Assembly: GCA_964421565.1 (NCBI GenBank)
Contig: CAYQXJ010000001.1
Coordinates: 192,241-256,240, forward strand
Length of the DNA stretch: 64,000 nucleotides
Direction of reading: 5' to 3'
Source of the DNA: an uncultured candidatus Brocadiaceae bacterium
Lineage (GTDB): Bacteria; Planctomycetota; Brocadiia; SM23-32
Shown: one piece after another, positions 1-64,000 of the stretch
Position numbering within the stretch: position 1 is the first letter of the stretch
Layout of the letters: every line of letters starts with the position of its first letter
Position numbers and translations under genes: made by a program
Notes under the pieces: model-generated
Seen by the model: the letters and a program-made list of their open reading frames with translations, nothing else
The model's database searches: none
Told to the model about the DNA's origin: nothing

Positions 1-464
1 GAACGCTCCTCGCCGGGCTCAAGCGTGAAGCTCTGGTTGGCCACGTAAAACGTGCCGCCGTGGGGATGCGCTGAGTTCGGCACGTAGCAGATGGCTTCTA
101 TGCCTTGTCCACCCGGTTTGAGCAGCTCCTCGCCGCCAACCGAACGGGGCAGGGCGAAGCGGCGCAGGATGGCGAAGTCCTCGGGGTCTACCTCAAGCAC
201 GGCGTCCTCACCCTCCACCGCTACGTACAGCAGGCCCGTCTGCGGTACAACCGCCAGCCCCTCCAGGTCAGCGCCGGGCCGCAGCACCTGCCTGCGCAGC
301 AGGTCGCCCTCGCGCGTGATCTCGGCGATGTCTCCCTCGTCGCCGATAGCGAAAAGGGTGCCGCGCGTCGGATGCACGATGATACCGGACGGTTCGTTTA
401 GCACAAAGCTCTCCACGCTTCCATGCCAGTCGTACGGAAGGGCGATGCGGTTAGGGTCCAGCAT
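1..464 (-). CDS. SdiA-regulated/YjiK-like beta-propeller domain protein (partial, C-terminus beyond window edge)
   Basis: Reverse-strand reading from the ATG at 464-462 gives MLDPNRIALPYDWHGSVESFVLNEPSGIIVHPTRGTLFAIGDEGDIAEITREGDLL...GLAVVP.TGLLYVAVEGEDAVLEVDP, typical of the YjiK/SdiA-regulated family. It runs without a stop to position 1. It is absent from the ORF track because it runs off the window edge. A lipoprotein signal (MRARNVYRIAIGLWVLSIGG) lies in a -1 frame at 540-481; see findings. Confidence 0.5.
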   Translation of the reverse strand, partial: MLDPNRIALPYDWHGSVESFVLNEPSGIIVHPTRGTLFAIGDEGDIAEITREGDLLRRQVLRPGADLEGLAVVPQTGLLYVAVEGEDAVLEVDPEDFAILRRFALPRSVGGEELLKPGGQGIEAICYVPNSAHPHGGTFYVANQSFTLEPGEER

Positions 465-814
465 GGAGAGGGAGCCACAGCCGCCGATGCTCAGGACCCA
501 GAGCCCGATTGCGATTCGATACACATTGCGCGCGCGCATGCAGTTTCCTCGTCGAGTGTTGGGGAAAGGTGAACCCGGCGGGCCCTGCCGGAAACCTAAC
601 ATATAGCACAGTGCACACTCATTGTCGAGGTCACTGGCAGCCGGGATGCTGCCCCCTGGCACATGGGAAGGCTTGGTCGCCTGCTTCGGCGCAGGGGGGC
701 ACCTTTTCGCTTCTCTTCGCAAGGCTGTACACTGTACGGAGTTCAAGTCGGCTCAGATGCGCCGCCCGGAGTCATCTTCTCCGCGCGTACCTTCTTTGAC
801 CACGGGGGCCAGAC

Positions 815-1243
815 ATGGCACAGGCCCAGAGCGGCGACACAGTAAAAGTCCACTACACGGGTAAGCTCGACGACGGCAGGGTCTTCGACACTTCCCGCGA
901 TACCGAGCCGTTGGAGTTCACCATTGGCCGGAACCAGGTTATTCCCGGCTTCGAGGAAGCCGTCATCGGGATGAGTGTCGGCGAGACGAAGACAGCCAGG
1001 ATCGCGGCGGGCAATGCCTACGGCACACGCCACGAGGAATGGGTGGTGGATGTCGGGCGCGACGAGCTGCCGGACGGTGCCGACCCGGTTGTCGGCCAAC
1101 ACCTGCAGGTAGAGCAGGAAGACGGCCAGAGGACGATCGTCCGCGTCAGTGCCACCTCCGAGGACAGCGTTACGCTCGACGCCAACCATCCCCTGGCGGG
1201 GGAGGACCTGACATTCGAGATCGAGCTGCTCCAGGTCCAGTAG
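815..1243 (+). CDS. slyD: FKBP-type peptidyl-prolyl cis-trans isomerase (SlyD/FkpB-like)
   Basis: 142 aa. KVHYTGKLDDGRVFDTS...EFTIG..QVIPGFEEAVIGM.VGE are FKBP-domain hallmarks, and the acidic insert resembles the SlyD IF domain. Confidence 0.85.
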   Translation: MAQAQSGDTVKVHYTGKLDDGRVFDTSRDTEPLEFTIGRNQVIPGFEEAVIGMSVGETKTARIAAGNAYGTRHEEWVVDVGRDELPDGADPVVGQHLQVEQEDGQRTIVRVSATSEDSVTLDANHPLAGEDLTFEIELLQVQ

Positions 1244-1646
1244 CTGCGCCGCTGCAGTCCCCGCCTTGCCACAGTAGGCCGCCTTGCGGGCGCAGAGCAC
1301 CGTTCTTCTCCATTTCCGCATCGAGCAGCCTGCGCAACAACTGCTCGCGCAGCTCTCGGCACTCGGAGAGGTCCCACATGTTGTGGCGCTGGTCCGGGTC
1401 GTCGTGCAGATCATAGAGCTCTCCGTAGCTGCGCTCATGGTAGGCGACCAGTTTGTGGCGGCCTGTGATTGGCGTCCGCTGCATGAAAGGGCCTTCGGCG
1501 GGCCTGAACTCGACCATAGCCTGCTGACGTGCATGCTGGCGGGCCTCGATCCAGCATCGCAGTTGGTTAACCCCCTGTTGGCCAGGCGGCTGCTCCATGC
1601 CCGGCGCGCACAGGAAGGTGGTCCCAACGTCCAGAAGGCTCTGCAC
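1170..1646 (-). pseudogene. Sulfatase C-terminal remnant (truncated; overlaps the 3' end of slyD)
   Basis: The ORF contains RTPITGRHKLVAYHERSYGELYDLHDDPDQRHNMWD, the conserved C-terminal block of formylglycine sulfatases (compare IRTERYKY...GLEELYDLEADPAEVNNL in the 3343-5040 sulfatase). Only ~100 aa of sulfatase-like sequence is present. There is no room for the N-terminal catalytic domain before the 1750 gene. Confidence 0.45.
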
Positions 1647-1749
1647 CGATGAGCTGCGGGCGCCGGGCAGGCGAGTTGCCGCTCTGCCGCGTACCTGGTA
1701 TCTTCTTGCACCGGCAAGTTACTGACCCACACGCGAGCGGAGGCTCATC

Positions 1750-3309
1750 ATGCGACGGCCCTGTGCGTTCCTGGTTGTGCTGGCAGTTTGCCTGTTCCAA
1801 GCGCATATAACAGCCGGCCTCGAGCTACCGTCCGTCATCGGCGACCATATGGTGCTACAGAGGGAAACCGACGCTCGGATCTGGGGCTGGGACGAGCCTG
1901 GCTCGCGTGTAACCGTCGAGTTTCGCGGGCGTGCCTTCGCGGCTGTTGCGGGTGACAACGGCAGGTGGCAGTTGAGCATGCCGACTGGGGCAGCAGGGGG
2001 GCCGTCTGCTCTGGTGGTGCGCGGCACGGAGGAGCGCCGCGTCGAGGACGTGATGGTCGGCGAGGTCTGGGTGGCCGGGGGGCAGAGCAACATGTGGTGG
2101 GCGGTGAGCAACTGTGGGAACGCACGGCAGGTCATCGCGGAGGCCGACTACCCCGCCGTTCGCTTCTACGACGCGAACACTCACCCGCGCGAAGCTGGCT
2201 GGCTCGCAGATGAGCCTCAGCGCAGCGTCGCGGCCGCCTGGCAGGTGGCGCAGCCCGGCCGGATAGGAGGCTGGGCAGGGGTGGCTTACTTCTTTGCGCT
2301 GGAGTTGCACAAGGAGCTCGGCATCCCGGTCGGCATCCTCCACGTCGCCGTCCCGGGCACGCGCGTTGAGCCGTGGCTGAGTCCCGATTTCTTCCGCAAC
2401 CACTTCCGCCAGACAGTCGAGCTCGCCGAATGCCGCGCTCGCCTGTTTCCGCAGGAGATGGAGGCTTACCGGCAGGCCCACGCCGATTGGGAGCGAGCGA
2501 AAGCAGAGGCCGAACAGCGCGGTGAGCAGCCGCCCCCCGGGCCACGGGCCCCGCGCGAGCCGCAGACGGCTCGAACGCATTCCAGGCTATATAGTGGCAT
2601 GATAGCGCCCGTAGCCGGCTTCGCGAGTCGCGGCTTCATCTGGTGGCAAGGGGAGAGCAACGCACGCGACGCCATGCAGTATCGGGAGCTGTTTCCTTCG
2701 CTGATCCGCGACTGGCGGCGTGCCTGGGGCAGCGGCGGGGCACCGTTCCTTTTCGTCGAGCTTGCCGAGTTCCTGGCGGAGCAGCGCGCGCCCGTTGAGG
2801 ATGCCTCCTGGCCCGCCCTGCGCGACGCTCAGCACCAGGCTCTCCGCCTGCCGCATACGTACATGGTCTCGGCCATTGACATATTCCGGCCGCAGGACGA
2901 TGTCAATAACATCCACCCGCCCCATAAGCAGCAGACCGGGCACCGCCTCTTCCTGACGGCCCTGGCGAACGTCTACGGCCGGCAGGAAGTCGTTTGGTCG
3001 GGGCCTATGTTTGAGTCCGCCGATTTCGAGTCCGATCACGTTCGCATACGTTTCGGCCACATCGGCGGCGGGTTGGTGGCGCGGGGGGGAGCCCTGAAGG
3101 GATTCGCGATTGCCGGGGAAGATCGCAACTGGCACTGGGCGGAGGCGAGCATCGACGGGGCGTACGTGATGGTGCACAGCGCGGAGGTACAGCACCCGCT
3201 AGCGGTGCGCTACAACTGGGCGAACAATCCGGTTGGCAACCTATACAACGCCGAGGGGTTGCCCGCCTTCCCGTTCCGCACAGACCAGTGGCTGCTGCGA
3301 ATGCCGTGA
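1750..3309 (+). CDS. Sialate O-acetylesterase family (SASA/DUF303, SGNH-like) with signal peptide
   Basis: 519 aa. N-terminal signal MRRPCAFLVVLAVCLFQAHITAG and a GQSNM motif block typical of 9-O-acetylesterases. Confidence 0.8.
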   Translation: MRRPCAFLVVLAVCLFQAHITAGLELPSVIGDHMVLQRETDARIWGWDEPGSRVTVEFRGRAFAAVAGDNGRWQLSMPTGAAGGPSALVVRGTEERRVEDVMVGEVWVAGGQSNMWWAVSNCGNARQVIAEADYPAVRFYDANTHPREAGWLADEPQRSVAAAWQVAQPGRIGGWAGVAYFFALELHKELGIPVGILHVAVPGTRVEPWLSPDFFRNHFRQTVELAECRARLFPQEMEAYRQAHADWERAKAEAEQRGEQPPPGPRAPREPQTARTHSRLYSGMIAPVAGFASRGFIWWQGESNARDAMQYRELFPSLIRDWRRAWGSGGAPFLFVELAEFLAEQRAPVEDASWPALRDAQHQALRLPHTYMVSAIDIFRPQDDVNNIHPPHKQQTGHRLFLTALANVYGRQEVVWSGPMFESADFESDHVRIRFGHIGGGLVARGGALKGFAIAGEDRNWHWAEASIDGAYVMVHSAEVQHPLAVRYNWANNPVGNLYNAEGLPAFPFRTDQWLLRMP

Positions 3310-3342
3310 AAGCGGGCTGCGGAGATGTGCCACGTGGCCGCC

Positions 3343-5040
3343 TCAGTGGCCGTCGCTCTTCTGCCGCGAGCGGATGTGCTCCACCAGGTCGGGGTCACCT
3401 CCCGCGCTCAGGTAGTAGTCGAGGTCCAGCCGTGAGAGGTCGAGGACCTTCTCCTTGGCGGTTGCCTGGAGGACTTCCTCCTTCTCGGATTGATACTGTG
3501 CTGCCTCTTCCGGCGGCAGGTTGAAGGGGTGCATGTGGAACTGCCAGTTTTGCCCCTTCTTCTGCGGGGGCCAGGGCTCCTTCTCCGGCTCGTCTGAGGG
3601 GACCAGCCGGCCATGCTCCAGGCTCTCGGCATGGCCATAGCGGGCCTCATAGCTGGCCAGCGTAGCCTTCAGATGGTCGTAGGCGGCCCGCTGGTCTGCC
3701 GCCAGTTCGTTGCGGAGCAGGTTGTTCACCTCGGCGGGATCGGCCTCAAGGTCGTACAGTTCCTCCAGGCCGCCGTCGAACAAGTAGTTATACTTGTAAC
3801 GCTCCGTGCGCAGGCTGATCCACCGCCCTCTGCCCTTGCCGTTCTCGCTGTAATGCACACTGCGGTCGCGCGTTCCGCAGCCCTCGGGTATCAGCAGCGA
3901 CTCGCCCGGCAGGTCGTATTCGGCCGGGTATTCAATCCCGCACGCGTCGAGTATCGTCGGCAGCAAGTCCACCTGGTCGGCGTAGTCGGCGCGCGTGGTC
4001 CCCGGGGCTATGCGTTCGGGCCAGCGCATCAGCAGCGGAATGCGCAGGGAGCTGTCGTTCGGCATGCTCTTGGACCAGGCGCCGTTGTCGCCCAGCATCT
4101 CGCCGTGGTCGCTGGTGAAGATGACCAGGGTGTTGTCGAGCTGGCCGATCTCCTCCAGGGCATCCAAGACCTTGGCGATGTTCTTGTCCACGTGGGTGAT
4201 ACTGGCGTAGTAGAGCTCACGGATGCGGCGAACCTTGGCCGGATCGCGGTAGTCGATGCCGAACCGGGAGTGCGCGAGCCTCGGGTTGGCGTCCTCCTCC
4301 TGGGCCGTTGGCTCGGGCAGGTCGGCGCCCTGGTAAAGGTCGGCCAGTTCGTCCGGAGGGGCGAAGGGAGGGTGGGGATCAATCCAGCCTGCCCACAGGA
4401 AGAAGGGGCGGTTGCGGTTCTGCCGTATCACCTCTGCCGCTCGGTCCCCAACCCACGTGGTGCCGTGATGTTGCTCGGGCAGCAGACTGCGTTGCGGCTG
4501 ACGGTAGAGCAGGTTCCGTATGCCATGGATGTTGCGCACGTGGCCGAGGCCGACCGAACGCAGGTACTGTGCGTAGTCGTCATCCGCCGGGTTGCGGAAC
4601 AGCTCCTCCATCAGTTGCATACGGTGGAAACCGTGGTGGGTGCGGGCGGGTCGGAAGTGCATCTTGCCCACGACCTCACAGTGGTAGCCGTTGTCGGCCA
4701 GTATCTTCGGCAGGCGGGGCACAGCGCGCGGTATGACGGCACTGTTGTTCACCCACATGCCGGTGTGGCGGCTGTATAGGCCCGTCAGCAGGTTGTGGCG
4801 CGCCGGCACGCAGACCGGGTTGGTGCTGCAGGCGTGGGTGAAGGCGACGCCTTCCCGGACCAAGCGGTCCAGGTTGGGCGTGATCATGTGGTCGTATCCG
4901 AGTGCCCGGATGGTGTCGTGGCGCTGCTGGTCGGTGAACAGCAGCACAACGTTCGGCTGGCCCTCCGGGCGTTCCTCGCGGAACAGCGGGAAGGTGTAGT
5001 CGCGCACTTCAGGCATGGCGCCCTCCAGAACCCTGGACAA
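3343..5040 (-). CDS. Arylsulfatase-family sulfatase (Cys-type), no signal peptide, ~100-aa C-terminal extension
   Basis: 565 aa, TTG start. LLFTDQQRHD, the C-x-P-x-R site CVPAR followed by HNLLTG, and the C-terminal RTERYKYNYL...ELYDLEADPAEVNNL block. No hydrophobic N-terminal segment. Confidence 0.85.
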   Translation of the reverse strand: MSRVLEGAMPEVRDYTFPLFREERPEGQPNVVLLFTDQQRHDTIRALGYDHMITPNLDRLVREGVAFTHACSTNPVCVPARHNLLTGLYSRHTGMWVNNSAVIPRAVPRLPKILADNGYHCEVVGKMHFRPARTHHGFHRMQLMEELFRNPADDDYAQYLRSVGLGHVRNIHGIRNLLYRQPQRSLLPEQHHGTTWVGDRAAEVIRQNRNRPFFLWAGWIDPHPPFAPPDELADLYQGADLPEPTAQEEDANPRLAHSRFGIDYRDPAKVRRIRELYYASITHVDKNIAKVLDALEEIGQLDNTLVIFTSDHGEMLGDNGAWSKSMPNDSSLRIPLLMRWPERIAPGTTRADYADQVDLLPTILDACGIEYPAEYDLPGESLLIPEGCGTRDRSVHYSENGKGRGRWISLRTERYKYNYLFDGGLEELYDLEADPAEVNNLLRNELAADQRAAYDHLKATLASYEARYGHAESLEHGRLVPSDEPEKEPWPPQKKGQNWQFHMHPFNLPPEEAAQYQSEKEEVLQATAKEKVLDLSRLDLDYYLSAGGDPDLVEHIRSRQKSDGH

Positions 5041-5292
5041 TGGCTAAGCCAGCTCGACACATTACACGCAGACGCGCCCCGTATCAAACGGCCGGCGTTC
5101 TTTGGTGCGCAACCCACGTGGGGCATCAACGAGGGAGCTGACGGCAGCCCCACCATGACCTGACACCCGCGCGGCGGCCACACCGCCGGGCAGCATTCGC
5201 AAGCTCGGGACTGGCTGACGTTCAACATGGTCCAGACGGGCGCCCACCGCACGGGTAAACCGTGGGAGATGATTGCGCGCGAGTACGCCCGA

Positions 5293-5319
5293 AAGCCCGT
5301 GAAGCCCGTAAAGCCCGTA
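5293..5319. repeat. Three tandem copies of a 9-bp unit AAGCCCGTR, with a degenerate fourth copy upstream
   Basis: aagcccgtg aagcccgta aagcccgta is read directly in the 350-bp intergenic region between the alpha-galactosidase stop and the sulfatase start. Confidence 0.6.
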
Positions 5320-5392
5320 ATCAACGGCAAACATGGCTATGAGCACATACCCCATGATCTGGACGGAAGCCGGCCGAAGCGTGACGGCGGCT

Positions 5393-7663
5393 CTACGTGA
5401 AACGAAGAGCGAGCTGCCGGGGACCGTCCAGCCTCACTTCCACGAAGTGCACCGTCCCACCGTCCGCAGTGGGCTGGGCCTCGGCAGCGTCAGGTGCGGA
5501 TAGCGCCATTTCGCCTGGAGCCCAGACGGCGATGCGTCCTCGCCGCCCGTGAAGGTCTTTCAGCCCGAGAGCCAGTTCCGAGCGCTTTTCATCCCAGCTC
5601 TCCGAACTGATTTCCACGGCGCCCTGCGTGATGTGCAGGTCGGTGCCCACAACCTGTGGCTTTCCGGACGCCGGCACCAGGTTCACGAGCTTGACGCCGT
5701 GTGCCGGCGCTGGCCCCAGGACTTCGGTGCCTTCGAACACGGCCAGGTATCGTTGGGCCAGCACGTCGAATGCGTGGTGGGGCTCCCCCGGCGCCAGGCC
5801 GATAGCGCTCAGGTCCAGAGCGTCGCTGACTGACTCGCCGGCCCAGTTCAGTCCCGCCGCTACGGTCCACTGCCGACCGCCTTCGCAGAGGTACAGTTCC
5901 AGCAGCCGGGGTGCCGCATCGGCGAAGAGATCGACGGGCCGGAAGCAGCCGCCCTGGTAGGCCGGCAACAGCAGCGTCAGCAACCACTGCCGCTCTGCTG
6001 ACAGCGCGGAGACGTCTTCGGCGATCATAACGGCTGCTCCGGACAGCCCCGTCACCGCCGCGTAGAACTGCGCCTCCTGCAGTGTCAAGCGCATCGGATG
6101 CTCCGCTGAGCCCGGCCAGAAGGGGCTCTGTTCGCCACGCGCGCAGAGGCTGTCCGTGTAGTTCGTCCATAGCCGGTTGTGCATGAAGTACTGCTGCAGT
6201 AACTCGCGCGATCCACGACAGACCGACGCCCAGTGTGCCGGCACGTCGATCCCCACGCGTACCATGTTGGCGATGCCCACGATGGGCGCGTATGGGGTGC
6301 CACACCCCAGGATCATGACGTCGGCGCCGAGGCCCCGTCGAGCTGCTTGCACGCCGCGCCGCAGTGCGGCGGCGGGCTGCATGGCGGGCGCGGCTACTTG
6401 CGCGCTCCCGGGGTCGGGACTCCCCTCGCCGATGAAATCGAGCATTACCATGCCGAAACCCGCCTCCCTTGCCCGGCGGTAGCGCTCGGTCACGAACTCC
6501 AGCGCGCTGTCCTTCGTCAGGTCCAGATGGTACTGTGCGCCGGGGCTCACGGTATGCTCCATGGCGGCGAACGATCTGCCCATGATGTTCCGTATCGGTT
6601 CGCCGAAGGGATGAGGCGTTCCGTCGCTGTTCTGCTGGAAGAGCTCGGGCTGTTCCACGATGGCGGGGGCCGTCGGGTGATCGTACATGAAAGCCGTCAT
6701 CCATATGCTGGGGATGAACCCCAGGGAACGGACCCGTTGCGCCAACCAGGCCAGGCCGTGAGGGAACTTGTCATTTGGGCGGTACTCGCCGCACGAGTAG
6801 CCGAGCTGCCAGCCCCAGTCCAGGTGGATGTAGTTGACGGGGAAGCGGTCGCGGTTCGCCGCCAGGAACTGTGCGTTCTTCAGAATGTGCTCTTCGGTGA
6901 CGTGCCCGCAGTAGTAGTACCAACTGTAGAACCCCGTCGCCGGTGGGTCCATGAACACGGCGGTGTTGAGGCGCCCGGCCAGCCCGGCCCAATGCTCCAG
7001 CCCCTCGAAGGCGTCTCCACCCAGGTGGAGATACGCCCACTCGGACGATGCCGATTCGCCCGGTTCGAGCGCGAAGTATTGGAACGTGCTCGCAGCCTCG
7101 AGCTTGAGCGCGGCCCCGCAGCGTCGGCCTCCGATGTGACCGGGCGACTGCCCGTAGGACACGAAGCCGCTGACGATGCCGTGGCCCGTCTCGTCCGCAA
7201 CGGCGCCGACCATCTCGGTCTCGAACTCCTCGTCCAGGGGGGATACTCCCTTTTCAGACCACGAGTGCGCGCCGAGGCAGAAGGTCCGCAACCGTTCGCC
7301 CGGCAGAGGCCAGCCTGCACCCTTTCCGAGACAGCAGAGGGGGACAAGGGCGCCGAGCGAGAGCGACCCGTTGCCCCCGTTGGTCAGCTTCAGCCGCAGC
7401 AGCAGCACGGGATCCGCATCGGGCAGGCGGACCGTCCACTGCGCGACCACCTGCGGCTCATCAAGCCGCCCGCAGAATGTGAGTTCCCGCCCGCCGCCCG
7501 TCTCGTCATCAAACCTTGTCTCGCGCATCGTGGCGGCTATCTGGCCCAGGCCATGCTGCTCGCCGTCCAGAACGCATGCGGGCTCGATGCCGACCACGCC
7601 GGCGCCGGCGCCCTCGACGTCGAGTTGCGGCAGCTCGGGCCGCAAGCGGAACTGTAGGGCCAT
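5393..7663 (-). CDS. Glycoside hydrolase, alpha-galactosidase-like (clan GH-D, GH36-like)
   Basis: 756 aa with YIHLDWGWQ and MVMLDFIG segments reminiscent of melibiase-type catalytic barrels. Family assignment is tentative. Confidence 0.5.
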   Translation of the reverse strand: MALQFRLRPELPQLDVEGAGAGVVGIEPACVLDGEQHGLGQIAATMRETRFDDETGGGRELTFCGRLDEPQVVAQWTVRLPDADPVLLLRLKLTNGGNGSLSLGALVPLCCLGKGAGWPLPGERLRTFCLGAHSWSEKGVSPLDEEFETEMVGAVADETGHGIVSGFVSYGQSPGHIGGRRCGAALKLEAASTFQYFALEPGESASSEWAYLHLGGDAFEGLEHWAGLAGRLNTAVFMDPPATGFYSWYYYCGHVTEEHILKNAQFLAANRDRFPVNYIHLDWGWQLGYSCGEYRPNDKFPHGLAWLAQRVRSLGFIPSIWMTAFMYDHPTAPAIVEQPELFQQNSDGTPHPFGEPIRNIMGRSFAAMEHTVSPGAQYHLDLTKDSALEFVTERYRRAREAGFGMVMLDFIGEGSPDPGSAQVAAPAMQPAAALRRGVQAARRGLGADVMILGCGTPYAPIVGIANMVRVGIDVPAHWASVCRGSRELLQQYFMHNRLWTNYTDSLCARGEQSPFWPGSAEHPMRLTLQEAQFYAAVTGLSGAAVMIAEDVSALSAERQWLLTLLLPAYQGGCFRPVDLFADAAPRLLELYLCEGGRQWTVAAGLNWAGESVSDALDLSAIGLAPGEPHHAFDVLAQRYLAVFEGTEVLGPAPAHGVKLVNLVPASGKPQVVGTDLHITQGAVEISSESWDEKRSELALGLKDLHGRRGRIAVWAPGEMALSAPDAAEAQPTADGGTVHFVEVRLDGPRQLALRFT

Positions 7664-7707
7664 CGGACCTGTCTACCTTTCTGCATCTGGGGCCGAGCCG
7701 AGTTCCC

Positions 7708-8682
7708 TCAGCCCAGCAGTAGCTTCCTCATCAGGCGGCTGGCGGCCACGCCGTTCTTCTTCCGCAGGGTTGCCGCGACCTCCTCGGGGTCGGCACTCTC
7801 GGCGAGCGACTCCAGCGCGTCCATCCACCTGGCGCTCTCCTCTACGGCGTCGCGGCCGTCTTCTCGGTACGGGAACTGGTCGATAGTGAGCCATCCTTCG
7901 TACCCGATGCGCCGCAGCCAGTAGAAGAACTCCAGGTACTCCAGGGTCCTAACCGAGCCGACGATCATGTCGTCGTCCCACAGGCGGTAGTTGTCATTGA
8001 TGTGTACGTGCTTGAGCAGCCCGCCGTACTTGCTCAGCAGCGCGACCGATTCGGCGGGGCTCTCGTATCCCAGCAGGGCATGGCCGTAGTCGAACGCCAC
8101 GCCGCAGTTCGGCTCGCCGACCTCCTGCACCATCAGGATGGTGGTACCCACGGTGTTGACGTAGCTGTGCGTGCGCGGCTCCTTGAGCTTGTACTCCAGC
8201 GTCAAGGTCACGTCGGTGCGATGCCGGCAGGCCTCACGGACGCCCTCGGCGAACCACGTGCGTTCGGTCAGGTAATCGGCCTGGAAGGGGTAGTCGAAGC
8301 CGTCCTGCCCCGGCCAAATGGTAACGAGCCGACAGTCGAGTTGAACCGCCAGGTCCATCGCCTGTCGTGTCGCGTCGACGGCCTGCTGGCGGATGTTAGG
8401 ATCCACCGAGGAGAACGACCCCTGCTTCCACCTGGCCTGCGTGAAATGGTCGACGGCGACCGACACGATCTTCAGCCCGGTTCGCTCGATCGACGCCCTG
8501 ACCTCGTCCATGCTGGCCAGAACCTCGGGCGTGAGCACCAGGTCGACGCCGGCGAGCAGGTCGACCGATGCCGCGCGATCGAACAGCTCGCTCAGCGTGA
8601 ACGAAGGTGCATACTCAGGGCAGTAGCGGTCCGAGCAACTGCCCACATTCGCCAGGAATACCGAGTACTTCCGGTTCGCCAT
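7708..8682 (-). CDS. Sugar phosphate isomerase/epimerase (xylose isomerase-like TIM barrel)
   Basis: The ORF 7708..8763 has a probable start at MANRKYSVFL (8682). Metal-binding TIM-barrel pattern: DYGHALL, HINDN, WLTIDQFP. Confidence 0.7.
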   Translation of the reverse strand: MANRKYSVFLANVGSCSDRYCPEYAPSFTLSELFDRAASVDLLAGVDLVLTPEVLASMDEVRASIERTGLKIVSVAVDHFTQARWKQGSFSSVDPNIRQQAVDATRQAMDLAVQLDCRLVTIWPGQDGFDYPFQADYLTERTWFAEGVREACRHRTDVTLTLEYKLKEPRTHSYVNTVGTTILMVQEVGEPNCGVAFDYGHALLGYESPAESVALLSKYGGLLKHVHINDNYRLWDDDMIVGSVRTLEYLEFFYWLRRIGYEGWLTIDQFPYREDGRDAVEESARWMDALESLAESADPEEVAATLRKKNGVAASRLMRKLLLG

Positions 8683-8894
8683 TGTTTCACACCCCCGGGT
8701 AGTGAGAAGCATCCGATTCCGGTGCGGCCGAAGCATTCTATTGCCGGTGGGCGACACGGGCAAGCCCCTTCGCGGCCCTTGCGGCCGCCGGCCTGGTGCG
8801 AGTGGACCTTACGGGCAAGGCGCAACGCAGGCATTGAAGTCGGGCGGACGCGCATGTATAAAGTACGCGAGAAGCAAAGCGATGGTTCGGGGGG

Positions 8895-10406
8895 TTGCGA
8901 TTGACAGCGGGGGGCGGAGCGGGCAGGATGAGCCGCGTCGAAGGGACGGCGCTCAGGCGCCTGTGCGAATGTAGAGATGCGCAGCGGGCCTGGGCGCATC
9001 GGGCGATTGAGTGCCGCCTGGCCGTGCTGCGTCGCTTTCGGTATGCCGTTGCGCGCCGGGCGCAGGCGCTTGTCGACGCAGTAGGGCAGTCTGACCGGCG
9101 GGCGTGTGGCGAAACCCTGGCCGCCGAGGTTTTGCCCCTGGCTGAGGCCTGCCGCTACCTGGAAAGGCGGGCGCGGGGCGTGCTGGCACCGCGCCGGGAT
9201 CGAGCCCGTTTCGGTCCGCCGCCGATCGGCGGCACTGAGCTGGAAGTGCGACGGGAGCCATGGGGCGTGGTGCTGGTCATCGGCCCGTCCAACTACCCCC
9301 TGCTTCTGCCGGGTGTACAGGCCCTACAGGCGTTGGCGGCAGGCAACGCTGTGCTGCTGAAGCCCGCTCCGGGTGGTCTGCTGGTCGCGGAACTGGTGCG
9401 TGAACTCCTCATCCAGGCCGGCCTGGACGAGGGACTGTTCTGCGTGCTGAGTGAATCGGTCGAGGCCGCGAAGGGGGCCATAGAGGCCGGCGTGGACAAG
9501 GTCGTGCTAACGGGGTCGGTTGCCAGTGGGCGGGCCGTGCTGCGGCAGCTTGCCTTGCACACCACGCCGGCGGTGATGGAACTGTCTGGCTGCGACGCGA
9601 TGTACGTGATGCCCGAGGCCGATCTGGACCTCGTCGCCCGCGCGGCCGCGTTCGGGGTGACGGCAAACGGCGGGGCCACCTGCATAGCTCCGAGGCGAGC
9701 GTTCGTGCCGCGGAACATCAGCCGCGAACTGGAAGAGCGCTTGCGCGACCGACTGCGAGACGCGGGATCGGCGCGCCTGCAGGAGCGCGCCGCCAGACTT
9801 GCCGCGCGCCTGGTGCGCGAGGCGCTTGCGGACGGGGCGCGGATCGTAACGGGCGAGCCGCCGAGTGGGTGCCGCATGAGGCCCTTGCTGCTGGCGGGCG
9901 TGTCGCCCGAGACGAAGCTGGTGCAGCAGGACGTATTTGCGCCGGTGCTCTCGATCTTGCCCGTGCGCGACATGCAGGAGGCTGTGCGCGCGGATGAGCA
10001 ATGTCCTTACGCGCTCGGGGCATCGGTCTTCGGGCCGGAACGGTCGGCGCGTCGTCTGGCCCGAAGTGTGCGGGCCGGGTGCGTCACGGTGAACGACATC
10101 GTGGCCCCCACGGCCGACCCACGCCTGCCGTTCGGTGGTTGGGACGCGAGCGGATACGGCGTGACGCGCGGCAGGGAGGGCTTGCTGGCGATGACGCGTG
10201 TCAAGACCATCGCCGTCGCCCGCGGCCGCCTGAGGCCGCATCTGCGTATGCAGCGCGCCGGCGACGGGCAGGTCATGGAATCGATCATCACCTTACGGCA
10301 CGATGGGCGCTGGCGGGCCAGGGCGCGTGCGCTGCTGGCCCTCTTGCGGGCCGTGCTGCAGGGCTCAGGTGAGACGAGAGCACAGAAGGAGCGAGCCGAT
10401 GGGTAG
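8895..10406 (+). CDS. Aldehyde dehydrogenase family (candidate 4,4'-diapolycopene aldehyde dehydrogenase)
   Basis: 503 aa. ALDH core GPSNYPLLL...KPAPGG...ELSGCDAMYV (catalytic Cys) ...TANGGATCIAPRR. Stop overlaps the start of the next CrtI-family gene (ATGGGTAG). Confidence 0.8.
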   Translation: MRLTAGGGAGRMSRVEGTALRRLCECRDAQRAWAHRAIECRLAVLRRFRYAVARRAQALVDAVGQSDRRACGETLAAEVLPLAEACRYLERRARGVLAPRRDRARFGPPPIGGTELEVRREPWGVVLVIGPSNYPLLLPGVQALQALAAGNAVLLKPAPGGLLVAELVRELLIQAGLDEGLFCVLSESVEAAKGAIEAGVDKVVLTGSVASGRAVLRQLALHTTPAVMELSGCDAMYVMPEADLDLVARAAAFGVTANGGATCIAPRRAFVPRNISRELEERLRDRLRDAGSARLQERAARLAARLVREALADGARIVTGEPPSGCRMRPLLLAGVSPETKLVQQDVFAPVLSILPVRDMQEAVRADEQCPYALGASVFGPERSARRLARSVRAGCVTVNDIVAPTADPRLPFGGWDASGYGVTRGREGLLAMTRVKTIAVARGRLRPHLRMQRAGDGQVMESIITLRHDGRWRARARALLALLRAVLQGSGETRAQKERADG

Positions 10407-11955
10407 CGCACATGGGCGGGTCGGGGTGGTAGGGGGCGGCCTTGGGGGACTGGCGGCTGCGTGCACGCTGGCCGCGCGGGGGCACGAGGTTGTGCTGTTC
10501 GAGCGCAACTCGTGGCTCGGCGGCAAGGCGGCCGTCCTCGAACGTGATGGGTTCCGCTTCGACATGGGCCCCACCATACTGACCTTGCCCGGCGTGCTGA
10601 AGCGCATCTTCGCAGAATCCGACACCAGGCTGGCGGACGCCCTGGAGTTGGTGCGTCTCGATCCGCAATGGCGTTGCTTCTTCGAGGGCGGAGGGCGCCT
10701 TGACCTGCGGGAGGATACCGAGGCCATGGCCGCGGGGCTGGAGGAATGGGCGGCGGGCATGGGAGAGGGCTACCGCTGCTTCATGGAAGCATCCGCCGAG
10801 CTGCACCGGATCTCCGACGACTACTTCTTCTGGCGGCCGATCGGTGGGCTCTCGGACATGACCGACGGCACGCGCACGCTCTCGCTGAACGGGCTGAAAC
10901 TCGCCCTCAAGATGCACCCCGCCCGCACGGTGGCCGGACTGGTGCGCAAGCACCTGCCGGAGAAGTGCATTGCCCAGTTGGCCGATCACTTCACTCAGTA
11001 TGTCGGCTCCTCGCCCTTCAAGGCGCCGGCCATACTCTGCTCCATAGCGCACATGCAGACTGAACAGGGCCTGTGGTACCCTATGGGCGGCACCGGCGCG
11101 GTGCCCCGGGCGCTGGCCGAACTGGCGGCCGACCTGGGAGTGGAAGTGCGCCTGCGCACGGCCGTTCAGCGTGTGCTGCTGCGACGAGGGCTTGCGGTGG
11201 GCGTGGAGACCGCCGACGGGGCGAAGCTGGAGCTGGCGGCCGTTGTCTCCAACTGCGACTCGGTCAGAACGTTCGCGGAGCTGCTCGGAGGAGAGCCAGC
11301 AAGGCGGTTCAGGAAGCGCCGCCGCTACGAGCCCGCCTGCTCCGGTGTGGTGCTCTACCTGGGCCTGAGCGAGAGATATCCCCACTTGTCGCATCATAAC
11401 TTCGTCTTCTCGCGAGACGCCCGGGAGGAGTTTAACGCCATCTACAACCGGGGCGAGCCAGCGCCCGATCCGACCTGTTACGTCTGCGCGCCCGCGCAGA
11501 CGGACGCCACGGTGGCGCCGAAAGGCGGCGAGGCGCTCTATGTGCTGGTGCACACGCCCCACCTGGGCGGCGGGCAGGACTGGGAAGCGCTCTACCCTCA
11601 GTACCGAAGCACCATCGTGGCAAAGCTGGCCCGCACCGGCGCAATGCCCGACCTGGAGGACCGGATCGTGTGCGAGGACTTCCTCACCCCCCGGGATATC
11701 GATGCCCGCTACCACGTGCTCAGGGGCGCCATCTACGGGCTGGCGAGCCACGGGCGCCTGACGGGCGCGTTCAAGCCTAACAACCGGAGCCCCGACATCG
11801 CCGGCCTCTACCTGGCGGGCGGCTCGGCGCACCCCGGGGCCGGGATGCCTATGGTCATGATGTCCGGATGGATAGCCGGCGACGCTGTGGATCGCGACCT
11901 CGGCGGGCAGGACGGCAGAAGCACACTTGAGTCCGAGGGAGGCGCAGATGGCTGA
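10398..11955 (+). CDS. CrtI-family FAD-dependent desaturase/oxygenase (CrtN/CrtP-like)
   Basis: Start MGSAHGRVGVVGGGLGGLAAACTLAARGHEVVLFERN is a Rossmann GxGxxG fold. Phytoene-desaturase-family length and blocks. Overlaps the ALDH stop. Confidence 0.8.
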
Positions 11956-13465
11956 CAAACGCATACTGGTGGTGGGCGCCGGTCCCGGCGGGCTCACGTG
12001 CGCCATGATCCTGGCACACCGCGGTTTCCAGGTAACAGTTCTGGAGGCCAGGGAACATGTCGGCGGGCGCAATTCCCCCATCACTCTCGGTGGCTACAGT
12101 TTCGATGCCGGGCCGACCTTCCTGATGATGAAGTTCATCCTCGATGAGGTGTTCCGGGAGGCCGGCCACCGCAGCGAGGATTACCTGGAGTTCACCTGGC
12201 TGGACCCTATGTACCGGCTCGTGTTTCCGGATTTCGAAATCGACGTTACCCCAGACCATGAGCGCATGCACAGGGCCATCGCCGAACGCTTTCCGGGTCA
12301 CGAAGACGCCCTGTACGACTTCCTTGAGCGCGAGGGGAAGCGGTTCAAGAAGCTCTACCCCTGCCTGCAGAAACCCTACGGCAGCTTCACGGAGTTCTTC
12401 GCTCCAGTGCTCCTGAAGGCGATCCCGCACCTGAGCCTGACCAAATCGGTGTTCGAGAACGTGCAGGGGTACTTCGAACGGGAGAAGCTCACCCTCTGCT
12501 TCACCTTCCAGGCGAAGTACCTGGGCATGTCACCCTGGGATTGCCCGGGCGCCTTCACCATACTGCCCTATATTGAGCACGGCTACGGCATCTACCACGT
12601 GCAGGGCGGCCTGTGGGAGCTGTCACGGGCCATGTCCGACGTGGTGCGCGAAGAGGGGGGCGAGGTTCGCCTCGGCACGACGGTGCGGCGTCTGGTGGTG
12701 GAAGGGAGGGCAGTGCGGGGGGTGGAACTGGAGGACGGCGAGGTGCTGGAGGCGGACGATGTCGTGCTGAACGCCGACTTCGGCCACGCCATGTGCAACA
12801 TGGTGGAGCCGGGCCACTTGAAGAAGTGGGCCCCCGACCGCCTCGCCGAAAAGGCGCTCTCCTGCTCCACCTTCATGCTCTACCTCGGCCTCGACACCAC
12901 GTACGACGTAGCGCACCACAACATCATCTTCGCCGACCAGTACCGCGCCAACCTGGAGGATGTTTTCGACCGGCAGGTGCTCTCCGACGACATCTCGTTC
13001 TACATCCGCAATGCCAGCATCAGCGACGATTCACTGGCGCCTGCAGGGCACTCGGCCGTTTACGTTCTGGTGCCGGTGCCGAACAACCGGAGCGGCATCG
13101 ATTGGCAGGCGGAGCGGGACGGCTTCCGGCAGGTAGTCCTCGACCGCATGGAACAGCGGGGCGGCATGCCGGGCCTGCGCGAACACATCCGGGCCGAGCA
13201 GGTGATCACTCCATTCGACTGGGAACACGACTACAACGTGTACGAGGGCGCCACGTTCAACCTGGGGCACCAGATACGCCAGCTCATGTACTTCCGCCCG
13301 CGCAACAGGTTCGAGGAGCTGGACCACTGCTACCTGGTCGGCGGGGGCACGCATCCCGGCAGCGGCCTGCCGACCATATACGAATCGGGTCGCATCTCGG
13401 CGAACCTCATCTGCGAGGCCCACAACGTTCCCTATTCGAAGCCGCAGCCGCTGCCGGCGCCCTGA
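11948..13465 (+). CDS. CrtI-family FAD-dependent desaturase (CrtN-like)
   Basis: MADKRILVVGAGPGGLTCAMILAHRGFQVTVLEAREHVGGR. Start overlaps the previous stop (ATGGCTGA). C-terminal GGGTHPGSGLP block is typical of phytoene desaturases. Confidence 0.8.
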   Translation: MADKRILVVGAGPGGLTCAMILAHRGFQVTVLEAREHVGGRNSPITLGGYSFDAGPTFLMMKFILDEVFREAGHRSEDYLEFTWLDPMYRLVFPDFEIDVTPDHERMHRAIAERFPGHEDALYDFLEREGKRFKKLYPCLQKPYGSFTEFFAPVLLKAIPHLSLTKSVFENVQGYFEREKLTLCFTFQAKYLGMSPWDCPGAFTILPYIEHGYGIYHVQGGLWELSRAMSDVVREEGGEVRLGTTVRRLVVEGRAVRGVELEDGEVLEADDVVLNADFGHAMCNMVEPGHLKKWAPDRLAEKALSCSTFMLYLGLDTTYDVAHHNIIFADQYRANLEDVFDRQVLSDDISFYIRNASISDDSLAPAGHSAVYVLVPVPNNRSGIDWQAERDGFRQVVLDRMEQRGGMPGLREHIRAEQVITPFDWEHDYNVYEGATFNLGHQIRQLMYFRPRNRFEELDHCYLVGGGTHPGSGLPTIYESGRISANLICEAHNVPYSKPQPLPAP

Positions 13466-13511
13466 GAATGCCTTGCCGGCTAAGTGGTCGCGCGGAGCGC
13501 AGCCCGGCCCT

Positions 13512-13898
13512 TCAGTCCCTGTCGGTCGCCTTGCGCACTTCGGCGAGCAGCTTTTCAGGGCTGACCGGCTTGTCCAGGAACTCGTCCACCGGCAGCCATA
13601 TCTCGTCGCTGTCGAACCGCCAGGGCACCTCCTGGTTCACGGCGGTCAGCATGATGATGGGTATCGTTGCCGTTTCCTCCTGGCTGCGTAGCCAGCGCGC
13701 GGCGTCGAATCCTGCCGTGCGAGTCTCCATCATTACGTCCAGGATGATCACGGCGGGCTGCTCTTCGACAGCCGCTTTCTTGCCGTCTTCGCTGTTGTAG
13801 GCGGTTACGACCTTGAAGTCGTTGCTCTCCAACAGCACTTTGGTCACTTCGACGAAGTCCTTCTCGTCATCTACCAGCAGCACCTTCTTGCCAGCCAA
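13512..13898 (-). CDS. Single-domain response regulator (CheY-like receiver)
   Basis: 128 aa. KKVLLVDDE...IILDVMM...IIMLTA...DEFLDKP receiver signature. Confidence 0.85.
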   Translation of the reverse strand: MAGKKVLLVDDEKDFVEVTKVLLESNDFKVVTAYNSEDGKKAAVEEQPAVIILDVMMETRTAGFDAARWLRSQEETATIPIIMLTAVNQEVPWRFDSDEIWLPVDEFLDKPVSPEKLLAEVRKATDRD

Positions 13899-13954
13899 AG
13901 CAGGTTCCTCCTTCTGGTGCTCAGCCGGCCGTTCAGCCGGCTCGGGCTCAGTAT

Positions 13955-15943
13955 TCAGCGTTGTTCGCTGTCTTCGGTTGTCTGTGCGGCCCCGTCGCCA
14001 TCGGCCTCCTGTTCCGGGGGCAGCACGGGCAGCGTGAATATGAAGCTAATCCAACCGCCGGGCCTGGACTCGGCACGGATATCGCCGCCGTGCTTGCGGA
14101 TGATCTCTCGCGTGATGAACAGGCCGAGCCCCGTTCCACGGCGCCCGGCGCGGTCCGTATCGTCGAAACGGGCGAACTTCTTGAACAGGGCGTCCACCTT
14201 GCCGCTCGGCAGCCCGGCGCCTTCGTTCCAGACCTCCAACCGGTATGCCGACTCGCTCTGCTGCTCGCACAGCAGCCTTATTGTGCCGCCTTCGCGCCCG
14301 TATTTCAATGCGTTGTCGAGCAGATTCTTGTACACCACCCTCAGAAGCGACATGTCGCCCCAGAGCGGAGCCCGCTCCGGCAGTTCGTTCTGAATGGCGA
14401 CGTCGTGCTCTTCGGCGGCTGGTGCGAGCTCCTCCACGACGGGCGTTACCACGTCCTCGACCAGGTCGATCGGCCGCTTGTTAACCTGCAGCTCCCCTTG
14501 CTCAATATGCGCCAGGTCCAGGTACTGGCGCGTCATGGTCACCGCCGTCTCGATGCTGCGGCGGATGCTGCGCACCAGCCTTGCCTGGGGTTCGGACATC
14601 TGCCCGATGAGGCCGCTGTCCAGGCTGCGCGCGGCGGTGAAGATGATGCCCAGCGTGTTCTTAAGCTCGTGGCTTACGAAGCCCAGCAGGTCCAGGTAGT
14701 CGGCGTTTAGCTGCTGCAGCTCGCGGTTGGCCCGCTTCAGCCGCTGCTCGCGGTCGTACAGGCTGACGGTCATGGTGTTGAAGGCATTGGTCAGGTCGCG
14801 GATCTCGTCACGGCTCGCGGGCTCCTGCACGCTGTGCTCCAGATCGCCGCCGGCCACCTTTGTGGCGGCCTCTGCCAGTCGGTGTAGCGAACCGGTCAGC
14901 CGAGCGGCGAAGAGCATGCCGACACCGACGACCACGAGCGCTACCAGCAGGGATAGTCCGCCGAATACGGCCCAGAGCTCCCGACGAGCGTCGTCGTACT
15001 TCTCGGCCAGCACGCCGACGTACAGAATGCCGATGGTCTTGCCTTCCGGGTCATGGATGGGGTCGTAGGCGCTGATATACCAGTCGTTGACTACGAAGGC
15101 TCGGTCGTACCAGCTCTGGTCGTTCTCGAGCACGCGGTCGTAGACTTCCTGCGAAACCCGGGTTCCGAGCGCCCGGTTGCCGTTGGCCTTCACGACGTTC
15201 GTGGCAATGCGCACGTCCCACTGGAATATGGTCACCGTGCCCAGGTGCCGGCCCTCATAGCGTTGATCCTCGAAGACGATGGAGCGGATGTGGTCTACCA
15301 ACTTGTGGTTCCGGTTCAGCAGGACGCCGGCATATGCGACGCCCATCCGATCACCGAACTCGTCCAGTGCGGGCACAGCCGCCATCAGGGCCATGCCGGA
15401 TGCCTCGGAGTCCCTGGCACGGGGCTTTGCCTTGGGGGTCGGCTCAAAGACAATGTACGCCTGTTCGGGCAGCCCGAGACCTTCCGCGCGCAGGCGATTC
15501 GGGCTCAGCAGCGAAAAGCCCGTCGCGCTCTCGCCCTTGAGGGCTGCCTCGACCAGGGCGTCGCCGGCCAGCATGTCTCCGGTCTCGTACGGGTCGCAAG
15601 TGCGCAGCACCACCCGGCCGCGCCGGTCGGTGAAAGCCAGGAAGTCGAGGCCGGCCAGTCGACGGATGCTTTCCAGTTCGGCGCGCACTTCCGTCAGCTC
15701 CTCTGTGCCGGCGTACAAACGCGCCACGCGCTCTCCGCGGCCCAGGGCACGCAGCAGCAACTGCATTTTCTGCAGCTCGCCATTCAGCACGCTCCAGGCC
15801 GACCTCAGGTCCAGGCTCACTCGCCTTTGGGCCTCGTTGACCACCGTGCGGTTGATGACGACGGCACCGACCACGCCAGCCAGCAGACCAAACATGGCGA
15901 CCAGGAGCACGAAGTTGAGGAAGACTCGTGTGCGCAGCTTCAT
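13955..15943 (-). CDS. Sensor histidine kinase with periplasmic double-Cache domain, HAMP, HisKA and HATPase
   Basis: 662 aa. N-terminal TM, Cache-like sensor region, second TM, HAMP, H-box FVSHELKNTLGII, N/G boxes (NLLDNALKY, GTGLGL). Confidence 0.85.
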   Translation of the reverse strand: MKLRTRVFLNFVLLVAMFGLLAGVVGAVVINRTVVNEAQRRVSLDLRSAWSVLNGELQKMQLLLRALGRGERVARLYAGTEELTEVRAELESIRRLAGLDFLAFTDRRGRVVLRTCDPYETGDMLAGDALVEAALKGESATGFSLLSPNRLRAEGLGLPEQAYIVFEPTPKAKPRARDSEASGMALMAAVPALDEFGDRMGVAYAGVLLNRNHKLVDHIRSIVFEDQRYEGRHLGTVTIFQWDVRIATNVVKANGNRALGTRVSQEVYDRVLENDQSWYDRAFVVNDWYISAYDPIHDPEGKTIGILYVGVLAEKYDDARRELWAVFGGLSLLVALVVVGVGMLFAARLTGSLHRLAEAATKVAGGDLEHSVQEPASRDEIRDLTNAFNTMTVSLYDREQRLKRANRELQQLNADYLDLLGFVSHELKNTLGIIFTAARSLDSGLIGQMSEPQARLVRSIRRSIETAVTMTRQYLDLAHIEQGELQVNKRPIDLVEDVVTPVVEELAPAAEEHDVAIQNELPERAPLWGDMSLLRVVYKNLLDNALKYGREGGTIRLLCEQQSESAYRLEVWNEGAGLPSGKVDALFKKFARFDDTDRAGRRGTGLGLFITREIIRKHGGDIRAESRPGGWISFIFTLPVLPPEQEADGDGAAQTTEDSEQR

Positions 15944-16072
15944 CCGCTACCGTTCCGGGGTGCAGGCCCCCCCCCCTCCATCGCAGATCGGACATCACAT
16001 GCCGACCGGGGAGCCTCCACAACCCGGCGCTCCCCGTGCGCGCAGGTTGATTATACACGAAAAGAAAGGGGT

Positions 16073-16088
16073 TGTGAAAAAAATCACG
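16073..16088. promoter_or_regulatory. CRP/FNR-family-like palindrome TGTGA-N6-TCACG in the divergent hoxE/histidine-kinase promoter region
   Basis: ttGTGAaaaaaaTCACgc sits in a locally AT-rich stretch ~185 nt upstream of hoxE, followed by TTGACT at 16093-16098. Confidence 0.35.
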
Positions 16089-16271
16089 CAGATTGACTTG
16101 CGGCGCCTCGGCGAAAGCAATACGATACCGGGTGATACGCTTGCGCGGGGGGCGGCGCGCTGTTTCGTATCGCCCTTGCCAGATCAGGCGGGGGCCGAGT
16201 GGGCCGCGCAGCGCCCATCTTGGAGGAGTGCGGTCCGCCAGGGCTGCGGTGAGAGTCCCGAGGAGAACTGA

Positions 16272-16767
16272 ATGCGGAGCGACCTGAAGAAGCCGGAAGC
16301 GCCATCGGATGATGCCCGTTGGAAGCGGGTGAACGCCACGATGCGGCGCCACGGCTACCAACCGAACGCGCTTATCGAGACGCTGCACGCCGTTCAGGAC
16401 GCCTTCGGCTACCTGGAACCGGAGGCGCTCGACTACGTATGCAGCTCGCTCGACGTCCCCCCGAGCAAGACATTCGGCGTGGCCACCTTCTACCACTTCT
16501 TCACCCTGAAGCCGAAGGGCGAGCACACATGTGTTGTCTGCACGGGGACGGCGTGCTACATCAAGGGCGCTGGTGATATACTGTCGGCCATTGAGCGGCA
16601 GTACGATGTCACTCCCGGGGAGACCACCGACGACGGCAAGCTCTCGCTGCTGACTGCGCGCTGTCTCGGCTCCTGTGGGCTCGCGCCAGCGGCCGTCTTC
16701 GACGGAGAGGTGGCCGGCAAACTGACGCCGGAGGAGGCGCTCAACCGCATCCGGAGGATGATGAACG

Positions 16768-16778
<11 letters not shown>
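16272..16778 (+). CDS. hoxE: Bidirectional [NiFe] hydrogenase diaphorase subunit HoxE (NuoE-like 2Fe-2S)
   Basis: 168 aa. Thioredoxin-like [2Fe-2S] cysteines [10 protein letters not shown]...[18 protein letters not shown]. Confidence 0.85.
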
Positions 16779-18413
<1,635 letters not shown>

Positions 18414-18417
<4 letters not shown>

Positions 18418-19163
18418 ACGTGCCCGCGCAAACGCAATCGGAGGCGTTGCAGGCGCCGCTGCGCGTGAAGACGTTACGCATCGACGGCCTGCACGTGAGC
18501 GGCACCGAAGAGCAGACCATCATGGAGGTGGCCCGCGAACACGCCATCGAGATACCGGGCCTCTGCTACATGGAGGGCCTCTCCGTGGTCGGCGCCTGCC
18601 GGCTCTGCCTGGTCGAGGTCGCCGGCGTCGGCAAGCTGCTGCCGGCCTGTGCGACCAAAGTGCAGGAGGGTATGGAGGTGACGACTGACTCGCCGCGGCT
18701 GCAGAAGTACCGGCGGCGGATACTGGAGTTTCTGTTCGCCGAGCGCAACCACATCTGCGCCGTCTGCGTCGCGAACGGGAACTGCGAGCTGCAGACTCTC
18801 GCCCAGGAGCTGGGCATGGATCACGTGACCGTGCCCTACATGTATCCCAACGTCGGCGTGGATGCCACACACCCGCTGTTCGCGGTGGACCACAACCGAT
18901 GCATTCTCTGCACCCGCTGCGTCCGCGTGTGCGGCGAGATCGAAGGCGCACACACCTGGAGCGTCAAGGAGCGCGGCGTGGACGCGCGCGTGATCACGGA
19001 CATGGACCAGGACTGGGGCACGAGTTGGACGTGCACAGGCTGCGGCAAGTGCGTGCACGTCTGCCCCACCGGCGCACTCTTCGAGCGGGGCACCTCCGTG
19101 GCGGAGAGGGAGAGGCGCGAGTTTCTGCCGTACCTGACGAAGATGCGGGAGACCGAGCAATGA
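18414..19163 (+). CDS. hoxU: Bidirectional hydrogenase diaphorase subunit HoxU (NuoG N-terminal-like Fe-S)
   Basis: Start MNVPAQTQ at 18414, ATGA overlap with hoxF. 2Fe-2S CRLCLVEV and multiple 4Fe-4S motifs ([33 protein letters not shown]). Confidence 0.85.
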
Positions 19164-19690
19164 GCAAGGTGCGCCTGGCGACTGCGTGGCTCGAAGCCTG
19201 CTCCGGCTGCCACATGTCTTTACTGGACATGGACGAGCGGTTGATCGATCTGGCCGATCGGATTGACCTGGTCTACAGCCCCCTGGTGGACGCCAAGGAA
19301 TACCCCCGGGACGTGGACGTGGCCCTGGTGACGGGCGGCGTGGGTAACGAAGAGCAGGCGGAGTTGGCCAGGGAGATCCGCGAACGCACCAAGATACTGG
19401 TCTCGCTGGGCGACTGCGCCGTCACGGGCAACGTGCCCGCCTTGCGGAACCGCTTTCGGCTGGAGGACGTATACAATCGCAGCTTCAGGGAGAACGTCGA
19501 CCTGCAGGAGCAGGTTCCCGGCGAGGGTGTACCCCCCCTGACGCGACACGTGCTGCCGCTGCACCACGTCGTGCAGGTGGACGAGTTCGTGCCGGGCTGC
19601 GCGCCGGTGGCTGACCTGATCCATTTCATCCTGACCGAGCTGCTCGAGGGCCGAATCCCCGGGCTGGGCGTCAGGGCTCAGTTCGGATAG
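19160..19690 (+). CDS. hoxY: [NiFe] hydrogenase small subunit HoxY
   Basis: Start [20 protein letters not shown] at 19160, ATGA overlap with hoxU. Proximal-cluster Cys motifs; ~176 aa, typical of group 3d small subunits. Confidence 0.85.
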
Positions 19691-19707
19691 GGGGGAGGGA
19701 GGCATAT

Positions 19708-21135
19708 ATGGCGCGTGAGATCGTCATAGATCCGGTCACTCGCATAGAAGGTCACGCGAAGATCACCATCCACCTGGCGGAGGACGGCGAGGTGGAGGAG
19801 GCGCGGTTCCACGTCACGCAGTTTCGCGGCTTCGAGAAGCTCGTAGACGGGCGCCCCTTCCACGAAATGCCCGCCATCACGGCGCGAATCTGCGGCATCT
19901 GCCCCGTCAGCCACCTGATCGCCTCCTCGAAGGCCTGCGACGGCCTGCTCGCGGTACAGATACCCCCGGCTGCGAACAGGCTGCGCCGGGTGATCAACCT
20001 CGGTCAGATCATCGAATCGCACGCTCTCAGCTTCTTCCACCTTTCCTCGCCGGACCTGATGCTCGGCATGGACGCCGAACCGGCGGAGCGCAACATCTTC
20101 GGACTGATCAAGGCGGACCCCCGCGCGGCGAGGGACGGCGTGCGGCTGCGCCAGTTCGGCCAGCAGGTGATCGAATGGTTCGGCGGCAAGCGCATACATC
20201 CCGCCTGGGTCGTGCCCGGCGGAGTGAACAATCCGCTGAAGCCGGAGCTTCGCGAACGCATCCTGGAAGCCATACCGGGCGTGCTGGACGTGGCGACCCG
20301 GTCGCTGGAATCCTTCAAGCGTCGCATCGAGGAGTTGGCTGAGGAGGCCCGCACGTTTGGCAACTTCCCCAGCGTCTTCATGAGCCTGGTGACCGAGGAC
20401 GGCGGGCTGGAGCTATACGACGGTAAATTGCGCTTCGGCAGTGCCACAGGCGAGATCATGGAAGATCAGGTCGATCCACAGCGCGTGTTCGACTATATAG
20501 GGGAAGCCGTCGAGCCCTGGAGCTACCTGAAGTTCCCCTACCTGAAGTCCGAAGGTTATCCGCAGGGCATGTACCGCGTGGGTCCGCTGGCGCGCCTTAA
20601 CCTGGTGGACCATTGCGGCACGCCCCGCGCCGACCAGGAACTGGCTGAATTCAAAGCGCTCCAGCGCGGCGCCGTGCTCAGCTCGTTCCACTACCACTAT
20701 GCCCGCCTGATCGAGATCGTCTTCGCCCTCGAACGCATGCGGGAACTGCTCCAGGACGAGAGCATAATGAGCAAACACGTCCGCGCCCGGGCGGGGCCCA
20801 ACGCGTGGCAGGGCATCGGCGTCTCTGAGGCGCCGCGCGGCACGCTGATCCACCACTACCGTATCGATGAGCAGGGCATCATGCAGTCGGCCAACCTGGT
20901 GATAGCCACCGCCCACAACAACCTGGCCATGAACCGCAGCGTCACCCAGGTGGCGAAGCACTTCGTGCGAGGCGAGAAGCTTCAGCAGGGCATGCTGAAC
21001 CGCGTTGAGGCGGTCATCAGGGCCTTCGACCCCTGCTTGAGCTGCTCGACTCATGCCCTCGGCAGCATGCCGATGCAGATCCAGCTCATCGGGCCGAGCG
21101 GCGAACTGATCGACAGGTTGCGGCGTGACGGATGA
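19708..21135 (+). CDS. hoxH: [NiFe] hydrogenase large subunit HoxH
   Basis: 475 aa. L1 motif [11 protein letters not shown]2 motif [12 protein letters not shown], and a ~26-aa C-terminal extension after His that the maturation protease removes. Confidence 0.9.
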
Positions 21136-21599
21136 CACGGGTCCTGGTTATCGGATACGGCAGCGAAGTGCGGGGCGACGACGCATTGGGCTTCATTGCG
21201 GCGAAACGCATCGGGTCCGAAGTGGAGCGCGAAGATGTGCAGGTGCTGGCCAGGCACCTGCTGACCCCCGAACTGGCCGAAGCAGTCAGCCGGGCCGGCT
21301 TCGTCCTGTTCATCGACGCTTCGCTCGACGGGGAGCCGGGGACCATTCAGGAGAGTGACCTCTCGCCGCGCCAGGCGCGCGCCTCGTCGTTTACCCACCA
21401 TTTCGACCCGCCCGACCTGCTGGCGCTGGCCGAGGCGATGTACGGACGGGCGCCGCGGGCTGTTGCGCTCTCCGCGGTCGGGCTCACGTTCGAGGTGGGC
21501 GAGGCGCTCTCTGCCACGGTGTCGGCTGCGCTTCGCCGTCTGCTCGAGCGGGCGCGAGAGATCATTGCGCAAGAGGCCGGACCTGCCGGCCCCCCTTGA
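21132..21599 (+). CDS. hoxW: Hydrogenase maturation endopeptidase (HoxW/HycI family)
   Basis: 155 aa. [20 protein letters not shown] is the characteristic start of hydrogenase C-terminal proteases. ATGA overlap with hoxH. Confidence 0.8.
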
Positions 21600-21671
21600 C
21601 GCGGGGCTGGCGCGCGGCCACCATGATGTGCGGCGTTGCCCGTTTCACCAACTTCGAGCAGGGACGCACAG

Positions 21672-22274
21672 ATGCCTGAAGACCCGTTGCAGAAGTACCG
21701 TAGCAAGCGCGACTTCCGCCGGACGGGGGAACCGTCCGGCGAAGGGCAGGCAGGCGCCGGCGTCGAGCCGATCTTCGTCATCCAGAAGCACGATGCCAGC
21801 ACGTTGCACTATGACTTCCGGCTCGAAGTGGACGGCGTGCTCAAGTCCTGGGCTGTGCCGAAGGGCCCCTCGACAGACCCCCGCGTGCGACGCCTCGCTG
21901 TGCCGACGGAAGAGCACCCCATGGAGTACGCCGACTTCGAGGGCGTGATACCCGAGGGCGAATACGGCGGCGGCGTGGTGATGGTGTGGGACTGCGGCAC
22001 CTACCGGAACCTGCGTGCGGAGAAAGGCGAAGACGGCGCCACCATGGATGAGGCGATAGACGGGGGCAAGGCGGAAGTCTGGCTCGAAGGCCGGAAGCTG
22101 CGCGGCGGCTATGTGCTGATCCGCACGGGCAAAAGCGCCGACGCGCGCTGGCTGTTGATCAAGATGAAAGACGACGAGGCGGACGCGCGGCGCCACCCGA
22201 CCAGCACCCAGTCCGAATCGGCGCTCACCGGACGCACGCTGGATGAGATCCGTCGCGAAGAAGGCGGCGAGTAG
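21672..22274 (+). CDS. Stand-alone LigD-type 3'-phosphoesterase (PE) domain protein
   Basis: Start MPEDPLQKYRSKRDF. FVIQKHDASTLHYDFRLE, LKSWAVPKGPS and EYADFEGVIPEGEYGGG..VWDCGTY match the DNA ligase D phosphoesterase domain. Confidence 0.8.
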   Translation: MPEDPLQKYRSKRDFRRTGEPSGEGQAGAGVEPIFVIQKHDASTLHYDFRLEVDGVLKSWAVPKGPSTDPRVRRLAVPTEEHPMEYADFEGVIPEGEYGGGVVMVWDCGTYRNLRAEKGEDGATMDEAIDGGKAEVWLEGRKLRGGYVLIRTGKSADARWLLIKMKDDEADARRHPTSTQSESALTGRTLDEIRREEGGE

Positions 22275-22275
22275 G

Positions 22276-22998
22276 ATGAAACTGGCCTTCCACGGCACGC
22301 GGGGTTACATCGAGCCCCGCACCGAGCTGCACCGTATGCACACCGTCTGTGAAGTGTCGTACCGGGGCAAACGTGTCATCATCGACTGCGGGGAGGACTG
22401 GCGCGGCCACATGGACGAGCTGCGCCCGCAGGCGATCGTCGTCACGCACGCGCATCCCGATCACGTCTGGGGGCTCAAAGACGGCGCGCCGTGCGCCGTG
22501 TACGCCACCAGGGCGGCCTGGCAGGAGATGGACGATTACCCGATCCAGCAGCGGCGCGTGGTGAACCAACGCGAACCGTTCCAGGTGCGCGGTATCGAGT
22601 TCGAGGCGTTTGCGGTCGTGCATTCCACCCGGGCGCCTGCCGTGGGATACCGCATCACTGCCGGCGTCATTACCGTGTTCTATGTGCCGGACGTCGTCTA
22701 CATCGAGAATCGCGAGGAGGCGTTGAGGGGCTGCCGGGCCTACATCGGCGACGGGGCGACGGTCGACACATCCATGGTGCGCAAGCCGGGCGATTCGCTG
22801 ATCGGCCACACGCCGGTGCGCACTCAGCTCACGTGGTGCGCCAAGCTTGGCGTGCCGAAGATGATCGTGACCCACTGCGGCGCGCAGATCGTGGACGCCG
22901 ACCCGGATCAAGTGCAGTCGTTGATCGATGAATACGCCGATGAACGAGGCGTGGAGGCCCAGATCGCCACGGATGGGATGGAGATGGTGTTACGCTGA
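22276..22998 (+). CDS. MBL-fold metallo-hydrolase (PhnP/YycJ-like)
   Basis: Start MKLAFHGTRGY one nt after the preceding stop. HxHxDH motif VTHAHPDHVWG and later His/Asp ligands. Confidence 0.7.
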   Translation: MKLAFHGTRGYIEPRTELHRMHTVCEVSYRGKRVIIDCGEDWRGHMDELRPQAIVVTHAHPDHVWGLKDGAPCAVYATRAAWQEMDDYPIQQRRVVNQREPFQVRGIEFEAFAVVHSTRAPAVGYRITAGVITVFYVPDVVYIENREEALRGCRAYIGDGATVDTSMVRKPGDSLIGHTPVRTQLTWCAKLGVPKMIVTHCGAQIVDADPDQVQSLIDEYADERGVEAQIATDGMEMVLR

Positions 22999-23012
22999 TC
23001 AGGGGGGGTGCA

Positions 23013-23807
23013 GTGCCTGAACTACCGGACGTCGCCATGATGAAGCGCTACCTGGAGGCGACCTCCCTGCACCAGCAGATTGCCGATCTCGTGGTGCGGG
23101 ATGATTACGTGCTGAAGGGGCTGACGGCCGAAGACCTGGGCGATGCCCTGGTCGGCTGCAGCTTCGAGCGCACCCACCGACACGGGAAGAACCTGCTGGT
23201 CGGCCTCGGGCAGGGGCGGCCCTGGCTGCGCCTGCACTTCGGGATGACGGGCAACCTGCGCTACTTTCAGCGACCGGCGGCGGAGCCGCAATACGGCCGC
23301 ATCCTGTTCGCGTTCACCAACGGCTGCCATCTGGCCTACGTCAGCCAGCGCAAGCTGGGGCGCGTGAGCCTGCACACATCGGTGCAGGACGTTGTTGAGG
23401 ACCTCGAGCTGGGGCCGGACGCGCGGCGTGTCAGTCTGGAGCAGTTCCTCAGCGTCATGAACGGTCGGCGCGGCGGCGTGAAGAGCACGCTCATGAACCA
23501 GCATATCATCGCTGGGCTCGGAAACGTGTACGTCGACGAGGTGCTGTGGCAGGCGCGCCTGCATCCGCAACGTCGGCTGGACGAGATGGACGAGGCACAA
23601 CTCACGGACATGCATCGAGTGATGCAGCACGTGCTGGAGAGTGCCATAGCTCGCGGAGCCGACGCCCGGAACATGCCGGCGGATTGGCTGATCGGACACC
23701 GGGCCGAGGCAGACACATGCCCCCGTTGCGGGGCGGAGATCCGGCGCACAGTCATCGGTCAGCGTGGCACCTGTTTCTGCCCTGCCTGTCAGCCCCCGCC
23801 CCGCTAA
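23013..23807 (+). CDS. Fpg/Nei family DNA glycosylase/AP lyase
   Basis: GTG start giving MPELPDV (catalytic Pro2/Glu3), H2TH region, C-terminal zinc finger CPRCG...CFCPAC. Confidence 0.85.
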   Translation: MPELPDVAMMKRYLEATSLHQQIADLVVRDDYVLKGLTAEDLGDALVGCSFERTHRHGKNLLVGLGQGRPWLRLHFGMTGNLRYFQRPAAEPQYGRILFAFTNGCHLAYVSQRKLGRVSLHTSVQDVVEDLELGPDARRVSLEQFLSVMNGRRGGVKSTLMNQHIIAGLGNVYVDEVLWQARLHPQRRLDEMDEAQLTDMHRVMQHVLESAIARGADARNMPADWLIGHRAEADTCPRCGAEIRRTVIGQRGTCFCPACQPPPR

Positions 23808-25243
23808 GCGCGCTTGGCCGTCTTTGCATAGCGGGCGGGGCGGCGCAATAGCCAGGTATCCACCGCGGCCACTGTGCAGAGCGCGGCGTAGGTGTAATAC
23901 AGCATTGGGATCCCGATGATGCTCAGCGGCACGTCTGAAGCTCTGAACCACGACCTCCCCGCGAGTATCGGCTGGAAGCCCAGCAGGAACGGCCACAGCA
24001 GGCCCAGCGCCGGCAAGCAGGTCCCTCCTCCGCCCCGCGCGATGAGCCCGCCGGCCGCGGCGGCGAACCCGAAGAAGAGCAGAACGGCCGCGAGGGGCGT
24101 GGCCGCCAACCGGAACATGTCTGCGCGGACGCGCGGGCTCGCATTGCGTTCGGCGATGGCCCGGCGGCAGTACTTGCCGGCCAGTTGCGCCCAGCCCCGA
24201 GCCCAGCGGTAGCGCTGGTCCAGGAACTCGGTGATGCGCTCCGGCTGCGTGGAGTAGGTGATCACGTTGCGGTCGTAATGCACGCGCTGGCCGGCGAGAT
24301 TGAGCCGGCAGGATAGGTCCGTATCGTCGAGGATCATGTCCTCGTCGATGCGGAATTCCTCGCGGCGGATCAGCGAGCCTCGGAAGAAGCCCTGTCCACC
24401 TCCGAAGTGTGTAAGTCCGCCGAGCCGGGGGTTGACCTCGAGTTCCACGGCTTCCATCCAGTCGCGCTCAATCGCCAGAAGCCGGGCCAGCCAGGTGGCC
24501 TGGGGGTTGCTTGTGGCGCAGGCTCCCTGCAGGGCCTCCGGTGGGTCCGGCCCGCCGAACGCAGCGGCAAGCGCCTCCAGGGACTTCTGTGGCAGGGCGT
24601 GATCGGCGTCCAGGAATCCGACCACCTCCAGCCGTGGCGCGCGCTCCAGGCCGTAGCGGATGGCGGCACCGCGTCCTGCCGGGGGGGTGGTCTTGGCCAG
24701 GGGAACGATGCGCTCGTCCCTCACAGCCCTTCGCTGGATAAACTGGGCACTGCCATCGGTCGAGGCCCCTTCGCAGACGTAGCAAAAGACCAGTTCGCCC
24801 CCGTGCTCCAGGCTCTCCAGCGCCGGCATGGTGCGCCGCAGGGACTCGACCTCGTTGAGCACGGGGATGATGAACACGATGCCCGGCGAACGACACGGCT
24901 CCCGGCGCGCCGGCGGGCTCAGGAATCCGGCCACCAGCGAGCAGAAGAGCGAACGCGCCACCAGCATCGCGGCCAGCAATAGCGCCGTCCACAGCAGGGC
25001 GCGCGCCGGAACGGGAAGCGCTGCGCATAGGGCTGCTGCGGTTGCGAACAGGCCGAGAGCGACCGCGACCACGCGCCGGCGGTCCGCTCGCGAGCCCGAG
25101 CCCTCTGTTACTTGCATGCTCCATCCCCAGCCGATGCAGAGGATGCCTGATTCTGCCATGGCATGATAGCGAACCCCGCGGCCCGTGCAACAGCAGTGAC
25201 CCTCGCGCAGACGGTTCTCGGAGTCTCCTAACGGCGCGCACAC
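23804..25243 (-). CDS. Family 2 glycosyltransferase, membrane-embedded (TM segments flank the GT-A domain)
   Basis: 479 aa (track; GTG start; alternative start MAESG ~84 nt downstream). IVFIIPVLNE...DADH...QRYRWARGW GT2 blocks. Hydrophobic N- and C-terminal regions. Confidence 0.75.
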   Translation of the reverse strand: MCAPLGDSENRLREGHCCCTGRGVRYHAMAESGILCIGWGWSMQVTEGSGSRADRRRVVAVALGLFATAAALCAALPVPARALLWTALLLAAMLVARSLFCSLVAGFLSPPARREPCRSPGIVFIIPVLNEVESLRRTMPALESLEHGGELVFCYVCEGASTDGSAQFIQRRAVRDERIVPLAKTTPPAGRGAAIRYGLERAPRLEVVGFLDADHALPQKSLEALAAAFGGPDPPEALQGACATSNPQATWLARLLAIERDWMEAVELEVNPRLGGLTHFGGGQGFFRGSLIRREEFRIDEDMILDDTDLSCRLNLAGQRVHYDRNVITYSTQPERITEFLDQRYRWARGWAQLAGKYCRRAIAERNASPRVRADMFRLAATPLAAVLLFFGFAAAAGGLIARGGGGTCLPALGLLWPFLLGFQPILAGRSWFRASDVPLSIIGIPMLYYTYAALCTVAAVDTWLLRRPARYAKTAKRA

Positions 25244-25267
25244 AGGCCGCGGTTACCCTCAAATGGG

Positions 25268-27124
25268 TTGGATTCTGCGAAAGGACGCAACATGGAGTCG
25301 AAGGTTGACCTTCATGTCCACAGCAAGTACTCCGATCGTCCGGCGGAGTGGTTTCTGCGTCGAATAGGGGCCCCCGAGAGCTTTACCGAGCCGCAGGCCC
25401 TGCACGAGACGTGCAAGGCGCACGGCATGGACTTCGTGACCATCACCGACCATAACAGCATCGAGGGCGCGCTGGAAATCGCGCATCTGCCCGACACTTT
25501 CCTTTCCGCCGAAGTTACGACGTATTTCCCCGAAGACGGCGGCAAGGTGCATTGCCTGGTCTGGGACATTACGCAGGATCAGTTCCGCGACATCCAGCAG
25601 GCCCGGCCGAGCATCTATGACCTTCAGAAGCTGCTGCTTGAGGAGGGCATACTCCATGCCGTGGCCCATCCGCTCTACAGCGTGAACGAGAGGCTGACCG
25701 TTGGGCACGTGGAGAAACTCGCGCTGCTGTTCAACCGGTTTGAGACGTTCAACGGCAGCCTGCCCGAGCGCCTGGTGCGGACGGCGGATGCCATGCTGCG
25801 CAACCTGACGGCCGAGAAGATCGCGGAACTGGCCGACCGACACGGGATCGAGCCGGTTGGCAAGACCCCCTGGCGCAAGGCGTTCACCGGAGGCAGCGAC
25901 GATCACAGCGGCATCTACGCCGGGGTGGCATATACGGTCACTCCCCCCGCGCAGGATGTAGGCCAGTTCCTGCGCTACGTGCGTCAGGGAGCCCACGCCG
26001 CCGACGGGCGAGCGGGCAGCAGCCTGGCATTTGCGCACAGCCTGTATCACATCGGGTACGGATACTACAAGCAACGCCTGCTGAACGGCACGAAGCCGCG
26101 CAACCGGGTGGTGGGGGCGTTGTTCCAGAAGCTGCTCGGCGGGCATGGATCAGCCTCGCCGACCCTGCGCGAGCGGATCGGCGGTTTGTTCAGCCGGTTC
26201 CTCGTTAGTCTCCACAAACGCCGCCTCAGCCGGGTCGAGCGCGTGCTCGTCGAGCAGCTTCAACAGCTTTTCAAAGCCGGGGGCGCGCCGGAATCGGAAC
26301 ACCCCCTGCCGAGCGCAGGGGCCGACGAGCAGACCTTCCGCACCGCCTGCCACCTAAGCCAGCAGTTCGGCTACCTGTTCCTGCGCAAGTGCTTCGAATA
26401 CGCCGCTGAAGGGGAGCTGATCGACTGCATTCAAACCGTCTCCGCCCTCGGCCCGGTGGCTCTCGGCATCGCCCCTTACCTGGCGGCTTTCGGCGCGCAG
26501 CACAAGGACGACAGTCTCGCGGCGGAGGTTGCCCGGCGCTTCGGCTGCACACACGGTGCGCGGCTCCCGGGTGGGCGGGCACTGATGGCCGACGCGACGC
26601 TCACAGCCGTCCCCACCCTGTGGCGCTCTGCGGCCTCCGCGGACGGGGATGGCGCCCCTTTGACCTTGCTCAGTTGTGGGGCAGCACCCGCCGAACCCAC
26701 CGCGCACAGCGCCGTCTTCTCACCGGTCGGCTGGTTCGAGCTGCCGGAGAGACGTGCGAGAGTGCCTTTCCCGCCGTTTCTGGAGATCATCGGGCACATT
26801 GAGCGGCGCGGTTATGACGAGTTGCTGCTGGCCTCGCCCGGCCTGATGGGGCTGACCGGACTGCTGGCAGCGCGCCTGCTGGGGCTGCGCACAACCGCCG
26901 TCTACCATCCGGAGTTCTGCAGCCTCGTGCGCCATCTGACGGGGGAAGAGGAACTCGACGCCGTGGCCCGGCGCTACGTGCTGTGGTTTCTGGGGCAGGC
27001 CGACTGCGTGCTTGTGGCCAGTGAAGGGCAGCGGCTGCGCCTGTGCGAGCAGGGCCTCGACCACCAGCGTGTGATCGTTATTGCCCCGTCCGGGGCGGAG
27101 GCAATCCCCACCAGCGTCGCTTGA
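25268..27124 (+). CDS. PHP-domain phosphoesterase fused to a C-terminal glycosyltransferase-4 N-domain-like region
   Basis: 618 aa. N-terminal PHP motifs VDLHVHSKYSD...FVTITDHNS...HPLYS. The C-terminal ~125 aa (GYDELLLASPGLMGLTGLLAARLLGLRTTAVYHPEF...VIVIAPSG) resembles the N-terminal half of a GT4 GT-B fold. No GT-B C-domain. Confidence 0.6.
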   Translation: MDSAKGRNMESKVDLHVHSKYSDRPAEWFLRRIGAPESFTEPQALHETCKAHGMDFVTITDHNSIEGALEIAHLPDTFLSAEVTTYFPEDGGKVHCLVWDITQDQFRDIQQARPSIYDLQKLLLEEGILHAVAHPLYSVNERLTVGHVEKLALLFNRFETFNGSLPERLVRTADAMLRNLTAEKIAELADRHGIEPVGKTPWRKAFTGGSDDHSGIYAGVAYTVTPPAQDVGQFLRYVRQGAHAADGRAGSSLAFAHSLYHIGYGYYKQRLLNGTKPRNRVVGALFQKLLGGHGSASPTLRERIGGLFSRFLVSLHKRRLSRVERVLVEQLQQLFKAGGAPESEHPLPSAGADEQTFRTACHLSQQFGYLFLRKCFEYAAEGELIDCIQTVSALGPVALGIAPYLAAFGAQHKDDSLAAEVARRFGCTHGARLPGGRALMADATLTAVPTLWRSAASADGDGAPLTLLSCGAAPAEPTAHSAVFSPVGWFELPERRARVPFPPFLEIIGHIERRGYDELLLASPGLMGLTGLLAARLLGLRTTAVYHPEFCSLVRHLTGEEELDAVARRYVLWFLGQADCVLVASEGQRLRLCEQGLDHQRVIVIAPSGAEAIPTSVA

Positions 27125-27244
27125 GCTCCTCGCCCGGATTCAGCGTTCCTCTCGTCGATCGCTCATAAGTGGTGCTTAGACTTGCACTTGATGGGTGCGA
27201 CAGTATGCCAGCCGGTGGCGAAGCCACGCCAAAGGACGCGCGGA

Positions 27245-28381
27245 ATGCGGGCGTGCATTGTGAGTGAGACTTACCCGCCCGACGTAAATGGGTGTGCCCT
27301 GACGGTCGGCAAGTTCGCCGAAGGGCTTGTGGCTGACGGACACCAGGTTCAGCTCGTCCGCGTACGCAACGGCCTGCACGACCGGCCGCGTCGGCGGGGG
27401 GGGCTGCGGGAGTATCCTCAGCAGGGGATGCCCATCCCCTGTTACAAGATCCAGCAGTTCGGCCTGCCGGCGGAAGGGCAGCTTCTGTCCATATGGAAAG
27501 AGCGCGAGCCGCAGGTCGTCTACATCGCTACCGAGGGGCCACTCGGCCTTTCGGCCCTCCACGCGGCGGTGCGCAGGCGACTGCCCGTTATCACCGGCTT
27601 CCACACGAACTTTCATACCTACAGCAAGCATTACCGGCTCGGACCGCTCTTCGGTATAGCCTCCGCTTATCTGCGCGCCTTTCACAATGCCTCGGATTGC
27701 ACAATAGTGCCGAGCCCCGACCTGCGCCGCAAGCTGGAACGAGCAGGCTATCACAACGTTCGCGTGGTGGGGCGGGGCGTTGATACCGACTTCCTGAACC
27801 CGCGCAAGCGGAGTGCCGAGCTGCGTCGGCAGTGGGGGGCGGAGGAAGGCACGCTTGTGGTTCTGTACGTCGGTCGCATTGCCCCGGAGAAGAACCTGGC
27901 GCTCGCGGTTCGCGCCTTCCATGCCATGGCCCGAAGGGCAGTCGACGCGCGCTTCATCCTCGTGGGAGATGGGCCCATGCGCCCCGAAATGCAGGCTACC
28001 TGCCCCGAGTTCGTCTTCCGCGGCATGCGCACCGGCGAGGACCTGGCCGCTCACTATGCTTCGGCGGACGTCTTCGTATTCCCCAGCATGACCGAGACGT
28101 TCGGCAACGTGACCACCGAGGCCATGGCCAGCGGGCTGGCGGTGGTTGCCTACGATTACGCAGGCGCACGGATGCACATTACTGACGGCCAGACCGGCGC
28201 TCTGGCGCCGTTCGGCGACGAGACCGCCTTCGTGCAGCGAGCGGCGGAACTGGCCGGCGACCTGGATAGGGTGCGCGGCATCGGCCGAAACGCGCGGCTT
28301 GTCGCCGAGGGGATCACGTGGGAACGGATCGCCCGGGACTTCCAGGGCGTGCTGCACGATACTGTGGAGGCCAAGCGGTGA
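27245..28381 (+). CDS. Family 4 glycosyltransferase (GT-B; SqdX/Agt/DgdA-like lipid glycosyltransferase candidate)
   Basis: Start [19 protein letters not shown]-domain E-x7-E-like block [26 protein letters not shown]. Confidence 0.8.
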
Positions 28382-28410
28382 CGACGCGTCAGGAACTCGT
28401 GGTTCGGCGG

Positions 28411-28911
28411 ATGACGGAGCTGGAGTTGCCGCTCTGCGTGCTGTTCAACCGAGTTTCTCAGCTCAAGCAGGTCCGTGCCCTCTTCGCAACGGTTAGCCGG
28501 GCGGGCGACGGGATTGCATACTGGTTGAGCGCGCTGGCGCTGCTGGCCGTGCAGAGGTCGGCGGCCCTCGGCTTCGCCTGGAGGGCGGCCATCACCCATG
28601 CCATCTGCCTGGCGATCTACACCGCAGTGAAGCGTCGAACGAGCCGCCCGCGCCCCTTCGAGATGCGCTCCGAGATCACGCTCGGCACAGCGCCGCTGGA
28701 CCGCTACAGCTTTCCGTCGGGGCATACCATGCATGCAGTGGCGTTTGCGATTCTGCTGACGGCCCACTGCCCCGGTCTGGGGTGGGCGGCCCTGCCGTTT
28801 GCGGCGATGGTGGGTTTTTCACGGCTCGTGCTGGGGTTGCACTACCCGACGGACGTGCTGGCGGGCGCAATGATCGGCGGAGCGCTTGCGGGGCTGGCGG
28901 TGCGTCTGTGA
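28411..28911 (+). CDS. PAP2-family phosphatase (phosphatidic acid phosphatase type 2-like), membrane
   Basis: Start MTELEL (alternative GTG upstream). PAP2 motifs [29 protein letters not shown]. Confidence 0.75.
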
Positions 28912-28918
28912 TCCTGTG

Positions 28919-29590
28919 TCAGCTCCCGGGTTCCATCTCGGGTTTGTGGCGCACGATCTCGCCTTCGACCATGTAAACGACGTCTTCGGCGATGTTGGTA
29001 GCGTGGTCGGCAATGCGCTCGACGTGTCTGCACGCGGACAGCAGGTGGGTCAGCGCCTCCAGCTCGTCCGGATGCTCGCGCATGCCGGCCCGCACTTCCT
29101 CGTACATCTGACGGTTCATTGCATCGACTTCGTCGTCCATCGGGCCGACCTGGCGAGCGAGCTCGGCATCCATGTTCACCAGGGCGTCCAGGGACTGCTT
29201 GACCATCTGCTGGGCCCTGTGAGCCATGGTTTCGAAGTCGAAGACGACTCCGCTGACGCGGTGTCCGGCGAGGAAGACGGCGCGCTCGGCGATGTTGACG
29301 GCCAGGTCACCGATGCGTTCCAGGTCGCTGTTGATCTTGAGCACGGCGACGATGAAGCGCAGGTCGATGGCGACCGGCTGGTGTAGGGCGAGTATTTGCA
29401 GGCACTCCTCCTCGAGTTCCACCTCGGCAATGTCGATCTGTGGATCGCTCTCGATGACCTCGTAGGCGAGCTCCGTGTCTTGTGTTTCCAGCGCGCGCAC
29501 GGACTTATGCACGCTCTCCTCCACCTGTCCGCTCAGGGAGTAGAGATGCTTGCCCAGCTTATCCAGCGCCCTTTGCAAGTGCAGTGACAT
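28919..29590 (-). CDS. phoU: Phosphate transport system regulator PhoU
   Basis: The ORF 28919..29962 has a likely start at MSLHLQRALDKL (29590). Two PhoU repeats (DLERIGDLAVNIAE / VERIADHATNIAED). Confidence 0.85.
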   Translation of the reverse strand: MSLHLQRALDKLGKHLYSLSGQVEESVHKSVRALETQDTELAYEVIESDPQIDIAEVELEEECLQILALHQPVAIDLRFIVAVLKINSDLERIGDLAVNIAERAVFLAGHRVSGVVFDFETMAHRAQQMVKQSLDALVNMDAELARQVGPMDDEVDAMNRQMYEEVRAGMREHPDELEALTHLLSACRHVERIADHATNIAEDVVYMVEGEIVRHKPEMEPGS

Positions 29591-29604
29591 AGGCGTCTTC
29601 CTTA

Positions 29605-30417
29605 TCAGCCGAAGCGGCCGGTGATGTAGTCCTCGGTGCGCTTCTGTTTGGGCTTCGTGAACAGTTGTGGTGTCGGTCCGAACTCGATCAGTTCGCCTTC
29701 GTAGAGGAATGCTGTCAGGTCGGAAACCCGTGCCGCCTGTTGCATGTTGTGGGTAACGATAACGATCGTGTAGTTCTCGCGCAACTCGCCGATCAGGTCT
29801 TCGATGCGGGCGGTGGAGCGGGGGTCGAGCGCGCTGGTCGGCTCGTCCATCAGCAGTATGTCCGGGTCGACGGCGAGGGCCCGCGCGATGCAGAGCCGCT
29901 GCTGCTGGCCTCCGGAGAGCCCCAGCGCGTTCTGGTGAAGACGGTCTTTCACCTCCTCCCATAGGGCGGCCTGCCGCAGGCTGTGTTCTACGACCTCATT
30001 CAGCTCGGAGCGGCTGCACCGACCGTGGATGCGCGGTCCGTAGGCGATGTTGTCGTAGACGGACTTGGGGAAAGGGTTTGGCTTCTGAAAGACCATGCCT
30101 ATTCGTCGCCTCAAGGCGACCACGTCGACGCGGGGCCCGTAGATGTTCTCCCCTTCAAAGATCAGCTCACCGGTGGCGAAGCAGCCGGGGATCAGGTCGT
30201 TCATTCGATTTATTGCCCGCAGGAAGGTGCTCTTGCCGCACCCGCTGGGCCCGATGATGGCGGTCACCTGGCCCACGGGAACGCCCATGGTCACCTGCCT
30301 GACCGCCTCGTTGTCACGGTAGAAGACGGAGAAGTTCTCCGCCCGCACATGGTAGGAGCCGTTGTCGACCGACATCTGGCTGTCGTTGACGACATCCTGG
30401 AAGGAGAGCTTGATCAT
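29605..30417 (-). CDS. pstB: Phosphate ABC transporter ATP-binding protein PstB
   Basis: 270 aa. Walker [10 protein letters not shown], signature LSGGQQQRL, and the PstB-typical N-terminus. Confidence 0.9.
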
Positions 30418-30422
30418 GGCAA

Positions 30423-31766
30423 TCAGCCTCGCAGTTTGCGTGCGATTCGTGCGCGCAGTATCAGGGCAGCGGCGTTCAGCAGAAGCACCATCATTACCAG
30501 CGTCATCACCATGCCGTACTGCACGTGGCGTATCTCGTCGACGGCCTCATGCTCGGTGGCCAGGTTGTAAATGTTCCATGGCAGCGCCGGGGTGGGCTGG
30601 TTCAGCGTGTCAAGTATACCGAGGGGCCGACCGATGCTGACGGCAGCGGTGAAGATGATGGGCGCCGTTTCGCCCGCTGCCCGGCCCATGCTGATGACGA
30701 TGCCGGTCAGGATGCCGGGCAGCGCGGCCGGCAGCAGCACGGTGACCACCGTGCGCCACTTACTTGCCCCCAGGCTGAGTGCGGCCTCCTTGTAGGCGCT
30801 GGGGACGGCACGTATCGCCTCCTCACTGGCGCGGATGACCGTGGGCAGCACGAGCAGCCCGAGGGTCAGAGAGCCTGCCAGCACGCTCTTGGACGGCGAG
30901 ACGTGGATGGCATTGATGAAGAACGCGAGCCCGAACAGACCGAACACGATGCTGGGAACGCCGGCCAGCGTGCTGATGCAACTGCGCAGCAGGCCGATCA
31001 GCCGCCCCTCGCCGGCATACTCCACCAGGTAGATAGCCGCTATAACGCCCATCGGCACGGCGAAGAGCATGGCGCCGACGGTCAGGTACAGTGTGCCGAG
31101 CACTTCCGGCCAGATGCCGCCGAAGATGTGGGCGTCGATGGACTTCTGCGTCAAGAAGCGCCAGTAGAGCGTCCAGCGGGGCAGCAGCATCTGCCGGAGG
31201 TTCTCTTCCGTGTAGGCGAACAACGGCTCCAGTTCCGTCTCGCGCCACTCCTCCACGCGCGGACTAAACATCTGCTTGCCCATCTGCGTGCCGTCGCCGT
31301 AGTCGTAACTCTCCACGTACAGCAACTCGTGCAGGATGACCTGAGCCCGGTCCCAGCGGGTCTGGCCGTACTGGTTACGCACCATGGGCGGGCGTGGCGC
31401 GTCGGCGGGTGGGCCGAGCAGCTTGTGGACCAGCTTCCTGACCTTGTCGAACTCCTTGCCCTTCTTCAGCTTGAGCATGAAGTCCTCGGCCAGGCGCTCC
31501 TCGTATGCGGCGAGCATGTTGTAGACCGGCTGGCGCGCCGCCTCGGCTGCCGCTGCCCGCGCCAGGACCTCCTGACGGTCACCGACTGCGAACTGCTCAA
31601 GCTGCAGCAGTCGGTGCTCGATGGTGCCGCGGAAGACGAACGCGGCCATTCCACGGGTGAATATAGGCACGAGGATGACCAGCAGCGCGGCGCCCATGAG
31701 CACGACGCCGAATATGCTCAGCCCCGTGAATGAGGTATCGACCACTTTGCGCCCGGTGTTGCTCAT
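30423..31766 (-). CDS. pstA: Phosphate ABC transporter permease PstA (long N-terminal form)
   Basis: 447 aa, multiple TM segments, ABC permease EAA-like region. Position between pstC and pstB. Confidence 0.8.
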
Positions 31767-31770
31767 CGGG

Positions 31771-32958
31771 TTACCTCAGTTTTGCGCGCGCGCGGCGCGT
31801 GATCCACTCCGTCACCAGGTTGGCCAGGAAGCTAAACGTCAGCAGGCAGAGCGCCATGGCGAACAGCACGTGATAGCGGGCCGAACCCGTCGTCTGGTCG
31901 GCCTCGCCCATGTCGCCCGCTATGGTTGCCGTCAGGGTCCTTACCGGCTCCAGCAGGTTGTAGAAAGGGTGGGGTATCTGGGCGGCGTTTCCGGATGCCA
32001 TCCACACCACCATCGTTTCGCCCACGGCGCGCATAACGCCCAGGATCACGGCCGCGCATATGCCGCCGGCGGCTGCCGGTATGATTACGCGGAAGATCGT
32101 CTCGACGCGGGTGGCGCCGAGGGCGTAGCTGCCCTCGCGCAGCTCGCGCCCTGCTGCCTGCAGGGCGTCTTCGGCAACGCTCACCACCGTGGGCAGGGCC
32201 ATGATGCCGAGGATGATCGATACATTGAAGGCGTTCGTCCCGCTGGAGACGTGCATTTCCAGCAGCGATGCCGACGCCCGCCACAACAGCAAGCAGCCCA
32301 GCAGGATCGTCGCGATAACTGCCATGGTCTGCCCGATTCCGCGGTAGGAGGCCGGCAGGCGCCGGGCGACGATGTCGCCGACAACCAGGGCCGCAACCCC
32401 CACTACGGGCACTCCGACCAGCCAGACGGCGACGGTGAGGATGGCACCCCCGTGCTGCTGCAGGTACGGCGCGAAAACGACCAGCGCGAAGAACCCGAAC
32501 GCCACCGAGGGGATGGCGGCCAGTATCTCGATAACCGGTTTCACCATCTGCCGGACGCCGAACGGCAGGACGTCGCTGAGGCAGACGGCGGCAGAGATGC
32601 CAAGCGGCACCGCCACGACGATGGCACCCAGGGTGACGATGGCGCTGCCGTACAAGATGCTCAGCGCGCCGAACGACGGGGGCTCGCGGGAAGGGTACCA
32701 CTCGCGAGTGGTGAAAAACTCAGTGAAGCGTGCCACGCTGAAGGTCGTCCCGCCGTCCTCAGCGGGGAAGAAGAACGGGAGGGCATCTTTGATGATGAAG
32801 GCGAATATGAAGAGGACGGCAATGGCGGAAGCCGAAGTGATGAGGAACAGAAAGGTGCGGCCCAGGAAAGAGCCGACCCGCCTCAGGCGGGTGGCTCTCT
32901 CGCTGAGCAGCAGGCTTCGAGCCTTTGCGTTCTGGCTCTGCGATGAGTCTTGAGGCAT
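31771..32958 (-). CDS. pstC: Phosphate ABC transporter permease PstC
   Basis: 395 aa, polytopic permease. Immediately downstream of pstS. Confidence 0.8.
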   Translation of the reverse strand: MPQDSSQSQNAKARSLLLSERATRLRRVGSFLGRTFLFLITSASAIAVLFIFAFIIKDALPFFFPAEDGGTTFSVARFTEFFTTREWYPSREPPSFGALSILYGSAIVTLGAIVVAVPLGISAAVCLSDVLPFGVRQMVKPVIEILAAIPSVAFGFFALVVFAPYLQQHGGAILTVAVWLVGVPVVGVAALVVGDIVARRLPASYRGIGQTMAVIATILLGCLLLWRASASLLEMHVSSGTNAFNVSIILGIMALPTVVSVAEDALQAAGRELREGSYALGATRVETIFRVIIPAAAGGICAAVILGVMRAVGETMVVWMASGNAAQIPHPFYNLLEPVRTLTATIAGDMGEADQTTGSARYHVLFAMALCLLTFSFLANLVTEWITRRARAKLR

Positions 32959-33001
32959 CTAAGAACGTCCTTCCAGTGCGCGATCGCATCTGGTGTTTAT
33001 C

Positions 33002-33865
33002 TCAGTAGTCCGTGACGGGAACGAAGCCGATGCTCTCTACGATCGCCTGCCCGTCGCGCGTCAGGTGCAGCGTGATGAACGCGTGCAGGTGCGAGCCGAG
33101 CTTCGGATATCCGTCGGTGAACATGTAAAGGGGCCGGGCAATGGCGTACTTGCCCGTGGCGACGGTGCGCGCAGTTGGTTCCACGCCATTGATGGTGAGC
33201 GCCTTGACGGTGCGGTCCACAAAGCCCAGACCGACGTAGCCGATGGCGGCCGGTGTGCTCTGCACACGGGCGCGTATGGCGCCGTTGCTGCCGACGTACT
33301 CGGCGGCGTCGTCGATGCGCTCCTTGTTCATCACGAGGCCCTCGAACGTTTCGTAGGTGCCGCTGTTGGTGTCGCGGCTGATCATGATAATCCGGCGGTC
33401 AGGGCCGCCGACCTGGTTCCAGTTCGAGATCTGACCCTTGTAGATGCGGCGGACCTGCTCGACGCTGAGTTCCTTGACCGGGTTGCTGGGGTGCACGATC
33501 ATCGCGATGCCGTCCATCGCGACCACGTGGGCCACCGGCTGCCTGCCGGCCTCTACAGCGGCGGAGAACTCGCCTTCCTTCATGAATCGCGACATGGCGC
33601 CTACGTCGCAGGTGCCGTTGATCAGGCTCTTGGCGCCGTTGCCGCTGCCGGATTCGCTGACGGTGATGTTGACCTGCGGGTTCTTGGACATGTAGTACTC
33701 GGCGAACGCCTTGGCGATGGGGCCGACGGTAGTCGAGCCGTCCACCACGATGGCGTTCGGGCTGCGCTGCTGGGCGTTGGCATCGAGGGACGCCACGCTC
33801 AGAACGGTCGCGCAGGCGAGCACGGCTGCGATCAGGATAGTCTCCAACGTGCGTACCATGGTCAC
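33002..33865 (-). CDS. pstS: Phosphate-binding protein PstS (signal peptide)
   Basis: 287 aa, GTG start. GSTTVGP...SGSGNG phosphate-binding blocks. Confidence 0.9.
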   Translation of the reverse strand: MTMVRTLETILIAAVLACATVLSVASLDANAQQRSPNAIVVDGSTTVGPIAKAFAEYYMSKNPQVNITVSESGSGNGAKSLINGTCDVGAMSRFMKEGEFSAAVEAGRQPVAHVVAMDGIAMIVHPSNPVKELSVEQVRRIYKGQISNWNQVGGPDRRIIMISRDTNSGTYETFEGLVMNKERIDDAAEYVGSNGAIRARVQSTPAAIGYVGLGFVDRTVKALTINGVEPTARTVATGKYAIARPLYMFTDGYPKLGSHLHAFITLHLTRDGQAIVESIGFVPVTDY

Positions 33866-33907
33866 TCCTCCGTGTTGGCGGTTATCCCGCCTGAAAGATA
33901 GGCTGAT

Positions 33908-33925
33908 TGTGTTAGAAGTGTGTTA
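33908..33925. promoter_or_regulatory. Pho-box-like direct repeat (7-bp TGTGTTA, 4-bp spacer, 7-bp TGTGTTA) upstream of pstS
   Basis: TGTGTTAgaagTGTGTTA lies 43-60 nt upstream of the pstS start codon. PhoB boxes have 7+4+7 (11-bp periodicity) architecture. Confidence 0.35.
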
Positions 33926-33975
33926 GGAGCAGGAGAGCGCCCGGTGAGGAGCGCCCTCCCGCGCCCCCGGGGCGT

Positions 33976-35385
33976 TTAGAAGTCCACCTGCAGACGCATC
34001 ATGAAGGTGTCTGCGTCGGCGTCGTCGATCAAGTCCTCTTCGTACATCCTGTCTTCGAGCGACGAGTTGACGTAGTTCCACATGATGCGCATGTTCGGGT
34101 TGAGGTACCAGTTCAGGCCCAGCGTGACGTTGCTCAGCTCGCCGGCATACATGATGTCGCCGTCGTTCAGGTCAACGTTGGAGTAGCGGGCCGCGACTTC
34201 CCAGGCGCCCAGTCCGCCCTTGCCGTCGAAGTTGTTCTTCGGCTTGACGCGGTCAAACTTGCCGCCGGAAGTCTTGTAAGGACGGTGTTCGCCTGTCAGG
34301 AAGTAGCTGGCGAACACGTAGAAGCCGTCGAACTGCGGGTCATCCATGGATTCGGAGTCCACGTTCGCCGTGATGTACTCACCCTGCAGGCTGAAGGGGC
34401 CGTGCACCCAGGCCGCTTCAAGGCCGCAGAGGACAACGTCATCGGCCATGAACTTGTCCGTGTTGACCCAGCGCTCGGAGGCGAGGTGCACCTCCGGACG
34501 GGCGCGGTAGCGCACCATCTCGGGGCTGTTGCGATAGCTGCCGGCAGCGCCCAGATGCACCAGGCGGGCGCCGTCGTCCTCGTAATAGGGCAGGTAGGTC
34601 AGGCGGCCGGTCGCATTCCAGCCCTCCTGATAGGTCGCCTCGTCGTCGTCGCTGTTGTGCTCTACGAACGTGCCGACCGCCCACGTGCCGCGCTTCTCGT
34701 TGAAGGTGTTAGCCACCTGGACACCGATGTTCCGGCTCGGCGAGAATGCCGCAACCGGAAGTGCACGCTCCATGAAGGTGATGTACTTGCTGCTGGTCAG
34801 TTCTTCAAGGCTGAACGGTTCCTTGAAGTTACCGGCCTTCACGGTGCCGATCGGCAGCAGGTTCGCGAACTCCAGGTAGGCGTCCTTGAAGTCCGCATCG
34901 CCACCGGCGAAGTCTATCTGCAGTTTGTAGCCGGTGTTCTCGTAGATACTGCCTTGCATGTAGAAGCGCGCCCGGCGGAACTCGGCGTCGCCCTCCAACT
35001 CGCCCAGAGTCGCCTCGATCTCGTCGTCCGCACTCATGCTCGCTACGTCGACCATGATGCGTCCGCCGACCTTCAGGCTGAAGGCGCCGTCCAGGCTCTT
35101 GAAGCGCAGACCCTTGCTCCAGTATGCCTTCAGGGTCTCTGGGCCGTAGAGCTGTTCCATCTCCTCGCGGACAATCTGCGAGACCTGCTCTCTGTCGACC
35201 CCCTGCCGGGCGGGGGGCAGACCCCGCTCGCGGGAATACTCTTCCAGCCGCTTCTCGAGTTCGTCAACACGCCGACGCAGGACATCCACTTCGGAATACC
35301 CCGCCGACGCTACGCCACCAACCAGCAGGGAGAGCCCCACTGCCAGCAGCACCGCTCTGCTTGCCATTCTACACATGCTATGCAT
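33976..35385 (-). CDS. Phosphate-selective porin O/P (OprP-like) outer-membrane beta-barrel
   Basis: 469 aa. Signal peptide, N-terminal coiled segment, then an aromatic-rich beta-strand pattern ending in a terminal Phe (..MRLQVDF). Confidence 0.75.
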   Translation of the reverse strand: MHSMCRMASRAVLLAVGLSLLVGGVASAGYSEVDVLRRRVDELEKRLEEYSRERGLPPARQGVDREQVSQIVREEMEQLYGPETLKAYWSKGLRFKSLDGAFSLKVGGRIMVDVASMSADDEIEATLGELEGDAEFRRARFYMQGSIYENTGYKLQIDFAGGDADFKDAYLEFANLLPIGTVKAGNFKEPFSLEELTSSKYITFMERALPVAAFSPSRNIGVQVANTFNEKRGTWAVGTFVEHNSDDDEATYQEGWNATGRLTYLPYYEDDGARLVHLGAAGSYRNSPEMVRYRARPEVHLASERWVNTDKFMADDVVLCGLEAAWVHGPFSLQGEYITANVDSESMDDPQFDGFYVFASYFLTGEHRPYKTSGGKFDRVKPKNNFDGKGGLGAWEVAARYSNVDLNDGDIMYAGELSNVTLGLNWYLNPNMRIMWNYVNSSLEDRMYEEDLIDDADADTFMMRLQVDF

Positions 35386-35808
35386 CCTCTAAGAGTTGAA
35401 CGGACGGACAGTTGCAGAAACAAACCGCAGTGATTAGGGGGGAAGACTGCCTGCATCTGCGCGCACGCCGTCGGTGACGGCGCGCGCGGCGTCACACTCC
35501 ATCCTCCGGACCTCGCATGTCTGCCACGCTCTGCCGCTCAGGCGTGCACGCGCCACCGGCGGCCCCCACGGACCGATACGCGACCGATGGCACGCTGCTG
35601 CTTTTGCGCTTGTGCACACGGGTAGAGCGGGGACAGTAGCCGAGGCGCTGCCTCGTTGCGTTGTGTCCACGGGCGCACGCCGCCTCGCAAAACGCGCACT
35701 CGGGGTGCTCAAGCCATCTGCCTTGAGCAGCACAGGATAGGGCCGGGCTATGAGGGAGGTGTTAGCGCTCGTTGAGAAACGCGATGACGTGCGCCGGGCG
35801 GCGCGACG

Positions 35809-37587
35809 TCATTCGCTCGGCAGGTAAATGGTGAATGTGCTGCCCTTGCCGAGAGTGGTCTGCACGTCCACGCGGCCGCCGTGGGCCTGGGCGATGTGCT
35901 TGACGATAGCCAGCCCCAGGCCGGTGCCCCCGCTCTTGCGGTCCCGACCGCGGTCTACGCGGTAGAAGCGCTCGAATATGCGCGGCAGGTGCTCTGAGGG
36001 TATCCCCGGCCCCTCGTCGCGCACGCTGATGCGCGCCTCCTGTCCCTCCCGGCGCGCTTCCACGCGGATGCTGCTGCCTGCCGGGCTGTAGGTGACGGCA
36101 TTGTCCACGAGGTTGAAGACGGCCTGCTCGAGCAGGGCGGCGTTCATGGGAATGCGCACTTTGCCTTCGCACTCGAGCTCCACGTGTACGTCCTTTGTCT
36201 CGGCGGCTGTGCGGCAGAGCGCCACCGCCGACTCGACCACCTCGTCGAGCGCCCCTTGCTCGAGGCTCACCTCTCCGGCTTCGACCTCTCGTTCGGTGCG
36301 GCTCAGCGTCAGCAGGTCGTTGAACAGCATCTGCAGGCGGTCGGCCTGCCTGACGATGATGCTCAGGAAGCGTTCGCGCTTGCGTGCGTCATCCTCCTGC
36401 TGCTCCAGCAGGGTTTCGGCGAAGCCTTTGATGACGGTGATGGGCGTTCGCAACTCATGGCTGACGTTCGCCACGAAGTCCTGGCGCATGCGTTCCAGGC
36501 GGCGCAGGCGGGTCACGTCGTTCAGTGCCAGCAGCGTGCCGGCGGGTTCGCCCTCGGTGCCTCTCAGCACGGTACCCCGCACGTGCAGGTGCAGCTCGCC
36601 CTCCTCACCCGGTAGCGTCACTTCGCCCTCCACCAGTTCGTCAGCGCCGAGGGCCCTGTTGATGATCTGGTGCAGACCGGGGTTGCGCACGATCTCCTGT
36701 ATGGTGCGGCCCACGGCCCGGCCGGCGTCGGTGCCCAGTAGTCCGGCTGCCGCGCGGTTCATGATCAGTACGCGGTCCTCGGCGTCCACGGCGAGAACGC
36801 CCTCCACCATGCTGCGCAGCACGGCCTCCAGCTCGTTGCGCTGCTGCAGCACGGTGCCGACGCGCTGGTCCAGGCGCTCTGCCATCTGGTTCATCGCCTC
36901 GGCGAGCGACGCGAGCTCTCTGGCCTTGGGCACGGGCACTTTGTGCTTCAGGTCGCCTCGGGCGAACCACTCCGCTCCGCCCTGCAGTTCCTGGAGCGGT
37001 TTCACGATGCGCCGCGAGGCGTAGAGGCTTGCCGCCGCCGCAACCAGGGCGACGATCACTGCCCAGAGCAGCACCTTCTCGCTGAACCAGCCTATGGTCT
37101 GCTGCATGCTGGCCAGTGGCACCGAGGCCCGCACCACGTGGGTGACTCTCCCTCTGTCGCTGCGCAGGGGCACGGCCACGTACATCATTGTTCGGCGCAA
37201 AGTGCGGCTGCGGCGTACGGCCTGGCCGACTTCGCCCCGGAGCGCATGGGCGATCTCCGGGCGGTCGGCGTGGTTCTCCATGCGTTCGGAGTCCTCGTGC
37301 GAGTCGCCCAGCACGTCGCCGAACTCATCCACCACGGTAAGGCGAGCCTCCGCATGCTCGCTGAGGGCTGCGCAAAGCTCATCGAGGTTGCCGTTGCCTT
37401 CGGCGAGCAGGGCTTCGCGTATCTGGGTGCTGGCCAACCGCGCCCGCCCCTCCAGGCCGTCGGCCGTCACTTGTTGATGGAAGCTCTGCAGCAGGTGGCT
37501 TCCGTACCACAGCACGGCCACCAGTACCCCGAAGGTGATGAGCAGATATGACGGGTACAGTTGCCACAGCAGGCGTCTGCGGGCCAC
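35809..37587 (-). CDS. phoR: Phosphate regulon sensor histidine kinase PhoR (TM, HAMP, PAS, HisKA, HATPase)
   Basis: 592 aa. H-box NVSHELRTPITVIKGF, PAS region, G-box GGTGLGLAIVKHI. Confidence 0.85.
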   Translation of the reverse strand: MARRRLLWQLYPSYLLITFGVLVAVLWYGSHLLQSFHQQVTADGLEGRARLASTQIREALLAEGNGNLDELCAALSEHAEARLTVVDEFGDVLGDSHEDSERMENHADRPEIAHALRGEVGQAVRRSRTLRRTMMYVAVPLRSDRGRVTHVVRASVPLASMQQTIGWFSEKVLLWAVIVALVAAAASLYASRRIVKPLQELQGGAEWFARGDLKHKVPVPKARELASLAEAMNQMAERLDQRVGTVLQQRNELEAVLRSMVEGVLAVDAEDRVLIMNRAAAGLLGTDAGRAVGRTIQEIVRNPGLHQIINRALGADELVEGEVTLPGEEGELHLHVRGTVLRGTEGEPAGTLLALNDVTRLRRLERMRQDFVANVSHELRTPITVIKGFAETLLEQQEDDARKRERFLSIIVRQADRLQMLFNDLLTLSRTEREVEAGEVSLEQGALDEVVESAVALCRTAAETKDVHVELECEGKVRIPMNAALLEQAVFNLVDNAVTYSPAGSSIRVEARREGQEARISVRDEGPGIPSEHLPRIFERFYRVDRGRDRKSGGTGLGLAIVKHIAQAHGGRVDVQTTLGKGSTFTIYLPSE

Positions 37588-37590
37588 GGC

Positions 37591-38277
37591 TCACTCCTTG
37601 AAGCGATAGCCCACGCCGCGTACGGTCTCGATCAGGTCGCCGAAGCTCCCCAGTTTCTTGCGCAGCGTGGCGATGTGGAAATCGACCGACCGGTCGGTCA
37701 CGGGATAGTCCGAGCCCCGCACTGCGTCGATGATCTGGTAACGGGTGAACACCCAGCCCGGGCGCCGGGCCAGGAAGTGGAGTATCTGGAACTCGGTGTG
37801 CGTCAGGTCGATGCGCTCCTCGCCGGCGCGCACCTCGTGCCGGCCGGGATGGATCAGCAGGTCATGCGCCTCGATCGGCTCGTCTTCGGCCACCGGCTCC
37901 CGCCTTTTGCGGCGCAACACCGCGCGCACGCGGGCCATCAGCACGCGCGGGCTGAACGGCTTGGTCACGTAGTCGTCCGCCCCGAGCTCGAGCCCGGCCA
38001 CGATGTCCGCTTCCTCGCCCTTCGCCGTGAGCATGACGATGGGTATGTGCGCGCTCTCCTGGTCTGCCTTCAACCTGCGGCAGACTTCCAGCCCGTCGAT
38101 GCCGGGCAGCAACAGGTCCAGCACGATCAAGTCCGGCCTCTGTGCGCGAGTCTTCTTGAGCGCTTCCTCGCCCGTGCCCACGCACGTTACCTCGTAGCCT
38201 TCCCGCTCGACGTGATGGCCGACCAGTTCCCGGATGTCCTCTTCGTCGTCGACGACCAGTATGTGTTCCTTCGGCAT
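37591..38277 (-). CDS. phoB: Phosphate regulon response regulator PhoB (OmpR family)
   Basis: Start MPKEHILVVDDE. Receiver plus winged-helix (GYRF) output domain. Confidence 0.85.
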   Translation of the reverse strand: MPKEHILVVDDEEDIRELVGHHVEREGYEVTCVGTGEEALKKTRAQRPDLIVLDLLLPGIDGLEVCRRLKADQESAHIPIVMLTAKGEEADIVAGLELGADDYVTKPFSPRVLMARVRAVLRRKRREPVAEDEPIEAHDLLIHPGRHEVRAGEERIDLTHTEFQILHFLARRPGWVFTRYQIIDAVRGSDYPVTDRSVDFHIATLRKKLGSFGDLIETVRGVGYRFKE

Positions 38278-38451
38278 TGGCGCCCCCTGATCCGTGTTAG
38301 GTTCGGGTACACCCATCTGTATTATAGTCTACTATGTTAGCGCGCGGTGAGCGCTTCTCGATGCCCGCGTGAGCCGATCCGCCCCCCAGGCCTGGGCGAC
38401 ATCTGTCCATGATGTGTTCTCGCCGTCCGAGAGGGCGCGGCGCACGTTCGA

Positions 38452-39774
38452 CTACCGGATCTCCGCCGCCGGGGTTGGCGAGCGCGGGGACTGCTTGCGG
38501 CGCAGGGTCGGACCATCTTCGACCAGGGGGTCGGGCCAACCGTAACGTTCGTGCATGCGCAGCAGCCATTTCTCGAGCCGGCGTTCGAGCTCGCACGCTA
38601 CGTCGCGTTCCACGTTGATCAGGTTGGTCTGCTCGTCTGGGTCTTTGGCCAGGTTGTATAGTTCGCGCACGGCGGTTCCGTGCCAGTTATGCAGGGGTGT
38701 GTCCGAGGCTGCCCGGATGAGCTTCCAGTCCCTGGTGCGCACGCCGCGCTTCACCTGCCAGGTGCCTTCGGCGAGGAACAGGTTCTCGTAGCCGGCTTCG
38801 CCCTGTGCCACGGCCAGCAAGTCCTTGCCGCACATGTCGGCCGGAGCGTCCGCGCCCGCCAGTCTCAGCAGCGTAGGGGGCAGGTCGAGCATCTGCACCA
38901 TCGGCTCCACCCGCGCCCCGGCGTGCTCTGCGCCGGGCAGCTTCACGATGAGCGGCACGTGGATGTTGTCGTCGTAGAGGCCGTGATGGTCGAAGTAGCC
39001 CTCGTGGCGGTCGAGCACTTCGCCGTGGTCGGAGAAGGCGACGATCAGCGATTCGTCGTAGAGGTCGCGGGCCTTCAGCTCCTCCAGGAATGCGCCCAAA
39101 TGCTCGCTGTTGTATGCGATCTCTGCATCGTACTGAGCGCAGACGTAGCCGGCGTCGGTTATGTCCTCGTCGATCCACCCCCAGCCGACGAATGGGCCGG
39201 CGCGGACCTCGAGCATGGAGGTCTTTGACGGATCTCGCGGATCGCCTTCGTAGAACATGCCGCTGTAGGGTTCGGGCGGCCAGTAGGGTGTGTGAGGGTC
39301 CCAGTAGTGGACGAACTGGAAGAAAGGCCGTCCGCCGGGCAGGTCGTCGAGCATCTGGACGGCGGCGGCGCTGATCAGCTCCGCGTTGCGTTTCACCCGC
39401 GCCTCCTTGTCGGACCCCATACCGGGCCAACGGCGTTCGGCGAACCCATCGCCGAAGAGCTCGGCGTGCCCGTGCAGGTTGTCCACGGCGCAGGTGTGAT
39501 AACCCGCGTCGGTGAGCAGCGCTGGCAGCCAGGGCGCTTCTTCCGGAATCCGCCGCGGCGGTATGACGCCCGCTATCCGATGCCCGTAATCCGCAAGTCC
39601 GGTGAAAAGCGACGCGAAGGACGGATCGGTCGGGATCGCCGGCGCGAAGAAGTTCTCGAACACGATGCCGTCTTCGGCCAGGGCGTCCAGGGCGGGGCTG
39701 GTCTGGCGCCCGTAGCCGTAGCAGCCGAGGTGATCGGCGCGCAGGGTATCGATGGCGATCAGGATGATGTTCAT
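38452..39774 (-). CDS. Sulfatase-family (alkaline phosphatase superfamily) hydrolase with a Thr in the nucleophile position (T-D-P-S-F instead of C-x-P-x-R); no signal peptide
   Basis: The ORF 38452..39861 has a probable start at MNIILIAIDTLRADHLGCYGY (39774). Sulfatase-fold blocks throughout. The motif position reads AIPTDPSFASLFTG. Confidence 0.7.
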   Translation of the reverse strand: MNIILIAIDTLRADHLGCYGYGRQTSPALDALAEDGIVFENFFAPAIPTDPSFASLFTGLADYGHRIAGVIPPRRIPEEAPWLPALLTDAGYHTCAVDNLHGHAELFGDGFAERRWPGMGSDKEARVKRNAELISAAAVQMLDDLPGGRPFFQFVHYWDPHTPYWPPEPYSGMFYEGDPRDPSKTSMLEVRAGPFVGWGWIDEDITDAGYVCAQYDAEIAYNSEHLGAFLEELKARDLYDESLIVAFSDHGEVLDRHEGYFDHHGLYDDNIHVPLIVKLPGAEHAGARVEPMVQMLDLPPTLLRLAGADAPADMCGKDLLAVAQGEAGYENLFLAEGTWQVKRGVRTRDWKLIRAASDTPLHNWHGTAVRELYNLAKDPDEQTNLINVERDVACELERRLEKWLLRMHERYGWPDPLVEDGPTLRRKQSPRSPTPAAEIR

Positions 39775-39951
39775 GGGCCGCTCCGAGCTGAGGCAACCGG
39801 GTACGCGCAGGCAGCTTGCTAAGGCGGCACGAATCCTACGCGGGCGGCCCGCGTGTGTCAAGGCTGGGCAGTGGCCGCGAGCTTGACGGTTTCTGCGGGC
39901 GCTGTTATCGTTCAGCGCGAACGAAAACTTATGCTCGGGAGACCCTCACAG

Positions 39952-40998
39952 ATGAGCTATGACCTGGTGACCTTCGGCGAGGCTATGGTGCGGCTGACCT
40001 CGCCGCACCATCAACGGTTGGAGCAGTCGCGCGTGCTGGAGATGTCCGTCGGCGGCGCAGAGTGGAACGTCGCTGTCAACGTCTCGCGGCTCGGCCTGCG
40101 CACGGCGTGGGTCTCGAGCCTGGTGGACACGTGGTCCGGCCGCTTCATCGCTCAGCAGGCGCGCACGCACGGCGTGGACGTAAGCAACGTGGTGTGGCTC
40201 GACTTCGACGGTGTTGGCCGCACCCGCAACGGCTTCTATCACCTGGAGGTGGGTGTCGGCCCTCGCGCCAGCGCCGTAACCTATGATCGCGGCCACAGCG
40301 CCGTCAGCAAGCTGGGGCCGGGCACGGTGGACTGGCATGCCGTGCTGGACGGGGCCAGGTGGCTGCACAGCAGCGGCATCACTCCGGCGCTCTCCACTAC
40401 ACTGCGGGAGACGACGATCGAGATGTTCCGCGCCGCCAACGAACTCGGCGTGCGCACCAGCTACGACCTGAACTTCCGCGGCAAGCTGTGGACGGCGCAG
40501 GAAGCGCGAGAGACGAACGCGCAGGTAGTCCCCCACGTCGAGGTGCTCATCGGCAACGAGGAGGACTTCGAGAAGTGCCTCGGCATCAAGGCGGCGGGCA
40601 CCACCCAGCAGTACTCACGGCTCGACCCGGAGAGCTACAAGGACGTGGTGCGCGAGGCCGTTGAGCGCTTCCCCAATGTCAGGATGGTCGGCACCACGCT
40701 GCGCAACGCCAAGACCGGCCTGCTCAATGACTGGCGCACGTTGCTCTTCGACGGCGAAGATTTCCACCTGAGCCATGTCTACGAGGATCTGGAACTCGTC
40801 GACCGGGTGGGCGGCGGCGATAGCTTCAGCTCGGCGGTCATCTACGGATCGCTCAGTGGCTGGGAGCCCGAGCAAACATGTCAGTTCGCCGCGGCATACA
40901 GTGCGCTGGCGCACACGTTCCCGGGCGATCTGAACTGGGCGACAGAGGCCGAGGCGCGCAAGATCATGGGCGGCGGCAGTGCCCGAATCTCTCGGTGA
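39952..40998 (+). CDS. kdgK: PfkB-family sugar kinase (2-dehydro-3-deoxygluconokinase/KDGal kinase-like)
   Basis: Start MSYDLVTFGEAMVRL. C-terminal DRVGGGDSFSSA anion-hole/GG motif. Confidence 0.75.
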   Translation: MSYDLVTFGEAMVRLTSPHHQRLEQSRVLEMSVGGAEWNVAVNVSRLGLRTAWVSSLVDTWSGRFIAQQARTHGVDVSNVVWLDFDGVGRTRNGFYHLEVGVGPRASAVTYDRGHSAVSKLGPGTVDWHAVLDGARWLHSSGITPALSTTLRETTIEMFRAANELGVRTSYDLNFRGKLWTAQEARETNAQVVPHVEVLIGNEEDFEKCLGIKAAGTTQQYSRLDPESYKDVVREAVERFPNVRMVGTTLRNAKTGLLNDWRTLLFDGEDFHLSHVYEDLELVDRVGGGDSFSSAVIYGSLSGWEPEQTCQFAAAYSALAHTFPGDLNWATEAEARKIMGGGSARISR

Positions 40999-41014
40999 CT
41001 GGGGGGGGTAAGGC

Positions 41015-41659
41015 GTGACCATGTGCGAGACACTCAGCGCGATCCTCGACAGCGGTGTGGTGGCCATCATTCGGGCCGACCGCTCGGAGGGGCTGGTCGA
41101 AGCGGGCAGGGCACTTGCCCGCGGCGGTGTGCGGTGTGTCGAGGTCACAATGACTACCCCCGGCGCGCTGGACGCCATCGCCGGCCTGTGCGAGGCGAGC
41201 GGGGGGGCCTTCATTGTGGGGGCGGGCAGCGTTCTCGACGCGGAGACCGCCCGCGCATGCATCCTGGCCGGGGCCGAATTCCTGGTGATGCCCACCACCG
41301 ACCGTGGCGCGATCCGAATGGCGAAGCGCTACGGCAAGGTCGTCTGCCCGGGCGCGCTCTCGCCGACCGAGGTGCTCTCGGCGTGGCAGGCCGGCGCCGA
41401 CATCGTGAAGGTCTTTCCCGCATCGCTCGGCGGTCCGGCCTACCTTAAGGCGCTGAAGGGGCCGCTGCCGCAGGTGCGCCTGATGCCAGTCGGGGGGGTG
41501 AGTGCGGACAACGCGGCCGACTTCATCCGCGCGGGAGCCTGCGCGGTGGCCCTCGGAAGCGCCCTGGTCAACGACCGGCGCATCGAGACGGCGGATTGGG
41601 ACGCGATAACGCAGGCAGCACGCCAGGTCGTGGAGGCGGTTGGAGAGGCCAGGTCATGA
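41015..41659 (+). CDS. eda: KDPG/KHG aldolase (Eda family)
   Basis: 214 aa. AIIRADRSEG...VRCVEVTMTTPGAL...GAGSVLD...VFPAS..GGPAYLKALKGPLPQVRLMPVGGV typical of Eda. Confidence 0.85.
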   Translation: MTMCETLSAILDSGVVAIIRADRSEGLVEAGRALARGGVRCVEVTMTTPGALDAIAGLCEASGGAFIVGAGSVLDAETARACILAGAEFLVMPTTDRGAIRMAKRYGKVVCPGALSPTEVLSAWQAGADIVKVFPASLGGPAYLKALKGPLPQVRLMPVGGVSADNAADFIRAGACAVALGSALVNDRRIETADWDAITQAARQVVEAVGEARS

Positions 41660-43285
41660 GCTGGCGATCGGGCAGAAGGGATCGCACTCGGTGAACGGGT
41701 CGAGCCCGAGCCCGCTGGTGACGGCCATGCAGCCGGCGCAGACGGCGTGCAGCGCGCAGTTGCCACAGGTCGCCGTCCCGCGGCGGTAGCGATCGGCCGC
41801 CTCTGAGTCGTAGATCTCCGCCAGGGCGTTCTGGCCGACGTTGCCGATTGCCGAAGGGAACTTGCGGCACGCGTGCACCTCGCCGTCCGGCAGCAGGGCC
41901 AGGAAGTTGAACGCCGCCCCGCACCCGTAGCCCGTGCACCCCCCGAAGATGCCTTCCCCCCGAGCATCGCGCACCGGATTCAGCAGATTGTCCTTCAACG
42001 TCAGCATCGCATTCTCGCGCGCAGCGTCGAGGTAGTCCTCCATGAAGGCCGAATAACGCTCAGGGGAGGGCAGAAGCAGGTGCGCACCTTCGCCTACCGG
42101 CGAGAGGCGGTTGAAGGTGAAGCTGTCCGTCTTGCCGCGCAGCTCCTCGGCGAGTGGCAACACCTGGTCAATGTTGGCGTCGGTAAGGGTGAGCATCACG
42201 GCGGAGCGCACCCCGGCGGCCCTCAGCACGTCCAGGAACTCCAACGTGCGGCGAAAGTGCCCCTCGCCCCGTATGCTGTCATTGTGCTCGGCGAGCCCTT
42301 CCAGGCTCACCTGGTAGTAGCGGGGGCGCTGTACTTCTACGATGCGCTCGACATCTTCCTCCGAAGCAGGATTGCCGAGTATGGAGGTGTTGAACCCACG
42401 ATCGGCTGCAGCGCGATAGAGGTCCAGGAACGCTGGATGCAGCAGGGGATTGCCGCCGGTCAGGCAGACGTGGCCGCGCACGTAGCGGTCCCAGCAGAAG
42501 CTGCGCATCTCATCCAGCACCCGCAGCCCCTGTTCGAGCGTCAGGGGTGAACGCTGGCTGCGATCGTAACAGTGCTTGCAGTGCAGATCGCAGCGGTTGG
42601 TGATGTGCCACTGAAGCGTGAAGTTTTCGGCCCTCAAGAACCGCTCCGGTGTGTCGGCCCTGTTGCGGTCGGCTGCACGCCACAGGCGAGGCGGCGGAGC
42701 CAGCAACAGCCCCTTCTCGATGGCGCGCCAAACCAGCCGGTCCACGGTGCCGACCGGCACTCTCCCCTCGTGCGCAGCCTCCTGCGCAGAGATGCCTTCT
42801 GCGTAGAGCTTCACCACGAGCAGATCGCCGTCCTCAGCTTTCTCGGTGCGCAGTTCATCCTTCTGCGGGTTGCGCCACACGGCAATCCACTCGCGCTCCT
42901 TGCGCAGGGGCCCCTCCGCAGAGCCCTTTGAGAATGCATCGCTGAGGGACCAGCGGACGTCGAGCACGTGGAGACTGGGGTTCAGAATGATCGACTCTGT
43001 CGTGCTCGGCAGCTCACAGCTTGCGACCTCGCAACGCGCGCGCGCCAGCCTCGCCACGTCCGTTACCAGCTCTGGCGACCTGGTCTGTTTCAGTGTTCGG
43101 TGAACGGCCCGTAGCAACTGCGGCGGGTGCTCGGCGGACGCCGCGCCTGTGCCGTTGCGAGCCCGTAAACCGCTTGACGCCTGGACCCCCTGATGGTTAG
43201 CCATCCTTAGAAAACGCCCCCTGGCGTGGCAGGGCCGCCCCCAACGGCGGCCCCCACGCCGCTTTAAGTCATCGTTCGGGACCAT
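41654..43285 (-). CDS. Radical SAM/SPASM-domain enzyme with a ~215-aa N-terminal extension containing a sigma-70 region-4-like / RRE-like winged helix
   Basis: 543 aa. The CxxxCxxC motif (HITNRCDLHCKHCYD) is at aa 232-239. The C-terminal Cys-rich SPASM-like region is GGCTGYGCG...CRKF...TCGNCALHAVCAGC...ECDPFC. The N-terminal segment LLVVKLYAEGISAQEAAHEGRVPVGTVDRLVWRAIEKGLL resembles ECF sigma region 4. Confidence 0.75.
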   Translation of the reverse strand: MVPNDDLKRRGGRRWGRPCHARGRFLRMANHQGVQASSGLRARNGTGAASAEHPPQLLRAVHRTLKQTRSPELVTDVARLARARCEVASCELPSTTESIILNPSLHVLDVRWSLSDAFSKGSAEGPLRKEREWIAVWRNPQKDELRTEKAEDGDLLVVKLYAEGISAQEAAHEGRVPVGTVDRLVWRAIEKGLLLAPPPRLWRAADRNRADTPERFLRAENFTLQWHITNRCDLHCKHCYDRSQRSPLTLEQGLRVLDEMRSFCWDRYVRGHVCLTGGNPLLHPAFLDLYRAAADRGFNTSILGNPASEEDVERIVEVQRPRYYQVSLEGLAEHNDSIRGEGHFRRTLEFLDVLRAAGVRSAVMLTLTDANIDQVLPLAEELRGKTDSFTFNRLSPVGEGAHLLLPSPERYSAFMEDYLDAARENAMLTLKDNLLNPVRDARGEGIFGGCTGYGCGAAFNFLALLPDGEVHACRKFPSAIGNVGQNALAEIYDSEAADRYRRGTATCGNCALHAVCAGCMAVTSGLGLDPFTECDPFCPIASS

Positions 43286-43311
43286 GGCTGGTGCCGCGGC
43301 CCCTGGTTTCG

Positions 43312-43542
43312 TCAGCTACAAGAGCCCTGGCCACACGAAGACGCGTCGGTCTTCTCACCCGAGCACGAGCCGTTGCCGCACGAGCCAGCGCCACATGAGG
43401 CTTTCTCCGTCTTGGTGCCGTCATCGTCACGGGCGGCTCCGCGGTGCGTGGATGAACATCCTGTCGCCGCCAGCGTTGCGCCGGCCAGCAGCCCGGCTAC
43501 GCTCAACGTTGCCAGCGCTCGTCCCAGCTTACCCTTATCCAA
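43312..43542 (-). CDS. Small Cys/Gly/Ser-rich lipoprotein-like peptide (candidate radical SAM substrate)
   Basis: 76 aa. TTG start with an AGGAGG Shine-Dalgarno 7 nt upstream. Signal/lipobox LSVAGLLAGATLAATGC. Core ...KASCGAGSCGNGSCSGEKTDASSCGQGSCS with repeated SCGxGSC. Stop lies 27 nt upstream of the rSAM gene on the same strand. Confidence 0.55.
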   Translation of the reverse strand: MDKGKLGRALATLSVAGLLAGATLAATGCSSTHRGAARDDDGTKTEKASCGAGSCGNGSCSGEKTDASSCGQGSCS

Positions 43543-43819
43543 TGAAGCCCCTCCTGTCGCGAGAGTGAAGAAACCACCGGGGGCACCTCGCCCTCCGGTC
43601 CCGTCTAACTATGTCACTGTGTGATACCTATTGTTCAGGTGAAAAGCGCCCCACATCGGCTTCTGCCCGGGGGGGCCGCACTTGATCAGGAGTTCAGACG
43701 CCACTGTACCAGGGCCGCAGCAGAACGGCTATAGGGCTCTTCCCCACCTGGGCGCTCGTTCTGCACCACAAGGCACGCAGAGACGCTGCCCATCTGCCGC
43801 TTTCGCCCTGGCTCCGGGG

Positions 43820-43841
43820 CCCGTGCTGTCGGGCGCACGGG
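43820..43841 (-). terminator. GC-rich hairpin (7-bp stem CCCGTGC/GCACGGG, 8-nt loop) 9 nt downstream of the Tat-sulfatase stop
   Basis: Inverted repeat read directly, with no U-tract, as is common in high-GC genomes. It separates the sulfatase from the peptide/rSAM unit, which has its own AT-rich upstream region. Confidence 0.3.
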
Positions 43842-43849
43842 CAGGGTGC

Positions 43850-45328
43850 TCAGTTCTTCCAGACGTCGGGGTCGTCGGTCTCGTGGCGCAACTGGCGCAT
43901 GCGCAACTGCAGTTGCGTGATCAGTTCCTCGTGGCCTTCCACAGCGGCCAGGTTGTGCAGCTCGTCCGGGTCTTCGCTCAGGTCGTAGAGTTCATGAGCC
44001 TGGGGCGAGCGGCTGTACCAGTGGATGTATTTGTGGCGCTCGGTGCGGATGCCACGGAAGGGGGGGATGTTGCCCAGTTCGGGGAACTCGTAGTACTCAT
44101 ACAGCCAGTCCTCTCGCCATGGCGTCGGTTCGCCCCGCAGCAACGGCAGAAAGCTGCGCCCCTGCATGTGGTCGGGCACCGGCGCGCCGGCAATCTCCAG
44201 CAGCGTGGGGGCGATGTCGATGTTGAGCACCATGGGATGGAGGACCGTGCCGGCGGGTATGCCAGCCGGCCATCGCAGCACGAACGGCACGCGTATAGAG
44301 GGTTCGTACATCAGGCGCTTGTCACCGAGGCCGAACTCGCCCATGAAACGGCCGTTGTCGGAGGTGTGGATGACCACGGTGTCCCGCGCCAGGCCCTGCT
44401 GCTGGAGTGCTTCGAGAACCTGGCCGACACTATCGTCGACGGCCGCCAGTAACTGGTATATCCTGCGCTGTCGCTCGGCCCACGCGGCGATCCTTGCGGG
44501 GTCTGTTCCCTTTGCTGCGCGGCTGCGCACCCACTCGGGCCGGTCGGACATGTCGGCGCCCCAGCTCTGCGGTGGGTCGAACTCGTGGTCCTCATACATG
44601 TGGGCGAACCGCTCCGGCGGCTCCAACGGCACGTGCGGCGCTTTGTACCAGACGAAAAGGATGAAGGGCTTGCTGTGCGGACGCCGTATGAACTGGAGCG
44701 CATGTTCCGTCAGTATGTCCGTAAGATGGCCCTCGTAAACGCGGTCCTCGTACGGTCCCTGGGGCGAGTCGGCCTCGGCGATTTGCGGGTTGTGGTACCA
44801 GCTATGGCCCTTGAAGCCGAAGTAGTAATCGAAGCCTCGGTCGCGCAGGTAGGGCTTGAAATGCGACTTGCCGATGAACGCCGTCTCGTAGCCGTGCCTT
44901 TGCATGATTTCCGGGAAGGTGACGAACTCCCTGGAGAGGGCTACCTCCTCGAGACGGGGCGTCACGCGGTTCGCGCAGATCAGGTGCGAGTGGCTGTATA
45001 GCCCGGTCATGATGGAGGCGCGGGAAGGCGCACACAGGGAGTTGGTGACGAATGCATTGCTCAGCAGGGCGCCTTCGTCTGCGATGCGGTCGATGTTTGG
45101 CGAGTGCACCCAGGGGTTCCCGTAGGCGCCGATGGCCGAGGCGGGGTGGTCATCCGGCATGAACATGACGATGTTGGGCCGGCCCATGCTATTTCCTGGC
45201 GGCATGTGTTCGGTCCCTTCTCTCTTCGTGGTCTGCAAACAGCCGGTGGATGAGGCGAGCAGCCCGGCGGCCGCGGTTGTCGCCGCCCCCTTCAGAAGGT
45301 TGCGCCTGTCGATGCGTATACTCTCCAC
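43850..45328 (-). CDS. Arylsulfatase-family sulfatase (Cys-type) with Tat signal peptide
   Basis: 492 aa. RRNLLKGAATTAAAGLLASS twin-arginine signal. FGly motif CAPSRASIMTG. C-terminal IRTERHKYIHW...ELYDLSEDPDELHNLA. Confidence 0.9.
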   Translation of the reverse strand: MESIRIDRRNLLKGAATTAAAGLLASSTGCLQTTKREGTEHMPPGNSMGRPNIVMFMPDDHPASAIGAYGNPWVHSPNIDRIADEGALLSNAFVTNSLCAPSRASIMTGLYSHSHLICANRVTPRLEEVALSREFVTFPEIMQRHGYETAFIGKSHFKPYLRDRGFDYYFGFKGHSWYHNPQIAEADSPQGPYEDRVYEGHLTDILTEHALQFIRRPHSKPFILFVWYKAPHVPLEPPERFAHMYEDHEFDPPQSWGADMSDRPEWVRSRAAKGTDPARIAAWAERQRRIYQLLAAVDDSVGQVLEALQQQGLARDTVVIHTSDNGRFMGEFGLGDKRLMYEPSIRVPFVLRWPAGIPAGTVLHPMVLNIDIAPTLLEIAGAPVPDHMQGRSFLPLLRGEPTPWREDWLYEYYEFPELGNIPPFRGIRTERHKYIHWYSRSPQAHELYDLSEDPDELHNLAAVEGHEELITQLQLRMRQLRHETDDPDVWKN

Positions 45329-45343
45329 CAGCGGCCTTTCTGC

Positions 45344-46456
45344 TCACCAATCGGCGACGGAGCCGTCGTCATGGGTGAGTCGCGGGTTGTCCCAGGTGCC
45401 CTCATAGGCGTTCTGCCGCACGGCCTGCTCGTCCACTTCGATCCCGAGTCCCGGCCCTTTCGGCAGGGGGATAAAGCCCTCGCGCACCTGGAATGGCGTT
45501 TCCAGATAGCTTTGCCCCAGGGTCACGTGTTCCTGGCACAGGAAGTTCGGGGTGCAGGCGTCCACCTGGAGGCATGCGGCCAGTGAGATGGGGCCGAGCG
45601 GGCAGTGGGGGGCGATCGCGGCGTAATGCGCCTCGGCCATGGCGGCGATCTTGCGCACTTCGAAGATGCCCCCGGCATGCGAGAGGTCCGGTTGTAGGAT
45701 GGCGGCGGCCTGTTTCTGCAGCACTTCGCGGAACGCCCACTTCGTGAAAAGCCTCTCGCCCGTTGCGACGGGCACGGTGGTGGAGCGCGCCACACGCGCA
45801 AGCTCGGCCACGTTGCCCGGCAGCACGGGCTCTTCGATGAACATGGGCTGGCACGGCTCGAGCGCCCGTGCCAGTCGTATCGCCATGGCCGGGCTGACGC
45901 GCCCGTGGAAGTCGACGCCGATGTCGACCGCATCCCCCACCTGCTCGCGCAGTCGGGCGACGCGCCCGGCGGCCTCCTCCACGTAGGCCTTGCTGTCAAC
46001 GAAGCGCACCGGCGCGGGCACGGACGTCTTGACGGCCGTGAAGTTCTGCCCCTCCAGGTCGGCGTTTGTGAAGTAGCCCTCCTTGTCGGACCAGCCGACG
46101 TGCCCGTAGACGCGGATGCGTTGCCGCACGGGTCCGCCGAGCAGTTCGTAGACCGGCACGCCGAGGGCTTTGCCCTTGATGTCCCACATGGCCTGTTCGA
46201 CGCCGCTCAGTGCGCTGGTGAGCACGGGCCCTCCGCGGTAGAAGCCTCCGCGGTAGATGGCCTGCCAGTGGTGCTCGATATTGCGGGGGTCCTGGCCGAC
46301 CAGGTAGCGCCCCATCTCGTGCACGGCGGCGGCCACGGTCTGCGACCAGCCTTCGACGACCGGTTCGCCCCAGCCGCAGAGACCCTCGTCGGTGTGCATC
46401 TTCAGAAACAGCCAGCGGGGCTTGACGAAGAACGTCTCCAGCTTCGTGATCTTCAA
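45344..46456 (-). CDS. Enolase-superfamily dehydratase (D-galactonate dehydratase DgoD-like / sugar-acid dehydratase-cycloisomerase)
   Basis: 370 aa. MKITKLETFFVKPRWLFLKMHTDEGLCGWGEP is the DgoD-family N-terminus. Mandelate racemase/muconate-lactonizing-enzyme (MR/MLE) C-terminal barrel ligands. Confidence 0.75.
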   Translation of the reverse strand: MKITKLETFFVKPRWLFLKMHTDEGLCGWGEPVVEGWSQTVAAAVHEMGRYLVGQDPRNIEHHWQAIYRGGFYRGGPVLTSALSGVEQAMWDIKGKALGVPVYELLGGPVRQRIRVYGHVGWSDKEGYFTNADLEGQNFTAVKTSVPAPVRFVDSKAYVEEAAGRVARLREQVGDAVDIGVDFHGRVSPAMAIRLARALEPCQPMFIEEPVLPGNVAELARVARSTTVPVATGERLFTKWAFREVLQKQAAAILQPDLSHAGGIFEVRKIAAMAEAHYAAIAPHCPLGPISLAACLQVDACTPNFLCQEHVTLGQSYLETPFQVREGFIPLPKGPGLGIEVDEQAVRQNAYEGTWDNPRLTHDDGSVADW

Positions 46457-46683
46457 CGCGTCCGCCTTTCTGTGCAGTCGCCTCCGGGCTCCGCGCGCCC
46501 GGCCGAGTCTCGCCCGCGATTATAGCCCGAGCCGAAGGGCGGACAAGTGGGCGCACCGGCGCCCGTGCGTACGCGCCGACGCGCGGTGGGAGCGCGAACC
46601 GCGACGCCCGGCTCGGGGCGAAGAATCGCCGCCGGGGGATGCCCTTCTCCGTTCCCTCCGTTGTAATGCCCTCGCCCCGGGGG

Positions 46684-46715
46684 TATAACGCTGCCGTCGC
46701 CAGTTACAACGCTGC
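46684..46715. promoter_or_regulatory. Direct repeat TAYAACGCTGC x2 (21-bp spacing) in the divergent promoter region between the enolase-family gene and the isomerase operon
   Basis: tataacgctgc ... tacaacgctgc, plus a flanking GTTGTAA/TTACAAC inverted repeat. Confidence 0.3.
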
Positions 46716-46860
46716 GAAAGGAACTACCCCGTGAGGGACGGACGGCGCCACCGGCGGACGGGCGACACGTCCCTCCGCCTGTGATCCCTCCTTGCGCTGC
46801 ACGCTCGTGACGCCCGGAGGTGGCGCGGCGGCCGCCCACTTGCTGAAAGGGAGTGCCAAT

Positions 46861-47694
46861 ATGATCTGGGGCTTTGCCGGCGTATGGCCCGGCGAGTTCG
46901 GCATCTATGAAGGTGACCGGACGCTGAACATACTGAGTTTCATCGTGGAACACGGGTTTCGCTCCTGCGGGCTGAGCCTGCGTTCCGTAAAGGACCCCGA
47001 ACGACGTGACGAGGTGGTTTCGATCGTCCAAACCCATGACCTTCGCCCCTCCATCCACTTTGGGGCGAAGTACTTCGAGGATGAACTGGCCGACCTGCTG
47101 AGTGCGGTGGACGATTTCCTGGCAGAGCTGCAGGAGTTCGGCCCGCTGGTGAATGCAAGCATCGTCACGACCGCCGTCGGCCCGTATCATCGGTTTATGG
47201 AGCAGCCGTCCCTGGAGGAGCAGATGGACCGACTCGCCGAGGTCTTCACGCCCCTTGCGGCCGGTTGCGCTGAACTCGGCGTGCCCTTCGGCATCGAAAA
47301 CCACGGCGACTATTACTGCAGCGACCTGGTGGCGCTCTGCGAACGGGTGCCGCACCTGGGCATGTTCCTCGATACAGGTAACACTTACCTGATTGGCGAG
47401 CAGAGCCTGCCCGCGTGCCGCGTCGCGGCGCCGTACACCATCGGCACCCATTTTAAGGACCACATGGTGCACCCCGACCCCAGCGAGCTGAAGTTCGTGG
47501 TCGAGGGCAGCGCCCTGGGAGAAGGGCATGTCGGCCTGCGTCAGGTGCACAGCTATCTGGCCGAGCTGGCTGCCGACCCGGATAACCTGGTCATGCAGTG
47601 GGAGATGGTGCCGCCGAAGGGCATGGACCCGTTTGTGTGCCTGGAACGAAGCTGGCAATTCGTCCGAAGCCTTGAGAAGGAAGAAACGCAATGA
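46861..47694 (+). CDS. Sugar phosphate isomerase/epimerase (xylose isomerase-like TIM barrel)
   Basis: Start MIWGFAG with a GGGAG RBS. IENHGD and TGNTYL metal-site blocks. Confidence 0.7.
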   Translation: MIWGFAGVWPGEFGIYEGDRTLNILSFIVEHGFRSCGLSLRSVKDPERRDEVVSIVQTHDLRPSIHFGAKYFEDELADLLSAVDDFLAELQEFGPLVNASIVTTAVGPYHRFMEQPSLEEQMDRLAEVFTPLAAGCAELGVPFGIENHGDYYCSDLVALCERVPHLGMFLDTGNTYLIGEQSLPACRVAAPYTIGTHFKDHMVHPDPSELKFVVEGSALGEGHVGLRQVHSYLAELAADPDNLVMQWEMVPPKGMDPFVCLERSWQFVRSLEKEETQ

Positions 47695-48836
47695 GCAGTG
47701 CCACAGAAGCGCCGCTGCGGGCGGTGCTGGTCGGATGCGGGGGGATGGGCGGCAACCAGGCGCGCATCCTGAATCGCCTGAAGGAGTTCGAACTCGTCGC
47801 CGTCTGCGACCTGGACGCCGAGGCCGCCGGGCGCGTCGCGGGTGAGAACGATGTAAAGCCGTATGCGGACTTCGGCGAGATGCTGGAAGCGGAGCGCCCG
47901 GACACCGTCTCCGTCACGACCTCGAACACGTCGCACGCCGCGCTCACCATCCAGGCCGCCGAGTTCGGTGTGCTGGGCGTTTACTGCGAGAAGCCGATGG
48001 CGACGAATCTGAAGGATGCCCGCGCCATGGTGGCGGCCTGCCGCGATAGGGGGATACCCCTTGTGATCAACCACCAGCGCCGCCTGGGGGCCGACCTGGT
48101 CGAAGCCCGGCGGCTGATCGAGGCCGGCGCGATCGGCGAAATCGAACGCGCGCGGGGCAACTGCGGCGGTGACCTGCTGAGCGACGGTACCCACCTTATC
48201 GACAGCCTGATGTGGATGCTCGGCGACCCCCAGCCGAAGTGGGCCTTCGGGCAGATACACCGCGAAATCAATGACTTCATGCGCCAGCGGGCTGAACAGC
48301 AGGGCCGCCGGTGGGAGCCCGGCTTTCGCTACGGCCACCACGTCGAGAACGGCGTCGCCGGCATGTTCGAGACGGAGACTGGCGTGCGCGTAGAACTGCT
48401 GACCGGTGACATGCGGGAGGAGGGCCGCCACTACCAGGACTACGAAGTCTTCGGCACGGAAGGTCGCCTCTGGCGCACGAACGCCCGGTTCCGACCGAAC
48501 CTGTTCATCCACGATGCGCAGGGCGGCACCTGGCACGCGGGGCTCGAAAACCACTGGCTCAAGCCCGTCCCCAGCGAGGACGGCTCCCCCGGGCTCTGGC
48601 GCCCGGTGGAGGTAGAATGGGACCGCCAGCGATCCGGCATAGCGGGCGGCTACCGCCTGTTCGCGCGCGCCGTCCATGAAAGAATAGAGCACCCCATGCG
48701 CGCTGAGCTCGCCCTGCGCGGCTTCGAGGCGCTGATCGGCATCTACGAATCCGCGCGCACCCACCGGCGGGTGCAACTGCCCGGAGCGCAGCCGGCGTTT
48801 CCGCTGGAGCTGATGGTCGAGGCCGGCGTCGTGTGA
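47691..48836 (+). CDS. Gfo/Idh/MocA-family NAD(P)-dependent oxidoreductase
   Basis: 381 aa. LRAVLVGCGGMGG Rossmann start and the EKP motif (CEKPMA). ATGA overlap with the upstream isomerase. Confidence 0.8.
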   Translation: MSSATEAPLRAVLVGCGGMGGNQARILNRLKEFELVAVCDLDAEAAGRVAGENDVKPYADFGEMLEAERPDTVSVTTSNTSHAALTIQAAEFGVLGVYCEKPMATNLKDARAMVAACRDRGIPLVINHQRRLGADLVEARRLIEAGAIGEIERARGNCGGDLLSDGTHLIDSLMWMLGDPQPKWAFGQIHREINDFMRQRAEQQGRRWEPGFRYGHHVENGVAGMFETETGVRVELLTGDMREEGRHYQDYEVFGTEGRLWRTNARFRPNLFIHDAQGGTWHAGLENHWLKPVPSEDGSPGLWRPVEVEWDRQRSGIAGGYRLFARAVHERIEHPMRAELALRGFEALIGIYESARTHRRVQLPGAQPAFPLELMVEAGVV

Positions 48837-50812
48837 GCAATGCACTCAGCCGAAGGACACGAGGTACGAGAGGAGCCGGCATGAAGGGATGGGCATCGGT
48901 TTGTGGACTGGTTATCGCACTTCTGTTTCTGAACGGACGCGGGACGATGGCGCAAGAGCAGTGGCGGGCGGACTTCGACGGCAAGGGCGGCATGTGGGGC
49001 ATAGTGCACGATGAGGCGTTCCTGCCGCTGGGCGGAATCTACCAGATAGCAACGCCCCAGTGGAAGCCCTACGCCGGAACGGACGACGCGCGTGAAGTCG
49101 CCTACGCGGCGTCGGGACAGGTGCGCCGCTGGTCGGCTAAAGTGCCTCTCGGTGACGAACGCAGCTTCCGCTGCGACGAGACGGTACGGGAGACGCCGGA
49201 TCACGTCGAGCTGAGGCTGAAGGTCCGGGCGGAGCAGGAGGTGACGCTCGACGGCATCTACTATCGGCTGAACGTGCCGCTCTCGTTCTTCGCCGGCGGC
49301 GTCTGCCGACTGGGAACTCAAGACGAGCCTGCCCCGCTCGCCGAGAACGGCGAGGACAAGGTTTGCGCCGGCACTGCGCGCAGCATTCATTTCGCTGACG
49401 AAGACGGGAACTGGGCCATCGACGTCGAGTTCGACCGCGAGTGTCGAATATCCGTGAACCGCCGCTCCTGGGGCCTGCAGCCGCACTATGACGCGCTGGT
49501 GCAGTTCCACCATGGCGCCATCGGACGCGGCCAGAGTGCCGAACTCGGGGTGCGCATCGCAGTGAAGGGGCGGTCCGACAGGGCGCCGGCGACCGTGCGC
49601 CTGCTGCCGTCCGAAGAAATGTACGAGCTGGACGGCTTCGGGGGCAACTACTGCTACTGGCCCGACGGGCCGGACGTCGAGTACACCCTCGAGCAACTGA
49701 AGCCGCGATGGGCGCGCACACAGATGGCGCTCGACTTCTGGGAGGAGGAGAACGACAACTCCGACCCGAACGCGGTCGACTGGAGCGCATTCCAAGATGT
49801 AGAGCGAGGGCAGTGGATACTGAAAGGCGAGATGGAGGCCGCCCGCGAGATCAAGCAGCGCGGCATACCGCTCATCATAAGCGTATGGCGAGTGCCCGAA
49901 TGGATGCGCGAAGAGGAAGGCGGCATCAACCCGGCCGCTTCAGCGGAGCTTGCAGAGTCGGTGACCGCCTACCTGATCTATGTGCGCGATAAGTACGGCG
50001 TAGAACCCGAGCTGTTCAGTTTCAACGAGCCCGACCTGCGCAACATCCGGGACCCACAACACTACCGAGGCATCATCCGGTCGATCGGCGAACGTCTCGA
50101 GCGCGAAGGGCTGAAGACGCGCATCCTGGCCGCCGATACCGCCAACCCCCGGGGCGACAAGCTGGACTACGCCAAACCGGCCCTGGAGGACCCGCAGACG
50201 CGCCGCTTCATGCGCGGGCTCTCCTTCCATAGCTGGGGCGGGGCCACCGCCGAGCGCTACGGCGAATGGTCCGCCCTCGCGCGCAAGCACGACCTGCCGC
50301 TCTTCGTGGCGGAGATCGGGCCGAACGCCCTCGCCCACCGCCGGCACGCGAGCGGCACGCAGTCCTACGCCCTGCAGGAGTTGCGGATGTACCAGGAACT
50401 GCTGCTCCATGCGCGGCCGCAGGTGCTGCTCGAATGGGAATACGGAGGCAGCTACCCCCTGCTGCTGGAAAAGGGCGGGGCGCTGGAGCCGACCTACCGC
50501 TACTGGTTGATGAAGCACTACGCCACGCTCACGCCGCAGCCGGGCGTTGCGATCGGCAGCGAGAGCGACCACCCCGACGTGTTGCTGACTGCGTTCCGTA
50601 ATGAAGGGGGAACGGAATGGGCGGCTCACGTGGCGAATCTCGGCGCATCGCGCGTCGTGCGGGTGGTGGGCGTGCCGGCGCAGGTGCGCGAGGTCAGCCT
50701 GGTGACGAGCAACCCGGGCATGGGTTTCGAGTCGCTCGGCTCCGCAGCGGTAAGCGGCGGCGCGCTGGAACTGAGCCTGCCCTCGCGCTCGCTGACGACG
50801 CTGACGTGGTAG
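48833..50812 (+). CDS. Secreted glycoside hydrolase, clan GH-A (GH30/GH5-like TIM barrel plus beta-sandwich)
   Basis: 659 aa. The signal peptide (MKGWASVCGLVIALLFLNG) begins at an internal Met (48881). Acid/base NEP motif FSFNEPDL. Confidence 0.6.
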   Translation: MSNALSRRTRGTRGAGMKGWASVCGLVIALLFLNGRGTMAQEQWRADFDGKGGMWGIVHDEAFLPLGGIYQIATPQWKPYAGTDDAREVAYAASGQVRRWSAKVPLGDERSFRCDETVRETPDHVELRLKVRAEQEVTLDGIYYRLNVPLSFFAGGVCRLGTQDEPAPLAENGEDKVCAGTARSIHFADEDGNWAIDVEFDRECRISVNRRSWGLQPHYDALVQFHHGAIGRGQSAELGVRIAVKGRSDRAPATVRLLPSEEMYELDGFGGNYCYWPDGPDVEYTLEQLKPRWARTQMALDFWEEENDNSDPNAVDWSAFQDVERGQWILKGEMEAAREIKQRGIPLIISVWRVPEWMREEEGGINPAASAELAESVTAYLIYVRDKYGVEPELFSFNEPDLRNIRDPQHYRGIIRSIGERLEREGLKTRILAADTANPRGDKLDYAKPALEDPQTRRFMRGLSFHSWGGATAERYGEWSALARKHDLPLFVAEIGPNALAHRRHASGTQSYALQELRMYQELLLHARPQVLLEWEYGGSYPLLLEKGGALEPTYRYWLMKHYATLTPQPGVAIGSESDHPDVLLTAFRNEGGTEWAAHVANLGASRVVRVVGVPAQVREVSLVTSNPGMGFESLGSAAVSGGALELSLPSRSLTTLTW

Positions 50813-50929
50813 TTCCGCCGTTGCCGTCGAGGGCCGGTTCCGATTGAGTGGGGCGTGACCTTGCGCTACCATATGCACGGGGAAGATGCACTCCTGTGCG
50901 AGACGACTCTATGAAGAAGGGGGGGCTGC

Positions 50930-51964
50930 ATGGGCGTTGTCAGCGAGCGTATACGGCCGAGCGTTCAGCGTCTGGTCGAGGGGGCGATCGAGGGCAACAG
51001 TGTCAGTGAACCGGCGGATGTCGCCATGCTGCTGGAGTTGCCGCTGTTCTGCGCGGAATCGGCCATGGTTCAGGCGGCGGCTCGCCGGCTGAGCGAGCAG
51101 GCGTGTGACGGCCTGGCGGAAGTGCACGCACAGACTTCGGTCAACATCGCGCCTTGCCCGAAAGACTGCGCCTTCTGCTCCTTCGCCCGCCAGAACGGAA
51201 TCTTCACCGAGGCGAAGGAACTGCCCATCGAGTACACGGTGGAAAAGTGCCGGCAGTTCGAAGCCGACGGCGCCAACGCCGTGCTGCTGATGGCTACCGG
51301 CAACTACCCGTTCGCGCGCTTCCTGCAGGTGGGGGCCGAGGTGCGGGATGCGCTGCGCGCCGACACGCTGCTTGTTGCCAACGTGGGAGACTTCGACCTG
51401 GAGGAGGGCCGGGAACTCGTGCAGGCCGGCTTCAGCGGCATCTACCACGCCGTGCGGCTCGGCGAGGGGCGAGACACCCGGATACCGGTCGAACGCCGGA
51501 TCGAGACCTTCCGCGCCGGGCGGGAAGTCGGGCTCACGCTCGGCACCTGCCTGGAGCCTGTGGGCCCCGAACACACGACGGACGAACTCGTCGAGAAGCT
51601 TCTCATCACTCGCGACGCCCGACCGGCCTACAGCGGCGCCGCCCGCCGCATACCCATTCCCGGCACGCGCCTGGGCAAGCTGGGCCAGGTGAGCGAGGCC
51701 CGCATGGCCCATATCATTGCCGTCGCACGCCTGGTGCTGCCCCTCAGCACGAAGGGCAACTGCACGCACGAGCCCTGCGTGAGCGGCGCTCTCGTGGGGG
51801 CGAACCTGATGTGGGCCGAGGCCGGGGGCAACCCGCGCGACACCAACGAGAAGACCGAAGAGGCGCGCGGACGCACCGTGGCCGATATCCGCCAGGTCTA
51901 CGCGGAGGCCGAATGGGAGTGCCTGGACGGAGCCTCGGTCATCTACACCGTCGCGCCCGAGTGA
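50930..51964 (+). CDS. Radical SAM enzyme of the ThiH/CofH/MqnC/MqnE-like subgroup
   Basis: 344 aa. Cluster motif CPKDCAFCSF (C-x3-C-x-F-C-x-F), seen in MqnC/MqnE/CofG/CofH/HydG-type enzymes. Length matches MqnC/MqnE. Confidence 0.6.
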   Translation: MGVVSERIRPSVQRLVEGAIEGNSVSEPADVAMLLELPLFCAESAMVQAAARRLSEQACDGLAEVHAQTSVNIAPCPKDCAFCSFARQNGIFTEAKELPIEYTVEKCRQFEADGANAVLLMATGNYPFARFLQVGAEVRDALRADTLLVANVGDFDLEEGRELVQAGFSGIYHAVRLGEGRDTRIPVERRIETFRAGREVGLTLGTCLEPVGPEHTTDELVEKLLITRDARPAYSGAARRIPIPGTRLGKLGQVSEARMAHIIAVARLVLPLSTKGNCTHEPCVSGALVGANLMWAEAGGNPRDTNEKTEEARGRTVADIRQVYAEAEWECLDGASVIYTVAPE

Positions 51965-51991
51965 ACTGGCATCGTGGCGCCGTCTCGAGCG

Positions 51992-52816
51992 CTATCCCTT
52001 ACCCTCATCCGCCGCGGGATGGTTGAGCACCATACGGCGCAGCCAGCGGCGTAGGCGGGGATGTTCCGACTTCGGGAAGCCGTGGCCGACATCTGCCATC
52101 AGTTCGTGCTGCACCTTCGCGCCGGCCTCCCTTGCCTTTGCCTCCACGCGGCTTAACCAGCGTCCGCTCCGCTCGCCCTGTAGCAGCAGCATGTGACGGT
52201 CCCGCAGCGCGTCGTACTGCTTCAGGTGGGCGCCGCCCTCAATGAAGAAGAACGCGCCGACGTGACCGAGCAACTCCTCGGCGTGGGTATTGAGCAACAC
52301 GGCCGTGGTGTTCGCGCCGTTGGAGAAACCGCCCATGGCGCTGCGCTCGGGGTCGGCGTTGGGCACCATCTCGTGCAGCTTGCCGAGCATCACCCGGTAG
52401 GCTCGCCAAACCGCCTCGGCATCGCCATCGTGGATGAAGAGCCTGCTCCAGCGGTTATCCGCGTCGAGGGGCGCCACTTCCGCTTTGAACAGCGGCATGC
52501 GGACGCAGACGAAGTCCTGCCCTTCCGTGACCGCCGGCCCCGGCGACGCCGTATCGCCGTTGCCGCCCGCCCCGCCGCCGAGGAAGATCAGGAGCGGGTG
52601 GCGCCTCGTGGGATCGTAGTCCTGCGGCAGAGCGATGGTCATCTGCGGATTCGCTTTGCTGTCCGCCGCCATGCGGGCCAGGTGCGGAGCAAGCTCCGGG
52701 AAGCTCACCGTCACGCTCTCGCCGGGTCGCAGGGCGAGCTCCGGGGTCCGGGCGTGTGCGCTCGCGCACACCAGGGCCAGCAGAACGGCGCACAGCGCAT
52801 GGATCATGGGAAGCAT
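51992..52816 (-). CDS. Secreted alpha/beta-hydrolase (esterase; GxSxG = GFSNG)
   Basis: 274 aa. Signal peptide, nucleophile elbow GGFSNGA, esterase/PHB-depolymerase-like fold. Confidence 0.65.
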   Translation of the reverse strand: MLPMIHALCAVLLALVCASAHARTPELALRPGESVTVSFPELAPHLARMAADSKANPQMTIALPQDYDPTRRHPLLIFLGGGAGGNGDTASPGPAVTEGQDFVCVRMPLFKAEVAPLDADNRWSRLFIHDGDAEAVWRAYRVMLGKLHEMVPNADPERSAMGGFSNGANTTAVLLNTHAEELLGHVGAFFFIEGGAHLKQYDALRDRHMLLLQGERSGRWLSRVEAKAREAGAKVQHELMADVGHGFPKSEHPRLRRWLRRMVLNHPAADEGKG

Positions 52817-52842
52817 AGTCCGGCTCCTTGCTCAAAGCGCCC

Positions 52843-53769
52843 TCACGCCGGGCGCAGTTCCTCGATCTCGCGTGCGAGGCGCTCGCATGCCTGCACATAG
52901 TGGGCGTCGCCGAAGACGCGCACGTGGAGCATCATCGTGTTGAGCCAGTATACGCGGCAGCGACGCATGAAGCCCGACCGCAAGGGATGACGCCGCGAGT
53001 ACGCGTCGAAGAAAGCATTGCCGACCGTGCGGAAGACCAGCAGGTAGGCGAGCTCAAACTCCACCTCGCAGTAGGAAGCGCCCCCGTCGACGAAGCCGCT
53101 GACGCGCGGCGCATCGGGCCGCACGATGATGTTAGTCGCCCACAGATCGCCGTGGACAAGTGTCGGCTCGCCGAACTCGGGCAGCCAGTCGGGCAGCTCG
53201 TCCAGCAGGGCTTCGATGCTGTGCCTGGCCTTCGTGCTGAGGCGCGGCGCGGCCGCGTCGAACTCCGAGCGGATCCTCGGCGCGAACTCCTCCAGCCAGC
53301 TCTCCTTGCCCTCGGCGGCGGGCTGGAGGGCACTTCCGTAGCGGGCGCGCCTGTGCTCGTGCAGGCGGGCCACGATGCCGGCCATGTCGCGCTGCAGGGC
53401 GCGACGCTCGCCCGGGCTCAGATGCACCTGGCCCAGGTTCGCCCCCGGCAGGCGTTCCATCATCAGGCAACTGCCGTCGAAGACATCTCCGCTCACGTCC
53501 ACGCCGTAAGGCTGCGGCACGGGAAAGCGCGTGTGCTGGCGATACCAGTCGAGCACTCGGAACTCATGCTCGAAGCCCCGGTGCCGTGGCCGGCCGGAGA
53601 GCTTGGCGACGAGCCTGGCGGGCTCTCCATCGGTGGTCAGCTCAAGCACGCTGTTGATCATCCCGCCGTGAAGGCGCCGCATGCCGGTTACCGTCAGATC
53701 GCCCGGCAGGAACCGGCGCAGCAGCAAGGTGGCGCACTCGGGTGTGATCGTTGTCGTGTCGAAGGCCAT
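52843..53769 (-). CDS. Phosphotransferase-family kinase (APH/choline-kinase-like)
   Basis: Genuine start MAFDTTTIT, which is aa 325 of the 52843..54741 ORF. Brenner motif LVHGDLWATNII and downstream D-x-E. Confidence 0.7.
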   Translation of the reverse strand: MAFDTTTITPECATLLLRRFLPGDLTVTGMRRLHGGMINSVLELTTDGEPARLVAKLSGRPRHRGFEHEFRVLDWYRQHTRFPVPQPYGVDVSGDVFDGSCLMMERLPGANLGQVHLSPGERRALQRDMAGIVARLHEHRRARYGSALQPAAEGKESWLEEFAPRIRSEFDAAAPRLSTKARHSIEALLDELPDWLPEFGEPTLVHGDLWATNIIVRPDAPRVSGFVDGGASYCEVEFELAYLLVFRTVGNAFFDAYSRRHPLRSGFMRRCRVYWLNTMMLHVRVFGDAHYVQACERLAREIEELRPA

Positions 53770-53888
53770 CGCGTGGCAGCGGCGTGTGCTATGGGAGAGC
53801 GAACCGAAGGCAGGGAGTCTAACGCCTGTGTAAGGCGCCCGCAAGCGGCCTGCCCCGGCCGCCGCCGCTGCGGAGGCGGCGCGTGGAT

Positions 53889-53918
53889 TTGACTTCATTT
53901 CTGCAGGTTGCCTATAAT
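53889..53918 (+). promoter_or_regulatory. Near-consensus sigma-70 promoter TTGACT-N18-TATAAT
   Basis: ttgacttcatttctgcaggttgccTATAAT. Both hexamers match consensus, which is striking in a ~65% GC background. It precedes the 54118 hypothetical gene by ~200 nt. Confidence 0.5.
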
Positions 53919-54117
53919 GCCCGCTCTGGCAATGGGCCTCTTTGAATCCACGAATATGCCGCTGAGGGGGACGGGCGGACCGAAGGAGAGAGAGTTGGCA
54001 GGCGACCCGAAGGATAGGACGAGGAAGCGCCCGGCATCCCCCCAATCGCCCGACGGCTCGGGAGGCCCCGAGATCGGATGGGGCTTCGTCGCCGAGGACG
54101 CGGACGAAGCATACTTC

Positions 54118-54525
54118 ATGCGGAGGGTGGTCTTCTCCGTTATGGTCGCCGTCGTGGCGTGCACTGGTGTCTGGATTCTGGTGACGGCGGTGGCCGAGAG
54201 CACGGCGCCCGGCCCCGTGCTCGTGGCTCCGGCCCGCTCGCCTGGCGCGCGAACACTCTACACCGTGGTGCTGCGGCAAGTGGAGCGCAACCAGCAAGCC
54301 GCCATGCGGCAACTGGTCAGCGCGCCCGGCATGCAGGCGCTGGCGCAGGAAAGCGAGTTTCAGTTCATGCCCCTTAGCGACGGCAGCATCGCCCTCTGTG
54401 TGGGCAAGGCTGAACGGCCCGATCACCCCGGGCTGCTGGACCTGCGCGAACGGTTCCGCAAGTTCGCCACCGGCCAGGGAAGCCGCCCCTTCGCATCGGC
54501 CACTATCAAGGAATACACCGAATAG
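54118..54525 (+). CDS. Hypothetical membrane-anchored protein (start uncertain; possible upstream starts near 53932)
   Basis: High-GC3 coding frame. MRRVVFSVMVAVVACTGVWILVTAV TM helix. Lies opposite the low-complexity N-terminal part of the 52843..54741 ORF, which looks spurious. Confidence 0.45.
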   Translation: MRRVVFSVMVAVVACTGVWILVTAVAESTAPGPVLVAPARSPGARTLYTVVLRQVERNQQAAMRQLVSAPGMQALAQESEFQFMPLSDGSIALCVGKAERPDHPGLLDLRERFRKFATGQGSRPFASATIKEYTE

Positions 54526-54568
54526 ACTCGCCCCGTTACCTGAAACTGCATAACACAGGAGAACTACC

Positions 54569-54829
54569 GTGTCCCTGGACAAGAGCCTGAAGCGAAACGA
54601 CATGCTGAGGCGTCGGCGCAACGTGCTGACGCGGGCGGAACGCATCGAACGCCTGAAGGAAGACGAGGATTTCGACCCCGAGCAGGAGTCCGTGTTCGGC
54701 CTGCCGAAGGTCAAGCCCGCCGCCGTCATCGTGGCACCCAAGCGGGCCGAGGAGGAAGAGGGCGAAGAGGAGGGCGAAGCCCTGGAGGCCGGCGAGGAAG
54801 CGGCCGAGACGGAAGCCGCCGAGCAGTGA
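54569..54829 (+). CDS. Small basic protein (Sbp-like) with acidic C-terminal tail
   Basis: 86 aa, GTG start after a GGAG motif. MSLDKSLKRNDMLRRRRNVLTRAERIERLKE...VFGLPKV. From memory it resembles the small-basic-protein family of PVC and delta-proteobacteria. Glu-rich tail. Confidence 0.5.
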   Translation: MSLDKSLKRNDMLRRRRNVLTRAERIERLKEDEDFDPEQESVFGLPKVKPAAVIVAPKRAEEEEGEEEGEALEAGEEAAETEAAEQ

Positions 54830-54902
54830 GGGTCCGCCGCCCCGCCCCGCTGCCCCGATTACACTCCATCGCCATTGTCGCATCGGCGCCGAGGTAACCT
54901 GT

Positions 54903-56009
54903 ATGAACCCCAGCCGTCTGATCGCCGACCGGATGAGCCAGATCGACTCCTCCGGCATCCGCAAAGTGTTCGACCTGGCCAGAAGCCTCAAGAACCCCAT
55001 CAACCTGAGCATCGGCCAGCCTGACTTCGACGTGCCGGAGCCCGTCAAGGCGAGCGCCATGCATGCCATTGAGACGGGCAAGAACAAGTACACCGTGACG
55101 CAGGGCATACCGGAACTGCGTGCCGCTGTGCTGCAGCAGGAGAAGCAGGCCAGCGGCATCGCGTACGACCACGTGCTGATCACCACCGGGGTCTCCGGCG
55201 CCATGGTGCTCGCCTTTATGGCGCTGGTGAATCCGGGCGACAAGGTGGCGATCCCCGACCCCTACTTCGTGATGTACAAACACCTGTGCCGCCTGCTCGG
55301 GGGTGAACCGATCTTCGTCGACACATATCCTGACTTCCACCTGACACGCGACAGGCTGGAAGAGGCCGGTGCCGGCGATGCCAAACTGCTGATGCTCAAC
55401 AGCCCCTCGAACCCGACGGGCATGATCATCCCGGATAAGGACCTGCGCGGGATTGCGAAGTGGGCGAAGCAGAAAGACGTGTTCATCGTGACTGACGAGA
55501 TATACCGCGCGTTCTGCTATGACAAGCCATTCCGCAGCATCGCGGCGCATACCGACCAGGTTCTGCTGCTGAACGGGTTCAGCAAATCGTGCGCAATGAC
55601 CGGCTGGCGCCTCGGCTATGCGATCGGCCCGAAGGGCGTCATTGATGAGATGGCGAAACTTCAGCAGTACAGCTTCGTCTGCGCTCCGTCCATCGTGCAG
55701 TACGCCGGCGTAGTCGCCCTCTCACTCGCAACCGAGCCGCACGTGCGGGTCTACAAGGCGAAACGCGACATGCTCTACAAGGGCCTGGCCCGCAGATTCA
55801 GGCTGCATAAGCCGGAGGGGGCGTTCTACGCTTTCGTGGAAGCGCCCGGCGGCGACGGCGATGCCTTCTGCGAGAAGGCGATAGAGCACAACGTGCTGAT
55901 CATCCCCGGCAGCGTCTTCAGCGAGAAGTCATCCCATTTCCGCCTTTCCTTCGCCGCCGACGATCGCGACATCGAGGAGGGCGTCGAGGTCCTCTGCTCC
56001 CTCGCCTGA
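54903..56009 (+). CDS. PLP-dependent aminotransferase, class I/II (aspartate aminotransferase family)
   Basis: 368 aa. NPTG, SKSCAMTGWRLGY (PLP lysine) and FRLSF blocks. Confidence 0.85.
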   Translation: MNPSRLIADRMSQIDSSGIRKVFDLARSLKNPINLSIGQPDFDVPEPVKASAMHAIETGKNKYTVTQGIPELRAAVLQQEKQASGIAYDHVLITTGVSGAMVLAFMALVNPGDKVAIPDPYFVMYKHLCRLLGGEPIFVDTYPDFHLTRDRLEEAGAGDAKLLMLNSPSNPTGMIIPDKDLRGIAKWAKQKDVFIVTDEIYRAFCYDKPFRSIAAHTDQVLLLNGFSKSCAMTGWRLGYAIGPKGVIDEMAKLQQYSFVCAPSIVQYAGVVALSLATEPHVRVYKAKRDMLYKGLARRFRLHKPEGAFYAFVEAPGGDGDAFCEKAIEHNVLIIPGSVFSEKSSHFRLSFAADDRDIEEGVEVLCSLA

Positions 56010-56109
56010 CCCCTGCCGACCGTTGGGACTCGCGTGCCGGGGTTGCAGTTGAGCTTCGCCCCGGGCTGCCGCCGCCGAGCGCCTCGGCGCCGAGCTCTGG
56101 GCGCGCTGA

Positions 56110-57549
56110 CTACGGTGAGTAGACGAGCGTGACTATGCTGCGCGGGGGCATGGTAATGTGCAGCTTACCGCCGACCATCTCCACGGGCTGCAGCTCTGCG
56201 GCGCGTTCTTCGTCGCTGGTCCTATACATCTGAAAACTGGCGGACGCAGGCAAGCCCGAAACCCGGACATTGGCCGGTCGTGGCCGGTCGTGGGGGTTGA
56301 GGAGGACGAGCGTTATTCCGACATCATTCGGGTGCTTGTAGGCGCTTGCCATGACTTCGCCGTACGCGGGGTCGGCTTGTACCCGAACTGAGTCCGGTGG
56401 TATGAAGCGAAAATAGTGGACGGCTGCGTACGTCTTGGGGGTGTAGGTGGGGCCATCGTCGGAGAGCACCATGAGGCAGTGCGTATTGGGGCCGCGGCCG
56501 ATGACCTGCCACGGCACAAAGGCGCTGCAATTGCCCGCCACAAGGGCGTTGTGGATGCCCGTGGCGACGCCGTTGCGTATCGGCTCGGGCCATTCGTGCG
56601 CGCCGGTGCCGCCTTCAGTAATCCAGAAGGGCTTGTCGTAGGGTTCTATCAGCTCCCAGAACCGCCGCGAGCTGTTTGCGTTGATGTCCATTGTAAAGCC
56701 GTCGTCGGCATAGCCATGCGTGGCGAAGACGTCCAGATGCCGGCTTGCCTCGGGGTGGCTGACGAGTGCCTGCACGTAGTCCGGCGTCCCCCCCTCGTAG
56801 AAGTGGCTCGTCATGGTTTCGGGGCCGAAGATTTTCACGTGTCCGTAGCCCTCTTCCTCGAGCATGCGGCCGAGGATGGCCACGATCTGCGCGTAATCCT
56901 CGCCCGTCCATACGCAGCTCTCGAAGGTCTGAGAGAACTGCACCTCGTTGCCGGGGCTGACGGCGTAGAGCGGGGCGCCGCGGGCTTCGTGCAGCTTCAC
57001 CATCTCGACCATCCATCTGGCGAAATGGTCGAAGTATTGCGGCAGCACGCGGTTACGACTGCCGCGATAGCTGTGTGCTCGCGCTCCGCCAGGCTCTTTG
57101 CGGGTGATGGAGCGGTTCTCCTTCATCCAGGCCGGCGGGCTCCACACCGTGCCGATGATCTTGACGTCGGGGTTGAGTTCGCGAATGCCCTTGCCGAAGT
57201 CCACAAATACCTGTGCCCGCCCGCCGTTGACAGACATGTCGAAGTCCTGCCAGCGTATGTTGCGCCAGTCCTCGACGGGCTCCGGCGAGACGGGGCCCCA
57301 GAGGTTCACCCGTAGCATGTTGCAGCTCAGCTCATCGACGTACATGCGCTGGAACTGCGGCGTGCGGTAGAGCTCCTGGAAGCGGCTGACCCAACTGACC
57401 AGGCAGGTGCCGAAGCCCTCGATGCGCTGGTGTTCCTTGCTGAGGTCCACGGAAATCTCGGCGGTTTCGGCGCCGAGCGCTGCGAACGTCATCCCCAGGA
57501 CAAAGATCATTGCGAGCGCGCGGTTCCACATCTTCACCTCTCCCCTCAA
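56110..57549 (-). CDS. Secreted glycoside hydrolase family 30-like (clan GH-A)
   Basis: 479 aa. Signal peptide. EGFG N-terminal motif, SPPAWMK, acid/base GNEVQ, C-terminal beta-sandwich. Confidence 0.7.
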   Translation of the reverse strand: MRGEVKMWNRALAMIFVLGMTFAALGAETAEISVDLSKEHQRIEGFGTCLVSWVSRFQELYRTPQFQRMYVDELSCNMLRVNLWGPVSPEPVEDWRNIRWQDFDMSVNGGRAQVFVDFGKGIRELNPDVKIIGTVWSPPAWMKENRSITRKEPGGARAHSYRGSRNRVLPQYFDHFARWMVEMVKLHEARGAPLYAVSPGNEVQFSQTFESCVWTGEDYAQIVAILGRMLEEEGYGHVKIFGPETMTSHFYEGGTPDYVQALVSHPEASRHLDVFATHGYADDGFTMDINANSSRRFWELIEPYDKPFWITEGGTGAHEWPEPIRNGVATGIHNALVAGNCSAFVPWQVIGRGPNTHCLMVLSDDGPTYTPKTYAAVHYFRFIPPDSVRVQADPAYGEVMASAYKHPNDVGITLVLLNPHDRPRPANVRVSGLPASASFQMYRTSDEERAAELQPVEMVGGKLHITMPPRSIVTLVYSP

Positions 57550-57657
57550 CTTTCGAAGACAGGACGTTCAGTTATGTTAGCGGAGGCGAGCGGGGCGGGC
57601 AACTCGGCGAACGGGTAGGCGGAGCCGGGGGCAGGGCGACGCGAGGGTGGCGGGCGC

Positions 57658-59094
57658 TCAGCGGGCGCCGTACTTGTCCAGCTTGCGGTACAGGGTGGCG
57701 CGGCTGAGCCCGAGCTTGCGAGCGGCCTTGCTGATGTCGCCTTCGCACTTGCGCACGGCGGCCAGGATGGCACGTTTCTCCACTTCCTTGAACGGTAGCA
57801 CCTCGTCGCTCTCCGGTGCGATGGCGGGGGCTTCGAGGGCCTCCTGGACGGCTTCCAGCGCTTTCTCCACGGCTATCTCCGGCACTTCGGCGTCGGCGGC
57901 CGCGGTGCGGATGCGTTCGGGGAAGAGCTCAGGGGTCACACGGTCGGTGGTGGCGAGCACGACGATGCGCTCGATGGTGTTGCGCAGTTCGCGCACGTTT
58001 CCGGGCCATTGATAGGCGAGCAGCAGTCGGACGGCTTCGGGCGAGAAGTCGATGAAGTACTTATAGTACTTGTCACACATCTCGCGCAGGAAGTGCTGGG
58101 CGAGGACGGCTATGTCCTCCGGCCGCTCGCGCAGGGCGGGGATGTGGATGGGCACCACGTTCAGCCGGTAGTAGAGGTCGTTGCGCAGGCGGCTCTTTTC
58201 CACCTCCTCCAGGGGGTCGCGGTTGGTCGCCGCGATGACACGGGTGTCGACCTGGATCTCGTCGGTGCCACCGACGCGCGTGAAGGTGTGATTTTGCAGG
58301 AAGCGCAGCAGCTTGGACTGCAGGCCCATGTCCATTTCACAGATCTCGTCCAGGAACAGCGTGCCGGAGTCTGCCCGCTCGCAACTGCCGAGCCGCAGTT
58401 TGTCGGCTCCGGTGAAGGAGCCTTTCTCGTGGCCGAACAGCTCGCTTTCGAGGAGGTCCTTCGGGATGGCGGCGCAGTTGACGGCGACAAATTCCCCTTC
58501 GCTGTGGGGGCTCAAGGTGTGGATGGCCCTGGCTACCATCTCCTTGCCCGTTCCGCTCTCACCCGTCAGCAGGACGGTGGCGTCGGTATTGGAGAGGCTC
58601 TTGATGGTAGCGAAGACGCTGTGGATGGCAGAGCTGACGCCGACCATTTCGCCGAGTTTGCCGCCGCCCTTGTTGTAGACGTCCATCAGGCGGTTCACCT
58701 GGACCATCAGCCGATGGCGTTCGGTCGCGGCCAGTAGCTTCGCCGGCAGTTTCTCGGCAGCGTCTTTCAGCGGCACCACGTCGTCAGCACGCTTCTTGAT
58801 GCATTCGACGACGGTCTCGACGGCCGGGTCCTCCCCCAGCACGATGACGGGCAGGTCGTGGTACTGGGCCAGCAACTTCTCCAGCAGTCCGTTCTCGCCG
58901 ACAGCTTGCTCGACGTCCATCAGTATGGCATCGGGCACCGCGTCTGCCATGGCCGTCATCAGCTCTTCGGGGTCGCTGCATACGAGTAGATCCAGTTCGA
59001 TGCCGCCCAGTTCATCTGGGACAGCGTCGACAACTCCCTCATCTTCTGCCAGCAGGCAGATGTGCAACACGTCATCTGATTCCACGGAAGTCAT
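57658..59094 (-). CDS. Sigma-54-dependent transcriptional activator (bEBP) with atypical N-terminal receiver-like domain
   Basis: 478 aa. AAA+ Walker A GESGTGKE, GSFTGA (GAFTGA variant), C-terminal Fis-type HTH. The N-terminal domain lacks the usual DD acidic pair. Confidence 0.85.
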   Translation of the reverse strand: MTSVESDDVLHICLLAEDEGVVDAVPDELGGIELDLLVCSDPEELMTAMADAVPDAILMDVEQAVGENGLLEKLLAQYHDLPVIVLGEDPAVETVVECIKKRADDVVPLKDAAEKLPAKLLAATERHRLMVQVNRLMDVYNKGGGKLGEMVGVSSAIHSVFATIKSLSNTDATVLLTGESGTGKEMVARAIHTLSPHSEGEFVAVNCAAIPKDLLESELFGHEKGSFTGADKLRLGSCERADSGTLFLDEICEMDMGLQSKLLRFLQNHTFTRVGGTDEIQVDTRVIAATNRDPLEEVEKSRLRNDLYYRLNVVPIHIPALRERPEDIAVLAQHFLREMCDKYYKYFIDFSPEAVRLLLAYQWPGNVRELRNTIERIVVLATTDRVTPELFPERIRTAAADAEVPEIAVEKALEAVQEALEAPAIAPESDEVLPFKEVEKRAILAAVRKCEGDISKAARKLGLSRATLYRKLDKYGAR

Positions 59095-59107
59095 TGTGTT
59101 TTTTTTC

Positions 59108-59482
59108 TCAAGGTTGCAGCATCTCTTCCACGCGCGCTACTGCCCGGCTGGGGCTAAACGGCTTGGTCATGTAGTCGTGCGCACCCGCTTCGTAGCCGCG
59201 CCGTCTGTCGGCCTCTTCGCCCTTCGCAGTAAGCATGACCACTCTTGTATCGGCGAGGTTCGGGTCTTCTCGAAGGCGGCGACAGACTTCGTAGCCATCG
59301 AGTTCCGGCATCATGATATCCAGGAAAACGATATCGGGTTGCTGCTCTTGCGCGATTTGTAGCGCTTCGATCCCGCTGCGCGCTTCCATAACCTGATAGC
59401 CCGCGCGCTTGAGCACGAAGCCCAACGAGCGCAGGATGTGCGGTTCGTCATCGACGATGAGTATCTTTTTCGCTGTGGCCAT
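59108..59482 (-). CDS. Single-domain response regulator (CheY-like)
   Basis: 124 aa. KKILIVDDE...IVFLDIMMP...VVMLTA...YMTKPF. Confidence 0.85.
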   Translation of the reverse strand: MATAKKILIVDDEPHILRSLGFVLKRAGYQVMEARSGIEALQIAQEQQPDIVFLDIMMPELDGYEVCRRLREDPNLADTRVVMLTAKGEEADRRRGYEAGAHDYMTKPFSPSRAVARVEEMLQP

Positions 59483-59522
59483 GTGTTGTGCGTCCGCCTG
59501 TGAGGCCGCGAGGCGCGCCTCG

Positions 59523-59864
59523 TCAGCCGGCCTGCAAGGCGGCCACGGCGTCCTGTTCGGACTCGGTGACGTCGAACACGCGCGTCAGTCGGGTGAGTTC
59601 GAAGATAGATCGGCAGAAGGCGGGGACCTCCGCCACGCGCAGGTCTCCCCCCTCGGCAGCCGCCCTACGCAGGCAACTGACCAGCACGCCGAGCCCCGCA
59701 CTGTCGATGAACTCCAGCCCGGCCAGGTTCAGCACCAATCTCGCGTTGCCCTTCTCGATGAGTTGGTGCAGGTCCTGCTTCACCTGCTCGGCGGAGACGG
59801 CGTCGAAGCGCCCCGATAGCTCCACGATCGTCACTTCATCCTGCTGTCGTATGTCTGCTATCAA
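59523..59864 (-). CDS. STAS-domain protein (anti-sigma factor antagonist, SpoIIAA-like)
   Basis: 113 aa. VLNLAGLEFIDSAGLGVLV with the conserved Ser in DSAGL. Confidence 0.8.
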   Translation of the reverse strand: MIADIRQQDEVTIVELSGRFDAVSAEQVKQDLHQLIEKGNARLVLNLAGLEFIDSAGLGVLVSCLRRAAAEGGDLRVAEVPAFCRSIFELTRLTRVFDVTESEQDAVAALQAG

Positions 59865-59973
59865 GGTCTACGTCCTCGCAAGGTTACGCAGGCACAACCC
59901 GCGCTGCAGCATAGCATCTTACCGATGCAAGCCGGTGGCTGTCAATCGTCCAGCCGCGGGGCCGTGGCCGCTG

Positions 59974-61308
59974 TCAGTGCCTCACACGGTCGAAGATCGC
60001 TTCGACGACTGCATCGTAGTCAGCGGGCAGTTGCACAGGAGGGTTCGCATAGCGGCTGCTGATGCTGGCGAGCCTTGACCAGTGGTAGTCAGCCTTGAAC
60101 TGGGGGAACTTCAGCCCGTGGGCGGTCGAGATAACCACCACGCGCTCGTCGCCATTGATATCCCCGCGTTCAGCCAGCTTGATCAGGGCTGCCAGGGCCA
60201 CGCCGGTGTGGGGATCGGTGAACAGCCCGCTGCGGTCGGAACGGGCGCACGCGTCGGCAAGTTCCTCTTCATCCGCTTGCTCTACAACACCATCGAAAGA
60301 CCTCAGAGTGCTTATGGCCTTCCAAATACTGACTGGATTCCCAATCTGTATCGCTGTTGCGAGCGTCTTGCGCGCCTGTTGGGGTTCGAACGCCTCGAAG
60401 TCCTTCAGGTAACTCATATACAGGGGGTTGGCTTGCGCGCTCTGTGCGCAGCATATGCGTGGCGTCCGCTCTACCAGGCCGAGGTCGAGCATCATATCGA
60501 AACCAAGGCCGAGTGCGCTTACATTGCCCAGATTGCCGCCGGGGATAATGACCCAATCTGGCACGTCCCAGCCGAGTTGTTGGCATATTTCAATTGCTAC
60601 CGTCTTCTGCCCCTCGATGCGGAGGCTGTTCATGGAGTTGGCCAGGTATATGCTCTGTTCGGAGCACACCTTCTGCACAAGCGCCATGCAGCCGTCGAAG
60701 TCGGTGTCGAGCGCCAGGGTCAGGGCGCCGTTCGAAACCGGTTGCACGAGCTGTGAGGGGCTGATCTTGCCCCTCGGCAGGAAGACGATGCTCGGTATGT
60801 TCGCGCGGGCGCAATAGGCCGCCAGGGCCGCCGAGGTGTCGCCCGTTGATGCGCAAGCAACGGCCGGGACGTCTTTGCCTTCGGCGCGCATCTGCTTCAC
60901 CATGCTGACCAGCACGGTGAGGCCCAGGTCCTTGAACGAGCCGGTGTGGGAGTTGCCGCAGAGCTTGACGTGGAGGTCCGGCACGCCGACCTCACGACCG
61001 AACCCTTCCACGCGCAGCAGGGGGGTGCGCCCTTCGGCCAGGCTGACGATGTTCCGTTCCTCGACACGCGGGCAGACCCATTCCCTCTTCGCCCACACGC
61101 CGCTGGCCAGGGGGCCAGACGGGACAGCCCAGCGTTCGGCGAAGGTCGCCCGCCAGTCCTCTGCGCTGCGCAGAGCCAGGGCCTCCTTGTCGTGGGTCAC
61201 TTCCAGCAGGCTCCCGCAGCGGCGGCAGAGATATACGATCTGGTCCAGCTCGTAACGCTCGTCACAGCCGGCAAAGCACTGGAACCAGGCTCGGTATTGG
61301 TTGGCCAT
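59974..61308 (-). CDS. thrC: Threonine synthase (long form with N-terminal zinc-ribbon)
   Basis: Start MANQYRAWFQCFAGCDERYELDQIVYLCRRCGS (alternative upstream start at 61389). PLP-lysine block GNSHTGSFKD. Confidence 0.85.
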   Translation of the reverse strand: MANQYRAWFQCFAGCDERYELDQIVYLCRRCGSLLEVTHDKEALALRSAEDWRATFAERWAVPSGPLASGVWAKREWVCPRVEERNIVSLAEGRTPLLRVEGFGREVGVPDLHVKLCGNSHTGSFKDLGLTVLVSMVKQMRAEGKDVPAVACASTGDTSAALAAYCARANIPSIVFLPRGKISPSQLVQPVSNGALTLALDTDFDGCMALVQKVCSEQSIYLANSMNSLRIEGQKTVAIEICQQLGWDVPDWVIIPGGNLGNVSALGLGFDMMLDLGLVERTPRICCAQSAQANPLYMSYLKDFEAFEPQQARKTLATAIQIGNPVSIWKAISTLRSFDGVVEQADEEELADACARSDRSGLFTDPHTGVALAALIKLAERGDINGDERVVVISTAHGLKFPQFKADYHWSRLASISSRYANPPVQLPADYDAVVEAIFDRVRH

Positions 61309-61442
61309 TGTGGTCTGTCGCCCGTTGAGGGGAGGGGAGGGCACTTCTTGTCGCGCTTTATTGTGCCTGTGTCGTGTGCTATAAGTCAAGGCTGCGTTCG
61401 GTGCTTCGGGCGCATTCTGGCTGACGGCCGGCGATCAGTCCC

Positions 61443-62348
61443 ATGTCTGCATGCAGGGAGGACGGACCCTTGAGCGAACGGATACCGGTTCTGCTGGACA
61501 CTGATATAGGTTCCGACATCGACGACGCTGTCTGCTTGGCGTACTTGCTGGCCCAGCCGCGATGCGAGTTGCTCGGAATCACAACCGTCAGCGGGCAACC
61601 GCTGAAGCGGGCGATGCTGGCCGACGCGATCTGTCGGGCGGCCGGGCGCAGCAACGTGCCGGTCCACAGCGGCTGTTCTCAGCCGGTTCTGCACACTCAG
61701 AGGCAGCCAGAAGCGCCGCAGGCCGAAGTGCTGGGTCATTGGCAGCACCGCGAGGACTTTGCGCCATCGGCCGCCGTTGAGTTCCTGAGGCAGATGATAC
61801 GCAGCCGCCCGGGCGAGTTGACGCTGCTGACCATCGGCCCGACGACGAATGCGGGATTGCTTTGCGCCCTTGATCCTGAAGCCGTCAGCTTGCTGAAGCG
61901 CATCGTGATGATGGCCGGCCAGTTCTTCACCGGTGGCCTGAAGGAGTGGAACATCGTCTGCGACCCCTACGCAGCACAAATGGTATTCAGCAGCCCCGCC
62001 CCGGAAATCGTGGCCTATGGACTGGACGTGACGAGGCAGTGTCAACTGTCGGCCGATGAGTGCCGACAGCGCATGCAGGGCAAGAGCTTCGAAGTTGTCC
62101 AGAATATGGCCGAGGTGTGGTTCCGCCGGCAGGAGAAGATCACGTTCCATGACCCGCTCGCGGCTGTCTGCATCTTTGAGCCGGACATCTGTAGCTACGA
62201 GGACGGTATGGTTGTCGTCGATCTGGAGCCTGGCGAGAACTTCGGGAGAACGTTGTTCGAGCCGAAAAAGGGCGGTGTGCACCGGGTCGCATCGCAGGTC
62301 GACTCCGACCGGTTTTTCGAGCACTACTTTGGTGTGACTTCGGCGTAG
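61443..62348 (+). CDS. Inosine-uridine preferring nucleoside hydrolase (IunH family)
   Basis: 301 aa. IPVLLDTDIGSDIDDAVCLAYLL (DxDxxxDD calcium/ribose motif). Confidence 0.85.
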   Translation: MSACREDGPLSERIPVLLDTDIGSDIDDAVCLAYLLAQPRCELLGITTVSGQPLKRAMLADAICRAAGRSNVPVHSGCSQPVLHTQRQPEAPQAEVLGHWQHREDFAPSAAVEFLRQMIRSRPGELTLLTIGPTTNAGLLCALDPEAVSLLKRIVMMAGQFFTGGLKEWNIVCDPYAAQMVFSSPAPEIVAYGLDVTRQCQLSADECRQRMQGKSFEVVQNMAEVWFRRQEKITFHDPLAAVCIFEPDICSYEDGMVVVDLEPGENFGRTLFEPKKGGVHRVASQVDSDRFFEHYFGVTSA

Positions 62349-62353
62349 GCCGC

Positions 62354-63454
62354 TCAATCGGCATCGGCCGCGCGAAGACGGGCGATCCCTTCTTTCAGGG
62401 CATGATAGGAAGGCTTCGGGTTTCCGTTGGTGTCCACCAGTCCCCAGGCGGTCTCGGCAGGGCAATCGGGTTTGCCGCATTGCCAGCACGTCGCCTGGTC
62501 TGCCCATCTGAAGTAGAATTGGCCCATGAGCTGGTGGCGGTGTTCTACGAACTGATCAAAGGCCTGCCGGATGAACTCGGCCTGGCCTTCTGGCGTGTGG
62601 CCAGGTCCCCAGGTATGGGGCCACCGGTGGCAACTGCACGTGATCTCGCCTTTCCGTCGGTCTTGATCGGTCATCACGCCGCCGGCGCTGGAGAACCCCC
62701 ATTCGTTGATAATGACCGGCGCCTGTGTCAGTTCCTCCAGTTCGTCCAGCATGGGGCCCCAGTCTTCGGGGCCTCCGGGTTGCCATGAGCCGTAGTAGCG
62801 GTCGATACCGCAGTAGTCCATGAGTCCGTCGGCGAAGAGCCGTCCGTAGAAGAAGTAGCTCTTGGTTCCTCCGGTCGGGTTGTGGCCGCACAGATAGGCG
62901 GCGTTGGCTGCCTTGAGGCCGCGGGTGCCCACGATGATGAAGTCGCACGCTTCCCGCAGGTTCATCGGGCCCGCGAACTGGTGCCAGTCGAGCTCGTTGC
63001 CGATCTGCCATGCCTGGACGACGCCGATCAGGTCCTCGCCCAGCCAGGCACAGGTCTCTTCGTAAGCCGTCAGGCACTGCTCTCCGCCGAGTTTCCCGAA
63101 CCACTCCGGCAGACGTCGGTGCCAGACGAGCTGCAGCTTCCCGTTCTGGTCCGGTTCCCAGAGCTTGGAGCCTGGGCCCGGGGTGACGCATAGGATCTTC
63201 ATGCCGCGGTCCGCCCACTCCTGCAGCTGCTCCTGGTGGCGCTTGTACCGATCACTGACGGCGCTGCCCGGCCCTCCTGCAAAGGGAACGGTCGAGCCAA
63301 GGCGCACCCATTCGATGCCTGCTTCCTTCATCATCGGGGCATCGTTCGGGTCACCCGGCGCTACGACACCCATCATTACGTCTTCCATCGGTTCCTCCCG
63401 GCGTCTATCATTCTCTGGGCCGGCCATGTTACGCAGAGGGAATGCTCCGCGCAA
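62354..63454 (-). CDS. Cytoplasmic glycoside hydrolase, clan GH-A-like TIM barrel (acid/base NEW motif)
   Basis: 366 aa, no signal peptide. VIINEWGFSS acid/base-type block. Family not assigned; start may be an internal Met. Confidence 0.5.
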   Translation of the reverse strand: MRGAFPLRNMAGPENDRRREEPMEDVMMGVVAPGDPNDAPMMKEAGIEWVRLGSTVPFAGGPGSAVSDRYKRHQEQLQEWADRGMKILCVTPGPGSKLWEPDQNGKLQLVWHRRLPEWFGKLGGEQCLTAYEETCAWLGEDLIGVVQAWQIGNELDWHQFAGPMNLREACDFIIVGTRGLKAANAAYLCGHNPTGGTKSYFFYGRLFADGLMDYCGIDRYYGSWQPGGPEDWGPMLDELEELTQAPVIINEWGFSSAGGVMTDQDRRKGEITCSCHRWPHTWGPGHTPEGQAEFIRQAFDQFVEHRHQLMGQFYFRWADQATCWQCGKPDCPAETAWGLVDTNGNPKPSYHALKEGIARLRAADAD

Positions 63455-63565
63455 GCGGGCAATGCCCGGCCTCGTAAGTGATGTTGAAAGACACCCCCCG
63501 GTTCTCGTAACCTGTCGGCGGTGGTTGATCGGAGGCGGGAATCTCCGGTGTCCGGGGGGGAGCCG

Positions 63566-64000
63566 ATGAGTTCAGGACAGCGTAGTTCCGCAACAGAGCT
63601 CGCAGCGCGCGTGTGCCGCAATGAGTCCCTGCCGACCGTGCCGGCGGTCGCCATGACGATCATGCAAAGATGCAAGGATGAAGATGTTGATATTCGCAAG
63701 CTGGCGTCCCTGGTCTCGTCCGATCCAGCCCTGGCAGCAAGAATATTGCGGCTCGCGAACTCCGCCGCGCTGTGCGGCCGACAGCAGATTAAGTCGGTTA
63801 GCAGTGCGCTGATGCGCCTGGGCCTGCGTCTGACGCACGCAACGGTGCTCGGCTTCGCACTTGCGGCAAACACTGACGCGATGGGCGAGTTCGATTCAGA
63901 GCATTTCTGGCGTTACGCACTGACCACTTCCCATGCGGCGCGGGAGATCTGCAAAGCCACAGGTTTTCTGGATCCCGATGATGCGTTCGCCGCCGGCCTG
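63566..64000 (+). CDS. HDOD-domain signalling protein (partial, continues past window end)
   Basis: MSSGQRSSATELAARVCRNESLPTVPAVAMTIMQ...DIRKLASLVSSDPALAARILRLANSA is the characteristic HDOD N-terminus. Confidence 0.7.
   Translation, partial: MSSGQRSSATELAARVCRNESLPTVPAVAMTIMQRCKDEDVDIRKLASLVSSDPALAARILRLANSAALCGRQQIKSVSSALMRLGLRLTHATVLGFALAANTDAMGEFDSEHFWRYALTTSHAAREICKATGFLDPDDAFAAGL

Follow-up and report, generated by a model that had tools for sequence, protein, structure and literature searches.

A sulfatase-fold protein with threonine at the nucleophile position, encoded next to phoBR in a candidatus Brocadiaceae bacterium

In a 64,000-nucleotide stretch of DNA, here called the window, from an uncultured candidatus Brocadiaceae bacterium, a sulfatase-like gene stands between a cluster for uronate/sulfated-glycan catabolism (kdgK-eda, anSME and a canonical sulfatase) and phoBR-porin-pstSCAB-phoU. 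Its product has the fold of a sulfatase and carries Thr-Asp-Pro-Ser-Phe where sulfatases carry C/S-x-P-x-R. What does such a protein do, and does its place beside phoBR mean that it serves in phosphate starvation, as an initial annotation of this DNA had proposed? The most likely reading is that of a phosphoryl-transfer enzyme with a Thr nucleophile. The chemistry itself (phosphate, phosphonate or sulfate ester; hydrolase, transferase or mutase) can be proposed from the identities of the active-site residues.

The gene, its start and its scaffold

38452-39774, minus strand: Thr-type sulfatase-fold gene, 440 aa (ATG at 39774, stop at 38452-38454; ORF list)
39833-39861, minus strand: sigma-70-like promoter match 5' of the gene, TTGACA-17 nt-TAGGAT (pattern match; 10/12 in a consensus scan), containing the TTG of a longer ORF

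In the ORF list the 440-aa protein begins with MNIILIAIDTLRADH, and other contigs encode an identical protein (P0001), for which the gene call is the same. A longer ORF of 469 aa starts at TTG 39861, and it is from this form that the active-site motif had been numbered T78-F82. The motif itself stands, with codons 39616-39630 of the minus strand translating as TDPSF, but the numbering does not, and in the 440-aa protein it becomes T49-F53. The TTG start with its possible leader was ruled out because the TTG is inside the promoter-like TTGACA and the extension is neither conserved nor hydrophobic among homologues. Among the 120 closest homologues, most have nothing that corresponds to the 29 extra residues: about 100 begin no more than two residues from MN(V/I)..., and the extensions called in the remainder are mutually unrelated. 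TTG 39861 is unlikely to be the start codon. In an AlphaFold model (pLDDT 93.9), the 440-aa protein opens directly with beta-strand 1 (residues 2-8), and its N-terminus is not hydrophobic. This bears out the earlier statement that the protein lacks a signal peptide. Neither it nor its homologues carry a leader, and it is predicted to be soluble and cytoplasmic.

The scaffold is that of an S1 sulfatase, as had been recognised from the outset. The protein matches the Pfam families Sulfatase (PF00884, 1.1e-47) and SGSH_C (1.6e-20) and has the two-subdomain fold. In Foldseek, all 50 of the 50 matches listed are S1 sulfatases or phosphonate monoester hydrolases (PMHs), with query-normalised TM-scores of 0.64-0.76, E-values of 1e-28 to 1e-23, and 19-24% identity over the alignments. 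The family profile reaches E-values down to 1.2e-54 against the PDB, where the best relatives are again all S1 sulfatases or PMHs. These include BT1918 (7oz8), BuS1_11 (7lha), and the PMHs of Agrobacterium radiobacter (4uph) and R. leguminosarum (2vqr), which share the Sulfatase plus SGSH_C fold, the metal-ligand positions D9, D249 and H250, and the active-site histidine H161. However, the 440-aa protein differs from them in having Thr for Cys/Ser, Phe for Arg, Asn for the Lys of G-K-x-H, and His for the second Lys. It is also without their signal peptide, and its identity to a window sulfatase is at most 30%. The NCBIfam model for phosphonate monoester hydrolase/PehA (NF045661) gives 106 bits against a cut-off of 900, the nucleophile being Thr and not Cys. 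The manganese-dependent arylsulfatase model (NF052527) was ruled out at 70.6 bits against a cut-off of 850, as that enzyme is of the Cys/formylglycine type. The Enterococcus faecium representative (9koq) is likewise soluble, of AS/PMH type and with Asp/His metal ligands, but its nucleophile is Cys61/formylglycine in C/S-x-P/A-x-R. That enzyme is promiscuous on phosphate, phosphonate and sulfate esters (PMC12421950).

The 120 closest homologues have 40-72% overall identity and come from many phyla. The clade accounts for hundreds of sequences in the sample, from at least ten phyla and some archaea, and probably comprises thousands. Its members are commonly annotated as “sulfatase” or “arylsulfatase A”. 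PDB sequence and structure searches and the literature gave no solved or named close relative of the 440-aa protein. In the literature searched, nothing on S1-like sulfatases of the Thr type, or on a Pho enzyme resembling a sulfatase, was specific to the clade.

The active site

39733-39750, minus strand: D9-T-L-R-A-D14; the invariant D9, predicted to bind metal, corresponds to MCR-1 Glu246 and to the first Asp of sulfatases
39730-39732, minus strand: H15, which adjoins D14 and completes a TxRADH motif common to MCR-1
39616-39630, minus strand: T49-D-P-S-F53, equivalent of C/S-x-P-x-R (alignments and translation); T49 is the predicted nucleophile and F53 stands in place of Arg
39292-39309, minus strand: H156-Y-W-D-P-H161; H161 is the conserved sulfatase active-site His, equivalent to MCR-1 His395 and kept in 120/120 homologues (hhalign, MAFFT)
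38983-39030, minus strand: D249-H250-G-E252 ... D262-H263-H264; D249 and H250, predicted to bind metal, correspond to MCR-1 Asp465 and His466, E252 to Glu468, and H263 to His478

The full signature region, T49-D-P-S-F53-A-S-L-F-T-G, does not fit the sulfatase signature C/S-x-P/A-x-R-x4-T/S-G. The two canonical sulfatases claimed for the window are both present, with CVPARHNLLTG (3343-5040, minus strand) and CAPSRASIMTG (43850-45328, minus strand). A MAFFT alignment with both sets T49 against the nucleophile Cys/Ser and F53 against the Arg; phmmer against the PDB sulfatases 7oz8, 7p24, 4uph and 5g2v and the family profile against the PDB give the same placement, and hhalign pairs T49 with T285 of MCR-1. 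Four independent alignments therefore agree on T49, and the assignment of Thr to the nucleophile position is upheld. In the AlphaFold model, helix 49-58 begins with T49 and comes after strand 37-43 and a short loop; the nucleophile of this superfamily sits at such a strand-loop-helix place. Thr fills this column in 120/120 of the closest cluster representatives and in 160/165 aligned domains of the 50%-identity representatives, and so the substitution is, judging by this conservation, neither chance nor a sequencing error. The rare clade members P0156 and P0249 have Cys at the nucleophile column and keep the histidines. The replacement by Phe of the Arg needed for FGE/anSME recognition is equally firm, with F53 in this protein and Arg at position 53 in none of the 120 homologues (0/120).

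More speaks against a sulfatase than was first seen: the two lysines that bind sulfate are lost, and the Lys-x-His motif with them. At the positions of AtsA Lys113, His115 and Lys375 (P. aeruginosa numbering) the protein has N99, a variable residue and H263, so that N99 takes the place of the Lys of G-K-x-H and H263 that of the second sulfate-binding Lys (MAFFT, column counts). The Arg and both lysines are replaced in all 120 closest homologues. The equivalent of AtsA His211 is kept as H161, and the metal ligands Asp13, Asp317 and Asn/His318 are matched by the invariant D9, D249 and H250, with T10 at the position of Asp14. No formylglycine can be made, because Thr stands in place of Cys/Ser. 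Thr cannot yield this residue, and the SulfAtlas authors hold that Thr-bearing PF00884 proteins should not be regarded as sulfatases without evidence (PMC5066984).

The remaining residues resemble those of a different enzyme. Against the catalytic domain of MCR-1 (the reference being a 306-aa fragment, 100% identical to annotated mcr-1), hhalign with the family profile pairs D9/E246, T49/T285, H161/H395, D249-H250/D465-H466, E252/E468 and H263-H264/H478, the N-terminal region aligning at 34% identity with an E-value of 4.6e-6. The MCR-1 counterparts are Zn1 ligands, the phospho-acceptor Thr, and Zn2/phosphate-binding histidines (PMC5216409). All of the EptA/MCR-1 catalytic residues thus have an equivalent, Glu246 being Asp (D9), and the TxRADH and SDHGE motifs are shared along with the catalytic constellation. 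Overall similarity is weak, with hhalign probabilities to phosphoethanolamine transferases of 73% and 86%, and the closest overall relatives are true sulfatases. The NCBIfam models NF028537 (24.4 bits against 500) and NF007160 for EptA (20.9 against 561) remain below their cut-offs. MCR-1 and EptA are periplasmic and have a membrane domain, whereas the 440-aa protein is predicted to be cytoplasmic and has no N-terminal multi-helix membrane domain. It also differs from them in its sulfatase C-terminal subdomain, in Asp rather than Glu as first metal ligand, and in a sulfatase-like motif after the Thr, x-P-x-[FYH]....TG.

Nucleotide pyrophosphatase/phosphodiesterases of the NPP type have the motif T-F-P-N-H-Y-S-I-V-T-G and, like this protein, a Thr nucleophile followed by x-P and a motif ending in ...TG. 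However, the Pfam match (PF01663, 29.2 bits) is confined to N-terminal residues 4-69, no stretch passes alone and there is no full-length match, and the fold neighbours of the 440-aa protein are sulfatases. Pfam and NCBIfam gave no match to phosphomutase families. From the family-wide Thr, the absent Arg, the replaced lysines and the residue match to MCR-1, it is unlikely that the protein is a formylglycine sulfatase. The conservation of D9, T49, P51, H161, D249, H250, E252, D262 and H263 in 120/120 closest homologues argues for an active enzyme. The initial choice of a Thr-type phosphoesterase over a sulfatase thus gains from the Thr site and from the other residues, which reproduce the MCR-1 catalytic set, but the phosphate-starvation role attached to it from gene position does not.

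Gene neighbourhood and the Pho question

37591-38316, minus strand: phoB response regulator, likely start ATG 38277 (NCBIfam TIGR02154 4.6e-76, 255 bits against a cut-off of 296; 228 aa in the L001 gene call)
35809-37587, minus strand: phoR-type sensor histidine kinase, neighbour gene (Pfam/NCBIfam)
33976-35385, minus strand: phosphate-selective porin gene, neighbour
33002-33865, minus strand: pstS, neighbour
38321-38351, minus strand: phoB promoter, 3' of the sulfatase-like gene, with a Pho-box-like repeat pair CTCACCgcgcgCTAACAtagta at 38330-38351 and then TATAAT at 38321-38326
35744-35776, minus strand: Pho-box-like repeats, 3 units, 5' of the porin gene
33905-33948, minus strand: Pho-box-like repeats, 4 units, 5' of pstS, including a perfect CTAACAC-N4-CTAACAC

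A degenerate Pho-box motif, inferred in this analysis and not experimentally defined for the organism, matches the window six times, and all six matches (6/6) precede phoB, the porin gene or pstS. The L092 and L007 loci likewise have the motif 5' of these three genes and not of the Thr-type orthologue. Pattern searches of the window, L092 and L007 found no Pho-box-like site 5' of the sulfatase-like gene or of its two orthologues. In the window, the best PWM score 5' of the gene with this inferred motif is 2.4, compared with 17.7-27.6 for the best site of each of the three pho promoters. In PhoB-dependent promoters the Pho box replaces the -35 element. A pattern scan revealed no intrinsic terminator between the sulfatase-like gene and phoB (fold z-score -1.22, not significant), so that co-transcription with phoB is possible. 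There are no Rfam matches across the whole window.

The gene adjoins phoBR in 4/10 orthologue contexts. The orthologues P0003, P0010 and probably P0002 have the same pho neighbourhood, with two extra genes in between. The six other contexts (P0004/L010, P0005, P0006, P0007 and two places for P0008) are without pho genes nearby, and among 80 more distant family loci none (0/80) has phoB, phoR or the porin gene within 7 kb. The listing of the 25 commonest Pfam families among same-strand neighbours contains no phosphate-related one. The adjacency to phoBR looks like a lineage-specific gene order rather than a sign of Pho control, and the lesson of the locus is a negative one: such adjacency should not be taken as Pho control.

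On the other side, a canonical sulfatase and anSME are found 2-4 kb away by kdgK-eda, which is transcribed divergently. This sulfatase (43850-45328) is extended at its N-terminus, and the extension scores weakly with Pfam TAT_signal, at 20.4 bits against a cut-off of 22.7. Transport genes lie 5' of the orthologues P0010 (solute-binding protein, permeases) and P0002 (permeases), glycoside hydrolases are near P0007 and P0005, and another PF00884 sulfatase-family gene is located 69 bp downstream of P0005. The family has no universal operon partner, only lineage-specific ones (Gfo/Idh/MocA, PhyH, PEP_hydrolase-like, aminotransferase, M16 peptidase, NUDIX). Gfo/Idh/MocA oxidoreductases are the commonest operonic neighbours (15/130 neighbour ORFs), but the association with carbohydrates that they would indicate is weak, as such genes are very abundant in these phyla. 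The neighbourhoods, in which genes for carbohydrates are commoner than pho genes, suggest that the natural substrate may be a carbohydrate-derived ester imported into the cytoplasm.

Explanations, mechanism and implications

Seen as a whole, the 440-aa protein is somewhat more probably than otherwise a cytoplasmic, formylglycine-free metalloenzyme of the alkaline-phosphatase superfamily, which would use Thr for phosphoryl transfer on an S1 scaffold and be expressed from its own sigma-70-type promoter, outside Pho control. The initial annotation would make it a phosphate-starvation-induced member of the Pho regulon that frees phosphate from imported organic esters in the cytoplasm, as does UgpQ, a cytoplasmic, Pho-regulated phosphodiesterase of E. 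coli. The Thr-type site suits phosphoester chemistry, and the gene is directly 5' of phoB-phoR-porin-pstSCAB-phoU on the same strand, a neighbourhood that recurs in two orthologues and probably in a third, and no terminator was found before phoB. We nevertheless find this role unlikely, since in three genomes a Pho-box-like site precedes each of phoB, the porin gene and pstS but not this gene; since the -35 hexamer of its promoter match is the consensus one, unlike in PhoB-dependent promoters; and since the six other orthologue contexts have no pho genes nearby and none of the 80 distant loci has phoB, phoR or porin genes within 7 kb. A cytoplasmic phosphomutase or phosphotransferase is decidedly unlikely. 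Like phosphopentomutase or cofactor-independent phosphoglycerate mutase, it would hand the phosphoryl group from phospho-Thr49 to a further hydroxyl instead of to water. Known cytoplasmic Ser/Thr enzymes of the superfamily are mostly mutases, and the protein is predicted to be cytoplasmic, with a Thr nucleophile and Asp/His metal ligands; sugar-metabolism neighbours are frequent, and the closest mechanistic match, MCR-1, is a transferase. However, similarity to mutase families is undetectable in Pfam and NCBIfam. Mutases have a separate substrate-binding cap domain, which this protein lacks, its C-terminal subdomain being the sulfatase one.

That the protein is a genuine sulfatase working on imported sulfated sugars without formylglycine is quite improbable. 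All of its closest relatives in sequence and structure are S1 sulfatases; the canonical sulfatase and anSME near kdgK-eda, the PF00884 gene behind P0005, and the Cys-bearing P0156 and P0249 also fit such a role. Against it stand the clade-wide replacement of the Arg and both sulfate-binding lysines and the inability of Thr to be converted to formylglycine, and no native sulfatase of this superfamily is known to use a Ser/Thr alkoxide. If the protein were a sulfatase relic without catalysis, or served in binding, the destroyed canonical signature would be accounted for, but this is very improbable given nine active-site positions that are invariant across such divergent homologues and a fold predicted with high confidence.

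For the Thr-based phosphoryl-transfer enzyme, a mechanism can be proposed. A divalent metal held by D9, T49, D249 and H250 would activate the T49 hydroxyl, which would attack a phosphate ester, most likely a phosphodiester or another mono-anionic phosphoryl substrate; the preference for diesters is suggested by the loss of cationic residues. The intermediate would be a phospho-threonine or phosphoalkyl-threonine. H161 and H263, the latter oriented by E252, may bind phosphoryl oxygens or a second metal and aid departure of the leaving group, after which water or an acceptor hydroxyl would resolve the intermediate.

The clade may, tentatively, represent a branch of the sulfatase fold that is widespread and does without formylglycine. 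Its soluble cytoplasmic enzymes would employ a Thr alkoxide and a His/Asp/Glu set resembling that of phosphoethanolamine transferases, and would act on imported molecules derived from carbohydrates by cleaving or transferring groups in phosphodiester linkage; we rate this as doubtful, if conceivable. How changes of nucleophile and charge switch specificity in the alkaline-phosphatase superfamily could be studied well on a soluble enzyme that combines an S1 scaffold with the catalytic residues of a phosphoethanolamine transferase. The ability of marine, sponge-associated and soil bacteria to degrade sulfated polysaccharides is widely inferred from the number of their sulfatase genes. Such counts may be inflated, because clade members annotated as sulfatases are without any sulfatase-specific catalytic residue. 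If the proposal is true, many of the “sulfatases” in such counts for Poribacteria, Chloroflexota, Armatimonadota and Planctomycetota-like organisms, a sizeable fraction of the total, would be something else. The clade would then be an evolutionary bridge between membrane-bound Thr-type phosphotransferases and formylglycine sulfatases, and P0156 and P0249, with their Cys and conserved histidines, would be transitional forms.

The Thr-type active site and its family

The initial annotation had placed the "sulfatase" gene at 38452-39774, and these coordinates match a minus-strand ORF of 440 aa. The T-D-P-S-F motif reported for it as T78-F82 is real, but this numbering was counted from an upstream TTG at 39861, and in the 440-aa protein the residues are T49-F53. 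Position 39861 is the first base of the TTGACA hexamer within a sigma-70-like promoter match.

Gene and promoter features
38452-39774, minus strand: target ORF, 440 aa, N-terminus MNIILIAIDTLRADH
39616-39630, minus strand: codons of T49-D-P-S-F53, from the translation
39861-39833, minus strand: sigma-70-like promoter match TTGACA-17-TAGGAT with a consensus -35 hexamer, upstream of the target

A longer ORF from this TTG was rejected, its 29 additional residues showing no conservation among homologues. Of the 120 closest homologues, about 100 have an N-terminus within 1-2 residues of MN(V/I)..., and the longer N-termini predicted for the others are mutually unrelated. ATG 39774 is preceded by GGAG, which is read as a putative ribosome-binding site.

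The claim that Thr occupies the nucleophile position is borne out by all four alignments. The two canonical Cys-type sulfatases used as references are indeed present (3343-5040, minus strand, CVPARHNLLTG; 43850-45328, minus strand, CAPSRASIMTG), and MAFFT aligns T49 with the Cys and F53 with the Arg of both. Against all PDB sequences, phmmer and a 66-sequence family profile both reproduce this register with 7oz8 (S-T-P-A-R) and 5g2v (S-G-P-S-R), and hhalign pairs T49 with the phospho-acceptor Thr285 of MCR-1, a Thr-type phosphoethanolamine (PEA) transferase. In an AlphaFold model built from the family alignment (pLDDT 93.9, pTM 0.93), T49 lies in the opening turn of helix 49-58; a short loop links this helix to the preceding strand 37-43. 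The nucleophile of the alkaline-phosphatase superfamily occupies such a position, and the modelled location of T49 matches it. The 50 Foldseek matches listed from the PDB are all S1 sulfatases or phosphonate monoester hydrolases (E 2e-28 to 4e-23, query-normalised TM-scores 0.64-0.76), and because of these neighbours the scaffold is assigned to the sulfatase type, not to that of LtaS, EptA or NPP. No PDB relative above about 24-30% identity was found by phmmer, the family profile or Foldseek, and the protein falls into no curated family; its top NCBIfam match, at 150 bits against a cut-off of 481, is to a generic arylsulfatase model.

Active-site positions in the two window sulfatases and in the target
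First metal-ligand Asp: sulfatases D-D or D-Q; target D9-T10
Nucleophile: sulfatases Cys; target T49
Arg of C-x-P-x-R: sulfatases Arg; target F53
Lys of G-K-x-H: sulfatases Lys; target N99
Conserved active-site His (P-H-x-P): sulfatases His; target H161, retained
Metal ligands S-D-N/H-G: sulfatases Asp-Asn or Asp-His; target D249-H250, retained
Lys of D/S-K: sulfatases Lys; target H263

Judged from these positions, all formylglycine-specific and sulfate-binding residues are lost, with the metal site preserved. The sequence search returned 4375 proteins at E <= 1e-10 (8000 candidates scored), and an exhaustive search of 50%-identity representatives gave 14742 at E <= 1e-30, a number that includes true sulfatases. 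For column counts, every retrieved protein was aligned to the family HMM.

Conservation in the 120 closest cluster representatives
D9, T49, P51, H161, D249, H250, E252, D262, H263: 120/120
Position 53: F, Y, H, W or L; never Arg
Position 99: N, S or T in 118/120, F once, E once; never Lys

Among the 50%-identity representatives, 191 domains were matched; 165 are aligned at the nucleophile column, where 160 have Thr, the others being 2 Ser, 2 Cys and 1 Ala. Two of these representatives, P0156 and P0249, have Cys in this column (CVPSS and CVPSR) and retain the clade motifs DTxRxDH, HYWDPHTPY and DHGE, as well as the His that stands at the sulfatase Lys position; either a transitional state or a reversion could explain them. 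Seven homologues of 813-1549 aa (P0123, P0135, P0160, P0172, P0174, P0177, P0196) each carry two Thr-type sulfatase-like domains with the motifs T-[LV]-P-[ST]-[HFT], and the wider Thr-type group therefore also has tandem-domain architectures.

Thr is found in about half of the PF00884 seed; it cannot yield formylglycine, and Thr-bearing members are not to be termed sulfatases without evidence (PMC5066984). Since such proteins, including LtaS, EptA/MCR and OpgB, are a known class, the target's kind is not new; the example in that paper is the TxNxE (LtaS-like) group, distinct from the target's clade (PMC5066984). The target's clade is soluble and cytoplasmic, with the S1 scaffold and its C-terminal subdomain retained, the motif T-x-P-x-[FYH]....TG, and the second Lys replaced by His. 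No characterised member, structure or curated family of it was found in the literature, the PDB or NCBIfam. The main value of the analysis is that it flags a large misannotated family and a useful system for studies of enzyme evolution.

Comparison with MCR-1 and proposed chemistry

The family profile was compared by hhalign with the MCR-1 catalytic domain (fragment 100% identical to annotated mcr-1), and two regions aligned. Over the N-terminal 55 residues (probability 86.5%, E 4.6e-6, 34% identity), T49 pairs with T285, and D9 with E246 inside a TxRADH motif common to both. Over the C-terminal half (probability 73%, E 3e-5), the pairs are H156/H390, H161/H395 and H263-H264/H478, and S-D-H-G-E is identical (D249/D465, H250/H466, E252/E468). 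In MCR-1, Zn1 is held by Glu246, Thr285, Asp465 and His466, of which Thr285 is the residue phosphorylated; a second zinc or the phosphoryl group is bound by His395 and His478, the latter oriented by Glu468 (PMC5216409). Membership of the PEA-transferase family itself was rejected: the target has no membrane domain, and its NCBIfam scores are far under the cut-off. As for the E. coli plasmid loci carrying mcr-1, the copy in L094 (NZ_AP027486.1) is frameshifted on translation, and a resistance-gene predictor gives two separate pieces in both L094 and L095 (NZ_MW191863.1).

From this pairing, the target has a Thr-type phosphoryl-transfer constellation on a sulfatase scaffold, which at the residue level supports the earlier proposal of phosphoester rather than sulfatase chemistry. 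On this constellation we infer a mechanism in which T49, activated by a metal, would attack a phosphate ester to form a covalent phospho-Thr intermediate, with H161 and H263 assisting. The loss of three cationic residues seems to favour a mono-anionic substrate, for instance a diester, over a monoester or sulfate. A phosphomutase or transferase would be a variant of this explanation. A sulfatase independent of formylglycine would suit the scaffold, but it is unlikely because all the sulfate-binding cations are lost, and a dead enzyme is unlikely because nine active-site residues are strictly conserved.

Relation to the pho genes

The minus-strand order is target, phoB, phoR, phosphate-selective porin, pstS, pstC, pstA, pstB, phoU, so the gene does lie directly upstream of phoBR as described. 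PhoB sites are seven-base direct repeats with 11-bp spacing, in place of the -35 element. The candidate Pho box of this lineage consists of 2-4 direct repeats CT[A/C]AC[A/C] with 11-bp spacing.

Pho-box-like repeats in the window
33905-33948, minus strand: before pstS; perfect CTAACAC-N4-CTAACAC direct repeat and two further phased units
35744-35776, minus strand: before the porin gene; degenerate motif match
38330-38351, minus strand: before phoB; ends 3 nt ahead of a perfect TATAAT

Candidate Pho boxes in two orthologous loci
L092, 4138-4159, 6690-6711 and 8370-8402: before phoB, the porin gene and pstS
L007, 9359-9391 and 11928-11949: before phoB and the porin gene (locus ends ahead of pstS)

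The degenerate motif CTMACM-N5-CTMACM (<=1 mismatch) has 6 matches in the 64-kb window against 2.3 expected, and all six precede pstS, the porin gene or phoB. No candidate match lies upstream of the sulfatase-like gene in any of the three genomes (window, L092, L007). With a PWM from 21 repeat units, the best score upstream of the target (39775-39960) is 2.4, against 17.7-27.6 for the best site of each pho promoter; these values are partly circular for training sites, the orthologous loci being the independent check. The target's own promoter match has the consensus -35 hexamer and no Pho-box-like match.

Among orthologues of 67-72% identity, the gene is followed in P0003 and P0010 by a translationally coupled 338-aa ORF, a TrkA_C protein and phoB-phoR-porin; P0002 apparently has the same order before its contig ends. 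No pho genes were found near P0004 (L010), P0005, P0006, P0007 or P0008 (either contig). In 80 family loci spread over many phyla, homologues of phoB, phoR or the porin gene were absent within 7 kb apart from generic two-component matches, and none of the 25 same-strand neighbour families listed as most frequent is a phosphate-related Pfam family. Neither the upstream motif search nor the linkage supports the phosphate-starvation role first suggested, and a UgpQ-like cytoplasmic esterase under Pho control, for which adjacency to phoBR would speak, is unlikely. Motifs, orthologues and the wider family argue against reading this adjacency as co-regulation. Since no terminator was found between the target and phoB, read-through from the target promoter is possible, and would put phoBR under the target's promoter rather than the reverse.

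The 337-338-aa ORF (L092 2088-3104, L007 7323-8336) overlaps the sulfatase-like gene at its stop codon and has no Pfam match; by eye it may resemble URO-D-like proteins. Neither it nor the TrkA_C gene has a window counterpart by tblastn. About 360 nt (35386-35743) separate a Pho-box-like promoter just after phoR from the porin start codon; this stretch has no Rfam match, and a long leader, a wrongly called porin start or a small unannotated feature could account for it. The longest ORFs of pstB (29605-30417) and phoU (28919-29962) share about 360 nt (29605-29962). As residue 142 of the 347-aa ORF is where the Pfam PhoU match shown starts, phoU probably has its true start further downstream. 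Elsewhere, an 88-nt tRNA-Ala(GGC) called by ARAGORN at 9148-9235 (plus strand), within a long ORF (8895-10406), is probably a false positive because Rfam has no tRNA there at the gathering threshold.

Carbohydrate genes around the target and its homologues

The target is divergent from kdgK-eda, past which come the genes of an anaerobic sulfatase-maturating enzyme (anSME), a canonical sulfatase and an enzyme of the MR_MLE family (the last observed in locus L001).

Catabolic cluster
39853-45328 and beyond: kdgK (PfkB), eda (KDPG aldolase-like), anSME (radical-SAM/SPASM), Cys-type sulfatase, MR_MLE

This sulfatase has an N-terminal extension with a weak TAT_signal match, and the region looks like a uronate/sulfated-glycan cluster. 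ABC-type transporter genes lie upstream of the orthologues P0010 (solute-binding protein and permeases) and P0002 (permeases). P0007 is near GH130, GH38 and GH2, P0005 near GH5, PIG-L and another PF00884 sulfatase-family gene, and P0008 near a GlcNAc-2-epimerase-like gene. Gfo/Idh/MocA oxidoreductases are the most frequent operonic neighbours in the 80 loci, accounting for 15 of 130 neighbour ORFs; they occur in Actinomycetota, Chloroflexota and Armatimonadota, and in metagenome-assembled genomes without classification. Lineage-specific partners are PhyH (11), a PEP_hydrolase-like TIM barrel (7, Poribacteria), aminotransferase (6), M16 peptidase (5) and NUDIX (4). This context points towards carbohydrate-derived cytoplasmic substrates over phosphate scavenging, a weak signal because families such as Gfo/Idh/MocA are abundant in such genomes. 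In seven loci (L049, L053, L059, L062, L064, L081, L089) from Poribacteria and unclassified MAGs, a PhyH-family dioxygenase gene is followed by the Thr-type homologue and a PEP_hydrolase-like TIM barrel (PF09370), a conserved triad that might point to metabolism of phosphonates or phosphoesters in that lineage.

Follow-up and report, generated by a model that had tools for sequence, protein, structure and literature searches.

The locus holds two genes on the same strand of the window (the whole 64,000-nt stretch of DNA that was analysed): sbtA, which encodes a small, Cys-rich, lipoprotein-like precursor peptide, and sbtM, the radical SAM gene downstream of it. As the initial annotation had proposed, this is a genuine peptide-maturase (RiPP) pair, however, the accompanying suggestion that the system may be undescribed no longer stands, as it is a member of the SbtA/SbtM family (TIGR04081/TIGR04082), here in an unannotated and selenium-free copy. 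The family was first noted by Haft in 2011 and its chemistry was shown by Lewis et al. in 2021 (summarised in PMC9204691, PMC11002830). The host, judged by the named best hits of one neighbouring gene, is a probable planctomycete, and the flanking genes encode sulfatases, a KDPG aldolase, a PfkB kinase and a galactonate dehydratase. The parts of the locus, all with minus-strand coordinates, are as follows:

43550..43555, minus strand: Shine-Dalgarno AGGAGG, 7 nt before the sbtA TTG (read from the sequence)
43312..43542, minus strand: sbtA, 76-aa precursor peptide with TTG start and TGA stop (ORF list, TIGR04081, leave-out leader HMM)
43459..43542, minus strand: signal peptide/leader, residues 1-28, MDKGKLGR-ALATLSVAGLLAGATLAATG (TIGR04081-matching region)
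43456..43467, minus strand: lipobox A-T-G-C, with Cys29 at 43456-43458 (PROSITE-type pattern)
43315..43404, minus strand: Cys-rich core, residues 47-76, KASCGAGSCGNGSCSGEKTDASSCGQGSCS, whose five S-C-[G/S] sites are the predicted thiooxazole positions (family site contexts; chemistry from PMC9204691)
43223..43260, minus strand: GC-rich hairpin of 15 bp between sbtA and sbtM, a candidate for an attenuator or partial terminator (folding energy)
41654..43204, minus strand: sbtM, radical SAM/SPASM thio(seleno)oxazole maturase in its 516-aa reading (TIGR04082); the longest ORF reaches an ATG at 43285 (543 aa)
42662..43084, minus strand: predicted N-terminal RRE-type peptide-recognition domain, residues 41-181 of the 516-aa form
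42569..42592, minus strand: CxxxCxxC radical SAM cluster motif, C205, C209 and C212 of the 516-aa form (invariant columns)
41729..41923, minus strand: SPASM auxiliary Fe-S cluster domain, residues 428-492 (PF13186)

The TTG-initiated ORF and its AGGAGG are confirmed at the positions listed above, and the combination of GGAGG or GGGGG with a TTG start recurs in related loci (L004, L005, L019). Gene calls of the public assemblies that carry the locus leave sbtA out. A search of a 5.8-billion-protein database matched the peptide to two others of 65/66 aa (E = 1.8e-8 and 3.1e-7), and its close relatives P0121 and P0122 also have SbtM homologues next in line. The precursor model TIGR04081 aligns over 1-26 of its 27 positions with 22.7 bits (E = 5.8e-5), which does not reach the curated cutoff of 30.5. 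A leave-out leader HMM built from 66 peptides beside other SbtM genes scores the peptide at 34.9 bits (E = 6.6e-10), with its position 1 aligned to the TTG, and the runner-up among 1,422 six-frame segments of the window obtains 6.2 bits. Judged by these sequence comparisons, the sbtA ORF is far beyond chance.

The AT-rich, promoter-like stretch noted upstream at the outset is modest (GC 0.52 at 43610-43669 against a background of ~0.65), and no sigma-70 consensus site passed a scan of 41400-44000. An alignment of the sequences upstream in the five closest loci showed conservation of the ribosome-binding site and start codon alone, with no shared operator. A small palindrome, TCAC-N3-GTGA at ~43611-43625, is not conserved among these loci. 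It had also been proposed that a hairpin after the sulfatase marks a separate transcription unit; past the stop codon of the sulfatase there is indeed a hairpin of 8 bp, though one that lacks a U-tract, and the spacer of 318 nt is no more structured than its shuffles (z = -0.43).

The maturase and its conserved pairing

The family of the enzyme was settled by an HMM search in which NCBIfam TIGR04082 (SbtM) scored 685.2 bits against a cutoff of 350, with residues 50-539 of the 543-aa ORF aligned to positions 21-516 of the 516-position model. The radical SAM and SPASM signatures read earlier from the sequence are both present, the former as CDLHCKHC (Pfam Radical_SAM 64 bits, SPASM 34.5 bits), and Cys 423, 428, 446, 480, 483, 489, 492 and 511 are invariant alignment columns. 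A search for homologues of the enzyme gave more than 3,000. The gap of 27 nt first given between the genes is in fact 26 nt to the first ATG of the 543-aa ORF. The true start is probably the ATG at 43204, which gives a protein exactly as long as the TIGR04082 model (516 aa) and puts the end of sbtA 107 nt upstream. Public annotation of SbtM gives 467 aa, which truncates the protein into a conserved motif. In its first ~40 residues the YPxCR motif that relatives conserve is missing, and the structure model is of low confidence there.

In the AF2 model of SbtM (pLDDT 87) the N-terminal extension of 190 residues appears to adopt an RRE fold. The closest matches of the whole model in a fold search are the RRE-bearing RiPP maturases CteB (5WGG/5WHY) and SuiB (5V1Q-T), which share its arrangement of recognition domain, radical SAM core and SPASM domain. 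They differ from it in sequence (15-19% identity), in their product, a thioether or Lys-Trp crosslink rather than a heterocycle, and in precursor type. Taken by itself, the N-terminal domain most resembles NGO1945 and TglI, which are partner proteins of MNIO enzymes, iron-dependent peptide oxidases. At the sequence level, Pfam searches with 25 members of this domain returned DUF2063 marginally in three (best E = 0.068) and NGO1945_C in one (E = 0.0016-0.01), and a profile search of PDB sequences with the domain did not recover 3DEE. As this support is marginal, the link between SbtM and DUF2063 is one of predicted structure.

Could the radical SAM protein instead be a sulfatase maturase of the anaerobic type (anSME), there to produce formylglycine in the sulfatases on either side, with the small ORF incidental? 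Sulfatase genes do lie nearby, at 43850-45328 and 38452-39861, but sulfatase families are not recurrent beside SbtM in 80 loci of other genomes and the small ORF is conserved with it. SbtM chemistry is mechanistically related to thiol oxidation by anSMEs (PMC9204691), and anSMEcpe appears among the fold matches at rank 13, however, it aligns over the core alone (361 columns, against 457-493 for CteB and SuiB). No anSME model is found among the top 25 NCBIfam families, which SbtM leads at 685 bits, and the profile search of PDB sequences gives SkfB, CteB and SuiB but no anSME. The enzyme thus does not group with sulfatase maturases by family model, PDB profile or fold, and we reject an anSME identity as extremely improbable, the best family being SbtM with its predicted RRE-fold extension. 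Models of SCIFF/ranthipeptide and sactipeptide maturases (PapB, StsB, AlbA, SkfB) also fall short, at 36-62 bits against cutoffs of 300-850.

In 66 of the 80 loci SbtM is immediately preceded by an SbtA-like ORF; in the other 14 such an ORF is found elsewhere in the locus in about ten, two of these matches being weak, and three of the remaining four have no upstream sequence because the contig ends. Such pairing contradicts the other role first suggested, a lipoprotein that binds metal and has nothing to do with the radical SAM enzyme. Neighbour clustering of the 80 loci revealed no conserved third gene, so export must rely on general machinery. The largest additional clusters cover 11 and 6 loci, and their members look DUF547-like and MsrA-like by sequence alone; a third 'cluster' consists of antisense ORFs. 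According to a perspective (PMC9204691), the pair is confined to Geobacter and Desulfobacteria, however, the taxa named for the 80 loci (Nitrospirota, Brocadiaceae/Brocadiia, Omnitrophota, Lentisphaerae, Chloroflexota, Calditrichaceae and KSB1) indicate a wider distribution.

A Cys-only core and its predicted chemistry

Most relatives of the peptide are selenopeptides. Among the 66 upstream peptides from other genomes, 46 use in-frame UGA as selenocysteine (Sec), and in these Sec-type relatives the UGA codons are followed by a conserved SECIS hairpin. The other 20 are Cys-only, and missing Sec therefore does not exclude membership. As the sbtA stop is itself a TGA, with a 10-bp imperfect hairpin starting 8 nt past it, read-through to a longer selenopeptide (…GSCS-U-RNQGPRHQPWSRTMT) had to be considered. 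A family SECIS covariance model (R1), which scores genuine Sec sites at 18-40 bits, including sites outside its training set, finds no match at the sbtA UGA and reaches at best 8.5 bits anywhere in the window. The hairpin has an ACCA loop, whereas Sec sites have a G/U-rich one (AGGU or AGUU). The S-U-R context misfits the family's [S/G/A]-U-[S/G/T/N], the read-through tail is unlike that of any member, and a TGA followed by junk is also seen in the Cys-only relatives L012, L021, L038 and L063. On the model with its controls and the loop comparison we reject read-through, which we consider very improbable; the silence of the model at this UGA means that the local copy is Cys-only and that the UGA is a stop. 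An Rfam scan of 43000-44000 at E <= 10 gave neither a SECIS nor a riboswitch family, its sole matches being two to microRNAs, which are due to chance. No tRNA-Sec was found within the 64,000-nt window, which says nothing on the whole genome.

The Cys-rich core seen in the initial annotation contains five Cys (C50, C55, C60, C70 and C75), each in an S-C-[G/S] context. Across the family, S, G or A precedes the Cys/Sec in 191 of 195 sites, Ser most commonly, and S, G, T or N comes next. Thioether crosslinks at -2 Da each were first envisaged, however, the reaction of this family converts Cys/Sec to a 5-thio(seleno)oxazole with a loss of 4 Da. In vitro, a homologue acts on Gly-Cys/Sec of its precursor to give a thio(seleno)oxazole with -4 Da and absorbance at ~304 nm (PMC9204691, PMC11002830). 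By analogy with this homologue, the chemistry at sbtA is likely to be Cys to 5-thiooxazole at -4 Da each. The residue before Cys is Ser in sbtA and Gly in the characterised substrate, a difference which counts against this explanation.

That same difference in site context would suit another modification, such as ranthipeptide- or sactipeptide-like thioethers or other crosslinks, installed by the same gene pair within a Cys-only clade with SCGxGSC repeats. The local SbtM is just ~50-58% identical to other family members, the i/i+5 Cys spacing is compatible with crosslinks or disulfides, and the nearest solved folds are thioether-forming enzymes. Against this, the equivalog-level HMM score is nearly twice its cutoff, the models of PapB and StsB reach ~61 bits where their cutoffs are 340-625, no acceptor residues in a SCIFF-like arrangement are obvious in the core, and Cys-only and Sec-type peptides have the leader and the [S/G/A]-[C/U]-[S/G] site grammar in common. 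We therefore regard a different modification as decidedly unlikely and retain the thiooxazole prediction. The local copy resembles SbtA/SbtM in equivalog-level enzyme family, site grammar, the position of the peptide gene as first of two and, probably, precursor leader, and departs from the system as described in its Cys-only core without Sec codon or SECIS, its SCGxGSC-type repeats, a peptide score under the curated cutoff, the diverged beginning of SbtM and its probable host.

Proposed export and metal binding, and likeness to bufferins

The lipobox-like leader noted earlier fits the PROSITE-type lipoprotein pattern (A-T-G-C29). This strict pattern is found in 41 of 77 family peptides, with 29 as the modal Cys position, and ~16 more keep G-C at the site but fail the pattern through Pro, Asp or Gln at -2 or Pro at -3. 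Peptides without the pattern have xGC or AxA ends of the signal-peptidase-I type. This alternation of lipobox and AxA between homologues indicates that the leader behaves, throughout the family, like a true signal of the Sec or lipoprotein kind. Such a leader had been thought atypical for RiPPs, however, bufferins use Sec signals (PMC11626156) and lipoprotein-RiPP hybrids have been demonstrated (PMC13056109). The latter, the DAG-RiPPs DybA and NedA, share with SbtA a signal-peptidase-II lipobox and modification in the cytoplasm before export, which for SbtA, like its lipidation, is predicted. Described examples were mined just among MNIO-associated precursors and some autoinducing peptides, with a radical SAM maturase in no case. 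If the lipobox of sbtA works as theirs does, its first conserved Cys would be the lipid site and the later Cys the modification sites.

We propose the following sequence of events. The 76-aa precursor would comprise a 28-residue lipoprotein-type signal peptide, which is also the conserved family leader, a charged linker and the core with five S-C-G/S sites. In the cytoplasm, the N-terminal RRE-type domain of SbtM would bind the precursor, 5'-deoxyadenosyl radicals would abstract H from each Cys beta-carbon, and each Cys with the carbonyl of its preceding residue would become a 5-thiooxazole, at -4 Da per site and up to -20 Da in all. The modified peptide would then be exported by Sec, receive diacylglycerol on Cys29 and be cleaved by signal peptidase II, leaving a 48-residue membrane-anchored periplasmic peptide with up to five thiooxazole-thiolate ligands. 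By analogy with bufferins, whose thiooxazoles bind copper (PMC11626156), the anchored peptide most likely chelates a soft metal, e.g. copper. Taken as a whole, from a two-gene cassette through thiooxazole chemistry, export, lipidation and soft-metal chelation to attenuation in the spacer, we hold this account with considerable confidence.

Bufferins and oxazolins (BufA with the MNIO BufB and the DUF2063 protein BufC; PMC11626156, PMC12452194) are the nearest parallel. Their Cys-rich precursors carry Sec signals, some lipoprotein-type, and have no dedicated exporter; conversion of Cys to 5-thiooxazole at -4 Da and periplasmic metal chelation are features that are predicted on the SbtA side. The modelled N-terminal domain of SbtM also resembles NGO1945, a partner of the DUF2063 family. 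By contrast, SbtM is an O2-independent radical SAM/SPASM enzyme that carries its recognition domain within itself, where bufferin systems have an O2-dependent multinuclear iron oxidase as catalyst and a separate recognition protein, and the sbtA core is short and of low complexity whereas a bufferin is a folded small protein. MNIO (DUF692), DUF2063 and DoxX genes are all missing from the sbtA-sbtM locus. By this comparison sbtA-sbtM would function much as bufferin systems do, without belonging to them.

A broader reading, which we offer tentatively and at somewhat less than even probability, is that the SbtA family, including its multi-Sec members, comprises Sec-exported, mostly lipid-anchored thio(seleno)oxazole chelators of soft metals in the envelope, an O2-independent counterpart of bufferins made by radical SAM enzymes. 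SbtM would then have arisen by fusion of a DUF2063/RRE-type module, shared with iron-dependent thiooxazole systems, to a SPASM radical SAM core. The planctomycete copy would be a version that does without selenium in nature, and the first lipoprotein-RiPP hybrid to be matured by a radical SAM enzyme. No statement of this reading was found in the searchable papers, a scope outside which the primary SbtM paper falls. No biological role has been published for any SbtA (PMC9204691; literature as far as searchable), the family appears in one review under the name 'Selenobacteriocin' (PMC13188914) and many RiPPs are antibiotics, so the product could be an antimicrobial or signalling peptide rather than a metal-binding one of the envelope. 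We consider this unlikely, as the pair has no conserved companion gene for immunity, a transporter or a protease in the 80 loci, lipobox anchoring in most members speaks against a diffusible toxin, and the same heterocycle binds copper in bufferins and oxazolins (PMC11626156, PMC12538549).

On its own merits, the locus is an ordinary, if unannotated, case of a curated family and opens no new class. Its uncalled peptide gene and mis-set enzyme start indicate that automated pipelines miss Cys-only SbtA genes. Signal and lipobox pattern, the lack of an exporter specific to the pair and the structural resemblance to MNIO partners combine into a hypothesis that can be tested, in which the peptide is an anaerobic thiooxazole metallophore anchored in the envelope. 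A selenium-free natural substrate with five sites would offer an easy experimental route to the full product.

The spacer hairpin probably keeps the precursor transcript in excess of that of the enzyme. A generic terminator scan of 41400-44000 returned one site, no more than in shuffled sequence, and the GUUUUCU that follows the hairpin at 43209-43215 has a U-tract of just four U, offset by 7 nt. The hairpin itself folds at -35.0 kcal/mol, against a mean of -14.3 and a minimum of -22.2 in coding controls. Spacer hairpins of -31 kcal/mol occur in the related metagenome loci L004 and L005, and in nine of the 13 Cys-only loci whose gap measures 90 nt or more, the hairpin in the gap is stronger than the strongest coding-window control.

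The sbtA-sbtM pair and its family

The small Cys-rich peptide gene sbtA and the next gene on the same strand, sbtM, which encodes a radical SAM/SPASM maturase, are a real RiPP pair of a described, curated family, and a new, unannotated, selenium-free member outside its originally reported host range. The initial annotation was correct in its core observation of a small Cys-rich ORF with a Shine-Dalgarno sequence and a lipobox ahead of a radical SAM/SPASM gene, but its suggestion that the pair may be undescribed does not hold given this membership of the SbtA/SbtM family. The features concerned are:

43542 to 43312, minus strand: sbtA ORF, 76 aa, TTG start, TGA stop
43550-43555, minus strand: AGGAGG upstream of sbtA, 7 nt ahead of the TTG, read from the sequence
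41654-43285, minus strand: longest sbtM ORF, 543 aa, with CDLHCKHC and Pfam Radical_SAM and SPASM domains
43223-43260, minus strand: 15-bp GC hairpin in the 107-nt sbtA-sbtM spacer (taking sbtM to start at ATG 43204), -35.0 kcal/mol, followed by GUUUUCU

In the SbtA product, MDKGKLGRALATLSVAGLLAGATLAATGC-SSTHRGAARDDDGTKTEK-ASCGAGSCGNGSCSGEKTDASSCGQGSCS, a basic N-terminus and 18 hydrophobic residues lead up to a lipobox (A-T-G-C29); a charged linker then connects to a part with five Cys, each of which lies in S-C-[G/S] context. Residues 1-26 align with positions 1-26 of 27 of the NCBIfam model TIGR04081 ('SbtA family thio(seleno)oxazole RiPP natural product precursor'), scoring 22.7 bits (E = 5.8e-5) and so falling short of the 30.5 cutoff. 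The known precursor family is thus defined by just this signal-peptide-like N-terminus. A leader HMM built from 66 upstream peptides alone, with the window and its close relatives left out, scored the window ORF at 34.9 bits (E = 6.6e-10) with model position 1 on the TTG, the next best of 1,422 six-frame window segments reaching 6.2 bits. Direct searching recovered only two close peptides, both followed by SbtM homologues and both carrying a MDKxxxxxxLATLSVAGLLAGATxxxTGC leader and a SCGQGSCGxGSCG core. In public gene calls at the same locus (L001-L003 in our set of SbtM loci fetched from public genomes and metagenomes) the peptide gene at 43312-43542 is missing.

The sbtM product scores 685 bits against TIGR04082 ('thio(seleno)oxazole modification radical SAM maturase SbtM'; curated cutoff 350), and the second-best NCBIfam family, the ACGX system, reaches 172 bits, far under its own cutoff. 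More than 3,000 SbtM homologues are present in public data, many titled 'selenobiotic family peptide radical SAM maturase'. The gap to the radical SAM ORF had been put at 27 nt, but the first ATG is 26 nt away. In the long ORF, residue 50 corresponds to TIGR04082 position 21, which puts the start of the 516-position model at the ATG at 43204. The public annotation starts at an internal GTG (467 aa), cutting the conserved PDLARLE motif and with it part of the conserved N-terminal region. AlphaFold models the 516-aa protein with confidence (pLDDT 87), and the nearest folds, aligned over 457-493 columns, are CteB and SuiB, radical SAM/SPASM RiPP maturases with N-terminal recognition domains; a PDB-sequence profile search recovered SkfB, CteB and SuiB.

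Lost synteny and a grouping of SbtM with the anaerobic sulfatase-maturating enzymes (anSMEs) had been named as findings against a peptide-maturase pair; both were checked and neither came out. An anSME reading was rejected next to the TIGR04082 score: anSMEcpe ranks 13th by fold, aligned over the core only, and no anSME is among the profile matches. Synteny was assessed at 80 SbtM loci from species-representative genomes: the 900 nt ahead of each gene were translated with U for TGA and searched with the leader HMM. An SbtA-like ORF lies directly upstream in 66 of the 80; in about 10 others it is downstream, on the opposite strand or a weak upstream match. Four loci are without any SbtA match, and in three of them a contig end removes the upstream sequence. 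The opposite-strand genes are at L007, L009 and L011, and those downstream of sbtM at L026, L033, L052, L054 and L064. There is no third conserved gene beside the pair in the 80 loci, the commonest neighbour family after SbtM (76 loci) occurring in 11.

Cysteine rather than selenocysteine, and the spacer hairpin

Selenium use was read from in-frame TGA codons, one to four of which, in [S/G/A]-U-[S/G/T/N] context, occur in 46/66 upstream peptides. Each is followed 13-20 nt on by a hairpin of the type GGUGC-AGGUN-GCACC. Across 58 aligned sites, pairing in the six-pair stem reaches 95%, three of the pairs show compensatory changes, and none of 500 shuffles matched the observed stem pairing or covariation. 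The SECIS covariance model R1 scored genuine sites at 18-40 bits, sites excluded from training included, and found no match across nine Cys-only loci. The window SbtA is Cys-only, like 20/66 upstream peptides, since R1 has no match at its TGA (best anywhere in the window, 8.5 bits), the read-through tail RNQGPRHQPWSRTMT is unlike any relative, and a TGA stop is also found in other Cys-only relatives.

In many relatives a peptide of about 70-110 residues contains two to four selenocysteines (L010-L086; for example L072 3406-3732, L046 3548-3880 and L045 817-1062), with an own hairpin for each UGA, partly within the coding sequence. This could account for the G-A-G-G-T peptide motif that recurs after each Sec. 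Matches to the model beyond the delimited SbtA ORFs, in L029 (1321-1362) and L035 (3063-3104; 38 and 28 bits, respectively), suggest a longer peptide in the former or an added selenopeptide gene in the latter. In the Cys-only locus L024, a terminator-like hairpin after sbtA (3773-3822) contains CACGCAGTTTGCGTG, the stem-loop also found after the last Sec codon in the Sec-type loci L061 (identical stem and loop), L075 and L076. It has the look of a SECIS kept or reused as a terminator after Sec loss.

The window spacer hairpin can be set beside 50-nt coding-region windows (mean -14.3, minimum -22.2 kcal/mol). Among Cys-only loci with a gap of at least 90 nt, the gap hairpin beats the strongest coding-window control in 9/13, and T-runs follow several of these (L015, L024, L056, L065, L080); the hairpins of the related metagenome loci L004 and L005 are at -31 kcal/mol. 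A generic terminator scan at sbtA-sbtM was not significant by itself. We infer that the hairpin may partly terminate or attenuate transcription on the way from the precursor gene to the maturase gene. A separate transcription unit had been proposed from a hairpin after the upstream sulfatase gene. That hairpin is present, but it is without a U-tract and structure in that spacer is no greater than in shuffles (z = -0.43). The AT-rich promoter-like stretch noted initially amounts to a dip to 52% GC, with no sigma-70 consensus site in a scan. At their other ends, sbtM and the convergent KDPG aldolase gene lie tail to tail with abutting stops (TCATGA, 41654-41659), leaving no room for a terminator after sbtM.

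Probable export and chemistry of the peptide

The putative lipoprotein signal of SbtA is the most interesting lead of the analysis, and comparison across the family gives the initial idea of such a signal good support. In 77 family peptides, about three of the first ten residues are Lys/Arg and a hydrophobic core is preserved. A strict lipobox is present in 41/77, with a modal Cys position of 29, as in the window. Other signals end in a same-position G-C but depart from the strict pattern by having Pro, Asp or Gln at -2 or else Pro at -3, and further ones end in a signal-peptidase-I-type AxA (AQA, ANA, VHA, VFA). Such alternation of lipoprotein and ordinary cleavage ends among homologues is the behaviour of a real secretion signal. 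Together with the lack of any dedicated transporter or protease gene kept with the pair across 80 loci, it points to export by Sec and lipidation at Cys29 here. Precedents exist in bufferins, which combine a Sec signal with copper-binding thiooxazoles (PMC11626156), and in the lipoprotein-RiPP hybrids demonstrated with iron-dependent enzymes (PMC13056109); a link to radical SAM systems is drawn in neither paper. By analogy, we infer that modified SbtA could chelate metal.

An SbtM homologue with about three 4Fe-4S clusters, acting on a minimal Gly-Cys or Gly-Sec peptide, gives a -4 Da product with a 304 nm band, 5'-deoxyadenosine taking up the hydrogen that the Cys beta-carbon loses; the thiol can still be alkylated and NMR fits a thio(seleno)oxazole, the final SbtA product and its biological function being stated as not yet known (PMC9204691; PMC11002830). 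Going by this homologue, the reaction here is most likely thiooxazole formation rather than the thioether crosslinks (-2 Da) originally envisaged, and the five S-C-[G/S] sites could yield up to five 5-thiooxazoles.

The predicted SbtM N-terminal domain is closest in structure to the MNIO partner proteins NGO1945 and TglI, and its matches also take in the recognition elements of TbtB, MibB, TfuB1, TbiB1 and NisB. Sequence support for the likeness of this domain is marginal, and a PDB profile search with it did not recover 3DEE, so what we have is a predicted-structure resemblance, short of demonstrated homology. The likeness suggests that radical SAM and iron-dependent thiooxazole routes share a recognition module and signal-bearing precursors.

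Neighbouring genes

Around the pair are genes for sugar-acid metabolism and sulfatases (a TAT-signal sulfatase, galactonate dehydratase, KDPG aldolase and PfkB kinase), which were not found beside SbtM elsewhere in the 80 loci. The best named matches of the galactonate dehydratase are Planctomycetota/Brocadiia MAGs (72-79% identity), and within the genome set a Brocadiaceae MAG (L019) has the nearest SbtA peptide, so that an uncultured planctomycete is the probable host. A phosphate-starvation-type cluster (30423-38316) adjoins the locus, with a binding-protein-dependent transport permease (Pst-like, judged from context), phosphate-selective porin O/P, a PhoR-like kinase and an OmpR/PhoB-like regulator. 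The sulfatase-family protein at 38452-39861 (minus strand) has T-D-P-S-F where the formylglycine motif C/S-x-P-x-R is expected (AIPTDPSFASLFTG), and its N-terminus weakly matches phosphoethanolamine transferases, which use a Thr nucleophile; it may not be a formylglycine-dependent sulfatase. The 88-nt tRNA-Ala(GGC) called by ARAGORN at 9148-9235 (plus strand) lies inside an aldehyde dehydrogenase ORF (8895-10406; Pfam Aldedh 1.7e-81) and is probably a false positive. The gene at 19708-21135 (plus strand; Pfam NiFeSe_Hases 3e-34), which resembles a NiFe hydrogenase large subunit, is in line with an oxygen-sensitive radical SAM system in an anaerobic or facultative host.

Follow-up and report, generated by a model that had tools for sequence, protein, structure and literature searches.

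The window analysed here is a stretch of 64,000 nucleotides from an uncultured candidatus Brocadiaceae bacterium (contig CAYQXJ010000001.1, positions 192,241 to 256,240). Its minus strand carries an uninterrupted ORF of 543 aa (43285 to 41654) whose radical SAM cluster motif, CxxxCxxC, lies far inside the protein. This raises the question of whether the stretch before the motif belongs to the enzyme and, if so, what it does. A sequence-only reading of this DNA had described a ~215-aa extension with a sigma-70 region-4-like winged helix, which could also be a PqqD-like RRE, and had considered both a genuine fusion and a long spurious 5' extension.

In the NCBIfam search, the ORF scored 685.2 bits against TIGR04082, for which the curated equivalog cutoff is 350. 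The alignment placed residues 50–539 of the protein on positions 21–516 of the 516-position model, with the extension included. On this match, the ORF at 41654..43285 of the minus strand is SbtM, a radical SAM/SPASM maturase of the thio(seleno)oxazole type, the catalysis of which is known from a Geobacter homologue. The earlier statement that no such radical SAM enzyme had been described was wrong in one sense, as SbtM is a curated and biochemically characterised family. The cluster motif was located correctly at residues 232–239 of the long ORF, and its three cysteines were invariant in 30 homologues. That it sits unusually far from the N-terminus holds only in part: a domain before the motif is normal in RiPP radical SAM maturases, but the one found here is about twice the usual length. 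The profiles of AlbA, SkfB, and StsB aligned to SbtM from position ~96–117.

Table 1 Features of the sbtA-sbtM locus. Positions are those of the window; M28 is the methionine encoded by ATG 43204.
Feature	Position	Strand	Details
sbtA precursor peptide gene (probable)	43312..43542	-	76 aa; starts with TTG; Shine-Dalgarno AGGAGG 7 nt upstream
SbtA leader, residues 1-28	43459..43542	-	signal-peptide-like MDKGKLGRALATLSVAGLLAGATLAATG, then lipobox Cys29
SbtA core, residues 48-76	43315..43401	-	five candidate modification sites
sbtA-sbtM intergenic hairpins	43209..43303	-	RNA fold -57.5 kcal/mol, z -2.0
sbtM, likeliest coding span	41654..43204	-	516 aa; TIGR04082 685 bits, model length 516
DUF2063-like helical subdomain, two helices (predicted)	43022..43126	-	residues 27-61 from M28; AlphaFold, hhalign against HvfC family
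RRE-type winged helix, strands 1-3 ahead of helices 1-3 (predicted)	42695..42982	-	residues 75-170 from M28; AlphaFold, Foldseek
CxxxCxxC radical SAM cluster motif	42569..42592	-	C205/C209/C212 from M28; C232/C236/C239 of long ORF; invariant columns
Radical SAM core domain	42146..42604	-	Pfam PF04055, E 2e-17; residues 228-380 of long ORF
SPASM auxiliary-cluster domain	41729..41923	-	Pfam PF13186, E 2.6e-8; residues 455-519 of long ORF; Cys invariant

The N-terminal extension of SbtM is genuine. Comparison with orthologues, which the sequence-only reading had suggested, indicated that 79 of the 80 orthologous genome loci retained the strand-helix half of the N-domain or more; the tblastn matches at these loci started at query residue 27–98, and the strand-helix part starts at residue 102 (long-ORF numbering). 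The single exception was a locus cut by a contig end. Homologues were typically 520–550 aa long and aligned through the extension, and its invariant or near-invariant positions include N75, P76, K132, R176, L50, A51, E54, and W85. The absence of an in-frame stop, the TIGR04082 coverage, and the conservation across loci bore out the idea of a genuine fusion. A spurious 5' run-on, with the real protein starting near the cluster motif, is hardly credible and is refuted for residues ~50–220: long chance ORFs are common in high-GC genomes, the first ~27 codons look non-coding, and public gene calls give differing starts, but residues 50–220 are conserved across phyla, covered by the curated model, and confidently folded in the prediction.

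The first ~27 codons of the long ORF were disordered in the model, unmatched by TIGR04082, and overlapped by hairpins. They are probably untranslated, and therefore the likely start is ATG 43204, upstream of which the frame remains open to ATG 43285. The extension, although real, would then probably be ~193 aa long and not ~215, and CxxxCxxC would occupy residues 205–212. Of the three candidate starts (43285, 43204, and 43057), the last is less likely. It is the GTG used in the public annotation (467 aa; database version P0001), and it interrupts the conserved FLPDLARLE motif and falls after the near-invariant Pro71. GC3 frame analysis did not discriminate the candidates. The truncation of SbtM at GTG 43057 in public gene calls is an annotation problem, as is their complete omission of sbtA. 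The first helix of the homologues, marked by YPxCR, was missing or degenerate in the window SbtM, and a frameshift check found the motif in neither alternative frame. This is not an assembly error, because the upstream DNA was identical in an independent assembly. SbtM itself was present in at least 566 species-level genomes of many mostly anaerobic phyla, and a sizeable class of SbtM loci has Cys-only precursors; this range is far wider than the Geobacter and Desulfobacteria given in a 2022 perspective.

The probable sbtA gene lies directly upstream of sbtM. Residues 1–26 of its product aligned with TIGR04081 (27 model positions) at 22.7 bits, below the cutoff of 30.5. A custom leader HMM matched it with an E of 5.5e-7, and a peptide matching this HMM was found in the same synteny at 72 of 81 loci (80 genome loci and the window). 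We accept the upstream peptide as SbtA despite the sub-cutoff TIGR04081 score. Its signal peptide is of the lipoprotein type, and a lipobox-like motif was found in 46 of the 72 peptides. The family leader, with the consensus MDxxxLKKxLAGxxxAGLxAGAxL, showed a mean pairwise identity of 46% over 27 aa across phyla, and L10 and L18 were conserved at ~100%. This is conservation far beyond that of a generic signal peptide, and therefore some protein would be expected to read the SbtA N-terminus. The five candidate sites, Cys50, 55, 60, 70, and 75, occur in ASCGA, GSCGN, GSCSG, SSCGQ, and GSCS, and the context [S/G/T][S/G/A]-(Cys or Sec)-[S/G]-G was recurrent among the 72 peptides. All five sites of the window SbtA are Cys, with no in-frame UGA, and such Cys-only peptides were found at ~21 of the 72 loci; no Rfam family, SECIS included, was detected in 43000..43900. 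Between the two genes, the first hairpin pairs over ATG 43285, and the second has a G+C stem of 15 bp and then GCGUUUUCU, immediately before AAGG-ATG 43204. A terminator-like match was located at 43234..43219, although the count of such matches was not above chance, and a scan for sigma-70 promoters found nothing.

The fold of the N-domain was examined using AlphaFold and Foldseek. The N-domain model had an overall pLDDT of 83, with block means of 94–98 for residues 51–170 except for one loop block of 78; in the RRE part, the block means were 93–98, with one loop block of 72–78. The full-length SbtM model had a pLDDT of 89.8 and a pTM of 0.88, and the first ~25 residues were predicted to be disordered. 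The predicted secondary structure was E79–83, E105–112, E117–122, H125–135, H140–147, and H151–164. In the model, the N-domain has the PqqD-like RRE topology, with a sheet of three strands ahead of a winged HTH of three helices. The best Foldseek match of the N-domain model was NGO1945/NgoC (3DEE; E 2.7e-6, TM 0.64/0.62, 183 columns), followed by TglHI chain A (E ~1e-4); chain D of that structure is the MNIO TglH, so that chain A is its partner TglI. Both matches spanned both subdomains, and the N-domain is predicted to share the two-subdomain fold of NGO1945. The segment PQKDEL...EKGLL, singled out earlier as sigma-4-like, is present and sits inside the RRE-type winged helix, where it forms strand 3 and helices 1–3 of the confidently predicted domain. 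The option of an RRE-type winged helix, which would recognise the adjacent peptide, was essentially correct.

Profile comparison related the N-domain to DUF2063 proteins. When the N-domain was aligned by hhalign with HvfC, FonC, and NgoC sequences taken from the supplement of a paper, the probability was 90.8 and P was 1.2e-6, and the match took in the helical DUF2063 motifs; reversed and 20 column-shuffled controls gave P values of at least 0.14. The N-domain profile also matched stand-alone proteins of ~240–250 aa (E 1e-36 to 1e-21), and all ten of those tested exceeded the gathering threshold of Pfam DUF2063 (PF09836). The two that were run against NCBIfam, P0303 and P0305, matched both the TIGR04082 N-terminus and NF050145 HvfC, and their genes lie directly after MNIO genes. 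One MNIO-linked cluster (L085) starts with a precursor carrying a lipoprotein signal and GSCGG repeats. This precursor did not match the SbtA leader model, and therefore the precursor architecture is common to both systems, without a demonstrably homologous leader. The window extension alone gave no Pfam match at E ≤ 1 and reached no DUF2063 or RRE threshold, NF050145 gave no match to the window N-domain above threshold, a phmmer search of PDB sequences with the extension returned noise only, and an approximate DUF2063 consensus used as the query for 3DEE in the PDB found nothing. Among 25 homologue N-domains, there were five sub-threshold DUF2063 matches (best E 0.026) and one NGO1945_C match at E 0.0027. 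From the profiles, the intermediates, and the predicted structure, we concluded that the N-domain is homologous to DUF2063/HvfC proteins. Since it forms one protein with a radical SAM enzyme and the ~5 kb on either side of sbtA-sbtM contain no MNIO gene, it counts as a module homologue and not as an operational PME1 protein. The link from SbtM to the MNIO partners was not found in the literature searched, and the primary SbtM paper may already note it.

Here, we proposed that sbtA-sbtM is a RiPP cassette in which an N-module homologous to the HvfC/BufC/NgoC "PME1" partners docks the SbtA leader, a model that we consider quite probable. SbtM consists of three parts: the N-module of ~170 structured residues (DUF2063 helical part and RRE), then the radical SAM barrel, and last the SPASM domain. 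By analogy, docking of the leader is the most likely role of the module, which would bind SbtA by its signal-peptide-like and unusually conserved N-terminus and offer the S-C-G/S repeats of the C-terminal part to the active site. Published work on SbtM (Lewis et al. 2021, summarised in PMC9204691) describes thio(seleno)oxazole formation on a Gly-Cys/Sec motif, with a change of -4 Da per site and an absorbance near 304 nm. If the published SbtM chemistry applies, each SbtA Cys would be oxidised in two SAM-dependent steps to 5-thiooxazole. The modified SbtA may then be exported and lipidated via its lipoprotein signal, and, by analogy with bufferins and fontiphorin, might serve as a surface-tethered metal-binding peptide.

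Among the alternatives, the module might be mainly an intramolecular scaffold that does not bind the leader but shapes the active site, comparable to the DUF2063-MNIO contact in TglHI. The pTM of the full-length model suggests a defined packing of the N-domain against the core, and DUF2063-associated RREs have substrates without an obvious recognition motif (PMC12710340). In addition, a synthetic "minimal peptide" was reportedly modified by SbtM in vitro (PMC9204691), and therefore the full leader may not be strictly required. We nevertheless regard this reading as unlikely, since it is at odds with the conservation of the SbtA N-terminus across phyla.

An ordinary PqqD-like RRE, as in CteB, SuiB, and AlbA, with the upstream helices as a mere linker and no tie to DUF2063/MNIO, appears rather unlikely as well. 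CteB, SuiB, and SkfB were the top Foldseek matches of the full-length model, and RREs in general share the three-strand/three-helix topology. However, the N-domain alone retrieved 3DEE and TglI over both subdomains, with CteB and SuiB outside its best 50 matches. Furthermore, the hhalign match covered the helical DUF2063 motifs, and genuine Pfam-DUF2063 proteins matched the whole module.

The extension as a sigma-70 region-4-like or LuxR-like DNA-binding HTH, by which the enzyme autoregulates its operon, is very improbable. A local resemblance was detectable: Pfam Sigma70_r4_2 matched three of 25 homologue N-domains (best E 0.0042), NCBIfam sigma models matched the window N-domain below threshold (E 0.052 and 0.12 over 32–34 residues), a PDB profile search with the extension found SigD region 4 at E 0.15, and Foldseek aligned SigE, SigW domain 4, and LuxR-type HTHs (E 0.6–2.5, rmsd 1.2–2.7 Å) over 41–46 columns only. 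None of these matches was significant, and each covered only ~45 residues, whereas the global match of the N-domain was to MNIO partner proteins and not to DNA-binding proteins. Pfam gave no sigma-4 match in the window extension and detected no sigma region 2 in the ORF. Moreover, the predicted three-stranded sheet precedes the helices and sigma-4 has no such sheet, and the "recognition helix" consensus PVGAVDxAxxRA is not basic. NGO1945 was first deposited as a putative transcription regulator, but it is now NgoC, described as a peptide-modification partner of an MNIO enzyme, and a DNA-binding autoregulator finds no support here. The profile searches proposed by the sequence-only reading gave no significant sigma-4 match, but they did connect the extension to HvfC/DUF2063.

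An anSME for the flanking sulfatase genes is hardly credible: sulfatase-family genes do flank sbtA-sbtM, one with a CAPSR motif, and anSME was a structural neighbour of the SbtM core in Foldseek, but no anSME model was among the best 25 of 58 NCBIfam matches, a probable dedicated SbtA precursor adjoins the gene, and anSMEs have no N-domain of the SbtM kind.

The locus itself is routine, being one further sbtA-sbtM pair in an NCBI-named family. Its extension, however, ties the radical SAM thio(seleno)oxazole route to the MNIO/DUF2063 family (bufferins, oxazolin/fontiphorin, and gonophorin) through a common recognition module and a common precursor design. A broader proposal, for and against which we see equal weight, is that the SbtM N-module is a captured HvfC/PME1 chaperone and that two unrelated thiooxazole catalysts, MNIO and radical SAM, use one docking module. 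If this is true, the O2-dependent MNIO would have the module in trans and the O2-independent radical SAM enzyme would have it in cis, both would use exported precursors of one kind, with S-C-G repeats, and the relationship would parallel that of FGE and anSME as sulfatase-maturing enzymes. In that case, Cys-type SbtA lipoproteins, the window one included, would be to anaerobes what the bufferin/fontiphorin metallophores are elsewhere. The system gives experimental access to the role of the poorly understood DUF2063 subdomain, to a signal peptide doubling as a RiPP leader, and to module swaps between aerobic and anaerobic catalysts.

Compared with known systems, the window protein shares with anSME a SPASM radical SAM core and, according to PMC9204691, a proposed first step of SbtM, the abstraction of a Cys beta-H to give a thioaldehyde; unlike SbtM, anSME acts on the sulfatase CxPxR motif and has no N-terminal recognition module. 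With ECF sigma region 4 and LuxR HTHs it shares ~45 superposable residues (RRE helices 1–3, 24–32% identity) and a similar "EGxS..E.A...G...GTV" pattern, but its global relatives are peptide-binding proteins. CteB, SuiB, SkfB, and AlbA have the same order of N-terminal peptide-recognition domain, radical SAM barrel, and auxiliary-cluster domain; their N-domain, in contrast, is an RRE of ~100 aa without the DUF2063 part, and their chemistry is thioether or C-C crosslinking and not heterocycle formation.

The window pair agrees with SbtM/SbtA (TIGR04082/TIGR04081) in the full-length equivalog match including the N-domain, the CxxxCxxC and SPASM cysteines, and a probable precursor directly upstream with the conserved leader of the family and [S/G]-(C/U)-[S/G]-G sites. 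It differs in the absence of the first N-terminal helix, in a leader scoring under the TIGR04081 cutoff, and in a Cys-only precursor, whereas the first-described Geobacter examples contain Sec. The HvfC/BufC/NgoC/TglI "PME1" proteins (PF09836 and PF22106; NF050145) are separate proteins working with an O2-dependent di/tri-iron MNIO, whereas the window module is joined in cis to the radical SAM/SPASM part of one protein, scores below the Pfam thresholds, and lacks the first ~45 residues of the stand-alone DUF2063 proteins. They resemble it in the DUF2063 helical part and RRE winged helix, which match collinearly in profile and predicted structure, and in their tie to Cys-rich precursors with Sec or lipoprotein signal peptides. 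MNIOs with DUF2063-RRE partners form 5-thiooxazoles on Cys-rich precursors bearing a Sec signal (PMC11626156, PMC12668002, PMC12452194), and the same product would be expected for the window enzyme from its membership in the SbtM family.

The reading frame that opens at ATG 43285 encodes a new member of the known SbtM family: in an NCBIfam search, its product scored 685 bits (cutoff 350) against TIGR04082, 'thio(seleno)oxazole modification radical SAM maturase SbtM'. SbtM is a characterised enzyme that contains about three 4Fe-4S clusters and acts on Cys or Sec lying in a Gly-Cys/Sec context (2022 perspective, PMC9204691); the residue becomes a thio(seleno)oxazole, the mass shifts by −4 Da, and absorbance is seen near 304 nm. 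A sequence-only reading had placed the CxxxCxxC cluster motif at residues 232-239, behind an extension that was either a genuine fusion or a spurious 5' run-on and carried a sigma-70 region-4-like or RRE-type winged helix. The motif was located at this position, the 231 codons upstream are joined to it without any stop, and the segment quoted in that reading lies in the extension. Positions 21-516 of the 516-position TIGR04082 model aligned with residues 50-539 of the long frame; the curated model thus already spans approximately 200 residues ahead of the cluster motif. Pfam detected only Radical_SAM and SPASM in the full protein, as in the precomputed annotations of its homologues.

Features of the sbtAM region and of the MNIO (DUF692 oxidase) cluster used for comparison
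Feature	Position (nt)	Strand	Remarks
Sulfatase-family gene	38452..39861	(-)	flanks sbtAM pair
sbtM, long open frame	43285 to 41654	(-)	543 aa
Radical SAM motif CDLHCKHC	42592..42569	(-)	residues 232-239 of long frame
Two sbtA-sbtM intergenic hairpins	43209..43303	(-)	RNA fold −57.5 kcal/mol, z −2.0
sbtA	43312..43542	(-)	76 aa, TTG start, AGGAGG before start
Sulfatase-family gene	43850..45328	(-)	flanks sbtAM pair; Cys-type CAPSR motif
L085 MNIO cluster	2815..4732		GCA_003695705.1, RFHU01000400.1; order precursor, MNIO, DUF2063 (P0305)

The extension aligned throughout in the 120 best SbtM homologues (mostly 520-550 aa), with the conserved blocks YPxCRxxLGxxxW, PxFLPDLARLEWA, NPTLxVLxLxW, GEEWVLVWRxP, and DLLALKxxxEGIxxEEAAxxGxVPVGxxDxALxRAxxxGxLLAP. 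When one genome was scanned for each species, at least 566 genomes were seen to encode a relative. Among the best 80 loci, the match began at query residue 27-98 in 79, before the strand-helix part of the extension starts (residue 102, long-frame numbering), so at least this half is kept; the sole exception was cut by a contig end. AlphaFold predicted the N-domain alone with a pLDDT of 83 (block means 94-98 over residues 51-170, except one loop block of 78) and full-length SbtM with a pLDDT of 89.8 and a pTM of 0.88. From the homologue alignment, the locus scan, and these confident models, we concluded that the extension genuinely belongs to the enzyme, is conserved, and is not a run-on. The species-level genomes with SbtM, at least 566 and including the loci L004-L083, belong to Desulfobacterota, Nitrospirota, Omnitrophota, Brocadiia, Lentisphaerae, KSB1, Calditrichota, and Chloroflexota; the 2022 perspective (PMC9204691) gives a much narrower distribution, 'Geobacter and Desulfobacteria'.

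In the AlphaFold models, the N-domain (numbered from Met28, ATG 43204) consists of helices at 27-41 and 44-61, strands at 79-83, 105-112, and 117-122, and helices at 125-135, 140-147, and 151-164. The three strands and the three helices after them are arranged as in a RiPP recognition element (RRE), which bears out the RRE-type option. The first Foldseek match in the PDB was NGO1945 (3DEE; E 2.7e-6, TM 0.64/0.62), aligned over 183 of the 193 N-domain residues. NGO1945 is NgoC, a 'PME1' protein of DUF2063+RRE composition that partners an MNIO enzyme (PMC12668002, PMC12452194). The next match was TglHI chain A (8HCI and 8HI7, E ~1e-4), which is the partner TglI, since chain D is the DUF692 enzyme. 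When 25 SbtM N-domains were compared as a profile with HvfC, FonC, and NgoC proteins, the probability was 90.8 (P 1.2e-6, 126 columns), and the match was collinear across 195 columns at a relaxed setting; one reversed and 20 column-shuffled controls gave P >= 0.14. An exhaustive HMMER search of 1.84 billion representatives with the N-domain profile retrieved 574 proteins at E <= 1e-3, including, beyond SbtM proteins and fragments, stand-alone proteins of about 240-250 aa that matched through their residues ~50-245 (E 1e-36 to 1e-21). Ten of the stand-alone proteins were tested, and all passed the gathering score of Pfam DUF2063. P0303 and P0305, the two run against NCBIfam, each matched both NF050145, 'HvfC family RiPP maturation protein', and TIGR04082 at its N-terminal 173 positions; their genes were traced to contigs, where each directly follows an MNIO gene. 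P0305 of the L085 cluster is closely related to the SbtM N-domain (E 1e-34); the genes after this cluster gave weak Phage_GPD-like matches. Taken together, the Foldseek matches, the profile comparison, and the DUF2063 intermediates next to MNIO genes indicated that the extension is a fused homologue of MNIO partner proteins. In the literature searched, the primary SbtM paper aside, the SbtM N-terminus was nowhere linked to DUF2063/PME1, and an earlier mention is possible.

The sigma-70 region-4 likeness was detectable as a weak, local one. Pfam sigma-4 models did not match the window's N-domain, Sigma70_r4_2 matched 3 of 25 homologue N-domains (best E 0.0042), NCBIfam sigma models reached E 0.052 and 0.12 across 32-34 residues, and SigD region 4 gave E 0.15. 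Foldseek matched the helix-turn-helix to SigE, SigW domain 4, and many LuxR-type regulators over 41-46 columns (E 0.6-2.5). These matches do not point to sigma-factor ancestry; the resemblance is that of a generic helix-turn-helix within the RRE.

In the public copy of the protein, P0001, translation begins at GTG 43057 and gives 467 aa. This is probably an annotation error: a start there omits a near-invariant proline and cuts into the conserved LARLE motif. TIGR04082 leaves the first 27 codons of the long frame unmatched; these codons overlap the two stable RNA hairpins, and even from Met28 onward the first 25 residues are predicted to be disordered in the full-length model. The evidence from the hairpins (z −2.0) is suggestive only: ATG 43285 is paired within the first, and the second, a G+C stem of 15 bp with GCGUUUUCU and a weak U-tract after it, lies just ahead of AAGG-ATG 43204. 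ATG 43204 yields 516 aa, the length of the TIGR04082 model, and is the likely start, leaving an extension of about 193 aa. The hairpins may be an attenuator setting the precursor:enzyme ratio. The YPxCR first helix of the family is absent from the window's SbtM. Neither alternative frame encodes it, and an independent assembly shows no difference in the DNA upstream; the loss is thus real. Another homologue, P0353 (586 aa), is longer at its N-terminus by about 65 residues, and its first helical region diverges. This and the helix loss suggest evolutionary plasticity at the very N-terminal end of the module.

The precursor gene, accepted as sbtA, is separated by 26 nt from the long frame downstream of it; its absence from the public gene calls looks like an annotation error. 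Its product matched positions 1-26 of the 27-position TIGR04081 with 22.7 bits, below the cutoff of 30.5. SbtA-like peptides were found in 72 of 81 loci scanned (80 genome loci and the window), mostly directly upstream. Residues 1-27 follow the consensus MDxxxLKKxLAGxxxAGLxAGAxL, with a mean pairwise identity of 46% across phyla and two Leu positions at 99-100%; this conservation greatly exceeds the needs of a signal peptide. A lipobox-like motif follows in 46 of the 72. The cores comprised about 43 of Sec type (sites such as SGUSG and SSUSG), 21 of Cys type (TSCSG, GSCGK), and three mixed; the window's SbtA is of Cys type with five sites. Some Cys-type cores consist of long tandem arrays, with TSCSGKTK at least five times, running into an N-masked gap (L037, ~2175 onward), and KGSCGGGTME five times (L060, ~2263 onward), suggesting copy-number expansion of modification sites. 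The sbtA TGA (43312..43314), directly after GSCS, was read as a true stop: TGA likewise closes the frames of several Cys-type homologues, the read-through frame (RNQGPRHQPWSRTMT) bears no likeness to SbtA cores, and Rfam found no SECIS around it.

The sbtA-sbtM pair is surrounded by sugar-acid and sulfatase genes, and looks like a two-gene RiPP cassette inserted into a polysaccharide-utilisation region. Its neighbours include a PfkB kinase, a KDPG-type aldolase, and an MR/MLE dehydratase of sugar-acid catabolism. That SbtM serves as the anSME for the flanking sulfatases is unlikely, given its TIGR04082 score and dedicated precursor. Beyond the identity, domain composition, and homology shown by the analysis, we infer that the fused DUF2063-RRE module would dock the conserved SbtA N-terminus and deliver the repeats at the C-terminus of the peptide to the active site of the radical SAM/SPASM part, where each Cys would be oxidised twice to a 5-thiooxazole; the modified SbtA would then be exported and lipidated. 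The leader may enhance turnover instead of being required, as SbtM reportedly modified a synthetic minimal peptide in vitro (PMC9204691). By analogy with bufferins and fontiphorin (PMC11626156, PMC12668002), a metal-binding role might be suggested for the modified peptide.

The MNIO substrates NgoA (GSCGASKSAEGSCG...) and the L085 precursor (MKKLSSLTKVVGAFALGALVMTGC...(GSCGGKD)x4, with S-C-G repeats after a lipoprotein signal) are similar in design to the window's SbtA. The L085 precursor did not match the SbtA leader model; the architecture is therefore common, without a demonstrably homologous leader. The structures nearest to the full-length SbtM model were CteB, SuiB, SkfB, PqqE, and anSME. 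The order of recognition domain, radical SAM, and SPASM in the window's SbtM is standard among RiPP maturases, from which it differs in its DUF2063-type recognition module.
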